Below are positions 1 through 54,411 of a stretch of 54,411 nt of DNA, piece by piece (position 1 is the stretch's first letter; each line of letters begins with the position of its first letter). A program made the translations under genes and the position numbers. The notes beneath the pieces are model-generated. The model saw nothing but the letters and a program-made list of their open reading frames with translations. It ran no database searches and was not told the origin of the DNA. This DNA is from an uncultured Alphaproteobacteria bacterium (GTDB taxonomy: Bacteria > Pseudomonadota > Alphaproteobacteria > RF32 > CAG-239), in NCBI GenBank assembly GCA_947588275.1, contig CANPYJ010000005.1:1-54411 (forward strand), read 5' to 3'.

Positions 1-141
1 CTAAACATCACGCCGGACACACCGGTAGATCTTTCGGAAGATGGTATTTTGATGGTCTTTATTAAGGCAATCATACGACATGAGAACGGCATACAACCAT
101 ACTCTAATGAAACTCTCTTGAAAGGAATACGAATGTCATGA
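1..141 (+). CDS. 3' end of a putative phage endolysin/virion lysozyme-like protein (partial)
   Basis: Frame 1 reads LNITPDTPVDLSEDGILMVFIKAIIRHENGIQPYSNETLLKGIRMS*. The AIIRHENG..PY motif is typical of a phage lysis-region family. The stop overlaps the holin start (ATGA). Confidence 0.5.
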   Translation, partial: LNITPDTPVDLSEDGILMVFIKAIIRHENGIQPYSNETLLKGIRMS

Positions 142-356
142 AAAAGCGGCTTTGGATCCCGGTCCTCGGGTGGATTCTGTGTTACGGGTTCCTCCATAAC
201 TGTTTGATCGCACCTATAACGGGTCTTCCGGTAGTGGACTGGGAGTATTTATTAACGGCCATGGGCATTTTACTCGGTGTAAGTGGCGCACGAGATATTG
301 GATTAAAGGAAAGGCAAAAACAAGATGTTGAACAGAATAACAAAACTTTGGAATAA
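138..356 (+). CDS. Holin (3TM/GTA-holin-like)
   Basis: 72 aa, hydrophobic segments with a W.P.LGW motif, charged C-tail; lies between the putative endolysin and the spanins. Confidence 0.7.
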   Translation: MKKRLWIPVLGWILCYGFLHNCLIAPITGLPVVDWEYLLTAMGILLGVSGARDIGLKERQKQDVEQNNKTLE

Positions 357-546
357 GGGTAAATACTGGATAATCGCCGGAGCGGTGGCCGTCTTATATA
401 TGCTCGGCTATCGGCACGGCAAGGAAAAAGAACAAGTTAAAGTAATGAAAGGAACGGTGGACAATGTTAAAACAGCTAAAAAAAGTCGGGACAGCCTGGC
501 TGATCCTGAGCGCGCTAAGCGGTTGCACAACAAATATAAACGGTGA
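325..546 (+). CDS. Inner-membrane spanin (Rz-like)
   Basis: N-terminal TM helix (YWIIAGAVAVLYMLGY) followed by a charged helical segment; overlapped by a lipoprotein ORF. Confidence 0.65.
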   Translation: MLNRITKLWNKGKYWIIAGAVAVLYMLGYRHGKEKEQVKVMKGTVDNVKTAKKSRDSLADPERAKRLHNKYKR

Positions 547-658
547 TTTTTGCCTTTTATACGAACCGGTGTATGCAGATTATGAGCACGACACCCCCGA
601 AACTGTCCGTCAAATTGATAGAAACAATGTGGTTTACGATGATTTATGTACAAGATGA
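464..658 (+). CDS. Outer-membrane spanin lipoprotein (Rz1-like)
   Basis: Lipobox LSALSG-C, short Cys-containing mature part; overlaps the Rz-like gene in another frame. Confidence 0.7.
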   Translation: MLKQLKKVGTAWLILSALSGCTTNINGDFCLLYEPVYADYEHDTPETVRQIDRNNVVYDDLCTR

Positions 659-661
659 AGC

Positions 662-698
662 AGACTCCGCAGGAACAAAAACCTGCGGGGCTCTTTTT
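662..698 (+). terminator. Rho-independent terminator of the lysis cassette
   Basis: ccgcagg-aacaaaaa-cctgcgg hairpin followed by ctcttttt; lies between convergent genes. Confidence 0.65.
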
Positions 699-2433
699 AA
701 TCAAGTTCTTTTAAATAATCGTTTACCATATCTGTCAAAAGTTGACGCCGTTTTGCTATAAATTCAGGATATTTACTTATATTCCAAAGGCTTTGATCTG
801 TTGGAATACAATGCTTTTTGAAGTTTTCTTCGCCTTTTTTGACAAGAACTTCTGGCAGATATACAGCTGGATCATCATTTTTAATCAAAACATTCGTGCG
901 TTTTACAATAAAGGTTTGGTTAGCAATGTCATTTATTTGATCACGCTCGTATTTTCCTTTTAAGAAATCCTGAGGGAATATATGGTGAAATTCAATTTGA
1001 TTGCGGTTTGCAACGTTATTCATGCTTAAAACTTGAGGTGTATTCCAGTCCAATGCGCCATTATGTCTCATGACTGTAAACATAGTTTTGAAAATGCCAC
1101 TGGCTGTGTTTTTATTTTCAAAATCTGTTGTATGGAAATCAAGTCTGCCGAATTGCATTTTAAGGTTATCCAATAACCCCTGTAAGTTATTGTTTTTGAT
1201 AGCATACAGATCTTGATCCAAAATTGTTTCAGATGAACCTCTTGAATAACGACCTTTTGCATTTGCAATGAGGAACCACTTTTTGATTATTTTTGCCTCG
1301 TTATCCGTAAGAATATTGTTTTTCATGTGGTACAAGAATGAAAGCGATACGATAAAGTACGGTGACGACAATGTCGCATCAGTTTCAAGACCAAACGTAT
1401 TTTTTAGCTCATCCAATGTATGTTCAAGAGCTTTTGTTACTTTCGGCCAAGCGCCTTCCAAATCCTCTTTTGTTAATGACGGCACAATCTTAAATTTTGA
1501 TTGCGATGTCAATATAGCAACAAGTGTTCTGACGATGATGCCTGTGCTGATATCCCAACCATGTTTTTCACAGTTTTCGGCTTCTTTATTGAATTTTATT
1601 AAGGCACCTTCGTTAATTCCCTCCGCTGTTTCAATAGTTGGCCATTTGGCTGTAATTTGCGCTAAAGCCAAATCAGAACCTTTTAGTTTTGTGCCGGCAG
1701 AGTTTACGCGCACAAAAATTTCAGTGACTTCTTCATATGACATACCTGCAGGAAGAGTTTTTACTTGGAAGTCGTAATTTTCTATATTTTTGAGAGCTGT
1801 AAAACGATCCATATATTTCTTTAAACGTTGCTCTCCTTCAGGGGTTTTAATGTCGCCGGCTCTTTGCATAATGTCGGTAACCGATACTTTATTAGCAAAA
1901 ACACCTGCAACAGAAATCCAATTTTGTTGGCTTTTTACAAGCGGGTTTTCAACCACAAAAGCACGACGATTTAAATCATCAAGACGGCTTTTATTTTCTT
2001 CCTCATCTGAAGTAATCTTGATATCATCATCTTCTTCAAACTCTGTTTTATTATCATCATCAGTAGCAACTTTTGTATTTTCCAATTTATCTGGGTGATC
2101 AAGATTAAAATAGATATCAATGGCACGTTTTCTTCCACGTACATTGACAGGCTCGCCGCAAAGGATTGCTTTGAGAGAGGTCAAGCGTTGTTGGCCATCT
2201 AATAACAGATAGTAGGACTCATATTTCGTGTCATCCTGAGAAACCGCAAAATCACGTGTCGGAACCTTTTGTGTTGTTTCCCATCTTAAAATGGTACCAG
2301 TCGGATATTTTCTATACAGAGAATCAAGTAAATCTCTTACTTGTGTAGACTTCCAAACATATGCACGTTGCATTTCCGGAAGACGCATTCTGTTGGATTT
2401 AATTTCATCAATAAGAGTTCTAATTTCAGTCAT
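697..2433 (-). CDS. GmrSD-like (DUF262 + C-terminal HNH/DUF1524) restriction endonuclease
   Basis: DUF262 motifs P..QR.YVW, LLDGQQRLTS and IFVRVNSAG; C-terminal EFHHIFP...N...N HNH-like motif. Confidence 0.85.
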   Translation of the reverse strand: MTEIRTLIDEIKSNRMRLPEMQRAYVWKSTQVRDLLDSLYRKYPTGTILRWETTQKVPTRDFAVSQDDTKYESYYLLLDGQQRLTSLKAILCGEPVNVRGRKRAIDIYFNLDHPDKLENTKVATDDDNKTEFEEDDDIKITSDEEENKSRLDDLNRRAFVVENPLVKSQQNWISVAGVFANKVSVTDIMQRAGDIKTPEGEQRLKKYMDRFTALKNIENYDFQVKTLPAGMSYEEVTEIFVRVNSAGTKLKGSDLALAQITAKWPTIETAEGINEGALIKFNKEAENCEKHGWDISTGIIVRTLVAILTSQSKFKIVPSLTKEDLEGAWPKVTKALEHTLDELKNTFGLETDATLSSPYFIVSLSFLYHMKNNILTDNEAKIIKKWFLIANAKGRYSRGSSETILDQDLYAIKNNNLQGLLDNLKMQFGRLDFHTTDFENKNTASGIFKTMFTVMRHNGALDWNTPQVLSMNNVANRNQIEFHHIFPQDFLKGKYERDQINDIANQTFIVKRTNVLIKNDDPAVYLPEVLVKKGEENFKKHCIPTDQSLWNISKYPEFIAKRRQLLTDMVNDYLKELD

Positions 2434-2449
2434 TTTACATCCTTAAATA

Positions 2450-2950
2450 CTATTTTTTATTAGCATAATGCTTTTTAAAAAGTTCGACAGCTTGTTCTGT
2501 CATTTCTTTTACATCATAGCCTGAAGATATTATATTGCTTGAAATAATTCCTTCTTCGCTTGGGGCTGTCGCTATTTTTTGAAATCTCACGGTAATTTCT
2601 TCTAATACTTCTTTCTCAGCATCTGGTGCATAATTTACTAATAAGGATGCTTGACATACCTTGCTACCCTTAAAATCTTCGTATAATTTAACTTTCATTA
2701 ATTCTGGAATAGTGTTGTATTCCATCACGCCTTGAACATCAACTACTTTTACAGGATGTTGTTCAGCACGCTTGTCAGCTTTAATAAGGGCTTTGTTTAT
2801 CCAGTTAGTATAAGTATCTTTCAACGAATCTTGATTATATCCACAATGTATAACATCCTCATTTTGTTGGATATTACTTCTTTCTCCGAAGAAAAAACCT
2901 ACAAATAGAGACAATACTGCTAATGCAATTATACTCGCTGTATTTTTCAT
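2450..2950 (-). CDS. Hypothetical membrane-anchored/exported protein
   Basis: 166 aa, N-terminal hydrophobic helix, AAAGGGG SD; co-oriented 16 nt upstream of the DUF262 gene. Confidence 0.65.
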   Translation of the reverse strand: MKNTASIIALAVLSLFVGFFFGERSNIQQNEDVIHCGYNQDSLKDTYTNWINKALIKADKRAEQHPVKVVDVQGVMEYNTIPELMKVKLYEDFKGSKVCQASLLVNYAPDAEKEVLEEITVRFQKIATAPSEEGIISSNIISSGYDVKEMTEQAVELFKKHYANKK

Positions 2951-3044
2951 TTAAAGCCCCTTTCGTTTATATAAATAAAATTTTTCACAGTATATCCGTT
3001 GATGATTTAAAATTCAATAACACAATTTTATATTTCATCATGAT

Positions 3045-3641
3045 TTAAATTTTTATCTGTTTTATAAACTCTCTTAATGTATCCCGGTCTACGTGCAATT
3101 GTTTCGCTATTTTGGTTTTACTAATGCCTTTATTCAATAAAGTTTTGATAACATTTTCTTTTCCAGTTAATTTTAGTTGCTTGTTTTTTGTACCTAAAGG
3201 TCTTCCCAAAGTTTTTCCTGCAGCACGACGTGCAGCTAGAGCTTCTTTTGTACGCTGAGAAATCATCTTACGTTCAATTTCTGCAGATAATCCGAATGCA
3301 AATGCTAATACTTTGCTTGAAATGTCATCTCCAAGTTTATAATTGTCTTTAATAGTCCACACGCGTGCATCAGTATCCAATAATTTATTCAGCATTCCCA
3401 TCACCTGTAACAAATTTCTACCTAATCTAGATAGCTCACTTGCAATTATAAGATCATCTTTTTTTATTTTTTTTATTAACTTTCCTAATTTTCGTTTATT
3501 TAAATCGGCGGTTGAACTTATTGTTTCCTCTATCCATTCATCGATATAAAGGTTATTTCTTTTACAAAATTCCTCTATTTCATAATGTTGATTTTCTGTA
3601 GTTTGCTTATCTGTTGAAACGCGAATATATCCGTATATCAT
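3045..3641 (-). CDS. Serine recombinase/DNA invertase (Mpi-like resolvase family)
   Basis: YGYIRVST catalytic Ser motif, ELSRLGR, AEIER..ISQRT, GRP and C-terminal HTH; AAGGA SD. Confidence 0.92.
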   Translation of the reverse strand: MIYGYIRVSTDKQTTENQHYEIEEFCKRNNLYIDEWIEETISSTADLNKRKLGKLIKKIKKDDLIIASELSRLGRNLLQVMGMLNKLLDTDARVWTIKDNYKLGDDISSKVLAFAFGLSAEIERKMISQRTKEALAARRAAGKTLGRPLGTKNKQLKLTGKENVIKTLLNKGISKTKIAKQLHVDRDTLREFIKQIKI

Positions 3642-3665
3642 TTTGTATTCCTTTCTTTAAACTGT

Positions 3666-5036
3666 ATGATAAATCTGCGGTATAATAACGGTCGTATAAA
3701 TTCCGCAGAAACACCGTTTAAAATTCCGGATACATGGATGTGGGTAAAATTAGGAGATATTGCGGATCTATATACAGGTGATAGTATTCCTGAATTAGTA
3801 AAAACAACAAAATATACGAATATAGAAACTGGCTATGATTACATTGGAACTAAAGATGTTGGTTTTGACAATATGATAGCGTATAATAATGGTGTAAAAA
3901 TTCCTTATGATGAAAAAGGATTTAAATATGCTTATGACACATCAATTTTACTTTGTATTGAAGGTGGCAGTGCTGGTAGAAAAATTGGAAAATTAAAAAC
4001 AAAAGTTTGTTTCGGCAATAAATTGTGCGCGATAACACCTTTCGGCTTTGATAACTCTTATTTGTATTATTTTTTACAGTCAGATTTTTTCCGCTTCATG
4101 TTTAATGAGCAAAATAGCGGTATCATTGGTGGAGTAAGTATAAAAAAGATGTTTGAGCTTTCTATTCCTTTACCACCGTTGGCAGAACAAAAACGGATAG
4201 TAGAGAAGATAGAGGAATTGGAACCACTGATTAATCGGTATGGAAAAGCGTCGGAAGAATTGGCTCGTATAAAATCCGCATTTCCGGAAGATTTAAGAAA
4301 TTCTATTTTACAACAGGCTGTTGAGGGAAAATTAGTGCCACAAAACCCTGCAGACGAGCCCGCTGGCGAACTATTGAAACGAATTAAACAAGAGCGCCAA
4401 CAGCAAATTAAAGAAGGAAAAATTAAGCCGTCTAAATTGCCGAAATCAAACGAGCCTTTAAATCCCGCAGATATGCCATTTAAAATACCTGATTCCTGGA
4501 TATGGCAAAGATTAGACAATGTAGGAATATACAAGAAAGGACCTTTTGGAAGTTCGCTAACGAAGGGTATATTTGTTGAAAAATCTGATAATACAGTGAA
4601 AGTTTACGAACAGAAAAATGCAATATATAAAGATGAAAAGTTGGGTAATTACTATATTACAAATGATTATTTTGAACAAAAGATGAAAGGATTTGAAGTT
4701 TTTCCAGGTGATATTATTGTTAGTTGTGCAGGAACAATAGGAGAAACCTTTGTTCTGCCTGATAACATGGAAAAAGGCATTATAAACCAAGCTTTGATGA
4801 AAATAAAAATTAGCAACTATATATATGTTCCTTATTTTCTTGTATATTTTGATTTTATAATTAAAGAAACATCTTCCAATCAAAGTAAAGGTTCGGCTAT
4901 AAAAAATATTCCACCATTTGATATTTTTAAGCAACTGCCAATTCCCATACCACCATTGACGGAGCAAAAGCGGATAGTCAAAAAAATAAAGGACTTAGAC
5001 CTGTTAATTAATAATTTGTTCGAGCTTATTGCTTGA
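3666..5036 (+). CDS. hsdS: Silent hsdS cassette (TRD1b + TRD2b) lacking the N-terminal ~55 aa of the expressed hsdS
   Basis: Two TRDs with PLPPLAEQKRIV spacers; no SD before the ATG; inverted relative to the operon copy and shares two repeats with it. Confidence 0.85.
   Translation: MINLRYNNGRINSAETPFKIPDTWMWVKLGDIADLYTGDSIPELVKTTKYTNIETGYDYIGTKDVGFDNMIAYNNGVKIPYDEKGFKYAYDTSILLCIEGGSAGRKIGKLKTKVCFGNKLCAITPFGFDNSYLYYFLQSDFFRFMFNEQNSGIIGGVSIKKMFELSIPLPPLAEQKRIVEKIEELEPLINRYGKASEELARIKSAFPEDLRNSILQQAVEGKLVPQNPADEPAGELLKRIKQERQQQIKEGKIKPSKLPKSNEPLNPADMPFKIPDSWIWQRLDNVGIYKKGPFGSSLTKGIFVEKSDNTVKVYEQKNAIYKDEKLGNYYITNDYFEQKMKGFEVFPGDIIVSCAGTIGETFVLPDNMEKGIINQALMKIKISNYIYVPYFLVYFDFIIKETSSNQSKGSAIKNIPPFDIFKQLPIPIPPLTEQKRIVKKIKDLDLLINNLFELIA
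3687..3763 (+). repeat. Inverted repeat IR1-left (77 bp)
   Basis: aacggtcgtataaattccgcag...ggagatattgc; exact reverse complement of 6259-6335. Confidence 0.95.
4164..4505 (+). repeat. Inverted repeat IR2-left (342 bp)
   Basis: Reverse complement of 5517-5858; one mismatch seen (KIKPSK vs KIKLSK). Confidence 0.95.
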
Positions 5037-6497
5037 ATCCATTAAATTTTCAACCTTTTTCACGATTTTTTTCTGTTCATTATATGGTGGCATAGGAAAG
5101 GGATATGTCGCAAAAATATCACTTGGAACACGCTGTTGTCCTGCCGTTCCGGTCATATTATTGCTTGCATATTTCATAAAAAAAGGACTTTTAAGATAAA
5201 TTAACACATAGTAAGGATTTATATTAATGCCTCTAAATACATGCAATTCCGTTGTTCCTGCTCCATAACCATTAAACAAATTATGTAAAACAGACGATTT
5301 TTTATTTTCAAAACAAGGTGTTATTTTTGCCATAATTACATCACCATCTTTTAGATGTGTGTAGCCAGATTTTACATCCTTCCATAATTTCTTTTCATCT
5401 ACATTTACAGAAACATTATATTTAGATGAAATTTTATCCATTGGAATAAAGGAAACTTCTAAATTATCTTCTATAACATTTCGTGGATTAATTAGACCGA
5501 TTTCTGACAGAGACGTCCATATCCAGGAATCAGGTATTTTAAATGGCATATCTGCGGGATTTAAAGGCTCGTTTGATTTCGGCAATTTAGACAGCTTAAT
5601 TTTTCCTTCTTTAATTTGCTGTTGGCGCTCTTGTTTAATTCGTTTCAATAGTTCGCCAGCGGGCTCGTCTGCAGGGTTTTGTGGCACTAATTTTCCCTCA
5701 ACAGCCTGTTGTAAAATAGAATTTCTTAAATCTTCCGGAAATGCGGATTTTATACGAGCCAATTCTTCCGACGCTTTTCCATACCGATTAATCAGTGGTT
5801 CCAATTCCTCTATCTTCTCTACTATCCGTTTTTGTTCTGCCAACGGTGGTAAAGGAATCATGAGATTATATAAACTAGATGAATTTAGCGTTTTTCCCTT
5901 AATCGCCTCTTTTGTATCCGTCGTCAATGTAGTTAAATAAGGCAGAACCTTATATAAATATTTAGTTGTATTTTTCTCTATATCTATAAAAGGGAAAATG
6001 GATACTATGGCCTCATTATGAAAAGCATCCATTCCTAATATCGAAACTTTACCTATAGTTAATTTAAAACTCATGAGCAAAGTACCTTGTCGCGAAATTC
6101 TATTCTTAAATACCTCTATATTGGCCTTTTCTGATACTCCTTCTTTTGTTGAATTAATTACTTCTCCATCTATCAAATCAGCAATAGATACCCAAGGATA
6201 ATTTTTTTCCCAATATTCAAAATCGTTGCGTGATGGTGTTTTTCCCATAGGAAAATCAGCAATATCTCCTAATTTTACCCACATCCATGTATCCGGAATT
6301 TTAAACGGTGTTTCTGCGGAATTTATACGACCGTTTTTTTTCTGCGATTTTATTTTTCCTTCTTTAATCAGCTTATTCTTTTCAGCTTGAATCCGCTCAT
6401 ACAGTAGGCTTGCCGGTTCGTCTGACGGATCTTGTGAAACGAGACGACCAGATATTGCGAGCTGCAGTATAGAATTTTTAAGATCAATTGCTTTCAT
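5004..6497 (-). CDS. hsdS: Type I RM specificity subunit, expressed copy (TRD1a + TRD2a)
   Basis: Directly abuts the hsdM stop; full N-terminal LKNSILQLAISGRLV..DEPAS region; two TRDs. Confidence 0.93.
   Translation of the reverse strand: MKAIDLKNSILQLAISGRLVSQDPSDEPASLLYERIQAEKNKLIKEGKIKSQKKNGRINSAETPFKIPDTWMWVKLGDIADFPMGKTPSRNDFEYWEKNYPWVSIADLIDGEVINSTKEGVSEKANIEVFKNRISRQGTLLMSFKLTIGKVSILGMDAFHNEAIVSIFPFIDIEKNTTKYLYKVLPYLTTLTTDTKEAIKGKTLNSSSLYNLMIPLPPLAEQKRIVEKIEELEPLINRYGKASEELARIKSAFPEDLRNSILQQAVEGKLVPQNPADEPAGELLKRIKQERQQQIKEGKIKLSKLPKSNEPLNPADMPFKIPDSWIWTSLSEIGLINPRNVIEDNLEVSFIPMDKISSKYNVSVNVDEKKLWKDVKSGYTHLKDGDVIMAKITPCFENKKSSVLHNLFNGYGAGTTELHVFRGININPYYVLIYLKSPFFMKYASNNMTGTAGQQRVPSDIFATYPFPMPPYNEQKKIVKKVENLMDSSNKLEQIIN
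5517..5858 (-). repeat. Inverted repeat IR2-right (342 bp)
   Basis: Partner of 4164-4505; central conserved region of hsdS. Confidence 0.95.
6259..6335 (-). repeat. Inverted repeat IR1-right (77 bp)
   Basis: Partner of 3687-3763; precedes TRD1 in the expressed hsdS. Confidence 0.95.
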
Positions 6498-7955
6498 TTA
6501 ATTTATTCCTAATATTTTTTTAATTTGAGTAATTACTTCCGACATTTCAGTTTCTAACGCGGCTTTTTGTTGTTCAAACTGTTCAAACAGCTCCTTTGGT
6601 TCCAGTATAACGTTTTCTATCGTTGGATAGCCGCAAAGATCTAAATTAAAATTCCTAGTTTTCAATTCTTCAAATGAATATTTTTTCGCTTTATCAAAGC
6701 CATCTTCTTGAATTTCTTGTCTATTATTCCACCATTCTCTAACAGGATCAAAGTGTTCTAGTTGCATCGGTTTTGTTTTATTAAAAGCTTTTATGCCCTC
6801 AGGCATGTCTAATCTATAGAACCATGTTTCTTTAGTTTGACCTTTTTTATCAAAGAACAGAAGGTTTGTATTAATGCTAGTGTATGGCGCAAAAACGCTT
6901 TTTGGTAATCTGATGACCGTATGTAAATTACATTTTGTGAGTAATTCTTCTTTAATGCGAGTTTTAGCACCACCTTCTCCGAATAGTGCGCCGTCAGGTA
7001 GAACCATAGCGCATCTTCCTGTATTTTTAAGCAGTTTAATAATAAGTACTAAAAACAGATCGGCTGTTTCTTTTGTCCTGACATGTGCCGGAAAATTAGA
7101 TTCTATTCCATCTTCTTCTTCGCCGCCAAATGGTGGATTAGTCAGAATTATATCTACCTTATCTTTTTCAGAATAATCACTTAATGGACGAGCCAAACTG
7201 CCGTTTATAAAGTGTTTAATATTTGGTGCGTCTATTCCGTGTAAAATCATATTTGTTGTACAAAGAATATATGGAAGCTGTTTCTTTTCCCAACCCATAA
7301 TACAGTCGTGTAGCGTATTAAAAGCTTGACCTGTTTTTAATTGAGGATTTAGATACTTAACGGCAGAAGCCAAAAATCCGCCAGTACCGCATGCTGGGTC
7401 TAAGATTTTCTCGCCTAATTTTGGAGCCGTCATTTCCACCATAAACTGAGTAACAGCACGTGGAGTATAGAACTCTCCAGAATGTTTATTATTTTGAAGG
7501 TCTTTTAATAATTGTTCATAAATATCCCCAAATAAATGTTTGTCGGTCCCTTTATTAAAATCAATTTCATCTATCTTATTGATAACCTGACGAAGTAATT
7601 GTCCAGATTTCATATAATTATGAGTATCTTCAAAAACAGATCGGACCATAGCAGCATTTGGATCAGAAATATCTAATTGTTTAAGTCCAGGGAACAGTTC
7701 TTTATTTACAAAATCTAGCAACTCTTCGCCAGTTATACCTTCATCATTCTCTGCCCATGAAGACCATTTTAATTTTTCGGGAATTGGAGATACGTAATCA
7801 TCGTTGATAAGAATATTTTCTTTTTCTCTATCGGAAAAGATTTTTAAAAATAGCATCCAAGTAAGTTGTCCCAGTCTTTGAGCATCGCCATCGACGCCAG
7901 GGTCTTTACGCATAATTTTTTGAATGGATTTTACAATTTGGCTTACATTTGACAT
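6498..7955 (-). CDS. hsdM: Type I RM methyltransferase subunit (m6A)
   Basis: GEFYTPR, DPACGTGGFL and NPPF motifs; start MSNVSQ preceded by GGAGG in the hsdR tail. Confidence 0.95.
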   Translation of the reverse strand: MSNVSQIVKSIQKIMRKDPGVDGDAQRLGQLTWMLFLKIFSDREKENILINDDYVSPIPEKLKWSSWAENDEGITGEELLDFVNKELFPGLKQLDISDPNAAMVRSVFEDTHNYMKSGQLLRQVINKIDEIDFNKGTDKHLFGDIYEQLLKDLQNNKHSGEFYTPRAVTQFMVEMTAPKLGEKILDPACGTGGFLASAVKYLNPQLKTGQAFNTLHDCIMGWEKKQLPYILCTTNMILHGIDAPNIKHFINGSLARPLSDYSEKDKVDIILTNPPFGGEEEDGIESNFPAHVRTKETADLFLVLIIKLLKNTGRCAMVLPDGALFGEGGAKTRIKEELLTKCNLHTVIRLPKSVFAPYTSINTNLLFFDKKGQTKETWFYRLDMPEGIKAFNKTKPMQLEHFDPVREWWNNRQEIQEDGFDKAKKYSFEELKTRNFNLDLCGYPTIENVILEPKELFEQFEQQKAALETEMSEVITQIKKILGIN

Positions 7956-7956
7956 T

Positions 7957-10314
7957 CTATTTGCCTCCATACATCAAACGTTCTAATTTTTCTATAGTAT
8001 TTAAATATTCTTCATTACCGCCGATTTTTCCAAATAATTCTACAGGCCTACCGAACTTTTTCTCAAAATCTGGGGTTTCTAAAGTTTTTCTATCTTCAAA
8101 CGCATAAATTCCGAATTCTACATACTTAGATAATACATCAATATAAAAATCTTTCTTTCCATCAGGTAGTTGTGCTAAAAATTCTTTACAAAAATCAGCA
8201 CGTTGAAAACGCGTTATAGGTTCAATATCGTAAGTATTTTTAAGAATTATATCAAAAATATCAATATCTGCTGGATATATAGCCTTTAATTCTTTTATAA
8301 TTAAACCCTCATCAATCAAATGTTTTATAAAAGCCGTCTTCTTACGAGCCCCCGTCCATGCAGACCGAAAAGAATCCTCCGTATCATATCGTTTCAATAT
8401 GAAATTTTTATAATAATCCTGTATATTCTCGCTTATAAGCTTTCCATTTTCATCTAACCACTGAACTCTTTTGTCTACAATAGATACAGGAACATCATCA
8501 ATTACATATTTATTATTTTGTGGTTCTTCATCAATAACTTCACCACCTTCCCATTCTCCTTCTGATATTTCTTCTGGATCTTCTTCTATAGTCCATTCAT
8601 CCGGTTCATCGTTTGGTTCTTCAACATCAGCACCAGCTACAACTTTTATTTCTGTCGGATAACCATCAAATTCTGGATCTGCGAATAATTTTGTCGCCTT
8701 ACGAAAATCCATGATAGTGAAGTAATATTTCTGATATTCTTCATTTACACGCGTTCCTCGGCCTATAATCTGTTTAAATTCTGTCATTGAGTTTACTGTT
8801 CTATCAAGGACAATCAACTTACAGAGCTTTGCATCTACACCAGTTGTCATAAGTCGAGACGTAACAGCAATAACCGGATATTTTTCATCCAACGCAATAA
8901 AATTATCTAACTCTTGTTTCCCTTCTAAATTGTCACCGGTAATCTGCATAACATACTTACTATTCTCTTTCATCAGATCATCGGCAACCTTTGCTATAGC
9001 ATTTCTCATTCGCATAGCATGATTAATATTTTCACAAAAGATAATTGTTTTTGCATATGGATCATTTTCACGCAGAAATTTTATAACACATTTTGCCACA
9101 CATTCTGTTCTAGCATTGAGTATTATATCTTTATCGTAATCTTTTTCCGTATATTCCTTATCAGGAATCTCATTACCATATTTATCCAATTTTCCAAATT
9201 CTGGTCTCCACCCCAAGTCCTTATCTAATATTACCCTCATTACTTTATAAGGAGCGAGAAAGCCATCAGCGATACCTTCTTTTAAGGAGTATGTATAAAT
9301 AGGTTTACCAAAATACTGACTTGTAGAAATATCTCTATCTTCTTTTGGTGTGGCGGTCATACCTATTTGAGTTGCTGAACTAAAATATTTTAGAATTTCA
9401 TGCCATGATGAATTTTCTTTGGCAGAGCCACGGTGACATTCATCAACAATTATTAAATCAAAGAAATCTTGAGAAAACTGCTTATATATATTTTTCTCTT
9501 CTTCTGTTCCCGTTACTGCTTGATACAGAGATAAATATATTTCATAAGCCTTATCAACGCTCCTATTTTCTATCTTTGTCATAGCATTACCAAATGGTGC
9601 AAAATCTTGGACTTTTGTCTGATCTATTAAAATATTCCTATCAGCCAAAAATAAAATACGTTTTTTTTGCTTAGATTTCCACAAACGCCAGATAATCTGA
9701 AATGCAGTATAGGTCTTTCCTGTTCCTGTAGCCATCACTAAAAGAATACGCTTTTCACCGCGAATCACCGCTTCTACAGTTTTGTTAATAGCATTTCTCT
9801 GGTAATATCTTGGTTCTTTACCAGAAGTATCTACATAATAATCTGATAAAATATTATTACCTTCTGTTTGGGAAATTTGTTTCGCTTGCTTATATCTTTC
9901 CCACAATTCTTCAGGTGTCGGGAACTCGTTAATTGCTAATTCTCGTTCTTTTCCTGTTAGAAAATCATGTTCATAAAAACCTTTACCATTTGAGCTATAT
10001 GCAAAAGGAACATTCAAACATTCTGCGTATGCCATACCTTGTTGTAATCCATCACTCACATCTTTATGAAATTTTTTTGCTTCTACAATTGCTATAGGAA
10101 AATTCGGCTTATAAAAAAGCAAATAATCAGCTTTTTTTCTTTTACCTTTGCGGATTTCTTTATCTTTTACCATTATTCTGCCATTAGTGAATAGGTACTC
10201 CATTCTTATTTGGGTTTCAGAATGCCATCCTTTATTAGTAATAGCAGGTGTAATCTCGATACGTTTTGTATCTTCCTCAGATAAATTTTTATATTTTACA
10301 TAAACATCATTCAT
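7957..10314 (-). CDS. hsdR: Type I RM restriction subunit (EcoAI/EcoEI, type IB-like)
   Basis: ADY...EAKK nuclease motif, MATGTGKT, DECH, TATP and QIIGRGTR; ~785 aa; ATG overlaps the WYL gene stop (ATGA). Confidence 0.95.
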   Translation of the reverse strand: MNDVYVKYKNLSEEDTKRIEITPAITNKGWHSETQIRMEYLFTNGRIMVKDKEIRKGKRKKADYLLFYKPNFPIAIVEAKKFHKDVSDGLQQGMAYAECLNVPFAYSSNGKGFYEHDFLTGKERELAINEFPTPEELWERYKQAKQISQTEGNNILSDYYVDTSGKEPRYYQRNAINKTVEAVIRGEKRILLVMATGTGKTYTAFQIIWRLWKSKQKKRILFLADRNILIDQTKVQDFAPFGNAMTKIENRSVDKAYEIYLSLYQAVTGTEEEKNIYKQFSQDFFDLIIVDECHRGSAKENSSWHEILKYFSSATQIGMTATPKEDRDISTSQYFGKPIYTYSLKEGIADGFLAPYKVMRVILDKDLGWRPEFGKLDKYGNEIPDKEYTEKDYDKDIILNARTECVAKCVIKFLRENDPYAKTIIFCENINHAMRMRNAIAKVADDLMKENSKYVMQITGDNLEGKQELDNFIALDEKYPVIAVTSRLMTTGVDAKLCKLIVLDRTVNSMTEFKQIIGRGTRVNEEYQKYYFTIMDFRKATKLFADPEFDGYPTEIKVVAGADVEEPNDEPDEWTIEEDPEEISEGEWEGGEVIDEEPQNNKYVIDDVPVSIVDKRVQWLDENGKLISENIQDYYKNFILKRYDTEDSFRSAWTGARKKTAFIKHLIDEGLIIKELKAIYPADIDIFDIILKNTYDIEPITRFQRADFCKEFLAQLPDGKKDFYIDVLSKYVEFGIYAFEDRKTLETPDFEKKFGRPVELFGKIGGNEEYLNTIEKLERLMYGGK

Positions 10315-11261
10315 AATGTTTTCCACATCTTTCTTTCATCAAAATCTTCCGGTTGAATGACCTTTACATGTTTACCCCATGTGTAAAGATGCCAATCCAT
10401 TTCAAGTGCGCCACCGGCACGGAATTTTACGGTTAAGGTACCGTCCGGATTGCGGATTGCTTCTTGCCTCGGATGAAATGTATATTGAGCCGCGGAATCT
10501 GCAACTTCTGCATCAAACAGCCATTCAACATCAAATGGTTTTTCTTGGTAAACCCCAAAGGCTTGTTCGCTGAATTCCTTAAGCGAGAAATGAGGATCGC
10601 GCTTGAAGTATGTATTTAAGACTTCAATTTCCTTGATTTTATTCAGGTTAAAGTGACACATCTTGCGCTTTGTTGGATTCCAAGCAATAAGGTAGTGTTT
10701 ATTTCCATACAAAAAGCCATAAGGGTACAACTCGCGCCAGTCCTTGTTGTGCGCAGAATCATATTTTATTTTAATGCGGTTGCACGCAATAATTGCGTAC
10801 CTGAGTTGTTTTAAGTGCTCGGTGTTGATGATAATCTTTGGTCCGGGCCGGAAAGCGTAACCTTCAGCTTCCAAAAGTGCTTCGGCATCCGGTTCGATCC
10901 TGTTTGTGGCATCTTTACCGATGATGGCTTTTATTTTATGTAAAACAGTATCAACGTAGTGCGCATCTAGTATACTTTTTGTTGCCAAAAGTTTTGAAGC
11001 ATTTTGCAAGGCGTGGATCTCTTCCATAGAAAAATTGACCATTTCGCGGCCGGTCCCCTTAGGCAAATACCAACGTTTTGTATTATAACGACCGTTAATT
11101 TCTTTTAATTGAGGGTATTTATCGGCGATGGAATCTTTCATACGAACCGCTGTCCGGAGAGAGACATCATACTTTTCCATGATGTCTTTAAGAGAAACGC
11201 CGTCATCTGTGTCCTGCATCCACAAAATCAGGTCATTGAGCGTCTGCGTTTTTTTATACAT
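10311..11261 (-). CDS. HTH-WYL-WCX transcriptional regulator
   Basis: N-terminal wHTH (YDVSLRTAVR), WYL core (LYPYGFLYGNKHYLIAW...FNLNKI), WCX-like tail (VKVIQPED). Confidence 0.9.
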   Translation of the reverse strand: MYKKTQTLNDLILWMQDTDDGVSLKDIMEKYDVSLRTAVRMKDSIADKYPQLKEINGRYNTKRWYLPKGTGREMVNFSMEEIHALQNASKLLATKSILDAHYVDTVLHKIKAIIGKDATNRIEPDAEALLEAEGYAFRPGPKIIINTEHLKQLRYAIIACNRIKIKYDSAHNKDWRELYPYGFLYGNKHYLIAWNPTKRKMCHFNLNKIKEIEVLNTYFKRDPHFSLKEFSEQAFGVYQEKPFDVEWLFDAEVADSAAQYTFHPRQEAIRNPDGTLTVKFRAGGALEMDWHLYTWGKHVKVIQPEDFDERKMWKTL

Positions 11262-11292
11262 GTTCCGGCTCCATTCTTACTTTAGCTGGCAC

Positions 11293-11322
11293 ATTATACT
11301 CGATTCTTTTTTCAAATGTCAA
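11293..11322 (-). promoter_or_regulatory. sigma70 promoter of the wyl-hsdRMS operon
   Basis: Minus strand TTGACA-18 nt-TATAAT, both hexamers consensus. Confidence 0.75.
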
Positions 11323-11330
11323 TATGGACA

Positions 11331-11345
11331 TGACAAAAATTGGCA
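11331..11345. promoter_or_regulatory. Candidate WYL operator 1 (TGACA-aaaat-TGGCA)
   Basis: Near-palindrome just upstream of the -35 of the WYL gene; recurs three more times within 700 bp. Confidence 0.55.
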
Positions 11346-11370
11346 GGAATTTTAAATTTCAAAAAAGCAA

Positions 11371-11482
11371 TTACTCATACAGCCCTTGTTCAATGCAAGG
11401 TTCTTTTACGAATGGGTTCGGGTTTCCTTGGATTTCCTCAATACGCTTGGCTCGGGTGCATTCCCATGGTGTGACCAGATAT
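11371..11482 (-). pseudogene. C-terminal remnant of endonuclease I (EndA family)
   Basis: YLVTPWECTRAKRIEEIQGNPNPFVKEPC resembles the EndA C-terminus ([25 protein letters not shown]); upstream sequence is unrelated. Confidence 0.7.
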
Positions 11483-11666
11483 CCTAGCCACGATGGGCCA
11501 TCGTGACGGGCTATGCTATACCCGATGTTAACAACAAACGCAAGGGATTTGTGAATTTTTTCGACAACTCCTGCGCTGGACATCTACATTTTACTGGCAG
11601 ACATCCCCACCGGAATTAGAATTATACAAATAAAAAAAGGATTACAACCGCACCAAGGCAAACAGA

Positions 11667-11712
11667 AGTCAAAAAATGGCACAACGAGGCTGTATCATGT
11701 CAAAAATTGTCA
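11667..11712. promoter_or_regulatory. Candidate WYL operators 2 and 3 (AGTCA-aaaaa-TGGCA at 11667-11681; TGTCA-aaaat-TGTCA at 11698-11712)
   Basis: Same 5-5-5 spacing and sequence pattern as the sites at 11331 and 12019. Confidence 0.45.
11683..11697 (+). repeat. 15-bp direct repeat, left copy (aacgaggctgtatca)
   Basis: Identical to 21778-21792. Confidence 0.85.
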
Positions 11713-11727
11713 GAGTTTAGATTTTTT

Positions 11728-11940
11728 CTACCAATCTCGTTCTTCATCTTCGCGTTCCCAACTCAGATTTCCATGTTCATTTATGGAATTGCGTTGGCCG
11801 TCATCGTAATTATCGCGCTCGATCTCTCCGGATCGGATATAATCTTCTGCGGTGGGTTCTTGATTAAATGGACTGCGCCTTCTTGGTTGTTCGTTTGATT
11901 GATTCATAATTCCAAAAAACAATTCACTAAAAAATCCCAT
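11728..11940 (-). CDS. Small acidic hypothetical protein (70 aa)
   Basis: AAGAAAGGA SD before MGFFSELFFG; has its own extended -10 promoter. Confidence 0.65.
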   Translation of the reverse strand: MGFFSELFFGIMNQSNEQPRRRSPFNQEPTAEDYIRSGEIERDNYDDGQRNSINEHGNLSWEREDEERDW

Positions 11941-11971
11941 AATAATGTTCCTTTCTTGGTTGTGCAGAGGC

Positions 11972-12000
11972 ATTATATCAGAAAAATTATCTCAAAGCAA
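11972..12000 (-). promoter_or_regulatory. sigma70 promoter of the 70-aa ORF
   Basis: Minus strand TTGCTT-17 nt-TATAAT with extended -10 (TGaTATAAT). Confidence 0.6.
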
Positions 12001-12017
12001 AAAATAAAAAATATGTG

Positions 12018-12034
12018 ATGACAGTTTATGGCAT
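12018..12034. promoter_or_regulatory. Candidate WYL operator 4 (ATGACA-gttta-TGGCAT)
   Basis: Palindrome with one mismatch, centred between two divergent -35 elements. Confidence 0.55.
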
Positions 12035-12052
12035 AACATTGTAATTTTATAT

Positions 12053-12081
12053 TTGCATTTTTAAATTGAAACGGCTAAAAT
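12053..12081 (+). promoter_or_regulatory. sigma70 promoter of druH-druE
   Basis: TTGCAT-17 nt-TAAAAT upstream of the AAGGA SD and TTG start. Confidence 0.55.
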
Positions 12082-12121
12082 ACAAAACGCTCGTTATAAA
12101 GAACGAGCGAATAAGGACTTT

Positions 12122-15100
12122 TTGATGCTATTGGTTGAAAATGTTTTGCATGAATTTTTAAATGATTTCTTAAATAAAAGAAATCTTCCGTTCCCCGATG
12201 GACGGATGCTTTATGCATATCAGATGAATCAACGTGAATATCTTGAATTAAAAGAAAAACTTAATGAACTCTGTCAAAATGAAGAATTAGTTGATTTATT
12301 AAGGAATAAAGATTTCTCAAGATGTTTTGTTTTGTATGCTTCAGAGTGGTGGAAACGTGAATACAGCGGTGGCGTTTGGTCCTGGGAACCTATATTTAAA
12401 ACCATCTCTAATGATGAAATAAAAACCCATCAAGTTCAGGTTAGATCAAGAGCTATTACAGAAGCTCTAGAGTATTGGAAATACCGCAATTCACTGGCAA
12501 CAGGAAAAAAATTCTTAGGTGCTATTATTGCCAATGGTGGTCTTCCTTCAAAATTTATGCAATCTGACAAGTATTCATCTATTGTTAGAGTCTTGCGCGG
12601 AATTCTAAGGTTTGCCGGCGAAAATAATGCTAATGATAATGAATTATTTATGCGCACAAAAGAAGCAGTAAAAAAACTGCCGGAAGCAATTAGAAAAGAC
12701 GAAATATGTGAGTTAATAGCAAATTTAGTCAGTACAATTATTAAATTAAAAAGAGATTATGAACTTGAAAAAGAAACGCACCCAGTTCAAATCCTCAATC
12801 AACGTTGTCCTTCATGGAAAGAACAATTTCCTTTATTAATGGAAGATGCTTCTGTTGAAAAAATGCTCGTTGGGTTTGTTGAAGAAGCGAGTAGAATAAA
12901 CAGAAACAATGTAAGAGGTAAAATTCCATCCGTAGATCGAATTTTTGATTTTTCTGAATCTGATCAATTAAAATTTTTATTTACTTTTCCTGAATTTGAT
13001 GTCTCAGCCGCGTATTTTTCAAAATTTTTTGAAATTTCCAATGCCGAGGAATTGCCACAAACATTTTATATCAATAATTTAGACCTGAAAAATACTACAG
13101 TTGCCATTGTTACAATGCAATTAGGCTCTAGAAAAAAATACAAAATCAAAAAGTTTGATAATAGACTAGATAATGTCCTAAATTCAGTGACAATTTCTCT
13201 GTCATCAGCAGATAACAAAATACACTCGAAATTAGTTACAATATCAGAAAAACTTGATATCAATGCACCTTTCGTCTTTATAAAAAACGACGATGATACA
13301 TTAATTTTGAAAAGTAACGGAAGTACATATTTAAGAGAAAATGAATGTTATATTGCATATAAACCAGGCATTTTTGATCTATCTGAATTTGGAACGCTTG
13401 AGCGCACTGTGCATATTGGTAATAGCGAATTGCCTTTGATAAAATGTACTTCGGATATCGAAACGGAACAGTTCTTCGTAAAGCTGAATGCTTCTAATCC
13501 GTCAAATAATAAGTATTGTTTGGACGGTAATATTATATCTTACAAGGCTTATCCTCATGTTGCATATAAAGGTGTGCCTGAAGTGGTTTGTTATGATGAA
13601 GATGGCAAACGCGTTACAATTGCATCAAAGTATATTACCTATTACCACAAGGGGACTAATCTTCCTATCACTGATATTCAAAATTTTTCGGGAACTGTAG
13701 ATATTCATTGTAACCATGGGGATATAGAAAGAGTTTATACGGTCACTATATTCCCGGCGGATCTTGAAATAAAATTTGATGTAAGTGATGGGGAATACAT
13801 AAAATTCAGTGATATGAATTGTATAAAAATTTTGCCTGTCGTTGATAAAAATGTCCAGTTCACTGAAATAGCTAAAAATGAGTTCAAATTTCATTATTTA
13901 GGCCAAAAACCTGATAAAGTATGCTTTAAAATTTATTGGTACAGTGGTGGCACATCTTTCATTTACATTCCATATCCGTGTATGGGTGTTTCATTTTTTG
14001 ATGAAAACGGAAAGTGTATAGATCTTTTTAACATTTCTATACTGCATCTAATGGGTAAAAAAATCAAAATTTATAACAACCTAACGAAATCTGAAAAATA
14101 TAAATTAGTTTTTAAATTAGAAAGAGCAAATAAAAAAGGAAAACAAGTAGAAAACTCTCGCCCAATATTTACTTATGATTCATTAACAGAAATTAAATTA
14201 ATTGACTTTGAAGACAACATTAAGAATTTACTTGGGTATTCTGATGACGAAAATGATTTAATCAAAGTTTCCGTACAGCTTAACAATAAGGAAATGGGGT
14301 TCATTAGAATTTCTCGCTATGATACCTATTTCGTTTTAGAAAATAGCACCATTTCTATACCAAGTGATCAATTTAGAATTTATTCTAATGAAATGTTAAA
14401 GAATACAAATGTAGTAGCAATTAATTTGCTTGATCCAGAAGTTCCTGTAATCCCGCTAGCTCAAAATACTGACAGTGGTATATTTACTGGATATTGGAAC
14501 ATTGAAAATCTTGATTCGTCCGCAAATACTTACATGATAACATCTGATCAAAAATCAGATATATCTATTAAACCTTTTATTTTATGTAAAGATAAGGCTT
14601 TTGAAAGTTTATCTGATTTTCACAAAAAAATTATAATATCAGATATTGTATCGGTAAATAGCGGTTCGACAATTACTTGCTCCTCAGATGATTTGGAGAC
14701 GTATTTAATAAGCGGACTTCATTCTTATAAATCAGAATTGTGGAAAGATATTGGGGATTTGAAGCAAGTTTTTGCCACTCAGAATATTTCTTTAACCGCT
14801 CTTAAATTATGGCAGGTTCTATGTTCCAATGAATTCCTGTTGGCAAGACTATTATTGTTCTGTTCCTCGGAACGAATCATTATGCAGAAAATAAGAGATG
14901 AGCTTATCTCTGTCCCGGCCATCATCTCTTTTGCTACATGGGAAGCGGCTATAACTGAATATTTACAATATTTGCGTGAAGCTTTTGCAAAAATTCCAGG
15001 TATGGAATCGATGCTGAAAAGTATGATATCAGAACAATTTAAGGTTCTGACCGATACATTTCCCGAAATCGAGGTAACTGTTTACTATTTACTTTTCAAA

Positions 15101-15589
15101 ATAAGCTGTAATTTTACAGACATGATTGAATTTAATTGTATAATTCCTCATGTAGGAAAAGCAATTAATTTTACTGAGCAACAACTGAGTGATGAAATTT
15201 TTACAAAAAATAAGTATGATGAGAACGATGAAATTGAAGAATTGTGCTGGATGCAGACATTGCAGGCACAAAACTCATTAGAAGAGGATAATTGGATTCC
15301 TTTGCCTTTCCCTCAGCTATACCAAGAAATACAAAGCATGTATCCTCAAGAACTATCTAATCTTGCTTCATATTTATTTAAGCTCAATAAGTTTTCGTAT
15401 TTTATTGAATATGTTGTTAATTTTCCACAGCTTTGTGCTTTTTATGCTTTCTATAATGCAAAAAGTCGAGATGAAATTCGTAATTTAATGAAATTTTCTA
15501 TAAAAGATTTTATGAATTTTAACCAAAATTATTTTATAGAGGTTTATAAAATAGCAATATCAATTATGTTAAGAAATTCAACCAAATGA
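12122..15589 (+). CDS. druH: Druantia type III DruH (STY4851/ECs_5259 family)
   Basis: PDGR.LYAY, FVLYASEWWKREYSGG.WSW and FLGAII.NGGLP N-terminal motifs; ~1150 aa; directly precedes a ~2000 aa DUF1998 helicase. Confidence 0.8.
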   Translation: MMLLVENVLHEFLNDFLNKRNLPFPDGRMLYAYQMNQREYLELKEKLNELCQNEELVDLLRNKDFSRCFVLYASEWWKREYSGGVWSWEPIFKTISNDEIKTHQVQVRSRAITEALEYWKYRNSLATGKKFLGAIIANGGLPSKFMQSDKYSSIVRVLRGILRFAGENNANDNELFMRTKEAVKKLPEAIRKDEICELIANLVSTIIKLKRDYELEKETHPVQILNQRCPSWKEQFPLLMEDASVEKMLVGFVEEASRINRNNVRGKIPSVDRIFDFSESDQLKFLFTFPEFDVSAAYFSKFFEISNAEELPQTFYINNLDLKNTTVAIVTMQLGSRKKYKIKKFDNRLDNVLNSVTISLSSADNKIHSKLVTISEKLDINAPFVFIKNDDDTLILKSNGSTYLRENECYIAYKPGIFDLSEFGTLERTVHIGNSELPLIKCTSDIETEQFFVKLNASNPSNNKYCLDGNIISYKAYPHVAYKGVPEVVCYDEDGKRVTIASKYITYYHKGTNLPITDIQNFSGTVDIHCNHGDIERVYTVTIFPADLEIKFDVSDGEYIKFSDMNCIKILPVVDKNVQFTEIAKNEFKFHYLGQKPDKVCFKIYWYSGGTSFIYIPYPCMGVSFFDENGKCIDLFNISILHLMGKKIKIYNNLTKSEKYKLVFKLERANKKGKQVENSRPIFTYDSLTEIKLIDFEDNIKNLLGYSDDENDLIKVSVQLNNKEMGFIRISRYDTYFVLENSTISIPSDQFRIYSNEMLKNTNVVAINLLDPEVPVIPLAQNTDSGIFTGYWNIENLDSSANTYMITSDQKSDISIKPFILCKDKAFESLSDFHKKIIISDIVSVNSGSTITCSSDDLETYLISGLHSYKSELWKDIGDLKQVFATQNISLTALKLWQVLCSNEFLLARLLLFCSSERIIMQKIRDELISVPAIISFATWEAAITEYLQYLREAFAKIPGMESMLKSMISEQFKVLTDTFPEIEVTVYYLLFKISCNFTDMIEFNCIIPHVGKAINFTEQQLSDEIFTKNKYDENDEIEELCWMQTLQAQNSLEEDNWIPLPFPQLYQEIQSMYPQELSNLASYLFKLNKFSYFIEYVVNFPQLCAFYAFYNAKSRDEIRNLMKFSIKDFMNFNQNYFIEVYKIAISIMLRNSTK

Positions 15590-15596
15590 GAAAAAC

Positions 15597-18500
15597 ATGA
15601 AGACAAACAGTTACAGCGAACTTCTTAAAATTTTACCTGTTCAATCAACAGAAGCAATAATGAGCACATTGTCAATTTTGCCTCTAGACTTACGTGAATT
15701 CTTGAGAAAGAAATTTTCGGAAGAAGGTGATAAGTTTGTCGCTGATCCTGTATTTGAGCCTATGTTCAGTTATAAACCAAGCCAACAAACTTTCGGTGAA
15801 TTAAGTGGAAAGTTGTTGCCTAGGTCATTTGTTAATGCATTACATGGGGCTAGTGAGTATAGATTTGATAAAAGCATGTACCCGTATCAACATCAATTAA
15901 CCTCATGGGAAACATTATTAAATACGAATAATTCATTGGTTGTATCAAGCGGGACAGGCTCAGGAAAGACGGAATGTTTTATGATTCCTATTATCTCTGA
16001 TTTAGTCCAACAGGTTGAAAAAACAAATTCTGTGCTTGAAGGTGTGCAGGCCTTGTTTATTTATCCATTGAATGCTTTAATTCAAAACCAAAGGGAGCGT
16101 TTTAGTGAATGGACTAAACCTTATAAGGGGAATATTCGGTATTGTTTATATAATGGTTTATTGCCACAACAAACGAGGGAATCGGAACAAAAGGAGACTG
16201 TGGAAGAAGTTGTTGATAGAGAGCAATTATGGAAATCTCCATCTCCATTGTTAATTACCAACACCACCATGTTGGAATATATGCTTATTCGCGCAAACGA
16301 CAAAAGAATAATTGATAAATCAAAAGGAAAATTAAAGTATATCGTTTTAGATGAAGCGCATACCTACATCGGTTCGCAAGCGGCAGAATTATCCCTTTTA
16401 TTAAAAAGGGTTATGGATGCTTTTGAAGTTAAGCCTGAACAGGTTAAATTTATAGCAACATCTGCAACCATAGGTGATAATGATGCAGGCACACAATTAA
16501 GACGTTTTCTTTCCAGTATTTCGGGTGTAAATGAAGAAAACGTTACTGTTGTGTTCGGTAAAAACGAAATAGAGCCATTAGCCTCATCAACAGCCGGCAA
16601 ATCAATTGATGAAATTGAAAAAATAGAAAACCCGGATGAAATTATAAAAGAATTACGAAATAATAAATTAGCTTGTTCTTTAAGATCATTTTTTATTTCT
16701 TCGAATAATGAACACGGGGTGGCGAGGACCTTAACCGAAATATGCAATAATTTTAATTTAACATCTGATCTTGCTTTAAGATGGTTGGATTTACTATCTG
16801 TAACACCTGTAAACGAAAAGAGTTTTTTGCCGCTCAGACTACATATTTTTCACAAAACATTTCCCGGATTATGGTCCTGCTGTAATCCAAATTGTACTTG
16901 CAAGGATAATATCCCGGGGTGGAAATTTGGAAAGATATATTTTAAGGAGCAATGTAAATGCGAATGCGGTGCTCCTGTTTTCCGCGTAAAAGCTTGCGCT
17001 AACTGTGGCGAACCATTTCTTGAAGCAAAAATTAACGATAGCGCAAAGGATGGGAAAAAATACCTGTATCCAACGATGCTTCAAGATATTGATGAGTTTT
17101 CTCTTGATGATGACGACAACTATATCAATGATGTTGAAGCACACACCGTTTGGGTCGAGAATTTCGAAAAAGATAATGACACGGCTTGTTATTTGAATAT
17201 AGAAGATAGCTCACTATCTTTGGCGAATAGTAATGGAATAAGATTAAACGTTTTTGAAGATTATGAGGACATTCATTGCTGTGATGCTCCGGAAGTTGAT
17301 CAGATAAAATCATTCATTCCTTTGCAAGGTGCTCCATTTGTTTTGAGCCATGTTTTGCCGACATTGTTAAATTATGCTGAGATAGCAAAAGATTCAGAGT
17401 CTAAACCACATGCTGGCCAAAAAATGATTTGTTTTACGGACAGCCGTCAAGGCACTGCTAGATTGGCTGTTCAGTTACAACAAAACTCTGAACGTAACTC
17501 CTTCAGAAGTATTTTGTTGCACGTGATTGCACATATAGAGGCTGAAAACAATAAAAACAATAATGCTGATCAGATTAATACATTAAAAGAAGCATATAAA
17601 AGTACAAAAATGCCTCAATTACTGGATATGATAAAGCAATTAGAAGGACAAAAAGGAAGTTCCTTTGCAAACGAAAACAACGTCATAAGCGATATCTTGA
17701 AAGAATTTGACGATAATGACCTCAAATGGATATACAACTATTACCGGGACAAAGATTCAATATTTGACACAAATAGAGGTCAAGGTAACCTGATTGAAAT
17801 ATTGTTTGCACGAGAATTAATCAGAAGGCCGAAAAAGGCAAATAACGTTGAAACATTAGGTTTACTAGCAACTGCTTATGATTTTAGCAAAATTACAAGT
17901 GTGCCTGCAAGTATTAGTAAGTATTTCACATGCGATGATTGGAAAAATTATCTTAAAATTGTGTTGGACTTTTTTGTGCGTGCCAATGGCTTTGTTGAAT
18001 ATCCGGAGAATTGGGACAAATGGGGGGCTATCAGCAAAAATAATGAACCATTGGATTTTGATCACTGGCCTAAAGCTGATAAGAAAAAGAAAAATAGAAA
18101 CATTGTTAAATTACTGTTTTATGCATTAGATATGGACCAAACTAATGACTACCATATTGATATAGTAAACGAAATAATGAAAGAAGCTTGGTTAGCTCTA
18201 ACTTCTGCAACAGGCATTCTGACCCCGTCAGCCAATCAGATCTACCGAATGAAAATGGATAAAATAGGATTAAGGCGATTACAAAAAATTTACGTCTGCC
18301 CGATAACCAATAAGGCTCTTGATGTAACATTTAAGGGGTATTCTCCTTATTTATCTAGAAAAAATAGAGGCGAATCTAAAGAAATAACTCTAGAGAAATG
18401 TAAAGAGTATTCGTTTCCAACCTACGATTACAGTAAAGAAAGTGGAAAATCGTACGATGAATGCGTTTTAATGAGGAGAGAATGGTTAGAAAATAATGAT

Positions 18501-21500
18501 GAAATAAGAGAGCTAAAAAAACTGGGTATTTGGAACAATATTACGAATTCAATTATTTTAGGTAACCGCTACTTCAGAACTGCAGAACATTCGGCTCAAC
18601 AAACGCACAGCATTTTGAAAAGGTATGAGGATGATTTCAAAACAGGGAAAATAAATGTTTTGAATTGTTCTACAACAATGGAAATGGGTGTCGATATTGG
18701 TGGTATCACTATATCATCTATGAATAACGTACCACCGCATCCGGCAAATTATTTGCAAAGAGCCGGACGTGCAGGACGTAGAAGTGAAACAAAAGCCATA
18801 AGTTTTACTTTGTGCAAAGATAACTCGCATGATCAATATGTTTTTGCGCATCCCAAATGGGCATTTAGCACAAAAATTGCCGCACCTTATGTAGATAAAT
18901 ACAGTTTTATTGTTTTACAACGGCATATAAACTCTCTCTTATTAGCATATTATTTTGACAGCATAAAAGGTCAGATAACTGATGCTACTAAGCTGAATAT
19001 GGAATGGTTTATGCTTCCGGCTGAAAACAGCAGGCTAATAAAATTCAAACAGTTCTGTAAGGATGCAATAAGGGTAAATGACCGTATTAGAAAAGCAATC
19101 TCTTCGATTATTGAAAATACACACTACGAAGATATCAACCTAGACGTTTTCGTAACACAATTGGATGAATTAATTGATAACCTGCAAAAGCGGTGGTACG
19201 CAGAGTATGATGCAATTCAAGAGCAGAAAGAAAGGGAAAAAGACCGCAAGATCAGTTTGGCCGCTATAAAAAAAACTGAAGAACGCTTACTTAAGGAATA
19301 CATTCTCAAAGAGTTAATTGAATACGGCTTATTACCAAGATACGGATTTCCAACTAACATCGTCACTTTTGACACGAATAATAGATTTAATTTAGATAAG
19401 AAAGTTTCGCAAACAAGAGAAGATAATCTATTTAAGCGAAGAGAACTTCCATCAAGAGATATTTGTACTGCACTAAGAGAGTATGCGCCTGGATGTGATG
19501 TTGTTATTGATGGTTTGGTTTATAAATCCGCCGGTATAACACTAAATTGGCACATTCCTGCCTCTGATTCAGAAGTAAAAGAAATCCAATCAATGCGCTA
19601 TATATGGAGATGCCACAAATGCGGTGCAAGTGGTACTTCAACAAGTCTTTGTGATGTAAAATGTGATGTTTGCGGATCTGAAATTGATACGAGAGATATG
19701 CAGAAGTATATTCAGCCGGCAGGATTTTCTGTTGATTTTAATGCGGCTGTAAATAACAACGTATCGGTTCAACGTTATATAAATATCTGTGAACCTTTAG
19801 TGACGGCTCATAATACTCTCAATTCCTATTTAGGATTACCTTACGTAAAATATAAAAATGATAAAGAAGGTAGTGTAATCCACTATTCAAACGGCGGCGG
19901 TGAAGGATATATTTTGTGCCTCGAATGCGGTAGAATGGTTGCAAACAACAAGAAAAACCGGGAAGAATTCAAAAAAAGACATTACCGTTTGCGTAGTGGC
20001 GTATACCCCAATAGTCAAACAGGAAATACTTATAAAGTTGAATGCCAACATTCGCCTTATTCAATTATAGAAAATATTAATCTCGGCGTAGAAATTAAAA
20101 CAGACCTTTTGGAGCTAATTCTATCTGATTTAGATGGCAACGTCATTGATGACAGGATATTGGCATATTCACTTGCGGTGGCCATACGTAGCGGTATTGC
20201 TAAATACATGAATGTTGAAACAGAAGAAATCGGATGTATCGCTAAACAAATCCGGGTTAATGGAACAAATAAAAAAGGGTTTGCGATAGAGTTATTTGAT
20301 AAAAATGCTTCCGGATATTGCTCTTCAAATGATATTATAAAAAATTTGAATATCATATTTAAGTATGCCCAAAATATTCTAAAATGTGATTGCGCACAAT
20401 CTTGCAATAAATGTATTTTACAGAATGACACAAAATACAACTACAGATATTTGGATAGAAAACTTGCGCTGGAGTTCTTAACAGATGAGTGGATTGCTAA
20501 AAATACTTTGCCGCAGGATATGAAAATCTTCGGAGATGGCACTCTTGTTGCATCTGCAAGTATTGAAAGTTTGATTGAGGATACTCCAAATTTACAAAAG
20601 TTATACTTAATTATCCCGGAAAATATGGAAAATGAAGATTTTTCAAACTCTCCAATTTACAAGCTTGTCAACAGATATAATGCATTAAACACTCAGATAA
20701 TACTTTGCGTGAATGAAAAAACACTGGGAGATGATGTAAAGAAAACCATTTCTTTGCTTTCCAATTTAAGCAATGTCTCTGTGAAAGCGATACCAGAAAA
20801 GCTAAATGATAAAATAATGGCAATTGTTTGGGATGGTTTCAAGTATTATTCATATGCATCCTTTGATGAAAATGTAAGACAATTAAACCAGTATTGGGGA
20901 AGTAATATAAACACATCAATATTATCAGGCTATATTGATATCAACGGCCTAAAATTTAATGATGTTAAATTAGAGACTGTTGAAAATATAAGTTACGATA
21001 AAATGTTCAATATTTCGTCAGAGGTTAACGGCCCAGGATATGGGTTCGGTAATAGATTGTTATCCATTTTGGCATCAAGTTTGGATAAAGGAATAAGTTC
21101 ACCAATAGTAAAAATTGAATATAAGGATAGATATCTAAAAAATCCTTTGGCCTCAGGTTTATTTTACAGTTTTATAAAAGAACTTAAAGTTAGGTACGAA
21201 AAATTATGGAATTGTGCATCTATAACTTTGGAAACAGCCGAAACTACAGAAACCAACAAACAATATCCAACAATGTTTTATCATGACTGGGATGATGTGG
21301 ATGCTAGAAATGAGGTATTAACTGCATTGTTTGATAAAATTGGATTGAAATTTCAATTAAAAGAGAAAAACAAAAAATATCTCGAGCATAACAGAATAAT
21401 GACAATTGAACTGGAAAATGGCGAAAAAATTAATTTAATACTAGATCAAGGCTTTTCTTACTGGAGATGTCTTGCATATTGTTACGCTGAAAACATCTTT

Positions 21501-21608
21501 CCGTTTGATGCAGACATTGATGAACAGGTGGCAAAAATCGGACAATGGTTACCGAATGTATCCGGTGATACTTATCCAACCAGAATATTTTACACTAAAT
21601 CGAAATAG
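15597..21608 (+). CDS. druE: Druantia type III DruE: DEAH helicase + DUF1998 + C-terminal PLD-like domain
   Basis: PYQHQ, SGTGSGKTE, DEAH, ATSAT and QRAGRAGRR motifs; several CxxC clusters incl. CDCAQSCNKC; C-terminal DRY...HNR...DQG. Confidence 0.83.
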   Translation: MKTNSYSELLKILPVQSTEAIMSTLSILPLDLREFLRKKFSEEGDKFVADPVFEPMFSYKPSQQTFGELSGKLLPRSFVNALHGASEYRFDKSMYPYQHQLTSWETLLNTNNSLVVSSGTGSGKTECFMIPIISDLVQQVEKTNSVLEGVQALFIYPLNALIQNQRERFSEWTKPYKGNIRYCLYNGLLPQQTRESEQKETVEEVVDREQLWKSPSPLLITNTTMLEYMLIRANDKRIIDKSKGKLKYIVLDEAHTYIGSQAAELSLLLKRVMDAFEVKPEQVKFIATSATIGDNDAGTQLRRFLSSISGVNEENVTVVFGKNEIEPLASSTAGKSIDEIEKIENPDEIIKELRNNKLACSLRSFFISSNNEHGVARTLTEICNNFNLTSDLALRWLDLLSVTPVNEKSFLPLRLHIFHKTFPGLWSCCNPNCTCKDNIPGWKFGKIYFKEQCKCECGAPVFRVKACANCGEPFLEAKINDSAKDGKKYLYPTMLQDIDEFSLDDDDNYINDVEAHTVWVENFEKDNDTACYLNIEDSSLSLANSNGIRLNVFEDYEDIHCCDAPEVDQIKSFIPLQGAPFVLSHVLPTLLNYAEIAKDSESKPHAGQKMICFTDSRQGTARLAVQLQQNSERNSFRSILLHVIAHIEAENNKNNNADQINTLKEAYKSTKMPQLLDMIKQLEGQKGSSFANENNVISDILKEFDDNDLKWIYNYYRDKDSIFDTNRGQGNLIEILFARELIRRPKKANNVETLGLLATAYDFSKITSVPASISKYFTCDDWKNYLKIVLDFFVRANGFVEYPENWDKWGAISKNNEPLDFDHWPKADKKKKNRNIVKLLFYALDMDQTNDYHIDIVNEIMKEAWLALTSATGILTPSANQIYRMKMDKIGLRRLQKIYVCPITNKALDVTFKGYSPYLSRKNRGESKEITLEKCKEYSFPTYDYSKESGKSYDECVLMRREWLENNDEIRELKKLGIWNNITNSIILGNRYFRTAEHSAQQTHSILKRYEDDFKTGKINVLNCSTTMEMGVDIGGITISSMNNVPPHPANYLQRAGRAGRRSETKAISFTLCKDNSHDQYVFAHPKWAFSTKIAAPYVDKYSFIVLQRHINSLLLAYYFDSIKGQITDATKLNMEWFMLPAENSRLIKFKQFCKDAIRVNDRIRKAISSIIENTHYEDINLDVFVTQLDELIDNLQKRWYAEYDAIQEQKEREKDRKISLAAIKKTEERLLKEYILKELIEYGLLPRYGFPTNIVTFDTNNRFNLDKKVSQTREDNLFKRRELPSRDICTALREYAPGCDVVIDGLVYKSAGITLNWHIPASDSEVKEIQSMRYIWRCHKCGASGTSTSLCDVKCDVCGSEIDTRDMQKYIQPAGFSVDFNAAVNNNVSVQRYINICEPLVTAHNTLNSYLGLPYVKYKNDKEGSVIHYSNGGGEGYILCLECGRMVANNKKNREEFKKRHYRLRSGVYPNSQTGNTYKVECQHSPYSIIENINLGVEIKTDLLELILSDLDGNVIDDRILAYSLAVAIRSGIAKYMNVETEEIGCIAKQIRVNGTNKKGFAIELFDKNASGYCSSNDIIKNLNIIFKYAQNILKCDCAQSCNKCILQNDTKYNYRYLDRKLALEFLTDEWIAKNTLPQDMKIFGDGTLVASASIESLIEDTPNLQKLYLIIPENMENEDFSNSPIYKLVNRYNALNTQIILCVNEKTLGDDVKKTISLLSNLSNVSVKAIPEKLNDKIMAIVWDGFKYYSYASFDENVRQLNQYWGSNINTSILSGYIDINGLKFNDVKLETVENISYDKMFNISSEVNGPGYGFGNRLLSILASSLDKGISSPIVKIEYKDRYLKNPLASGLFYSFIKELKVRYEKLWNCASITLETAETTETNKQYPTMFYHDWDDVDARNEVLTALFDKIGLKFQLKEKNKKYLEHNRIMTIELENGEKINLILDQGFSYWRCLAYCYAENIFPFDADIDEQVAKIGQWLPNVSGDTYPTRIFYTKSK

Positions 21609-21777
21609 ATACTGTAAAAGTTATGGTATATCAGATAATTATATTAGAGGTTCGCGACAAAAGAGTGGGTGTCCACGCTGGGTGGAAAATTAGCCCACTA
21701 GGTAAAAATATGGTTTGTAAAAATTGAGAAAGCCCTAGTGTTTTCGGCGTTATATCGCTATAATTCATCTAAATGAA

Positions 21778-21792
21778 AACGAGGCTGTATCA
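21778..21792 (+). repeat. 15-bp direct repeat, right copy (aacgaggctgtatca)
   Basis: Identical to 11683-11697; sits at the composition boundary. Confidence 0.85.
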
Positions 21793-21831
21793 AAGTAGGG
21801 ATTTTCCCTAGATGTCGCCGACCATAAAAAC

Positions 21832-21860
21832 AAAAAATCCACCCTTGCGGTGGTTTTTTT
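21832..21860. terminator. Rho-independent terminator (possibly bidirectional) at the island boundary
   Basis: aaaaaat-ccacc-cttgc-ggtgg-ttttttt. Confidence 0.6.
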
Positions 21861-21961
21861 ATATTATCTCCGTCATAGCGAAAAGCAGGGAGCGTTTGTG
21901 TTTGTGCCTGACTTCGTCTGTCTTTTCAGGCGCGGGGATTTTTTGTAGGTGTTTGTAAAAC

Positions 21962-23473
21962 TTATTCCCTATACGGGCGGAGTTCTCTGATGCGTTCAAT
22001 GGTGAAGCTGCGTTGTTCCTGCCGCTCCAGACAAAAAGCCTGCAGAAGCCGGCCTTTGATGTGAAGGGGAATAATCACGCGGCGCGACAGGCTGCCGTCG
22101 GTTTTTTGGTAGACAATCTCCAGTTTGCGGCGGTTGGTGGCGGCTTCTTGCAGGCTGTTTTGAAGAATCTGAGGTGCGGGGTCGGCAAGCGGCGTTGTGC
22201 GGCGCATAAATCGGACGATGCGTGAATCGGTGAGAATATGCGCGGCGGTCAGCGGTCGGCACAAGGTGATGCCTGCGAGAGAGGTGCAGCGACTGAGCGC
22301 AACATAGAGTTGTCCGGCAGCAAAAGTGCCGCGGCCGATGTCAATTCGCACCTGATCAAAGGTCTGACCTTGGCTTTTGTGGATGGTGACGGCCCAGGCC
22401 AGCCGCACCGGAAACTGGGTGAACGAGCCGGCGACTTCGGAGATAATTTCGCTGCCGGCCAGAGTGTAGCGAAAAATCTCCCATGTATAGGGAAAGACAT
22501 CGACCAGTTTGGCATTGTTTTGCAGGCGGACAGTCAGATAGCGGATTTTTTGCGGGCCGGTTTTGATTTCTTCAATACGGCCGAGGCTGCCGTTTACCCA
22601 GCGGCCTTTGAGATCGTTGTTCAAAAACATGATTTGGGCGCCGGCGCGCAGTTCCAAGACTTCGGCGGCAGGAAAATACTCGGCCTGAAAATTGCCGTCT
22701 ATCACTGCCTGAGAGATACAGGTCGGCGCATTGAGGCGGTGCAGATGTTCGGCATTGAGTTCGGCGGCCATTTTGTTGGTGGTGGTGAGGGTGATATAAA
22801 CTCCGTTTGGCGCCGGCAGCACGCGCCGGTTGAGGGCGGCAAGATCGGCGGCGGTGGCGGAGTTGTCGCGGATGCGCGAAAGCAGGCTGATGAAGTCGGC
22901 GTCGGTTTGGCGATAGATTTTGTTGAGTTCGACGATTTCCATATCCATTCCGCGAAAAGCCTGCGCACCGAAGAAATACGGAGCGGCGTAGCGGGCGGCA
23001 AAATATTGGGTTTCCGGCGTGCTGACAACCGGCGGCAGCTGAAAGAGATCGCCCACCAAGACAATTTGCACGCCGCCGAAAGATTTTTGCGAATCCGGTC
23101 CATACAGGCGCAAAAAAATGTCAATGCAGTCAAAGATATCGGCGCGCAGCATGGAGGCTTCGTCAATGAAGAGGGTTTGCAGCCGTTGATAGATGCGTTT
23201 GGCGCGCGGCGTAAATTCATAAGACGAGATTTTTTCGGGAGTAATGTTGACGGGAAACCCGAAAAAACGGTGAATGGTCTGGCCGCCGACATTGAGCGCG
23301 GCCACACCGGTGGGAGCCACCACGGCGATATTCCGCCGGCAGTTTTTGACCGCATAAGCCAGCAAGGTGGATTTTCCGGCGCCGGCTTTGCCGGTGACAA
23401 ACAGGTGACGGCCGCGGTTGATAAGGTCAAGCGCCTGCTGAAACTCGGGGTTGATGTCAATTTGTCGGGGCAT
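21962..23473 (-). CDS. PIF1/RecD-like SF1B helicase with C-terminal WYL domain
   Basis: TGKAGAGKS, APTGVAA, IDEASM, GDLFQLPPV, TIHKSQG and YVALSR; tail IVYQK..G.LSRRVIIP...AFCLERQEQRSFTIERI is WYL-like. Confidence 0.88.
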   Translation of the reverse strand: MPRQIDINPEFQQALDLINRGRHLFVTGKAGAGKSTLLAYAVKNCRRNIAVVAPTGVAALNVGGQTIHRFFGFPVNITPEKISSYEFTPRAKRIYQRLQTLFIDEASMLRADIFDCIDIFLRLYGPDSQKSFGGVQIVLVGDLFQLPPVVSTPETQYFAARYAAPYFFGAQAFRGMDMEIVELNKIYRQTDADFISLLSRIRDNSATAADLAALNRRVLPAPNGVYITLTTTNKMAAELNAEHLHRLNAPTCISQAVIDGNFQAEYFPAAEVLELRAGAQIMFLNNDLKGRWVNGSLGRIEEIKTGPQKIRYLTVRLQNNAKLVDVFPYTWEIFRYTLAGSEIISEVAGSFTQFPVRLAWAVTIHKSQGQTFDQVRIDIGRGTFAAGQLYVALSRCTSLAGITLCRPLTAAHILTDSRIVRFMRRTTPLADPAPQILQNSLQEAATNRRKLEIVYQKTDGSLSRRVIIPLHIKGRLLQAFCLERQEQRSFTIERIRELRPYRE

Positions 23474-23546
23474 AATTTTTCCGATTGTAAAATTTAAAAT
23501 TAATGATAGCATAATTTGCATGTGCGACAAGGAGAAAGTTTAAACT

Positions 23547-23753
23547 ATGCAGCAGGAAGACGACGAGCGTTTGACAGAGATTGAAACCGTGTTGGCCGAG
23601 CATGAAAAAATGCTGGACGAGCTTAACAGCGTGATTATTGAGCAAGGCAAAACCATAGAGCGGCTAAGGCGGCAGAATCAATATCTGCTGGACATGGCCC
23701 GCGCCGACGCGGTCAAACCGCAAAGCGAAGAAACGCCTCCGCCGCACTATTAA
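23547..23753 (+). CDS. slyX: SlyX family protein
   Basis: 68-aa coiled coil ending ETPPPHY. Confidence 0.9.
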
Positions 23754-23820
23754 TCGGCAGAAGAAAAAAGGTGTTGATTGGCGGATTGAAGAGATTATAT
23801 ATCCGGACAGGGGAAAGAAA

Positions 23821-24474
23821 ATGGATTTGGACGCGCTTTATAAACTGACGCACGGGTTGTATGTGCTGGGTGCCAAAGACGGCAGCCGCAACGTCGGCAG
23901 TTTGGTCGATGCGGTGATGCAGGTGGCCAACAAGCCGGTAGCGGTGGCGGTTTCGTGCGGCAACCACAGCTATACAAAGTCGTGCATTGAGAAGACGGGC
24001 GAGTTTTCGCTCTCGGTTTTGTGCAAAGACGTTGATCCGTTTGTGGTGGCCAACTTCGGGTTTCAGAGCAGCCGCACGGTTGACAAATGGGCGCATGCGG
24101 CGTATTTTGAGCAAGACGGATTGCCGTATCTCAAAGACAATTTGGCCACGTTTCACTGTCGCGTGATTCATACGTATGCTTTGGAAAGCAACACCATGTT
24201 TGTGGCCGAGGTGGTGTCGGCGGCGGGCAGCCGCGATGCCGAGCCGCTGACGTATTTGGACTATCGGTCGTATTTTAAGGCGGACGTCATGAAAAGTTTT
24301 GAACAGTATAACAACCAGCAGAAAGGAAAGACAATGTCTGACAATGGTGGAAAACAATGGGTTTGCACGGTGTGCGGTTATGTTTATGACGGTGAAGTTC
24401 CGTTTGAGGAGCTGCCGGAAGATTGGGTTTGTCCGTTGTGCGGCGTGGGCAAAGACATGTTTGAGCTGCGCTAG
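23821..24474 (+). CDS. Flavin reductase-rubredoxin fusion (high-molecular-weight rubredoxin)
   Basis: Flavin reductase domain ([17 protein letters not shown]) plus CTVCGYVY...WVCPLCG rubredoxin. Confidence 0.88.
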
Positions 24475-24476
24475 GC

Positions 24477-25070
24477 TCAAATCAGAATAAAGCCGTCATA
24501 TTGCCAGCCGGCGGCGTCGTGGCGCAGGCTGAGGATTGAGCCGTTGGGGATGTTGGCACGGCTGACGCCAAAATAGAGCAAGGTTTGCGAAATGGTGATG
24601 CCGTGTCCGGATACGGCAATGTTTTGGTATGGCGTTTGCAGGGCATAGTGGTTGAGCGCGGCAAAAATGCGGCGGCGGACGGCGGCTTTGGTTTCGCCGT
24701 TTTCAAAACACACTTCGGCGTCCTGAGGGTTGTTGCTGCGCCAATGTTTGTAGAGGGCGGCAAATTTTTGTTCGGCCACGCTGATGTGCATGCCCTCGAT
24801 TATGCCCATATTGACTTCGATAAACCGGTTGTCTATGAGAATCGGCGCGGGAATAAAGTGACGGGCAAGCTGGGCAGTTTGGACGGCGCGGCGCATGGGC
24901 GAGCTGACAATGACGTCGATTTGTTTGTCTTGGAGGGCCAGCCCGACCATCAGCGCCTGACGTTTGCCGTGTTCAGTGAGGCTGCCGTTGAATCGCTGTC
25001 CCTGAATGTGTCCGCTGAGGTTAAACGGACATTCGCCGTGACGAAAAATATAAAAATGCTTGGCCGTCAT
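24477..25070 (-). CDS. Histidine phosphatase (phosphoglycerate mutase-like) family protein
   Basis: FRHGE, SSPMRRAVQTA and SGHG motifs. Confidence 0.88.
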   Translation of the reverse strand: MTAKHFYIFRHGECPFNLSGHIQGQRFNGSLTEHGKRQALMVGLALQDKQIDVIVSSPMRRAVQTAQLARHFIPAPILIDNRFIEVNMGIIEGMHISVAEQKFAALYKHWRSNNPQDAEVCFENGETKAAVRRRIFAALNHYALQTPYQNIAVSGHGITISQTLLYFGVSRANIPNGSILSLRHDAAGWQYDGFILI

Positions 25071-25226
25071 TTTTTGTGCTCCGGTCATTTGATATAGCCG
25101 CTGATTGGCAATATGCAAGCCGGCAGTGCGGCGCATCTTTTTGTCGATGTGTGGAAATGCCCTGTTTTTTAATTTGTAAAAAATAAGGGTTTACTTTTGT
25201 ATTTTTTTGTGTTTATACTTTTTGCA

Positions 25227-25506
25227 GACGAGATGAAAATCTTGTTCAGTGCCCTAGGGGCACGGAGCTTTCAACAGCTCTATACACTCGGCGTTAGGGT
25301 ATAACGTCGTCATATTGCCGGCTTGTTAACACAGCGGGCAATAGATATATCCCCGATTGTAGTGATATGGTCGGGGAGCTTTTAGCAGATGTCCAGAGGC
25401 TGTATCCTTATCCTTGAAAAAATACAGTCTTAAAAGCTAGAAGAGTCATGCAGTGTATATGATTGTTGAACTCTCCGGCCACCTTAAAAAAGGTGGTTTT
25501 TCTTTT
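25227..25506 (+). ncRNA. Unassigned large structured RNA/leader upstream of an autotransporter gene
   Basis: Several hairpins (two with GNRA loops), a long-range closing stem 25263-25288/25452-25477 and a terminator-like hairpin with U-tract; candidate promoter TTTACT-18-TATACT at 25190-25219. Confidence 0.55.
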
Positions 25507-25535
25507 AACTATAGGAAAAAGGAAAGTTAAATCAT

Positions 25536-28154
25536 ATGAAAACGAAACTTTTATTTACAACGGCTTTGGTTGCGGTTACATTTGCCGGTTCAAACGTATG
25601 CGCTGAGGACGTAGAGACGGAGTATTATAATTCAGAGAAGTCGATTGTCGACAATTACGACAAGCACGTTACAGGTAAGAAAAAAGACCGTATTTTTATC
25701 TCGGGCGAGACTGATATTGAGGGCAATGAAGCTACTTTGGGTTCCTTTGTGACTCTCGGCAAAGACGCCAAGATTAAAGGCGGTGAAGACGGAACAACCA
25801 AGAAATTGACGGTCAAAGGTTATCTGACGGTCGACAAAGACAGCTCAGGTTCCAACGCGGATATCAGCGGAGTTGACCTTTATATGGAAAAAGGTCATTT
25901 TGACCGTGAGGAAAACGCCTATGAGGGCGAACTGGTTCTGGGCGACGATTTAACCGTCGGCAATGTTTATATGGGCGAGGGTACCAATCTCTTTTTGAAC
26001 CAGACTCAAGATGGCAACGAAACCAAATATAAGCTTGAGATTGCCGACGACAAAGAATTTGTGTTTGAAGGCGACAACAAAATATATGGCGGTAAAGAAG
26101 ACGGCACCGGAAGTTTAGTCAAGTCGACCGAGTTGACCTTTGCCGGCAAAGATGAGAGCGAAGGAACAGGCGGTACGGTTGTGAATAAAGGCAAATTGAC
26201 CGCTGAGGGACTTACCATAAATGCCCAAACAGACATTGTCAACGAAAGTGCAGGTTCTATCAGTGCCGGAAGTATTAAAGTCGACAAGGCAACAGTTACA
26301 AACGACGGTGAAATCGAACTTGCCGGCGGATTGGAAACGACAGATGGAGCAACGGTTGTTAACAACAAGGAAATCACCGCCAAAGAGATTAACACCAAAG
26401 GAAAACTTGTCAACAACGGAACGATTACGGCCAATGGCGATAGCGACGGTGAAGGAACAGGAGAAATTCAAGGTTTCGGCACGGTCGTTATGGGCGAAGG
26501 CGCCAAGATTAACGGTAATGTTAATATGGACGACAACAGCAAAGGCAAAGGTACCTTGGAATTTGCCGGCGACAATAGTTTGTCCGCCATTTCCGGTACC
26601 ATAAAGGCACAAGACATCAAAGTTACCAAAGGCACGTTGACTTATGACAAAGAAGCAACCGGAAAGATTACGGTCGGTACAGAGGACACCGCCGCCGGAT
26701 TGGACATTGGTACTCAGGAAGTGAAGAATTATGTCGATTTGAAAAAGGGTTCCAGCCTTACCATTCATGTCGATAGTGGTGATGACGGCAGTGTCAAGAA
26801 CGGCAAGATTAACGGCGGTTCTGGTAAATTGACAGCTGAAGGTGAGAACAGCCTGAAGCTGTTTATTGACGAAGGCGTTGATGCCGGTACGCTGTCAGAA
26901 TTGAATTTGGGCGACAGTGTCGAAGAGGCCTTAAAATCGAGCAGTGACGGAAAGTTAACGCTCGATACCGAGAGCAATATGGTCTACAACATGGAAATTA
27001 CCGAAGACGGCAAAATCAAAGCGATCAAAAACTCAGCCTCGCAAGTGGCGGAGAAGGTTGCCGAGAAAGTCGGCTCGAGCAATGTCGGCGGCGTGGCCGG
27101 CGCGTTTGTCGCAGAGAGTGGGTTGACCGGTGTCGGTGCCGCCATTCACGAGGCTATGTATGAGGCGGCTCAAGACAGCAGCAAAATTGCCATCATCAAA
27201 GAACTGGCCGAAGACGCCGCTCCGTCGGCCGCGCCGGTGGTGCAAACGGTTGAAACCAATCAGCTCGCCCATGCGTATGACGCTGTAAGAGCGCAGTTGA
27301 ACGACAACGGCATCAATACGGCCGCCGTCGGCAAGTCTTCGGAGGGCGGCATAATCGATCGCGCCTCGGTCTGGGTGAAGACTTTGTTTAATAAGTCAAC
27401 CCTCGATGATACCTCCAAGGCCAAAGGTTTTGACGCCGAAACCAAAGGCGTGGCGTTTGGTGCGCAAAAAGAAGTCAGCGATGACGTAACCGCCGGTGTC
27501 GCTTATGCCTATGGCGAAACCGACGTCGACGGATATCGCCGCAGCGTCGATGTCGATTCGCACACCTTTATGCTTTATGGCAAATATCAGCCGAGCAATT
27601 GGTATGTCGACGGCATCGCTTCTTATGGCATGTCTGCTTATAAGGAACACAGAGCGACGAGAGTCGGCCGTGTCGACGGCAAATATGACGCCGATGTCTA
27701 CGGCTTGCAGGCGATGACCGGATATGAAACCGGCGTTGCCGATGTCAACGTTGCTCCGGAAGCCGGATTGCGCTATGCCCGTATCAATCAGGAAAGCTAC
27801 ACCGACGGCGCCGGACAGCATGTCAAAGCTAAAGATCAGGATATCCTGACCGCGGTTGCCGGTGTGAAGGCCGGTAAAGACGTGGCGCTCGACAATGGTA
27901 TGAAACTGCGCCCGGAAGCTCGTCTGGCCATGACTTATGATTTGGCTGACGGCGACAACAGCGCGGTTGTCAACCTCGGCAGCAGCTCTTATCGCATCGA
28001 GGGCGAGGAGCTGGAGCGCTTCGGCGTCGAGGCCGGTCTTGGTTTGACGGCTTCGATTAACGACAGCTGGGATATTACTGCTGGTTATGAAGGCAGATTC
28101 CGCAAAGACTTTGAAGATCATGCCGGCCTTATCTCGGCCAAGTATAAATTCTAG
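25536..28154 (+). CDS. Autotransporter (type Va) surface protein
   Basis: Signal peptide, G/T/D/E-rich beta-helical-type passenger, C-terminal beta-barrel ending in YKF. Confidence 0.9.
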   Translation: MKTKLLFTTALVAVTFAGSNVCAEDVETEYYNSEKSIVDNYDKHVTGKKKDRIFISGETDIEGNEATLGSFVTLGKDAKIKGGEDGTTKKLTVKGYLTVDKDSSGSNADISGVDLYMEKGHFDREENAYEGELVLGDDLTVGNVYMGEGTNLFLNQTQDGNETKYKLEIADDKEFVFEGDNKIYGGKEDGTGSLVKSTELTFAGKDESEGTGGTVVNKGKLTAEGLTINAQTDIVNESAGSISAGSIKVDKATVTNDGEIELAGGLETTDGATVVNNKEITAKEINTKGKLVNNGTITANGDSDGEGTGEIQGFGTVVMGEGAKINGNVNMDDNSKGKGTLEFAGDNSLSAISGTIKAQDIKVTKGTLTYDKEATGKITVGTEDTAAGLDIGTQEVKNYVDLKKGSSLTIHVDSGDDGSVKNGKINGGSGKLTAEGENSLKLFIDEGVDAGTLSELNLGDSVEEALKSSSDGKLTLDTESNMVYNMEITEDGKIKAIKNSASQVAEKVAEKVGSSNVGGVAGAFVAESGLTGVGAAIHEAMYEAAQDSSKIAIIKELAEDAAPSAAPVVQTVETNQLAHAYDAVRAQLNDNGINTAAVGKSSEGGIIDRASVWVKTLFNKSTLDDTSKAKGFDAETKGVAFGAQKEVSDDVTAGVAYAYGETDVDGYRRSVDVDSHTFMLYGKYQPSNWYVDGIASYGMSAYKEHRATRVGRVDGKYDADVYGLQAMTGYETGVADVNVAPEAGLRYARINQESYTDGAGQHVKAKDQDILTAVAGVKAGKDVALDNGMKLRPEARLAMTYDLADGDNSAVVNLGSSSYRIEGEELERFGVEAGLGLTASINDSWDITAGYEGRFRKDFEDHAGLISAKYKF

Positions 28155-28175
28155 GTCTTTGTTAGTTCTCTCCTT

Positions 28176-28211
28176 AAAATGTTCGGCAGCGCAAGCTGCC
28201 GGACGTTTTTT
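28176..28211 (+). terminator. Rho-independent terminator
   Basis: gttcggcagc-gcaa-gctgccggac-gtttttt. Confidence 0.75.
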
Positions 28212-28284
28212 GCCGATGCTTGAAAAGCCGCGGCGGCAGGTTATATTATGCCTGATCGGTTTATCTTTTGCGGGAGAATATCTT

Positions 28285-28983
28285 ATGACAAAGCAATCTG
28301 CAACCCTCACAACCACCATTCCGGTTTTGGGCGAAGACGCGCCGGCTTTTGTGGCTCAGACAACCGGCGGAACAATCAGGTTTCCGCAAGACTACAAGGG
28401 CAAATGGGTTATCTTGTTTTCGCATCCGGCCGATTTTACGCCGGTCTGCACCTCGGAAATCGCCGCCTTTGCCGCAATGCAGGACGAGTTTGCCGCTCTC
28501 GGCGCCGAGCTTATCGGCTTGTCGGTGGACAGCAGCAGCGCCCATGTGGCCTGGCTGAAGGAAATTGAGGACAAAATCCGCTTCGGCGCCTATAACGGCC
28601 AGCCTATACGGTTTCCGATTATTGCCGACGTCAAAATGGACGTGGCCAAACAATACGGTATGATCCAGCCCTCCATGAGCGATACCAAAACCGTGCGCGC
28701 CGTGTTTATTATCGATCCCAAGGCCAAAATCCGCACCATTTTGTATTATCCGCAAAGCACCGGTCGCAATTTTGCCGAAATCAAGCGTATCGTTCAGGCT
28801 CTGCAACTGACCGATGTCTATGGCGTCGCCACGCCCGCCGACTGGCAGCCCGGCGCCGACGTTTTGGTGGCCGCGCCGGCCGACATGCAAGAGCTTAAGC
28901 AGCGTATGGCCGACAAAGACAAACTCGATTGTCAGGATTGGTTCTTTTGCACGCGCCGCAGTCCGGAATATTTGAACAGCTGA
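28285..28983 (+). CDS. Peroxiredoxin (Prx6-type)
   Basis: FSHPADFTPVCTSE, GRNFAEI and TPADW motifs; start MTKQS after GGGAG. Confidence 0.92.
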   Translation: MTKQSATLTTTIPVLGEDAPAFVAQTTGGTIRFPQDYKGKWVILFSHPADFTPVCTSEIAAFAAMQDEFAALGAELIGLSVDSSSAHVAWLKEIEDKIRFGAYNGQPIRFPIIADVKMDVAKQYGMIQPSMSDTKTVRAVFIIDPKAKIRTILYYPQSTGRNFAEIKRIVQALQLTDVYGVATPADWQPGADVLVAAPADMQELKQRMADKDKLDCQDWFFCTRRSPEYLNS

Positions 28984-29054
28984 AAAATAAAAACTTTCAA
29001 ATTTGCACAAATGGTTTATAATGCAGGCAAACAATCATTCGGGAGTTTGTCAAA

Positions 29055-30065
29055 ATGCAAAATATCGTTCCGCCGTCGCTCAAAAACGGCGATATAATCA
29101 GAGTCGTCGCCCCCTCTACCGGACTTAAAATCATCGGCGCCGACTTGCGCGCACTGGCGCAGGAGCGCTTTGCTCAAATGGGGCTCAAAGTTACTTTCGG
29201 CGCCCATACCACCGACGAAAATTTTGATTTGTTCGGCTCGTCGCCGTGGCGGCAACGTGCCGATGACCTCAATGCCGCTTTTGCCGATCCGGAAGTCAAA
29301 GCGGTTTTTACCATTTTGGGCGGGTTTAACTCAAATCAACTTTTGCCTTTTTTGGATTATGATCTTATTCGGCGCAATCCCAAAATTATCTGCGGCTTTT
29401 CAGACATCACCGCGCTTCTCAACGGCATCTATGCCAAAACCGGACTGGTTACCTTTTTGGGGCCTCACTACAGCTCGTTTGGCATGAAATACGGGTTTGA
29501 ATATACCTGGGAATCCATGCGCCAAATGTTGCTCGGCAGCGGGCAGGCCACCCTCAGGCCGGCGCCGGAGTGGAGCGACGATTTGTGGTTTGTCAATCAA
29601 GAGGCTCGCCAGTTTATCAAAAACGAAGGCTGGTGGATTTTGGCCGCCGGCAATGCCTCCGGCCGTCTGGTCGGCGGCAATCTCGGCACGCTCATGCTGC
29701 TTAGCGGAACTCCTTATTGGCCGGGGTTTGCCAAAGATACCATCCTGTTGGCGGAAGATTGCGATCCTACCGGCGACGCCAAAATGTTTTTGCGCAATCT
29801 TCAGTCTGTCGCGCAGCAGCCTGACTTCGGCAATGTCAAAGCTTTGCTCATCGGTCGTTTTCAAAAAGCCTTGTCAGTGTCAAGAGAACAACTCGAATAC
29901 ATCATATCCGGCATCCCTCAGCTGGCGCGCATACCGGTTGTCGCCAATCTTGATTTCGGTCACACAACACCGATGTTGACACTGCCTATCGGCGGTTGCG
30001 CCAAAATCGCGTCCGACGGACGGCTGATACGGGTTTCGCGGGATGAAAGTGCCCTCACGGACTAA
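29055..30065 (+). CDS. S66 family LD-carboxypeptidase/MccF-like peptidase
   Basis: GFSDIT, GGNL and DFGHT motifs. Confidence 0.9.
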   Translation: MQNIVPPSLKNGDIIRVVAPSTGLKIIGADLRALAQERFAQMGLKVTFGAHTTDENFDLFGSSPWRQRADDLNAAFADPEVKAVFTILGGFNSNQLLPFLDYDLIRRNPKIICGFSDITALLNGIYAKTGLVTFLGPHYSSFGMKYGFEYTWESMRQMLLGSGQATLRPAPEWSDDLWFVNQEARQFIKNEGWWILAAGNASGRLVGGNLGTLMLLSGTPYWPGFAKDTILLAEDCDPTGDAKMFLRNLQSVAQQPDFGNVKALLIGRFQKALSVSREQLEYIISGIPQLARIPVVANLDFGHTTPMLTLPIGGCAKIASDGRLIRVSRDESALTD

Positions 30066-30111
30066 ATGTGCGCAAATTTTTTTATTTGACGCTGGTTTTA
30101 TAAAAGAAAAA

Positions 30112-30744
30112 ATGCCGAATTTTGACTTTGAACAACAATATGACGGGCCGGTGGTCGGCATAGATGAAGCCGGCCGCGGGCCATGGGCGGGACCGGTGGT
30201 GGCCGGCGCGGTCATCGTGTCGGATAAAAATCTCGGCGATTTTTTGCTGAACGGGCTTGATGATTCCAAAAAGCTCACGCCCAAAAAGCGCGAAACTTTG
30301 TACGAGGCGTTGTTTGAGGCCGAAAAGGCCGGCAAGCTCTGCATCGGAATCGGGCAGGCCAGCGCCGCCGAAATCGACCGCCGCAATATTTTGCAGGCCA
30401 CCTTTTTGGCTATGAACCGTGCCGTCGCCGCACTCAAAATTCGGCCGGCGCAGGCGCTGGTGGACGGCAACCGGATCCCCGTCGGGATTGCTTGCCCGTG
30501 TCAGACCATTGTCAAGGGCGACGCGCGCAGTTATTCGATTGCCGCCGCCTCGATTGTCGCCAAAGTTTATCGTGACCGCCTGATGACCGATTTGGCGCGC
30601 CGGTATCCGTATTATGGTTTTGAAAAAAACGCCGGATACGGCACCGCGGCGCATGTCGCCGGCCTTAAGGCTTATGGCATCATCGAAGGCCAACATCGCA
30701 AATCTTACAAACCCATACGCGAGATTTTGGAGAAGGCCGGATAA
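30112..30744 (+). CDS. rnhB: Ribonuclease HII
   Basis: GIDEAGRGPWAGPV, LDDSKKL and IAAASIVAKV. Confidence 0.95.
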   Translation: MPNFDFEQQYDGPVVGIDEAGRGPWAGPVVAGAVIVSDKNLGDFLLNGLDDSKKLTPKKRETLYEALFEAEKAGKLCIGIGQASAAEIDRRNILQATFLAMNRAVAALKIRPAQALVDGNRIPVGIACPCQTIVKGDARSYSIAAASIVAKVYRDRLMTDLARRYPYYGFEKNAGYGTAAHVAGLKAYGIIEGQHRKSYKPIREILEKAG

Positions 30745-30769
30745 TTTAAATTTTTGCTCATGTTAATAA

Positions 30770-31924
<1,155 letters not shown>

Positions 31925-31978
31925 CCGACAGGGCAATCGTTTTTATTTTTGAGTCGGCGGGTTTCCGGTCAAAAACTT

Positions 31979-33952
31979 TTATCTTTGATTGCGGCTTTGG
32001 TTTCGCACAAGTTTGGTTTTTAGGCGCGCAACAGTGTTTGAAGCCATAATTTGCCACATTTTGGCGCCGTTTTCTCTTAATTGTTCAAAGCATCTTTGCG
32101 CGGTTTTGTTGGGGCCGCATACAAGCTCTTTCGTCGAAGGCAGAGGGGTGTCGGAATCGTGGATTGAATGTTTTACTCCGTTGACAATGGCGTTGCCGAT
32201 AAATATCGTAAGAGCTTGTCCTTCGGTGCTCAAACCTTGTTGATTATAGTCATATCCGATGAAATTGTGCTGATCTACCCCGTCACCCATGGACGGCACC
32301 AAAAGTAATTCGCCTCGTTTGCCCGGAAAATAACCAAACAAAACATTGCTGTTTATGCTCATCCGGCGGATTTCCGTTTCAAAATTATTGTAATGTGATA
32401 CTTCGTCATCTTTGACCGATGCAAAAGAAATCATGGTCGATTTTGAGACGCCGAGCGGAGCATAGGGAGACTGGGCAATGCATAGCAGCTGCCGCTGAAT
32501 TTTGGCGCGGTCTTGCGCTGAGTAGCCGAGTTCGGCCATTTTTTGCTGCATTTTTTCTTCTAGTTTTAAGAATGTATAAGCCCCGTGACAGTGTGCCACG
32601 ATGTTGAGTTTGCGTATATTGCGGCAGGCTTTGTCGGTTGAAAGCTTTTGGCCGTTTTGGTCGCTTATTCTGGGCAGAAAGGCTTGCTTAAACAATTGAT
32701 CTATATAACGCGGGTGCAACGTATCTTCATTCAGCGTTTGGGAGATTTTTATGTTGCGATGATAGTCTTGCATTAATTTGGTGCGGGCCAAATTTCCGTT
32801 GAATACCAAAAATCTGTCGTCCCATGCGCCAAAATTGTAAACGGGAGCATAAAGAGAAACTTTGGAAAGATCTTCCGGTGACAGATTGTTTTCCAAAAGT
32901 TTTTGCGTGCTTGAAAGGTAGCCGTTGGCTTGCTTGTCGGTTTGAGTGCCATCTCCGCCCAAATATAAAATGCATATTTCTTCCGGCTGTATGGAGTCGA
33001 TTTTTTTGAATCCAAAAGGATTGTTTTCTGTTTTGCCGACACGCTGACCGAGCGATATGCTCGATTTTAATTCTTCGATTTTACCCTGCATGCGATATGC
33101 CGTTTTTTTTGAGGAGTCATTATTTTGTATGTTTTGTAATCCTCGTTCAAACAGTTTATTTATCTCTTCCCAACGATTTTGAGAAATTTTGCTGATTTGG
33201 CCTAAGGCTTCGTAAGCTTTTGTCAAATCTGAGGCGTCTTGCCGAACGTCTGTTATTTTGGCGCCGATAATTTGCAAAATTTGGGGAATTTTGCTTTCAT
33301 CGGCGGTTGCGACTGCAGTCAAATTGGCGTATAAAGAGCCATAGTTCGCATCTTGACATATCGTATCCCATAACTTTTCTCTGACTGCGGGTTTTTGGGC
33401 ATACAATTGACCATATTTGGCAATAATTTTTTCCCAAAAAGACGGGTACGATTTTTGGGCGTTTACTTGATCAATCATTTTCGGAAGTTCGTCGTCGGTC
33501 GCGAAAGAGAGATAACCTGTCACGGCAGATGAAAGCTTCCAAAAATCATTGTCGTCCGCTGTCGACACTTGGGACAGTAAGCAGTTAAAACAAATTTCGA
33601 CAGCTGCCGGAGCTTGGGAGGCAATGTTACAATCTTTCAGAATATTGTCCAAATTTTTATTGTTCAAAGTATCAACAATCTTTTTAATTTGGCTTTTTGA
33701 TGATTTTTTGAATATGGCAGCAAAAACTTTGGTATTGAAAGGTCTTAAATCGGAAATTTTTGTGGTCATTTCCGCCAAACGATAAGCCTCAGGCAATAAT
33801 GGTGCCGAATTGGTCGAATTTTCAACTTTTTCCAACAGTTTTGTGAACTGCTCGGCCATGGCGTCAAACGATTGAGCCGAGAGATCTTCCGGCATAAGAG
33901 GGGTTTTATCTTGAATTTTAGAAAATTTGTTCATTGTTTTCTGCTTTGTCAT
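31979..33952 (-). CDS. Hypothetical protein: helical N-terminus, alpha/beta-hydrolase-like C-terminus
   Basis: 657-aa ORF; YLGGDG and IVAHCHGA (nucleophile-elbow-like). Confidence 0.6.
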   Translation of the reverse strand: MTKQKTMNKFSKIQDKTPLMPEDLSAQSFDAMAEQFTKLLEKVENSTNSAPLLPEAYRLAEMTTKISDLRPFNTKVFAAIFKKSSKSQIKKIVDTLNNKNLDNILKDCNIASQAPAAVEICFNCLLSQVSTADDNDFWKLSSAVTGYLSFATDDELPKMIDQVNAQKSYPSFWEKIIAKYGQLYAQKPAVREKLWDTICQDANYGSLYANLTAVATADESKIPQILQIIGAKITDVRQDASDLTKAYEALGQISKISQNRWEEINKLFERGLQNIQNNDSSKKTAYRMQGKIEELKSSISLGQRVGKTENNPFGFKKIDSIQPEEICILYLGGDGTQTDKQANGYLSSTQKLLENNLSPEDLSKVSLYAPVYNFGAWDDRFLVFNGNLARTKLMQDYHRNIKISQTLNEDTLHPRYIDQLFKQAFLPRISDQNGQKLSTDKACRNIRKLNIVAHCHGAYTFLKLEEKMQQKMAELGYSAQDRAKIQRQLLCIAQSPYAPLGVSKSTMISFASVKDDEVSHYNNFETEIRRMSINSNVLFGYFPGKRGELLLVPSMGDGVDQHNFIGYDYNQQGLSTEGQALTIFIGNAIVNGVKHSIHDSDTPLPSTKELVCGPNKTAQRCFEQLRENGAKMWQIMASNTVARLKTKLVRNQSRNQR

Positions 33953-34073
33953 TCAATCTATATTTTCTACCAGTATTTCATATTATGGACAAAAAAGCAA
34001 GTTTTTTCGCCGATTTTTTGCAATGACAATTTTTATTCTGTATCAAGGCGTCCCTTTTTTGTCATTGTGTGCC

Positions 34074-34311
34074 CTTTTTTGTCATTGCGAGCGGAGCGAA
34101 GCAATCTATCTTAAGGAATCGGGCAACATAGACAGAGGCCGGAATTACAGTCTGAATAAAAATGGATTGCTTCGGACGCAATCATCCTCGCAATGACGTG
34201 GGGTTGAGGGATGTCATTACGAGCTTTTTTGTCATTGCGAGCGTAGCGAAGCAATCTATCTTAAGGAATCGGGCAACATAGACAGAGGCCGGAATTATAG
34301 TCTGAATAAAA
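34074..34311. repeat. Tandem 88-bp direct repeat (34074-34161, 34224-34311) built on a GTCATTGCGAG...GAAGCAATC / GATTGCTTCG...CTCGCAATGAC palindromic element
   Basis: Two mismatches between the copies; the first copy is closed by an inverted arm at 34164-34197; REP/RPE-like. Confidence 0.8.
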
Positions 34312-34318
34312 TCTGATA

Positions 34319-35200
34319 TCAAAAATAGTTACTAACTGTCTGGTCTTCTTTGCAGGTCGCCTTGCCTCTCTCATAACATGTAATTTTGGGCTCACCTTTA
34401 CATTGGGAACCTGTGCATGTGCCGGTTACCGATTGTCCCCAATAGCGGACATTGGCATTAATGGCTTCCATATTGACATTGCAATACACATTGCTCGACG
34501 AGGAACTATGTATTTGTTCACACGTGAAGAAAATGTCATTGTTTGTTATTTTTTCTTCATCACCTTGAAAATGTATCGACAAAGTGTTTGAGGGAGTATG
34601 GTCAACTTTAATATGCGTGTTGCCCCGAAACATTGCCGACCAACCACCGCTACTTGCAGCCTCTTCTATTGATACGTCGCAGTTGAAAGTGTTGCTGCCG
34701 CCTTTCATTATGACACTTCCCTTGACCACCAGCTTGGCGCGGCCTTTCATCTCGGACTCACATTTGGGGAACTGTTTGCCGGCATCATAAAATATGGTAT
34801 TGTTCAAGGTTAATGAACCCGTGGATTTGGTAACTGTGCCGAACAGACAAATCTTCTGGTTTGATAAATCACCGGAAATTGAGGCGCCGTTATTGTAACG
34901 TTTGCAGTTTGCTGTTCTTAAGAGGTCATCGCAGGTTTCAGATGCGGCTTCATCTCCGCTGACACGGTATTTTTCCACACAAGTTTTGCCGGCTGGACAG
35001 GAATCCAAGAGCTTTGGCGCAACATGAGCGCAGATTTTATAATTGATGTCAAAGGGGCAGTAAATATAGTTTTCGCAATCCGGAACATCGGCCGTGCTGT
35101 AACCCAGATTTGCGCAGTCGCCGCTGATGCAATTGGCCCAAGCCGACGCCGTGAACATTGTTCCGATACCCAACGCCGCCGCAAACGATAACTTTTTCAT
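34319..35200 (-). CDS. Secreted cysteine-rich hypothetical protein
   Basis: Signal peptide (…ASAWA), CANLGY...CPFD..YKIC motif, many Cys; GGAGG SD. Confidence 0.75.
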   Translation of the reverse strand: MKKLSFAAALGIGTMFTASAWANCISGDCANLGYSTADVPDCENYIYCPFDINYKICAHVAPKLLDSCPAGKTCVEKYRVSGDEAASETCDDLLRTANCKRYNNGASISGDLSNQKICLFGTVTKSTGSLTLNNTIFYDAGKQFPKCESEMKGRAKLVVKGSVIMKGGSNTFNCDVSIEEAASSGGWSAMFRGNTHIKVDHTPSNTLSIHFQGDEEKITNNDIFFTCEQIHSSSSSNVYCNVNMEAINANVRYWGQSVTGTCTGSQCKGEPKITCYERGKATCKEDQTVSNYF

Positions 35201-35314
35201 TCCTGCCTCCGTAAAAGACTTTTCTTTTATTTTAGCAGGATACCATGCATATGTCAATTATTTATTTTACGTGACAGACAAAAAACGTTCCTCCGGATTA
35301 TTCCGTGGATCGAA

Positions 35315-35647
35315 TCAGTCGGTATATCGGTATTGTTCACCGGCGTTTTTGCGATAGATATACGATATGATTTCTGCCACCGCGGCAAACGCCTCAATCG
35401 GGATTTCCTCGTTAATGTCTACCGCTTTCAAAATTTGCAGCAAGTCGGCATCCTGACGAATCTCAATGTCATTTTCCTGCGCTATCTCAATGATTTTGGC
35501 GGCAATTTCCCCTTGTCCTTTGGCGGTGACAATCGGCGCGTTGTTTTTTTCCATGTCATATTGCAGCGCTACCGCATAATCGGTTGTGGAAAAATCAGGG
35601 TCCGCATTGTTTTTTGGCGTATTTCTGCTATCATTACTATCAGGCAT
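35315..35647 (-). CDS. FlhB C-terminal-like (EscU/YscU/HrcU family) export switch protein
   Basis: AVALQY...APIVTAKGQGEIA..I...EIP.EAF.AVAEII. Confidence 0.88.
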   Translation of the reverse strand: MPDSNDSRNTPKNNADPDFSTTDYAVALQYDMEKNNAPIVTAKGQGEIAAKIIEIAQENDIEIRQDADLLQILKAVDINEEIPIEAFAAVAEIISYIYRKNAGEQYRYTD

Positions 35648-35715
35648 TTGCCGCTTGCTCCGTGAAAACCTGTTTATTAATCTAATGCGGTTGCACGCAA
35701 AAGGCAAGCGCTTTT

Positions 35716-35731
35716 TGGCACGCGGTTTGCA
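35716..35731 (+). promoter_or_regulatory. sigma54 (-24/-12) promoter of flgBC-fliE
   Basis: TGGCAC-gcggt-TTGCA, ~45 nt upstream of flgB. Confidence 0.75.
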
Positions 35732-35776
35732 TCTTGTTGCGCAAGGGGATGCGCAACCTTTGATTGGGGAAGTTTG

Positions 35777-36181
35777 ATGGATCTGAAGAATTTGACTGTT
35801 TTTAATATGATTGACCGCAATATCGAGTATTTGGCGGCCAAACAGCAGGTTATTGCCGGCAATATCGCCAATGCCACTACTCCGGGGTATCTGCCTAAAG
35901 AAATCGAAAAGCCTGCGTTTGAGCAAGAAGTCGGCATCGCCGGTATGACGCTTGCGCGCACCAATGCCAAACATCTGTCCGGTGTCGCCAAAGACAAAAA
36001 CGCTTATCACGTCTATACGCCCAAGCCAACGCAAGCCCTGACAATTGACGGCAACGGCGTTATCTTGGAGCAGCAGATGAACGAGGCCAGCAAAACCAGC
36101 AGCGAATATCGCCGAATGATTAGTATCTATAACAAATATAAGTCGCTGCTCAGGACAGCCACAACCAAAATCAACAGTTAA
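35777..36181 (+). CDS. flgB: Flagellar basal-body rod protein FlgB
   Basis: QQVIAGNIANATTPGY and DGNGV.LEQQM. Confidence 0.92.
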   Translation: MDLKNLTVFNMIDRNIEYLAAKQQVIAGNIANATTPGYLPKEIEKPAFEQEVGIAGMTLARTNAKHLSGVAKDKNAYHVYTPKPTQALTIDGNGVILEQQMNEASKTSSEYRRMISIYNKYKSLLRTATTKINS

Positions 36182-36194
36182 ACGGGGAAAATGA

Positions 36195-36608
36195 ATGGCA
36201 GGAAATTTGACAGTCAGTGCTGATGTGGCCGCCGCCGGTATGCAGGTTCAGGCGCAACGGCTCAAGGTGATTGCGCAAAATATGGCTAATGCCGATTCCG
36301 TTTCAACAGAGCCGGGCGGCGAGCCTTATCGCCGGCAGGTGGTGAGTTTTGAAAATTATGTTGACAAAGAAACCGGCGCCGAGACCGTGCGCGTGGATAA
36401 AATTGTGCGAGACAATTCGCCGTTTGAAAAAAAATATGCTCCCAATCATCCCGGCGCCGACGCACAGGGCTATGTGTTGATGCCTAACGTGAATCCGCTG
36501 GTCGAAATGATGGACATGAAAGAGGCTCAGCGCGCGTATGACGCCAATTTGAGCATGCTCCGCACGGCGCGTGAAATGAATAATAATCTGCTTGACGTTT
36601 TGGAATAG
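36195..36608 (+). CDS. flgC: Flagellar basal-body rod protein FlgC
   Basis: IAQNMANADS, PYRRQ, HPGAD..GYV.MPNVN and AQRAYDAN. Confidence 0.95.
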   Translation: MAGNLTVSADVAAAGMQVQAQRLKVIAQNMANADSVSTEPGGEPYRRQVVSFENYVDKETGAETVRVDKIVRDNSPFEKKYAPNHPGADAQGYVLMPNVNPLVEMMDMKEAQRAYDANLSMLRTAREMNNNLLDVLE

Positions 36609-36623
36609 AAAGGAAGTTAACCG

Positions 36624-36944
36624 ATGAACAGTATCTCTAACGCCCTAAATGCTTATCAGCAGGCGCTGACCAGAATTCAGGCGCAGGAACATAAGATTAG
36701 CGCCGAGGCCGCCGCGGTCGAGCCCAAGGCCGATTTTGGCGAAATGGTGCGTGGCGCCGTCGGGGAAGCGGCCGATTTGAACAAACAGGCCGAAAATGCG
36801 GTGATAAACGGTATTCAGGGCAAGGCCGACATTCAGGACGTGGTGCTGGCCGTCTCTAACGCCGAGATGGCATTGGAAACGGTGGTCGCCGTGCGCGATA
36901 CGGCCATCCGCGCTTACAACACCATTATGCAAATGCCGATTTAG
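36624..36944 (+). CDS. fliE: Flagellar hook-basal body protein FliE
   Basis: VV.AVSNAE...VAVRD....AY..IMQMPI; follows flgC. Confidence 0.92.
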   Translation: MNSISNALNAYQQALTRIQAQEHKISAEAAAVEPKADFGEMVRGAVGEAADLNKQAENAVINGIQGKADIQDVVLAVSNAEMALETVVAVRDTAIRAYNTIMQMPI

Positions 36945-36998
36945 CCTGATTTAAACCCATGAATCCCAAAGCCCTCCTGCAACGGATGGCTTTGGTTG

Positions 36999-38213
36999 TT
37001 ATGAGAATTTTTCTAAAACGGCAATAAAGAATCCGTCGGTATCAGAGACAAGCGGCGATAAACGCAGCATTTGCGGATCGGCGCAGGGGTAAGGAGCGGC
37101 AATTTTTTGCGTCCACAGTTCCCGCAAATCGAGCAGCCGAAAGTTCGGCGCGCGTCTCAAAAAAGCATTGATGTTGTCTTCATTTTCACATTTGAGAATC
37201 GAGCAGGTAATGTAGACAATGCGGCCTCCGGTTTTGGTTTTGGCCGCGGCTGTGTCCAAAAGAGCACTTTGCGTGCGCACAAGGTTGTCAAGACGTTGCG
37301 GAGTGAGGCGAAACTTGGCATCGGGAGCACGGCGCCAGGTGCCGGTGCCGGAGCAGGGAGCGTCTAAGATAAATCGATCAAAGCCGGTGTCGCTGTCGGC
37401 CACAATGTCCGTCAGCTCAATGTTTTTGACTCCAAGACGGGCCATCCGCGGTTTGATGGCTTCCAGACGGCGGAAATTGACATCGTGCGCCAAAATGTGT
37501 CCCTGATTGTGCAAAATGTCAGACAGGGCCAGACTCTTGCCGCCGGCGCCGCAGCAATAATCGATAATCTTGTGGTTCGGGCGCACGTCGGCCAAAACAG
37601 CCGCCAGCTGAGAGGCTTCGTCCTGAACTTCAAACCAGCCCTCGCGATAGGCAGCGCAATTGCCGAGTACAAGACGGGAAGGACAACGAAAACCGCAAGG
37701 CGCATACGGCGTCGGGGCGGCGTCAATCCCTTCGGCAGACAATCTTTGAATCACCTCTTCACGAGCATGTCCGTGGGCGCGGAAATCTGCCTCGGCCGGA
37801 CGATTGAGCGCCTTGCAAAATTCCATGTCGTTGATTTGCGCATAAATCCACTCCGGACATTCCGCTTCTGCCCATTGAGGATACGGTTCATCTTTGTCTT
37901 TCCTCAGGGCGGCTTGTTCTTCCGCGGTGAGCGGCGCCAAAGTATAAGGCGAACCGTCAAAGACTTCGTCCAGACGCTCTCTTAAATACCACAAAAGCAG
38001 ACGGCGCGGGTTTTTGCTGCCGGCATCAAATTCCAACTTGAGGCGATTGCGTATTATCTGCCACGTGAGATCAGTGATAAACCGGCGGTCTTTGGCGCCG
38101 ATGTATTTGCGGTTGCGCAGATAAGCGCCGATGATGCCGTCGGCCGGAATTTCGTCTTTGAAGATTTCTTCCAGCAGCTCCAATACTGCCGAAAAACGCG
38201 CGCCGCTCTGCAT
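36999..38213 (-). CDS. RsmB/NOP family RNA m5C methyltransferase
   Basis: VQDEASQL, DYCCGAGGK, DAPCSGTG and YITCS motifs. Confidence 0.92.
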   Translation of the reverse strand: MQSGARFSAVLELLEEIFKDEIPADGIIGAYLRNRKYIGAKDRRFITDLTWQIIRNRLKLEFDAGSKNPRRLLLWYLRERLDEVFDGSPYTLAPLTAEEQAALRKDKDEPYPQWAEAECPEWIYAQINDMEFCKALNRPAEADFRAHGHAREEVIQRLSAEGIDAAPTPYAPCGFRCPSRLVLGNCAAYREGWFEVQDEASQLAAVLADVRPNHKIIDYCCGAGGKSLALSDILHNQGHILAHDVNFRRLEAIKPRMARLGVKNIELTDIVADSDTGFDRFILDAPCSGTGTWRRAPDAKFRLTPQRLDNLVRTQSALLDTAAAKTKTGGRIVYITCSILKCENEDNINAFLRRAPNFRLLDLRELWTQKIAAPYPCADPQMLRLSPLVSDTDGFFIAVLEKFS

Positions 38214-38911
38214 TATCCGAGTTCCTTTTTGAAACCGCGGCAAACCAGATAAATCTCCGGTGACGAGGTGCGGCTGGAATCGGGTTTGAAATGTTCTACC
38301 TGTTTGAAATTGCGTTTGGCATCCGCCAGCAGACTGCTCTCGGCACCGCCTTGAAAAACTTTGGCAATAAAAATGCCGTCGGGGGCCAAGACTTCTTTGG
38401 CAAAGTCATAGGCCGCCTCGACTAACCCGATGGTGCGCAGGTGGTCTGTCTGCCGGTGGCCGGTGGTGTTGGCGGCCATATCGCTCATGACGATGTCAGC
38501 TTCGCCGCTCAAAAGCCGCTTTAGGGTTTCCGGCGCTTCGGGCAGGGTGAAATCCTGACAAATCAGGATGGCGCCTTCAATCGGTTTGGTCTCTAAAATG
38601 TCAATGCCAATCACGCGGCCGCTGCCTTTGTTGCGGCAGACGGCAATCTGCGTCCAGCCGCCGGGGGCACAGCCAAGGTCAACAATGGTTTTGCCTTTGC
38701 CCAAGAATTTGTATTTTTCATCCAGTTGAATCAGCTTGAAAGCGGCACGTGAACGATAGCCCAGCCGTTTGGCTTCGGCTACGTAGGGGTCATTGAGTTG
38801 TCGCTCCAGCCATTGGTTGGACGATTTTTTGCGGTATTTTGAAGTTTTGACGCGCACCGTCAGTTGGTGGCGGCCGGTAATGCTTCGGGCAGATTGAGTC
38901 AGTTTTTTCAT
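38213..38911 (-). CDS. rlmE: 23S rRNA U2552 2'-O-methyltransferase
   Basis: WLERQLNDPYV, YRSRAAFKL, DLGCAPGGW and SDMA. Confidence 0.95.
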   Translation of the reverse strand: MKKLTQSARSITGRHQLTVRVKTSKYRKKSSNQWLERQLNDPYVAEAKRLGYRSRAAFKLIQLDEKYKFLGKGKTIVDLGCAPGGWTQIAVCRNKGSGRVIGIDILETKPIEGAILICQDFTLPEAPETLKRLLSGEADIVMSDMAANTTGHRQTDHLRTIGLVEAAYDFAKEVLAPDGIFIAKVFQGGAESSLLADAKRNFKQVEHFKPDSSRTSSPEIYLVCRGFKKELG

Positions 38912-39852
38912 GCCGCTTTGTCTTTTTCTATCAGTTCGGCGACAATGCCGTCTTTGGCACTTTTAAGAGAGGCCAGTATTTTGTCGGCGCCCAAGCGTTC
39001 ATAAATTGTCTGAAAAATAACGCAGGCGGCAATAAATATATAGGAGCGCTTATCGCCGATATATGAGTTGTCGGCCATTTCGGCGCGCGTGGAGTGAAAA
39101 ATTGAATCAATGGCTGCATCCATCTCGGCTTTGGTCATAGTCATTCCGTCAGCACGGTCGCGATCGTAGGTCTCAAAATTGTTGATTATGGAAACCAAAC
39201 GCAGCGGAGTGCTGGAAGTGGCAACAAAACAAACGTCATCGCGGTAGGTGTCAAGATAAGACTTCTTGACAAAGCTTTCGGTGCGGGCTCCGATATCCTG
39301 CCGCAAACGAGCGGCATTATCCGCATTATACTCCACCAAATTGAAAGCTTCCGAGGCATTGCGCGCTCCCCAAGGGATGGATATGGTGTGCAAAATGTGC
39401 GGATTGGCGGTGTTGGTGGCCAGAGTTATTTCAGTGGAGCCGCCGCCCAAGTCATAAACCACCACATACTTGGTTTGGCCGCAGACATGAGACAAAGCGC
39501 CTTTGAGATTGAGACGGGCTTCTTCAAAGCCGTCAATAACTTCTATTTTGATGCGGGATTCATTCCAGACTCTTTTTATGAACTCCTCGCTGTTGCCGGC
39601 CATTCGGCAGGCCGCGGTGGCTATGGCACGGGTTTTGACCACATTGTATTTGTCAATCAGCTGCCGAAAATTGAAAAAGCATTCGATGCCGCGTTCCATG
39701 GCCTGTGGCGTGAACAATCCGGACTTGTACAATTCTTCGCCCAAACGGGTAGAAACGGTTTCTTTGCACAGTTCCTTGCCGGTCGCGTCACATATCAGCA
39801 AACGGCATGAATTTGTTCCGAGGTCGATGGCGGCATAGCATTTTTCAGTCAT
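38908..39852 (-). CDS. Ppx/GppA family phosphatase (divergent paralog)
   Basis: AIDLGTNSCRL, ATAACR, EEARL and DLGGGSTE. Confidence 0.88.
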   Translation of the reverse strand: MTEKCYAAIDLGTNSCRLLICDATGKELCKETVSTRLGEELYKSGLFTPQAMERGIECFFNFRQLIDKYNVVKTRAIATAACRMAGNSEEFIKRVWNESRIKIEVIDGFEEARLNLKGALSHVCGQTKYVVVYDLGGGSTEITLATNTANPHILHTISIPWGARNASEAFNLVEYNADNAARLRQDIGARTESFVKKSYLDTYRDDVCFVATSSTPLRLVSIINNFETYDRDRADGMTMTKAEMDAAIDSIFHSTRAEMADNSYIGDKRSYIFIAACVIFQTIYERLGADKILASLKSAKDGIVAELIEKDKAA

Positions 39853-40969
39853 TGGCGGCTCCCGATAAAGATTGGTTGGAATTACTGCCACGATTGCGGG
39901 CATAGAAATAATGCGGACGGCGGCGCTTGCGGCCGTGACTGCGAAAATGTTTGGCAGAATGCATCATGTCCAACAAAATGCCTTCGCGAATACCACGGTC
40001 GGCAACCGTAATTTCGCTAATCGGCCAAAATGACGCCAAAGCCTCTATAATGGCACAGCCGGCCATGGTCAAATCGGCCTTGGAAGCGCCGATGCAGGGG
40101 TGCTTTTTGCGCCCTTCGTCACCAATGCGCTTAATTTTGCTGATTGTGCGCTCCAAATCCTGCTTGCTCATAGCCAGACCGTCTACGGCCGAGCGGTTGT
40201 ATCGCGGCAGATTGAGGTGTATGGCGCCGAGTACGGTGACGGTTCCGGACGTTCCGATAATCTGAATTTCCTGTTTGGCGATGGCTTCGCGGATATGATG
40301 CTTTTCTTCAAATTCAGCCAATATTTTGTGCGTACGTTCAATAATGGTGTCATAAGCCAAATCAGTCATCTCGCGCGAGGGAAAGGCTTCGGAAATCGTA
40401 ACTACGCCATAAGGCAGCGAAACATAGCCTTCAATAAACGTGTTGCCGCGGTTGGTGGTGCGCGCCAAAGAAATTTCGGTGGAGCCACCGCCGATGTCAA
40501 AGATGAGGGCCCGACGGATATTGCGTGCCAAAAGCGGAATGCAGCCGACTACCGCCAGACGGGATTCTTCTTGCGAAGAAATGGTTTCAATCGACAGCCC
40601 TGTTTCTTTTTTTACCTGTTCCAAAAACTGCCGGCAGTTTACGGCGCGACGGCAGGCGGCCGTAGCCACAAAGCGCGAACGGTATATTGGCGCATATTCG
40701 GCCAAGATGCCGGAACAAACTTTGAGCGCCGCTATGGTGCGCTTGATGGCGGGTTTGGTGAGTTCGTTATTGTTGATGATGCCCTCGCCAAGGCGGGTGA
40801 TTTTGGAAAAGGTCTCGACAATCCGAAACGATGACGGCGTCGGCGTGGCGATGACCAGACGGCAAGAGTTGGTTCCCAGGTCTATAGCCGCATAATTAGC
40901 TCGCGCAGTATCATCTTCTGCGTGTTTAAACGGCAGTTTAACCGGCATTTTTTGCGGCCACTTTGACAT
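39845..40969 (-). CDS. Ppx/GppA family exopolyphosphatase
   Basis: AIDLGTNSCRL, EESRL, DIGGGSTE and GIREG; exact start uncertain (40969 or 40978). Confidence 0.9.
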   Translation of the reverse strand: MSKWPQKMPVKLPFKHAEDDTARANYAAIDLGTNSCRLVIATPTPSSFRIVETFSKITRLGEGIINNNELTKPAIKRTIAALKVCSGILAEYAPIYRSRFVATAACRRAVNCRQFLEQVKKETGLSIETISSQEESRLAVVGCIPLLARNIRRALIFDIGGGSTEISLARTTNRGNTFIEGYVSLPYGVVTISEAFPSREMTDLAYDTIIERTHKILAEFEEKHHIREAIAKQEIQIIGTSGTVTVLGAIHLNLPRYNRSAVDGLAMSKQDLERTISKIKRIGDEGRKKHPCIGASKADLTMAGCAIIEALASFWPISEITVADRGIREGILLDMMHSAKHFRSHGRKRRRPHYFYARNRGSNSNQSLSGAAND

Positions 40970-41064
40970 TCTCAGCAATTCAATTCTTCAGTAATTTTCT
41001 TAAACTTATACATTATATAACTCAGATTTGCATTCGGTACAATCTTTTTTTGCATCGGACAAAG

Positions 41065-41092
41065 AAAAAACCGGAAATCGCTTTCCGGTTTT
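41065..41092 (-). terminator. Terminator of pta-ackA
   Basis: aaaaaa-ccggaaa-tcgc-tttccgg-tttt. Confidence 0.75.
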
Positions 41093-41111
41093 AGGTTCTT
41101 TAAAGCAAAAA

Positions 41112-42290
41112 TTACTTGCTTAAACGCACGGTGTCTTGCGCGATGACCAACTCTTCGTCGGTCGGAATCACGAAAGCGCGGACTTTGGAACCGAGTTTGG
41201 TGATTTCAACCGCGGCACCGCGTTTGGCATTGGCCTCTTCGTCAAGTTCCAGACCGAGCCAACGCAGGCGATCCAATACCATTTTGCGGATAATCGGTGA
41301 GTTTTCGCCGATGCCGGCCGTGAAGACAATGGCATCAACGCCACCCAGCACCGCAATATAGCTGCCGATAAACTTGACCAAAGTGTACGCATATGTTTGC
41401 AAAGCTTCAATCGCGCGTTGGTCGCCGGCCAAATATTGTGCCTCGACGTCACGCATGTCGCTGTAGCCCGAAAGCCCGAGCATGCCGCTTTGCTTGTTGA
41501 GCAGAGTGTTGACCTCGTCAACCGTTTTGTTCTGATATTTCATGATGTGTAGCGGAATATAGGGGTCAATGTCGCCGCAACGGGTTCCCATGATGACGCC
41601 GGCCAAAGGCGTGAAGCCCATGGAGGTATCTTTGCATTGGCCGTTTTCGACGGCTGAAATAGAAGCCCCGTTGCCTAAGTGACAGGTAATAATTTTGCCT
41701 TGTTTGCCGATGAGCTTGGCGCATTCTTTGGCAACATACCAGTGTGAGGTGCCGTGCATGCCGTAGCGGCGGATTTGGTGCTTGGTATATTGTTCAAGCG
41801 GCAGGCCGTAGAGAAAAGCTTCTTTGGGCATGGTTTGATGAAAAGCCGTGTCGAAGGCCGCCACCTGCGGAACGTTCGGCAAAGCCTTTTGTACTGCGCG
41901 CAGACCCAAAACGGCTGCCGGATTGTGCAAAGGCGCCAGCTGTGACATCTCGTCAATTTCTTCAATGACTTTTTCGCTTACCAATACCGATGACTTGAAC
42001 TTTTCTCCGCCGTGGACGACACGATGTCCTACCGCCGAAATTTCGTCAAGACTTTTGATGGCGCCGGCCAAAAGCAAGTTGAAGACTTCGCGCAAAGCCT
42101 CGTTGTGTGAGGGCAGGTCAATGTTGACGCTTTTTTTGTCGCCGTTCTGGTATTTGATGCTGACGACAGAGCCGCTGATGCCGATGCGTTCGGCCAGTCC
42201 TTTGGCCACAACTTTATAAGTTTCTCCCATAACGTCAAAAAGCTGATATTTGAGGGAAGACGAACCAGAGTTCAGTACAAGAATTTTCAT
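41112..42290 (-). CDS. ackA: Acetate kinase
   Basis: LNSGSSSLKY, GHRVVHGG, DTAFHQT, HLGNGAS and PTDEE. Confidence 0.97.
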   Translation of the reverse strand: MKILVLNSGSSSLKYQLFDVMGETYKVVAKGLAERIGISGSVVSIKYQNGDKKSVNIDLPSHNEALREVFNLLLAGAIKSLDEISAVGHRVVHGGEKFKSSVLVSEKVIEEIDEMSQLAPLHNPAAVLGLRAVQKALPNVPQVAAFDTAFHQTMPKEAFLYGLPLEQYTKHQIRRYGMHGTSHWYVAKECAKLIGKQGKIITCHLGNGASISAVENGQCKDTSMGFTPLAGVIMGTRCGDIDPYIPLHIMKYQNKTVDEVNTLLNKQSGMLGLSGYSDMRDVEAQYLAGDQRAIEALQTYAYTLVKFIGSYIAVLGGVDAIVFTAGIGENSPIIRKMVLDRLRWLGLELDEEANAKRGAAVEITKLGSKVRAFVIPTDEELVIAQDTVRLSK

Positions 42291-42303
42291 GATTTAGCTG
42301 TCC

Positions 42304-43311
42304 TTAATTTTGAGTTTGTAAAACCGTAATGGCAATCAGTCCGACAATGTCTTCCGCCGAGCAGCCGCGCGAAAGGTCGTTGATCGGAGCGTTCAGACCT
42401 TGCAGCATGGGCCCGTACATCTCGGCGCCGCCCAATCGCTGCAGGAGCTTATAGCCGATGTTGCCGGCTTCAATGTTGGGAAAGACAAGAGTATTGGCCG
42501 AACCGGCAACCTTGGACGCCGGCGCTTTTTTGCGCGCCACCACCGAATCCAACGCGGCGTCGGCTTGCAGCTCGCCGTCAAGAGCAATCGGCAGATTAGC
42601 GTATTCTGGTGTTTTCAGGATTTCTTTGGCCAGACGAGTGGCTTCGCAGACTTTGTCCACGGCTTCGCCTTTGCCGGAGCCGTATGTCGAATAAGACAGC
42701 ATGGCAATTCTCGGTTTGTCGCCAAACTGGATGACGCTTTCGGCGCTGCTGACGGCAATGTCGGCCAGTTCTTTGGCCGAAGGGGCAATATTGATGGCGC
42801 AATCAGCCAGATAATAGGTTTGTCCGGCCATGGAACGCATGATGAACATTGACGAAACGACTCGTTCAGGATGCTTTGATTTGATAATTTGCAGAGCCGG
42901 ACGAACCGTGTCGGCAGTGGAGTGGTTGGCGCCCGAAACCATGCCGTCGGCATCGCCGGACTTTATCATCAGGGTGCCGAAATAGTTGGCATTGAGGGCG
43001 GTTTTGGCCGCTTCTTCTTCGGTCATGCCTTTTGCTTTGCGCAGGTTGTACAAAAGGTCGGTATAAGCCGAAAGCTTGGGCGATTTGGCAGGGTTAATCA
43101 AAACAATGCCGTCCATGCCCCAATTGTGAGAAGCAAAAGAGCTGCGAATTGAATTCTCATCGCCCAAAATGATGATTTTGGCGATATGCTGTTCTGCCGC
43201 AATGTGGGCGGCCTCAAGCACGCGCTCGTCTTCGCCTTCGGGCAAAACAATGGTTTTGCCGAGCTTTTGCGCTTTGGCAATAAGTTCTTGAATATACGGA
43301 CTGATTTTCAT
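42304..43311 (-). CDS. pta: Phosphate acetyltransferase
   Basis: IVLPEG, DGELQADAA, GNIGYKL and NDLSRG. Confidence 0.95.
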   Translation of the reverse strand: MKISPYIQELIAKAQKLGKTIVLPEGEDERVLEAAHIAAEQHIAKIIILGDENSIRSSFASHNWGMDGIVLINPAKSPKLSAYTDLLYNLRKAKGMTEEEAAKTALNANYFGTLMIKSGDADGMVSGANHSTADTVRPALQIIKSKHPERVVSSMFIMRSMAGQTYYLADCAINIAPSAKELADIAVSSAESVIQFGDKPRIAMLSYSTYGSGKGEAVDKVCEATRLAKEILKTPEYANLPIALDGELQADAALDSVVARKKAPASKVAGSANTLVFPNIEAGNIGYKLLQRLGGAEMYGPMLQGLNAPINDLSRGCSAEDIVGLIAITVLQTQN

Positions 43312-43448
43312 AACTTTCCTTTCAAATGATTGGTTTTGATTAATCTTTATACCCTTTATATTCAAAAGTCAAAATATCTTTTGATTATTTGCAGAAAGTA
43401 TTATATGTTGAATGTTATCCGTTAACCCTTATCCGAAGGAGGCCTGAA

Positions 43449-43865
43449 ATGGAGCGCACTTTGTCGATTATCAAACCGGATGCCGTCAATCGGCAGATTA
43501 CCGGAAAAATCAACGCAATGATTGAAGACGCGGGGTTGAAAATCGTGGCGCAAAAACTGATCAGGCTGACATCGGCGCAGGCAGAAGAGTTTTATGCCGA
43601 GCATAAAGACAAGCCCTTTTTCTCCGGATTGGTCGAGTTTATGTGTTCGGCACCGGTAGTCGTGCAGGTGCTGCAGGGCGAAAACGCGGTGGCGCGTTAT
43701 CACAAAATTATGGGCGCAATCAATCCGGATGTGGCTGAGGAAGGAACTATCCGCAAGACGTATGCGCTTTCCATCAATTGCAATTCCGTGCACGGATCTG
43801 ATTCGGTCGAAAGCGCCGCAAAGGAAATAAATTTCTTTTTCAGTAAATTGGATATCTGTGAGTAG
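43449..43865 (+). CDS. ndk: Nucleoside diphosphate kinase
   Basis: [11 protein letters not shown] and NSVHGSDS. Confidence 0.96.
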
Positions 43866-44924
43866 GTGTGGAAAGTGCTAAAAAATTTCTGTGTTGTCTT
43901 ATTGTTGTTGCTTGTTTCAAGCAGTTGGGCGCAAGCGGCCGACGAACGCTTTGCGGTGGAAATCAACGTTGATGTGACCGATGCCAATGCCGCGGCGGCG
44001 CGTCAGCGGGCTATGAACGAGGCTAACCGTGCGGCCGTGGCGGCGGTGGCGCGGCGAATCACCACGCAGGCCGGCGCCGAAAAACTGGCGGCCATGACTG
44101 ACGAACAACTGGTTAACTTTATCAAAGAAGTTTCCGTGATTGATGAAAAACGTTCGTCGGTTCGCTATATGGCCAGTTTGCGCGTGGTCTTAAATGAGGA
44201 CATTTTGGTCGAATACATGAAAGAGCGCAATATACCGGTGATGGCGCAGTCGGGCGGCCAAATACTGGTGGTGCCGATATTCCGCGAGTTTAGTTCGGAT
44301 GCGCCGCTGTTGTGGGAGAGCGCCAATATGTGGAAACAGGCCTGGGATCAGGCGCCTCAGACCGGTTCGGTCAGACTGGTGTCGCTGCCGGCCACCGGTG
44401 ACAACTATGCGGCGATGGACGCTCATAAGGCCATGACCATGGACAGCGCGGCGCTTGACAGGCTTATGCGTCTGAACAACGCCGAAGATGTCTATGTGCT
44501 GGATGCGGTATATGACGGTATAGACGGTTTGCTGGTGCATGCGGTGTCTTCCAGCGGCGACAATCGTACGATTAAGGTGGCCGGAGCCCGAAGTTCGGGG
44601 ATGGAACTGTTTGCCAAAGCGGTGGAGGAAGTGCGCGCTGAACTCGAAAACCGGATTATGCAGCAAAACATTACCGAATCCGCACAGGAAGACGCGATCG
44701 TGTCTATTTATGAATTTGCGCGGCTTCAGGATTGGGTGGCCGTTGAAAAAGCCATAAAAACGCTGCCGAATGTCAAACATCTTGACGTTCAGGCGCTGGG
44801 AGCCGGACAAGTGCAGTTTAAGCTTTTTTACGGCGGATCGTTTGATAAATTGCAGCAGGCTTTGCACGGACGGTCATTGCGGTTGGTTGAACAAGACAAC
44901 TTTTATACTCTGGAAAAATACTAG
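43866..44924 (+). CDS. DUF2066 family exported protein
   Basis: Signal peptide; VDVTDANAAAARQRAM and W..AW motifs; precedes an AI-2E gene as in other Alphaproteobacteria. Confidence 0.65.
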   Translation: MWKVLKNFCVVLLLLLVSSSWAQAADERFAVEINVDVTDANAAAARQRAMNEANRAAVAAVARRITTQAGAEKLAAMTDEQLVNFIKEVSVIDEKRSSVRYMASLRVVLNEDILVEYMKERNIPVMAQSGGQILVVPIFREFSSDAPLLWESANMWKQAWDQAPQTGSVRLVSLPATGDNYAAMDAHKAMTMDSAALDRLMRLNNAEDVYVLDAVYDGIDGLLVHAVSSSGDNRTIKVAGARSSGMELFAKAVEEVRAELENRIMQQNITESAQEDAIVSIYEFARLQDWVAVEKAIKTLPNVKHLDVQALGAGQVQFKLFYGGSFDKLQQALHGRSLRLVEQDNFYTLEKY

Positions 44925-44934
44925 GAGACACTCT

Positions 44935-45996
44935 ATGACTGCAGCCCTCAAGACAAACCGCAACTGGACGATTTGGTTGGGTCTGTTTGTGCTTTTTGCC
45001 GCGGCGATATATGTGCTGCGCTCGGTTCTGATGCCTTTTGCGGCCGGCATTATTATCGGTTATCTGCTCGATCCGTGGGCTTCAAAGTTTGAAAAATGGG
45101 GACTGAATCGAACTTGGGCCACGATTTTGACCATGTTTTTGCTGGTGATGGTGTTGGTTCCGGCGCTGATGGCGCTGGTCGGCATCATCGACAGTCAGCT
45201 GGGACATTTTTTAAATGTGCTGCCGCAGTATCTGGCTTCGTTTGCCAAAAAAATCGAGCCGGTTTTGGCCGGCGCACAGGAGCGGTTTCCGATGTTGGAA
45301 GCCGATAAAATCCGCGAAGCTCTGCGAGCCAATGCCGGCAATACGTTGCGAGTGGCCGGAAAACTGTTGCGGCGTTTGGTCAGCGGCGGGTTTGCGGTGG
45401 TCAACGTCGTCTCGCTGCTGATGATTACGCCGGTGGTTGCTTTTTATATGTTGCGCGATTGGGATAAATTTGTACATAAAGTTGATGGGTTGCTGCCGAA
45501 ATCGTCTAAAAAGTCAATCGAAAAACAGGCCAAAGAAATTGACCGTATTTTGTCATCGTTTATTCGCGGGCAGCTTTCAGTCTGCGTGCTGTTGGGTTCA
45601 TTTTATGCTCTGGGTCTTTATTTTGTCGGGCTGGATTTGGGAATCTTGGTCGGATTTATGGCCGGCATTATTTCGTTTATTCCGTATGTCGGAACGATTT
45701 TCGGTTTTATCGTCAGTATGGCGATTGCGTTTGCACAGTTTGATACTCTGGGACCGGTGCTGCAGGTGGTCGGCGTGTTTTTGGTCGGACAGTTTATCGA
45801 AGGCAATTTCCTGACGCCGAATTTGGTCGGCGATTCGGTCGGGCTGCATCCGGTCTGGATTATGTTTGCTCTGCTGGCCGGCGGCGTTTTGCTCGGCTTT
45901 TTGGGGCTGATGATTGCAGTTCCGGTGGCCGCCATCATCGGTGTGCTGGTTCGCCACGCAATAGAAAATTATAAAGCCAGTTCTTTGTATGAGTAG
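44935..45996 (+). CDS. AI-2E family transporter (PerM-like)
   Basis: YLLDP, FIRGQ, FIPYVG, QFIEGNFLTP..VG..VGLHP. Confidence 0.92.
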   Translation: MTAALKTNRNWTIWLGLFVLFAAAIYVLRSVLMPFAAGIIIGYLLDPWASKFEKWGLNRTWATILTMFLLVMVLVPALMALVGIIDSQLGHFLNVLPQYLASFAKKIEPVLAGAQERFPMLEADKIREALRANAGNTLRVAGKLLRRLVSGGFAVVNVVSLLMITPVVAFYMLRDWDKFVHKVDGLLPKSSKKSIEKQAKEIDRILSSFIRGQLSVCVLLGSFYALGLYFVGLDLGILVGFMAGIISFIPYVGTIFGFIVSMAIAFAQFDTLGPVLQVVGVFLVGQFIEGNFLTPNLVGDSVGLHPVWIMFALLAGGVLLGFLGLMIAVPVAAIIGVLVRHAIENYKASSLYE

Positions 45997-46037
45997 GTTT
46001 TGGGTTTTGAAAAACATTGGAAAAAAAGCCGCCGTTC

Positions 46038-46052
46038 TTAAGACTTAATTAA
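46038..46052. promoter_or_regulatory. CtrA-type box upstream of mraY
   Basis: Exact TTAA-N7-TTAA (ttaa gacttaa ttaa). Confidence 0.5.
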
Positions 46053-46100
46053 ATTTGCACTGTTATAGTCAAAACAACTATAACCTTTTGAGAGCGGAAA

Positions 46101-47177
46101 ATGCTGCATTGTCTTTTTGAATTTTGGCCGCAGGCCGGTGTCATTGACACGGTTTATGCACGCTGTTTTATGGCTTTTTTTACGGCGTTGGTTTTGGCAC
46201 TTTGTCTGGGCGGACGCTTGATTGAATGTTTGCATCGTCATCAAAAAAAGGGACAGCCCATCCGCGAAAACGGGCCACAAACTCATCTGCTGACCAAAAA
46301 AGGCACACCGACCATGGGCGGAATTTTAATTTTGGGCAGTGCGCTGGCAGCCATTTTGTTGTGTGCCGATTTGGCTAATCCTTTGGTCTGGGTGGCGGTT
46401 GCCGTGCTGGCGGTCTATGGTTTTGTGGGAGCGGTTGACGATTATACCAAAGTCACCAAACAAACGGCCAATGCCATGACGGCCAAAATGAAACTGCTGC
46501 TGCAGTTTGTTACGGCGTTAGCGGCGGTTTTGGTCATTTCGTATGAAATGCCGGCAGAAACCCGATTTGTTTTAACATTTCCGTATTTTGCCGATTTGTC
46601 TTTGGATTTGCTGTGGTTCTATGTGCCATTTGCCATGGTGGTGATTGCCGGCGCTTCAAATGCGGTCAATTTGAGTGACGGGCTTGACGGGCTGGCGTCC
46701 GGCCTGATGATTATCGCCCTGCCGGTGTTTATGCTGATTGCGTGCATCTGCGGCACGGATTGGGCGGCGGATTTTTATGTGATGCCGGTTCCTCGTGCTG
46801 CCGAAGTGGCTGTTACCTGCGCCGCGGTCATCGGCGGATGTTTGGGCTTTTTGTGGTTTAATGCCGCGCCGGCCAAAGTGTTTATGGGGGATACGGGCTC
46901 GCTGGCCTTGGGAGCTTATCTCGGCACGGTGGCCGTGATGCTAAAACATGAGATTTTGCTTGCGATTGTCGGGTTTGTTTTTGTGGCTGAAGCGTTGTCG
47001 GTGATGATACAGGTTTATTGGTTTCGGCATACCGGCGGACGGCGTTTTTTCAAAATGGCACCGCTGCATCATCATTTTGAACAATGCGGCTGGCCGGAAA
47101 CGCGCGTGGTTATACGGTTTTGGATTGTCGGAATAATTTTGGCGGTCATCGGCTTGCTGGCCATTCGTGGCAGATAA
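46101..47177 (+). CDS. mraY: Phospho-N-acetylmuramoyl-pentapeptide transferase
   Basis: KKGTPTMGG, NAVNLSDGLDGL, VFMGDTGS and APLHHHFE. Confidence 0.97.
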   Translation: MLHCLFEFWPQAGVIDTVYARCFMAFFTALVLALCLGGRLIECLHRHQKKGQPIRENGPQTHLLTKKGTPTMGGILILGSALAAILLCADLANPLVWVAVAVLAVYGFVGAVDDYTKVTKQTANAMTAKMKLLLQFVTALAAVLVISYEMPAETRFVLTFPYFADLSLDLLWFYVPFAMVVIAGASNAVNLSDGLDGLASGLMIIALPVFMLIACICGTDWAADFYVMPVPRAAEVAVTCAAVIGGCLGFLWFNAAPAKVFMGDTGSLALGAYLGTVAVMLKHEILLAIVGFVFVAEALSVMIQVYWFRHTGGRRFFKMAPLHHHFEQCGWPETRVVIRFWIVGIILAVIGLLAIRGR

Positions 47178-47189
47178 AGGGGAGGTAAA

Positions 47190-48320
47190 GTGATTGCTTT
47201 TTCGCGCAACAGCCGCAGCATGCTGGCTAATTGGTGGTGGACGGTAGACAAATATTTACTGTTTTCCGTTTGCGCGATTATGATTATCGGTGCGTTTTTG
47301 AATTTTTCGGCCTCGCCGGCGGTGGCCAATCGCATTTCGGTCAGCAGTTTTCATTTTATCAAGCGGCAGTTTGTGTTTTTGCCGATGGCCGGGGCGGTGA
47401 TGTTGCTGCTTTCCATGCAGGGGCTGAAGTTTATTCGGCGCACGGCGGTGGTCGGTTATATTGTGACGGTGGGGTTGATGGCAGCCACTTTGTTTTGGGG
47501 CAACGAGGTCAAAGGCGCCAGTCGGTGGATTGACATCGGACCGTTTTCGCTGCAGCCGTCCGAGTTTGTAAAACCGACGTTTATCGTGGTGGCGGCCTGG
47601 TTGTTTGAGGGACAAAAGCGATATACCGATTTTCCGGGCAATGCCTTGTCGGTCGGGTTATTTGCGTTTACGCTGTTTTTGTTGTTGCTGCAGCCCGATG
47701 TCGGAATGTCAATCGTGGTGACGTTGATTTGGGCATTTCAGTTCTTTTTGGCCGGATTGCCGCTGTGGATCGTGTTTGCCTTGGGCGGCGCAGGTGTGGC
47801 GGCTTTGGGCGGCGCTTATTTGATTTATCCGCATGTGCAGGCACGATTTCAGCAGTTTTTGGCTTCGGAAAACAATCTGAGCTATCAGGTCAAAAAAGCT
47901 ATGGAAGCATTTGAAAACGGAGGTTTTTGGGGCGTCGGTCCGGGGGAGGGCGTGGTCAAAATGCATATTCCCGATGCTCATACGGATTTTATTTTTGCGG
48001 TGGCGGCGGAAGAATACGGAATGTTTTTGTGCTTGGTGATTGTGGCTTTGTATGCGGCGATAGTGGTGCGAACGTTGCTGATTTCATGCAAAGATCATAA
48101 TCTATTTATTATTTTGGCGGCATCGGGCTTGGCCGCAAGTTTCGGGTTGCAGGGGATTGTCAATATGGCTTCGGCTCTGCATCTGATTCCCACCAAGGGT
48201 ATGACGCTGCCGCTGATTTCTTATGGCGGTTCGTCGTTGCTGGCCGTTGCTTTAGGGTTGGGAATGCTGCTGGCCATTACGCGCAAAAATGTACATGCGG
48301 AGGAACGTGATGAAGGCTGA
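47190..48320 (+). CDS. ftsW: SEDS peptidoglycan polymerase FtsW
   Basis: WWWTVD, QPSEF.K, QPDVG, HTDFIF and KGMTLP.ISYGGSS. Confidence 0.95.
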   Translation: MIAFSRNSRSMLANWWWTVDKYLLFSVCAIMIIGAFLNFSASPAVANRISVSSFHFIKRQFVFLPMAGAVMLLLSMQGLKFIRRTAVVGYIVTVGLMAATLFWGNEVKGASRWIDIGPFSLQPSEFVKPTFIVVAAWLFEGQKRYTDFPGNALSVGLFAFTLFLLLLQPDVGMSIVVTLIWAFQFFLAGLPLWIVFALGGAGVAALGGAYLIYPHVQARFQQFLASENNLSYQVKKAMEAFENGGFWGVGPGEGVVKMHIPDAHTDFIFAVAAEEYGMFLCLVIVALYAAIVVRTLLISCKDHNLFIILAASGLAASFGLQGIVNMASALHLIPTKGMTLPLISYGGSSLLAVALGLGMLLAITRKNVHAEERDEG

Positions 48321-49431
48321 AAACACTAAACCTTTAATTATTTTGACGGCCGGCGGTACCGGCGGCCACGTCTATCCGGCTGAAGCTTTGGCGGAAGAAA
48401 TGGAAAAACGCGGTTATCGTTTGATGTTGGTGACGGACAAGCGCGGTAAAGACAATTATAAGGGACGTTTGGGCCAGATGCCCAATCGCGCGGTTTGTTC
48501 CGGCGGGGTGATGGGAAAGTCCGTTTGGTATAAAGGATTAAGTCTGTTTAAAATCGGGTTCGGTGTGCTTCAGGCTATTGAGATTTTGATTCACGAAAAA
48601 CCACAGTGCGTCGTCGGATTTGGCGGTTATGCCTCGTTTCCGGCCTGCATGGGAGCAATTTTGACCGGCGTGCCGCTGGTGATTCACGAGCAAAATTCGG
48701 TTATGAGTCGAACCAATCGGTTTTTGAGTAAATATGCAGCGCTCACGGCACAGAGTTTTCGACGGGTGAAATATGCCGTGTCCGAAGTTAAAAATGTGGT
48801 GTGCGGAATGCCGGTGCGGGCGGCAATCGTGGATGCGGCGACCAAGCCTTATCCTAAATTGGAAGATGGCGGAAAAATGCAAATTTTGGTCTTGGGCGGC
48901 AGTCAGGGAGCCAGAGTTTTTGCGCAGACCGTGCCGGAGGCGGTTAAGCTGTTGCCGGGTGAACTGCGGCAGCGACTGCGGATTTATCAGCAATGTCGTG
49001 CTGACGAAGAAGATGAAATTATGAGAGCGTATGTCGGCACGGGAGTGGAACTGACGGTGCGGCATTTCTTTGACAATATGGCGGAGCTTTATGCTAATTC
49101 GCATATTGTTATCTCGCGTTCCGGCGCTTCGTCGGTGTCGGAGATTGCGGTGGTCGGCGTTCCATCAATTTTGGTGCCGCTGCCGACGGCGGCCGATGAC
49201 CACCAGACCACCAATGCCGCGGAGATAGCGGCGGCCGGTGCCGGTGTGGTGGTGGCGCAAAGAGATTTTGTGCCGGCTAAATTAGAGCAGATTTTGGAAG
49301 ATTGGAGCAAGGATTATCCGCGTTTGCAAAAAATGTCCAAGGCTGCTCAAAATGCGGCTTTTCCTGATGCTGCCAAGCGTTTGGCCGACGCAGTGGAAGA
49401 ACAAATAAAACAAGCTGAACAAAGGAGGTAA
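48310..49431 (+). CDS. murG: Lipid II GlcNAc transferase MurG
   Basis: AGGTGGHVYP, GFGGY, HEQNS and GGSQGA. Confidence 0.96.
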   Translation: MKAENTKPLIILTAGGTGGHVYPAEALAEEMEKRGYRLMLVTDKRGKDNYKGRLGQMPNRAVCSGGVMGKSVWYKGLSLFKIGFGVLQAIEILIHEKPQCVVGFGGYASFPACMGAILTGVPLVIHEQNSVMSRTNRFLSKYAALTAQSFRRVKYAVSEVKNVVCGMPVRAAIVDAATKPYPKLEDGGKMQILVLGGSQGARVFAQTVPEAVKLLPGELRQRLRIYQQCRADEEDEIMRAYVGTGVELTVRHFFDNMAELYANSHIVISRSGASSVSEIAVVGVPSILVPLPTAADDHQTTNAAEIAAAGAGVVVAQRDFVPAKLEQILEDWSKDYPRLQKMSKAAQNAAFPDAAKRLADAVEEQIKQAEQRR

Positions 49432-49432
49432 A

Positions 49433-50359
49433 ATGCTCGGGTTTGGCAAAAAGAAAAACGCTTTGATGCGGTTGCTGCCGGATGTGCGGGGCAAATATCT
49501 GGCAGACGTGTTGATGGCAAGACATACTTGGTTTGCCGTGGGCGGTCCGGCCGAAGTGATGTATCTGCCCGCCGATGAAGACGATTTGAGTTGGTTTTTG
49601 AAAGCCAAGCCTTATAATCTGCCGGTTGCGGTGGTCGGCGGCGGGTCTAATTTGCTGGTGCGCGACGGCGGTATTCCGGGGGTGGTCATTAAGTTGGACA
49701 ATCCGCATTTTAAACAGTGGCGGCTGGACGAAGGCGGGGAAATTACCTGCGGTGCCGGAATGCGCAATGCCGACCTTAAGAAAATTATGTTGGACAACAA
49801 GTTCGGCGGGTTGGAATTTTTGGTTTCCATTCCCGGGCATTTGGGCGGCGCCGTCAAAACAAACGCCGGATGTTTCGGCAAGGAGCTCAAAGATGTGTTG
49901 AAGCGCGCCACAATCATCAACGGCGAAGGCGAAGTGCGCGAAGTTCCGGCAGCCGATTTGTCGCTTTCATACCGAGCCAGCGTGTTTCCCGAAGACTGGA
50001 TCGTGACGGCGTTGACGTTCAACATTGTGCCTCAGGCGCCGGAGGAAACTCTCAAAATCATTAATGAGCAAAAGGAATATCGTCTTAAAAGTCAACCGCA
50101 CAATGTGCGCACCGCCGGTTCAACATTCAAAAATCCGGAAGGGCTGCGTGCATGGGAGCTCATCAAAAAATCCGGCTGCGCCGATTTGCGCGTCAATGGA
50201 GCTGCGGTTTCGGACAAACATTGCAATTTTTTGGTCAATACCGGAAACGCCACGGCGCATGATATTGAAACATTGGGCGAAATGATTATTCAAAAAGTTA
50301 AGGAGGAAACTTCCATAACGCTTGAATGGGAAATTAAACGCATGGGAATTCACAAATAA
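49433..50359 (+). CDS. murB: UDP-N-acetylenolpyruvoylglucosamine reductase
   Basis: GGPAE, GGGSNLLV.DGG, IPG..GG...NAG, GSTFKNP and KHCNF. Confidence 0.96.
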   Translation: MLGFGKKKNALMRLLPDVRGKYLADVLMARHTWFAVGGPAEVMYLPADEDDLSWFLKAKPYNLPVAVVGGGSNLLVRDGGIPGVVIKLDNPHFKQWRLDEGGEITCGAGMRNADLKKIMLDNKFGGLEFLVSIPGHLGGAVKTNAGCFGKELKDVLKRATIINGEGEVREVPAADLSLSYRASVFPEDWIVTALTFNIVPQAPEETLKIINEQKEYRLKSQPHNVRTAGSTFKNPEGLRAWELIKKSGCADLRVNGAAVSDKHCNFLVNTGNATAHDIETLGEMIIQKVKEETSITLEWEIKRMGIHK

Positions 50360-50361
50360 CA

Positions 50362-51240
50362 ATGGCAGGCGAGGCAAACAAAGATTCATCCGCCCAGTCG
50401 GCCGCCGACAACGGCGTTCTGCGGCCCAAAAAAGAGTGGCCGCGCCGTTTGGCCGGAACCGTTGCAGTGTTGGCGCTGATTTGGTTGTTGGCAGGGCTGA
50501 TTTTGACGCTCAAGAACGATTGGGTCAATAAGCAACTTATCGAATGGCGCGATCAGTTTTATGATTGGTGCGGTGATCAGGGAATGGTGTTGCAGGATAT
50601 CATCATCAGCGGCCGCGAACGTACGACCAAACAAGAAATTATGCAGGCGCTGGGTTTGGATCGCGGTGCCAATATGCTCAAAATAGACGTCTATCGGCTT
50701 AAAGAGCAGTTGGAAAGTCTGCCTTGGGTTAAAGAAGCATCGGTCAGACGCGGCTTCTTGCCGAATGTTTTGATGATTTCGGTGGAGGAGAAGCAAGTCA
50801 AGGCCATCTGGCAACTTAACGAAAAATTTTATCCGCTGGATGCCGAGGGCAAGGTAGTCGATGCCGATTTTCGCGTCAGCGAGCCTATTTTGCTGATTGT
50901 CGGCGCCGGCGCACCGGAAAATTTTGCGGCATTGTTTGCTGCTTTGAAAGAAGGCGGAGAAAATTATCTGCCGCGAATTAAGGTGGCCAATTTTATATCC
51001 GGCCGGCGGTGGAATCTTATTCTTGATGACATCCGCGGCGGGGTGACGGTCAAACTGCCAGAAGAAAATATCGGTGAGGCGTGGAAAAAATTGGTGAAAT
51101 TGGATGAAACTAAAGGAATTTTTAAACGTAAATTAACCATCATCGATTTAAGATTACCTGATAAGATTGTGGTTAAACTGCGTCGCGAGGGCAAAGGAAA
51201 ACCACCTAAACTTACGCCTGTTGTCGAACATAAACTTTAG
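50362..51240 (+). CDS. ftsQ: Cell division protein FtsQ
   Basis: TM helix, POTRA (LESLPWVKEASVRR), RRWNL and IDLRLPD. Confidence 0.92.
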   Translation: MAGEANKDSSAQSAADNGVLRPKKEWPRRLAGTVAVLALIWLLAGLILTLKNDWVNKQLIEWRDQFYDWCGDQGMVLQDIIISGRERTTKQEIMQALGLDRGANMLKIDVYRLKEQLESLPWVKEASVRRGFLPNVLMISVEEKQVKAIWQLNEKFYPLDAEGKVVDADFRVSEPILLIVGAGAPENFAALFAALKEGGENYLPRIKVANFISGRRWNLILDDIRGGVTVKLPEENIGEAWKKLVKLDETKGIFKRKLTIIDLRLPDKIVVKLRREGKGKPPKLTPVVEHKL

Positions 51241-51250
51241 GACAGATGTT

Positions 51251-52510
51251 ATGGCCGTGCGCTCGTTTAATAAAACTATGACAATAGCCGCTTTGGATAT
51301 CGGTTCGTCCAAGGTCTGCTGCGTGATTGCCAGAGTGTCGCGAGATGAGCGGATAAATGTCATCGGCTATGGCTACAATGCTTCCAAAGGCATCAAAAAC
51401 GGCATTGTTTCGGATATTAATCAGGCCACGCTTTCGGTCGGCAATGCGGTTGATGCGGCGGAGCAAATGGCCAACGCCCATATTGATCGGGTGATTGTGA
51501 ATATCTCCGGCGACAAGATTAAGAGCGTTATCAAAGATTCGACCATACAACTTAACAAAAACCGTCCGGTCAACGAAAGCGATTTGATTAAGGTGATTGA
51601 CAAAGGAATTCACAAAATCAATGTCGAGGGCTGTGAACTGATACACTGTCTGCCGACCAACTATCGTTTGGATGGCGGCGAGGCAATTAAGGATCCTCGC
51701 AATATCTTTGGCGAAACACTGTCGGTCAACATCTTGCTTGGGCTGGTTCCGGACATTATGTATCGTAACGTGGTTTCGGTGATCGAAAACGCCAGGCTCG
51801 GCATCGAGGGTAAAACATTTTCACCTTATGCCTCGGGACTGGCTTGTTTGGTTGATGATGAACGCGAGCTGGGAGCAACCATTATTGACATGGGCGGCGG
51901 AACGACTTCGATCGCCAGTTTCAGGCACGGCTATCCGGTGTACTTTGCCTCGTTGCCGGTCGGCGGCAACAACGTAACCAATGATATTGCCTATGGGCTG
52001 ACAACCTCGTTTTCGCACGCTGAACGGCTCAAAACATTGCATGGTTGCGCGTTTTTGAGCACGCAGGATCAGGAAGAAACAATCAATGTCTATCCGGTGG
52101 GCGAAGAAGACGACAGCAGTATCAAACAAATTCCGCGGGCCGAGCTTATTCGCATTATTACGCCGCGGATTGAAGAAACTTTTGAAATGGTCAATGCCAA
52201 ATTGGCCGAGGCCGGTCTGAAAAACATATCGAGTCATCGAGTGGTGTTGACGGGCGGCGCCTCGCAGTTGGCCGGCGTGCAAGAGATTGCCGGTATGGTT
52301 TTGGACAAGCAGGTGCGGCTGGGACGACCGAAAAATATTTTGAATTTGCCCGATATTTTATATGGGCCGGCATTTTCAAGTTGTGTTGGCATGTTGTTGT
52401 TTGCTCATGTCGCGGCTGAAAAACGTCCCGGAAAAATTGTCAACAAACCGACATACGGCGGCGACGGCGCTTTTGCAAAAGTCGTTTCATGGTTCAAACA
52501 AAATTTTTAG
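51251..52510 (+). CDS. ftsA: Cell division protein FtsA
   Basis: LDIGSSKV, IDMGGGTT, VLTGG and C-terminal amphipathic W..QNF. Confidence 0.96.
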   Translation: MAVRSFNKTMTIAALDIGSSKVCCVIARVSRDERINVIGYGYNASKGIKNGIVSDINQATLSVGNAVDAAEQMANAHIDRVIVNISGDKIKSVIKDSTIQLNKNRPVNESDLIKVIDKGIHKINVEGCELIHCLPTNYRLDGGEAIKDPRNIFGETLSVNILLGLVPDIMYRNVVSVIENARLGIEGKTFSPYASGLACLVDDERELGATIIDMGGGTTSIASFRHGYPVYFASLPVGGNNVTNDIAYGLTTSFSHAERLKTLHGCAFLSTQDQEETINVYPVGEEDDSSIKQIPRAELIRIITPRIEETFEMVNAKLAEAGLKNISSHRVVLTGGASQLAGVQEIAGMVLDKQVRLGRPKNILNLPDILYGPAFSSCVGMLLFAHVAAEKRPGKIVNKPTYGGDGAFAKVVSWFKQNF

Positions 52511-52611
52511 TCGCCGTTTCAAAAAAATTATCAGCTTGGTAACCAAACCTTAAGGTATTGGATATTATCCTATATCCAAATGAAATTTTGGATTTGGGAG
52601 TAAGAATTACA

Positions 52612-54282
52612 ATGGCCATCAAGTTAGCAGTTCCGGAAAAAAATGTGATGCAGCTTAAACCGCGCATTTCGGTTATCGGCGTCGGCGGAGGCGGCGGCAA
52701 CGCGGTTAATAATATGATTTCCCAAAATTTGGAAGGCATTGACTTTATTGTGGCCAACACCGACGCGCAAGCGCTGGAGAATTCTAAGGCCAGCCGCAAA
52801 ATCCAACTGGGAATGGAAACCACTCGCGGGCTTGGCGCCGGCGCCAGACCGGAAGTCGGACGCATGGCGGCCGAAGAAGCTAAAGCCGAAATTGAACGCG
52901 AACTTGAAGGCGCCAATATGGTGTTTATTACCGCCGGTATGGGCGGCGGCACCGGTTCCGGGGCGGCGCCGGTGGTGGCCAAAATTGCCAAAGACAAAGG
53001 AATCCTGACTGTCGGCGTGGTAACCAAGCCGTTCCAGTTTGAAGGCAAAAAACGTTACGAAACGGCTGAAAAAGCGTTGATTGATTTTACCAAGGAAGTT
53101 GACAGCATTATCGTGATTCCTAATCAGAATCTGTTTAGAATCGCCGACAAAAAAACAACGCTGGTCGACGCTTTTGTGATGGCCGACAATGTGTTGTATG
53201 CCGGCGTGCGCTCAATTACCGATTTGATGATGATGCCGGGACTGATTAATTTGGACTTCGCCGACATTAAGTCGATTATGGAAGACAAAGGCAAGGCCAT
53301 TATGGGTACCGGTGAGGCCGAGGGCGAAGATCGTGCGGTCAAAGCGGCCGAACAAGCGCTTGCCAATCCGCTGCTTGACGATTGCTCCATGCACGGCGCT
53401 AAAGGGGTGCTGATTAACATCACCGGTGGTTCGGACATCACCTTGTTTGAGGTCGACGAAGCGGCCAGCCGCATCAAAGAAGAAGTCGATGACGATGCCA
53501 ATATTATTTTTGGCTCCAGCTTTGATGACAGTTTGGACGGCAAAATCAGAGTTTCTATCGTGGCAACGGGCATTGAAGGCGAGGGCATAAAACGCGCGCC
53601 GCAGCCGACGGTCGGCGCTCGTCCGGCCGCTGTTGCCGTGCCGACGGAAGATTCTGCCGACGGATTGAAGGTTGCGGCTCCGGCGGCCGCTGAGGTGTCG
53701 GAAACGGCAAATCCGCAACCTGACGAAGTCGAAGAGATTATTGAGACGGCGACGGTTACCTCGTTTAATGAGGCAGAGGCCGGTGAAAACGCGTCTATTG
53801 TTCTTAATAACGAAAAACCGGCAGTCAAGTTTGACGATTTTGATTCGCTGGATAAGTCGAGCGTTTTGGAAGACATGCCGAACGCAACCTCGTTGTTTAA
53901 GGCCATTATTAACAAAGCTGACGACATGAGCGAAGATTCTCAGGTGGAGAATGCTTTGTCTTCAAATTCAGATGTTTTTAGAGCTAAGGTTTCTCTGAAA
54001 GCGGTTGAGGAGGAACCGGAATTATTTCCTGAACATAATCCGGCTGTGGTTCTGCCCAAAAAGCAGGAAGAAACAGAGGAACTTATTGTAAATGCCGACG
54101 AAGAAGAACATATTCCGACTTTTATTGAGCGGGTTACCGGTTTTTCTATCGCTAAGAGGAATCGCAAGAAAAAAGAAACCGAGCGGGCGCAAGAGCCTGT
54201 GTCGCCGTCATTTTCCGACAGCGGATACGGCACCGAAGACCGCTTGAATCTTGAGATACCGTCTTTTCTGCGCAGAAGGTAA
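52612..54282 (+). CDS. ftsZ: Cell division protein FtsZ (long C-terminal linker)
   Basis: [21 protein letters not shown] and C-terminal LEIPSFLRR. Confidence 0.97.
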
Positions 54283-54296
54283 TTTTTAGGTTCAGA

Positions 54297-54322
54297 AAAA
54301 CCGGCTCGTAAGAGCCGGTTTT
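54297..54322 (+). terminator. Terminator after ftsZ
   Basis: aaaa-ccggctc-gtaa-gagccgg-tttt. Confidence 0.75.
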
Positions 54323-54411
54323 GTTGTTAAACCAAAAATTAAGCATTTTGTCGATATAGTGTGATGTATGAAATATTTCTTGCGGAAAGAGGTATTTTGT
54401 GATAAAATAAA

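What the first reader, a model, noticed from the sequence alone, without database searches (positions are those of the whole stretch)
3045..6497. Serine-invertase-linked four-state hsdS shufflon in a prophage-borne type I RM system
Seen: the expressed hsdS (5004-6497, minus strand, abutting hsdM) and an SD-less, 5'-truncated hsdS (3666-5036, plus strand) face each other. They share two nested inverted repeats: IR1 is 77 bp and exact (3687-3763/6259-6335, before TRD1); IR2 is 342 bp with one mismatch (4164-4505/5517-5858, between TRD1 and TRD2). The four TRDs differ from each other. A serine recombinase gene starts 46 nt from IR1. Established: invertible hsdS loci (pneumococcal ivr/SpnIII, Mycoplasma pulmonis hsd) switch methylation specificity, and these well-studied cases use tyrosine recombinases. 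Inference: inversion at IR1 swaps both TRDs and inversion at IR2 swaps only TRD2, giving 2x2=4 specificities. Here the switch would be run by an Mpi-like serine invertase, on a prophage, in an Alphaproteobacterium.
Basis: partly seen in the sequence, partly recalled or inferred. Interest (0 to 1): 0.85.

Follow-up and report, generated by a model that had tools for sequence, protein, structure and literature searches.

The report
Serine-invertase hsdS switch on prophage island
A gut bacterium carries a restriction-modification system whose DNA-recognition gene can probably be flipped between four versions by a neighbouring serine recombinase; this kind of switch is already known, but with a rarely reported enzyme class.

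Summary
An Mpi-family serine recombinase gene (3045-3641, -) lies 45 nt from two convergent hsdS genes. These share an exact 77-nt repeat and a 342-nt repeat with one mismatch, and they follow intact hsdM and hsdR genes. In-silico inversion at either repeat, or both, keeps the expressed hsdS open (497/503/503/497 aa). The four TRDs are 14-27% identical.

Two assemblies of one 99%-identical strain (L001, L081) carry the window's expressed TRD1 in the silent slot. More distant relatives express the window's silent TRDs. Inversion within one population could not be tested, because the public contigs break at the repeats.

The locus sits in a 33% GC defence island (GmrSD-like, Druantia III). In L081 that island directly follows lambda-like tail genes.

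Among 165 relatives of the recombinase, 10 sit beside hsdS and 45 beside Type IIG specificity cassettes. A shared half-site marks the repeat ends.

Serine recombinases beside hsdS, and Mpi-family enrichment at programmed inversions, are already in print. I rate it a new member of a known kind.

The parts
3045..3641 (-). Mpi-family serine DNA invertase, 198 aa. An AAGGAA Shine-Dalgarno-like motif lies about 8 nt before its ATG.
   Evidence: Pfam Resolvase 111 bits. NCBIfam NF009949 303.6 bits against cut-off 272. phmmer to Gin invertase 4m6f, E 2.5e-12, with Ser9 in 'YIRVSTDKQ' aligned to Gin Ser9. Sequence read.
3666..5036 (+). Recombinase-proximal hsdS' (storage copy), 456 aa. It carries TRD B1 (about 3764-4163) and TRD B2 (about 4506-5033), and lacks the N-terminal ~47 aa of the expressed copy.
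   Evidence: Methylase_S with two stretches; translation; TRD limits taken from the repeat edges.
5004..6497 (-). Expressed hsdS, 497 aa, starting one base after the hsdM stop. It carries TRD A1 (about 5859-6258) and TRD A2 (about 5007-5516).
3687..3763 (.). IR1, recombinase-side arm (77 nt, exact). It encodes NGRINSAETPFKIPDTWMWVKLGDIAD in frame in both genes.
6259..6335 (.). IR1, hsdM-side arm.
4164..4505 (.). IR2 arm in hsdS' (342 nt, 1 mismatch). It is the central conserved region between TRD1 and TRD2.
5517..5858 (.). IR2 arm in the expressed hsdS.
3675..3708 (.). Candidate crossover site for IR1: a 34-bp dyad CTGCGG-N22-CCGCAG with its centre at 3691|3692, on the outer edge of IR1. Its mirror is at 6314-6347. 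Inferred.
   Evidence: Sequence read. Half-site PWM trained on other loci scores 11.5 (3690-3708) and 12.0 (6329-6347). The same core, AACGG-TC-GTATAAAT, is seen in L002.
4437..4470 (.). Candidate crossover site for IR2: a 34-bp dyad TTGCCG-N22-CCGCAG with its centre at 4453|4454. Its mirror is at 5552-5585. Inferred.
   Evidence: PWM 11.4 and 9.3. The short single repeats of relatives L003 (59 nt) and L082 (79 nt) cover just this stretch.
6498..7970 (-). hsdM, 490 aa.
   Evidence: N6_Mtase 247.5 bits, HsdM_N 46.8 bits.
7957..10326 (-). hsdR, 789 aa, EcoAI/FtnUII family.
   Evidence: NF046051 1046 bits against cut-off 550; ResIII, EcoEI_R_C, HSDR_N.
10311..11261 (-). WYL/WCX-domain protein at the head of the hsdR-hsdM-hsdS gene string, overlapping the hsdR start by 16 nt. 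Its regulatory role is inferred.
   Evidence: WYL 41.7 bits, WCX 31.8 bits; PADLOC WYL 78.4 bits.
1..653 (+). Phage-derived segment that follows the J-like tail gene in relatives. It marks the left edge of the cargo island.
   Evidence: 88-94% identical to IMG/VR contigs L176-L179 directly downstream of J; homology ends at about 653. Contiguous in L081 and L001.

Best explanation
This is an invertible specificity locus of an intact EcoAI-family type I restriction-modification system.

Only the hsdS that starts one base after hsdM (5004-6497, -) is placed to be expressed with the enzyme. The facing 5'-truncated hsdS' (3666-5036, +) stores two further TRDs.

The adjacent Mpi-family serine invertase (3045-3641) is proposed to bind as dimers to 34-bp dyad sites and to exchange strands at their central dinucleotide. 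One site pair sits at the outer edge of IR1 (3675-3708 / 6314-6347). The other sits near the TRD2 end of IR2 (4437-4470 / 5552-5585).

Inversion between the IR1 sites swaps both TRDs. Inversion between the IR2 sites swaps TRD2 only. Together they give A1A2, B1B2, A1B2 and B1A2, each an open hsdS. That would mean up to four bipartite methylation and restriction specificities in one clone.

The different centres of the two site types (..ACGG|TCGT.. against ..ACGA|GCCT..) would keep IR1 from recombining with IR2.

The module is cargo of a low-GC defence island at a variable hotspot downstream of the tail-tip gene of a lambda-like prophage of an uncultured gut alphaproteobacterium.

Shown: the anatomy; in-frame compatibility of all four states; family membership of the enzyme; an alternative arrangement in a near-identical strain; repeated co-occurrence of this recombinase family with specificity cassettes.

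Inferred: that inversion is ongoing; that this paralogue catalyses it; the exact crossover sites; that hsdS' is silent; that four distinct motifs result.
For: 1. Anatomy and repeats were confirmed. Both repeats are in frame in both genes. All four in-silico states keep the expressed hsdS open at 497/503/503/497 aa, and the TRDs are 14-27% identical.

2. The enzyme is NF009949 at 303.6 bits against a 272 cut-off. Its Ser9 aligns with Ser9 of Gin.

3. An alternative state exists. L001 (MAG contig; its end overlaps IR2 by 77 nt) and L081 (57-kb metagenome contig; its end overlaps IR2 by 55 nt) are 98.96% identical to window 2-3767. After IR1 they continue into the reverse complement of window 6254-5782 and 6254-5804 respectively. 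So TRD A1 (100% aa) sits in the recombinase-side slot.

4. TRD modules are reassorted between slots in relatives:
- B1 is 88.6% (L082) and 84% (L003) identical to expressed TRD1s, and 77% identical to L084's recombinase-side copy.
- A2 is 78% identical to L003's expressed TRD2.
- B2 is 79% identical to L082's expressed TRD2.

5. In the sheep MAG G042, both the recombinase-side contig and the hsdM-side contig end at IR1.

6. Co-occurrence. Of 165 loci encoding relatives (47-100% aa), 10 have Methylase_S and 45 a TaqI_C-type TRD cassette within 1.5 kb. Another 35 have under 600 nt of upstream flank, and 75 have other neighbours.
- Pfam confirmed 7 of the 10 hsdS loci and 4 of the 45 cassette loci. 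The rest rest on iterated phmmer.
- 24 of the 55 loci have near-exact inverted repeats with an arm within 1.3 kb of the recombinase gene, some only 24-31 nt long.

7. Site.
- In 12 of 25 arms, a 19-nt half-site ends exactly at the repeat end (read by eye from the coordinates).
- In loci not used for training, a site of 14 bits or more lies within 250 nt upstream of the recombinase in 17 of 27 Type IIG loci. The downstream control gave 1 of 27 and shuffles 0.
- In the window, also not used in training, the five best hits within the island 1-22000 all lie in or across the edge of the repeat arms.
- The motif lies on opposite coding strands in hsdS and in Type IIG genes, so it is not a protein-level echo (read by eye).
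Against: - No read-level evidence of two orientations in one sample. The 16 holder runs are kept only as k=31 contigs, which break at the repeats and cannot show orientation.
- L001 and L081 are probably one strain, since their identity figures are the same. They differ from the window by about 1%, so the difference is between strains. An assembler's choice at a 77-nt repeat cannot be fully excluded. The reciprocal hsdM-side junction was not found in L001's bin.
- The genome has five Mpi-family paralogues. IR2 is long enough for RecA-dependent recombination.
- Support for the site model in this clade is weak. The window's sites score 11.4-12.0 bits and rank 6th and 8th-11th in the whole window, behind five hits in the GC-rich host part. 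In the hsdS class, 0 of 6 untrained loci reach 14 bits. The motif was found by eye on the same kind of data, and many loci are kin.
- 75 of 165 relatives sit beside unrelated genes, such as a glycoside hydrolase or an adhesin. Adjacency is therefore not a rule of the family.
- The promoter scan showed no excess over shuffles, so expression of either hsdS or of the recombinase is unassessed.
- The HTH_7 match is below Pfam's cut-off.
Confidence: 0.7

Rival explanations
1. The locus does switch, but by general homologous recombination (RecA) across the long repeats, or through one of the four other Mpi-family paralogues acting in trans. The adjacent recombinase would serve another target.
For: IR2 is 342 nt, and IR1 is 77 nt exact (99 nt at 92%). 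Five paralogues exist in a 1.39-Mb genome. Mpi of Bacteroides fragilis is known to act on distant sites (title of Coyne et al. 2003 as cited in PMC7641763; the paper itself is not held). A search listing shows a pneumococcal study reporting spnIII recombination independent of known site-specific recombinases (PMC6620402, title and abstract start only).
Against: Relatives keep the recombinase next to specificity cassettes whose repeats are only 24-59 nt, too short for efficient RecA exchange. Half-sites coincide with repeat ends. The other four paralogues have no long exact repeats nearby and no hsdS.
Confidence: 0.15
2. The arrangement is a frozen relic: a past duplication and inversion whose repeats are kept by selection on the HsdS conserved regions, with no inversion going on today.
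For: Both repeats encode conserved HsdS segments. L013 has the same gene order but no repeat of 18 nt or more. No within-sample heterogeneity could be shown.
Against: Nucleotide identity is 77 of 77 and 341 of 342, while the neighbouring TRDs are 14-27% identical. That needs ongoing homogenisation. A 99% relative holds the other arrangement. The recombinase ORF is intact with its catalytic serine.
Confidence: 0.1
3. The recombinase belongs to the prophage as a Gin/Cin-type tail-fibre invertase or a resolvase, and lies next to hsdS by chance.
For: Tail genes lie about 4 kb away in L081. The best PHROG hit is 'DNA invertase' (phrog_125, 154.8 bits). Bacteroides phage B124-14 has a 58% identical invertase.
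Against: GmrSD and an ORF of 166 aa separate it from the tail genes. The only long inverted repeats within 2000-9000 are the hsdS ones. Relatives without any phage context keep the pairing with hsdS or a TRD cassette. The phage contigs L176-L179 share the tail region but show no similarity to the window beyond 653, so none to this recombinase gene.
Confidence: 0.05

Closest known systems
Four-way and six-way invertible type I hsdS loci (Streptococcus suis SsuCC20p; S. pneumoniae SpnIII/ivr with PsrA/CreX)
   Same: There are two or more hsdS copies in inverted orientation, in-frame repeats before TRD1 and between TRD1 and TRD2, one expressed slot next to hsdM, and a locus-encoded recombinase. 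A 2x2 = 4 state logic is described for S. suis (PMC7394358, passages read).
   Different: Those loci use tyrosine recombinases (PMC7672463, passages). Here the enzyme is a small serine invertase, the host is a gut alphaproteobacterium, and the locus rides on a prophage-linked defence island.
Serine-recombinase-associated hsdS invertons of Huang et al. 2020 (clade 5, representative MfiA of Mycoplasma fermentans)
   Same: A serine-family recombinase is encoded in a type I locus with several hsdS copies. That association was also bioinformatic only. [quoted passage not shown]
   Different: They found 6+1 of 827 loci. In their NCBI search, clade 5 was limited to Mycoplasma. 'Alphaproteobacteria' has 0 occurrences in the main text. 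Whether any of their loci is Mpi-family is in Supplementary Table S5, which I could not open.
Mpi, the master DNA invertase of Bacteroides fragilis (NCBIfam NF009949)
   Same: Same curated family by HMM score, about 200 aa, with an N-terminal catalytic serine.
   Different: Mpi flips promoters of many distant polysaccharide loci (recalled, and from the title cited). Here the presumed targets are two local coding-sequence repeat pairs. The recalled Mpi repeat consensus could not be checked.
Programmed inversions of Type II RM genes (Cj0031 homologues, DISARM-like, BREX PglX) and the enrichment of Mpi-family recombinases beside inversion targets (Milman et al. 2023)
   Same: 45 of the 165 relatives of this recombinase sit beside a TaqI_C-type TRD cassette, mostly convergent to a large Type IIG gene (Eco57I/MmeI_Mtase/TaqI_C, about 1130-1290 aa), several with nested repeats. 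The paper lists the Mpi family as 16-fold enriched next to targets.
   Different: The target here is a type I hsdS. The paper names recombinase target motifs as future work.
Hin/Gin/Cin/Pin invertases
   Same: Serine invertase fold and an aligned catalytic Ser9. Short dyad crossover sites at repeat ends are the expected mode of action.
   Different: Only distant similarity (E 2.5e-12). The proposed sites are 34 bp against the recalled 26 bp. No Fis enhancer was looked for. The targets are not flagellin or tail-fibre genes.

Membership tests
Type I restriction-modification system (hsdR-hsdM-hsdS) | HsdR with SF2 helicase and nuclease regions | tested here: met
   NF046051 EcoAI/FtnUII subunit R 1046 bits against cut-off 550; ResIII 158.8 bits.
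Type I restriction-modification system (hsdR-hsdM-hsdS) | HsdM N6-adenine methyltransferase, and HsdS with two TRDs | tested here: met
   N6_Mtase 247.5 bits; Methylase_S with two stretches in both hsdS copies.
Invertible hsdS locus (epigenetic inverton / phase-variable type I system) | Two or more hsdS copies in opposite orientation sharing in-frame inverted repeats, all recombinants open | tested here: met
Invertible hsdS locus (epigenetic inverton / phase-variable type I system) | Locus-encoded site-specific recombinase | tested here: met
   Serine invertase 45 nt from IR1.
Invertible hsdS locus (epigenetic inverton / phase-variable type I system) | Both orientations present within one population | tested here: inconclusive
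   k=31 contigs of 4 runs break at the repeats and cannot tell orientation. The other arrangement was seen only in a strain differing by 1%.
Invertible hsdS locus (epigenetic inverton / phase-variable type I system) | Each variant methylates a different motif | not testable with these tools
   Needs SMRT or nanopore methylome data. Only TRD divergence of 14-27% is known.
Mpi-family serine DNA invertase (NF009949) | Score above the curated equivalog cut-off | tested here: met
   303.6 bits against 272.
Mpi-family serine DNA invertase (NF009949) | Catalytic serine in the N-terminal YxRVSTxxQ motif | tested here: met
   Ser9 aligned with the Ser9 position of Gin (4m6f); 3uj3 has Ala at that position.
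Mpi-family serine DNA invertase (NF009949) | C-terminal helix-turn-helix DNA-binding domain | tested here: inconclusive
   HTH_7 21.1 bits, below the 23.8 cut-off. The NF009949 match spans residues 1-196.
Mpi-family serine DNA invertase (NF009949) | Global action on many distant promoter invertons | not tested
   No search for distant sites beyond a PWM scan of this window.
Prophage-borne cargo | Contiguity with phage structural genes | tested here: inconclusive
   Met in relative L081: J-like protein phrog_469 513 bits, K-like NlpC/P60, L-like DUF1833, and through window 2-653 against IMG/VR contigs. Not met in the window's own bin, where the contig ends at position 1 and no tail genes are found.
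Prophage-borne cargo | Integrase, attachment sites, head and terminase genes of the same element | not tested
   The L081 record beyond 9171 is not held.

The most novel reading that the evidence does not exclude
One lineage of Mpi-family serine invertases may be specialised for restriction-modification specificity switching. It would travel between phyla together with a storage cassette, beside Type IIG enzymes in Bacteroidota and beside type I hsdS in gut Alphaproteobacteria and in the four metagenome loci L109, L124, L129 and L140. It would recognise a conserved dyad of about 34 bp built of two YTGYNNRAAWWWAWWCGNCC half-sites, whose centre marks the repeat boundary. In this window, a single enzyme would then work two orthogonal site pairs that differ in their centres (..ACGG|TCGT.. 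and ..ACGA|GCCT..). The result would be a four-state restriction barrier delivered by a prophage's defence hotspot.
Probability: 0.4. Interest if true: 0.6.

Novelty: new member of a known kind. Interest (0 to 1): 0.42.

Why it matters
Phase-variable type I systems change both phage resistance and, through the methylome, gene expression. Nearly all studied examples use tyrosine recombinases.

As of Huang et al. 2020, no serine recombinase had been reported to catalyse hsdS inversion. None of the papers listed by my searches reports one in its title or abstract start. A compact 3.5-kb locus with one small invertase and two site pairs would be an easy system for that test.

The comparative result may be more useful than the single locus: this recombinase family recurs beside type I and Type IIG specificity cassettes, with a shared half-site at the repeat ends. 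Milman et al. 2023 name recombinase target motifs as open work.

The locus also shows a prophage hotspot downstream of the tail-tip gene that carries different RM cargo in related phages. In this case the phage would give its host a variable rather than a fixed restriction barrier.

Tried and rejected
- Read-level test of orientation. The look-up of sequencing runs gave 16 holders in 8 studies, all kept as Logan contigs. The three raw-read runs listed are seawater runs that are not indexed as holders, and I did not lay them. Read laying on X1, X2, X8 and X14 showed contigs that stop at the repeat edges and no joint across them, so it gave no information on orientation.
- Reciprocal junction in L001's genome bin. 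Only the one contig is present.
- Fetching more of L081's 57-kb record to look for head, terminase and integrase genes. The record is not held.
- Plasmid collection, megablast with the locus: no match.
- Promoter and terminator scan: 19 promoter-like sites against 17.6 expected, so uninformative.
- The 13-nt motif T[AT]TAAA[AT][TC]CCGCA occurs six times, only inside the repeats. I first took it for a DNA site. It lies in the same frame and encodes similar peptides (RINSAE, RIKSAF, PLNPAD), so by itself it may be a protein repeat. The dyad model rests on other evidence.
- A strict regular expression for the half-site found it in only 11 of 29 arms. I replaced it with a PWM.
- PWM in the whole window. 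The hits in or at the repeat arms are not the top hits (ranks 6 and 8-11). They lead only inside the low-GC island, and that restriction was made after the fact.
- Mpi repeat consensus. It is recalled from memory and was not found in the library. Coyne et al. 2003 is not held. It is therefore not used as evidence.
- The ORF of 166 aa (2450-2950) has no hit in Pfam, NCBIfam, PHROGs or PADLOC. Among the first 80 loci, phmmer found it only in L001. I do not count it as part of the switch.
- Supplementary tables could not be opened (Huang 2020 Table S5; Milman 2023 Table S4). They may list this recombinase family or similar loci.

Full report
**Observation**

The window is one whole contig (C5) of a 1.39-Mb, 39-contig genome that is rated 100% complete. 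At the flagged coordinates the ORF list and Pfam give the following.
- A 198-aa resolvase-fold protein at 3045-3641 (-).
- A 456-aa Methylase_S protein at 3666-5036 (+).
- A 497-aa Methylase_S protein at 5004-6497 (-).
- hsdM at 6498-7970 (-) and hsdR at 7957-10326 (-).
- A WYL/WCX protein at 10311-11261 (-).

The two hsdS genes converge and overlap by 33 nt. The minus-strand copy starts one base after the hsdM stop.

IR1 is exact over 77 nt (3687-3763 / 6259-6335). IR2 is 342 nt (4164-4505 / 5517-5858) with one mismatch. Neither occurs elsewhere in the genome.

In Logan contigs of four runs from four studies, the pieces break exactly at the repeat edges. In X1, X2 and X8 the repeat pieces carry more depth than the unique pieces. 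The structure is therefore not an artefact of this one assembly.

**The genes**

- hsdR scores 1046 bits on the EcoAI/FtnUII model, against a cut-off of 550. hsdM is a full N6_Mtase.
- It aligns with the Gin invertase (4m6f, E 2.5e-12), with Ser9 of 'YIRVSTDKQ' on the Ser9 position of Gin.
- The plus-strand hsdS' starts inside the conserved N-terminal region and lacks about 47 residues. No Shine-Dalgarno-like motif precedes it. The recombinase has AAGGAA about 8 nt before its ATG.

**Does the geometry work?**

Both repeats are in the same frame in both genes. I inverted the window in silico at IR1, at IR2 and at both. The expressed hsdS stays open in every state (497, 503, 503 and 497 aa) and carries A1A2, B1B2, A1B2 or B1A2. 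The four TRDs are 14-27% identical to each other.

**Evidence that it moves**

Public runs gave no read-level answer. All 16 holder runs are stored as k=31 contigs, which cannot cross or orient a 77-nt inverted repeat.

Assemblies did help.
- L001 (a MAG contig) and L081 (a 57-kb metagenome contig) match window 2-3767 at 98.96%. After IR1 they run into the reverse complement of window 6254-5782 and 6254-5804 respectively. So TRD A1 (100% aa) sits in the recombinase-side slot, where the window has B1.
- These two contigs end 77 and 55 nt into IR2, so they come from different assemblies. They probably represent one strain.
- The reciprocal junction is not in L001's bin.
- In more distant relatives the same TRD types sit in other slots. 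B1 is 88.6% and 84% identical to the expressed TRD1 of L082 and L003, and 77% identical to L084's recombinase-side copy. A2 is 78% identical to L003's expressed TRD2. B2 is 79% identical to L082's expressed TRD2.
- In the sheep MAG G042, both flanking contigs stop at IR1.

This is what an active or recently active shufflon would leave behind. It is not proof of switching within a clone.

**The recombinase family and its neighbours**

I collected 165 loci encoding relatives of 47-100% identity: 80 from species genomes, 80 from metagenomes and 5 from viral contigs. I then classified the genes within 1.5 kb of each recombinase gene.
- 10 have Methylase_S: L001, L003, L013, L081, L082, L084, L109, L124, L129 and L140. 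Seven of these were confirmed with Pfam.
- 45 have a TaqI_C-type TRD cassette, mostly convergent to a Type IIG gene of about 1130-1290 aa (Eco57I/MmeI_Mtase/TaqI_C). Four were confirmed with Pfam and the rest rest on iterated phmmer. L009 was first mis-sorted as hsdS.
- 35 have under 600 nt of upstream flank, because the contig ends there.
- 75 have other neighbours. Those sampled include a glycoside hydrolase, a Type III mod/res pair and a YadA-type adhesin.

The other hsdS-linked loci have one full hsdS, one half-gene of 191-247 aa and a single repeat pair of 31-79 nt, so they would be two-state switches. L013 has no repeat. Several Type IIG loci have two or three nested repeat pairs.

On a FastTree of 168 sequences:
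- The window groups with L001 and L081 (support 98), and then with L082 and L002 (support 97).
- Seven hsdS-linked sequences, the window's included, lie in one clade of 25 (support 99).
- The other four lie inside the Bacteroidota Type IIG clade.
- The hsdS label needs at least four changes on the tree, so the pairing with hsdS arose or was swapped more than once.

**A candidate recombination site (exploratory)**

In the shortest repeats of other loci (24-31 nt), the arm ends with a 19-nt pattern, YTGYNNRAAWWWAWWCGNCC. I built a PWM from 21 unique sites in 25 arms. The window and its close kin L003 and L082 were left out.
- By my reading of the coordinates, the 3' end of the site is exactly the end of the repeat in 12 of 25 arms.
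- In L034, L055 and one arm of L040, two half-sites overlap by 4 nt and form a 34-bp dyad.
- In loci not used for training, a site of 14 bits or more lies within 250 nt upstream of the recombinase gene in 17 of 27 Type IIG loci. The equal-length downstream control gave 1 of 27 and shuffles gave 0.
- The same test gave 8 of 35 in short-flank loci (control 0 of 35) and 2 of 75 in 'other' loci (control 1 of 75).
- It gave 0 of 6 in the hsdS class, whose sites are more divergent.

In the window:
- The dyad CTGCGG-N22-CCGCAG at 3675-3708 has its centre at 3691|3692, on the outer edge of IR1. Its outer half-site differs between the two arms, and the mirror is at 6314-6347.
- A second dyad lies at 4437-4470, inside IR2 and 36 nt from its TRD2 end. 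The mirror is at 5552-5585.
- The short repeats of L003 and L082 cover just this second stretch.
- The window's half-sites score 11.4-12.0 bits. They are the five best hits inside the island 1-22000, but rank only 6th and 8th-11th in the whole window.
- By my reading, the core lies on opposite coding strands in hsdS (GRINSAE) and in Type IIG genes, so protein homology does not explain it.
- The two site types differ at the centre (ACGG|TCGT against ACGA|GCCT). For a serine recombinase this would block IR1 x IR2 exchange. That step is inference from the established mechanism of serine recombinases.

**Context**

Positions 1-22000 have about 33% GC, against about 50% for the rest of the window and the genome. 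The island holds:
- a GmrSD-type nuclease (PADLOC HEC-05, 174.8 bits),
- the RM operon,
- Druantia type III genes: DruH 319.7 bits and DruE 1945 bits.

Genes to the right of 22 kb are ordinary chromosomal genes.

In L081, the DNA left of the window's first base carries lambda-like tail genes: a J-like protein of 744 aa (phrog_469, 513 bits), a K-like NlpC/P60 protein and an L-like DUF1833 protein.

Window 2-653 is 88-94% identical to four IMG/VR contigs just downstream of the same J gene, and the similarity ends at about 653. At that point the related phage contig L178 carries a different type I system (EcoR124-type HsdR), and L181 carries an SNF2 helicase and a DNA methylase.

The hsdS switch is therefore cargo at a variable defence hotspot of a prophage family. 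The window's own bin lacks the tail genes, so for this genome the link is by inference from a 99% relative.

The record titles of L001 and L002 name uncultured Alphaproteobacteria. The holder runs are labelled bovine, chicken-gut, rabbit-gut and gut metagenomes.

**What is known**

- Invertible hsdS loci are common. A four-way switch is described in S. suis (PMC7394358, passages read).
- Huang et al. 2020 (PMC7672463, passages read) sorted 827 inverton-linked recombinases. Clades 1-4 are tyrosine enzymes. Serine enzymes were found in 6+1 loci. [quoted passage not shown]
- Milman et al. 2023 (PMC9881135, passages read) list the Mpi family as 16-fold enriched next to predicted inversion targets. 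They confirm inversions in Type II RM genes by long reads, and they name recombinase target motifs as future work.
- For B. fragilis, the type I shufflon is ascribed to nearby tyrosine recombinases (PMC7641763, passages read).
- My searches listed no paper whose title or abstract start reports a serine recombinase shown to invert hsdS. The library lacks most subscription journals, and I could not open supplements.

**Verdict**

It is a new member of a known kind, with an enzyme class rarely reported for hsdS, and not a new kind of system. The wider pattern and the candidate site are the parts worth following up.

Noticed in passing
window 12122-21608: Druantia type III pair: DruH (1155 aa, PADLOC 319.7 bits) and DruE (2003 aa, 1945 bits). 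It lies on the same low-GC island as the RM system.
   Followed up: partly
window 697-2433: GmrSD-type nuclease (Pfam GmrSD_N 112.7 bits; PADLOC HEC-05 174.8 bits). It sits between the phage-derived segment and the recombinase gene. A 166-aa ORF at 2450-2950 has no family hit in four libraries.
   Followed up: partly
window 10311-11261: WYL/WCX-domain protein whose gene overlaps the hsdR start by 16 nt, so it heads the RM gene string. It may regulate the operon, as WYL regulators do in other defence islands (recalled).
   Followed up: no
G000 C1:150478-151065, C3:100-681, C12:15519-16091, C13:17178-17762: Four more Mpi-family paralogues (52-63% aa) in a 1.39-Mb genome, none beside hsdS. The C13 copy has a 73%-identical inverted repeat (17816-17929 / 19064-19176) just upstream. 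Congeneric genomes also carry several copies.
   Followed up: partly
G000 C4:23147-31745: A second, unrelated type I RM system. One of its hsdS TRDs is 54% identical to TRD B1 of the window.
   Followed up: no
L178 9500-17801; L181 13466-20961: Related IMG/VR phage contigs carry other defence cargo at the same place downstream of the J-like tail gene. L178 has an EcoR124-type type I RM plus SNF2 and endonuclease genes. L181 has an SNF2 helicase and an N6_N4 DNA methylase.
   Followed up: partly
L149 5503-7031 and L150 6279-7807: Type IIG loci with three nested inverted-repeat pairs next to an Mpi-family invertase. L018, L036 and L040 have two pairs.
   Followed up: partly
L052 3056-7797: A Type III mod/res pair (N6_N4_Mtase + EcoP15I_C; ResIII + RE_endonuc) lies directly beside an Mpi-family invertase in a roe-deer rumen alphaproteobacterial MAG. 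I did not look for repeats there.
   Followed up: no
window 21962-23530: PIF1-like helicase fused to a C-terminal WYL domain, at the right edge of the low-GC island but with host-like GC of 54%.
   Followed up: no
35 of 165 loci, e.g. L039, L058, L122, L136: Contigs end within 0-600 nt upstream of the recombinase gene. In 8 of the 35, the remaining flank holds a half-site of 14 bits or more. Assemblies seem to break at these repeats.
   Followed up: partly
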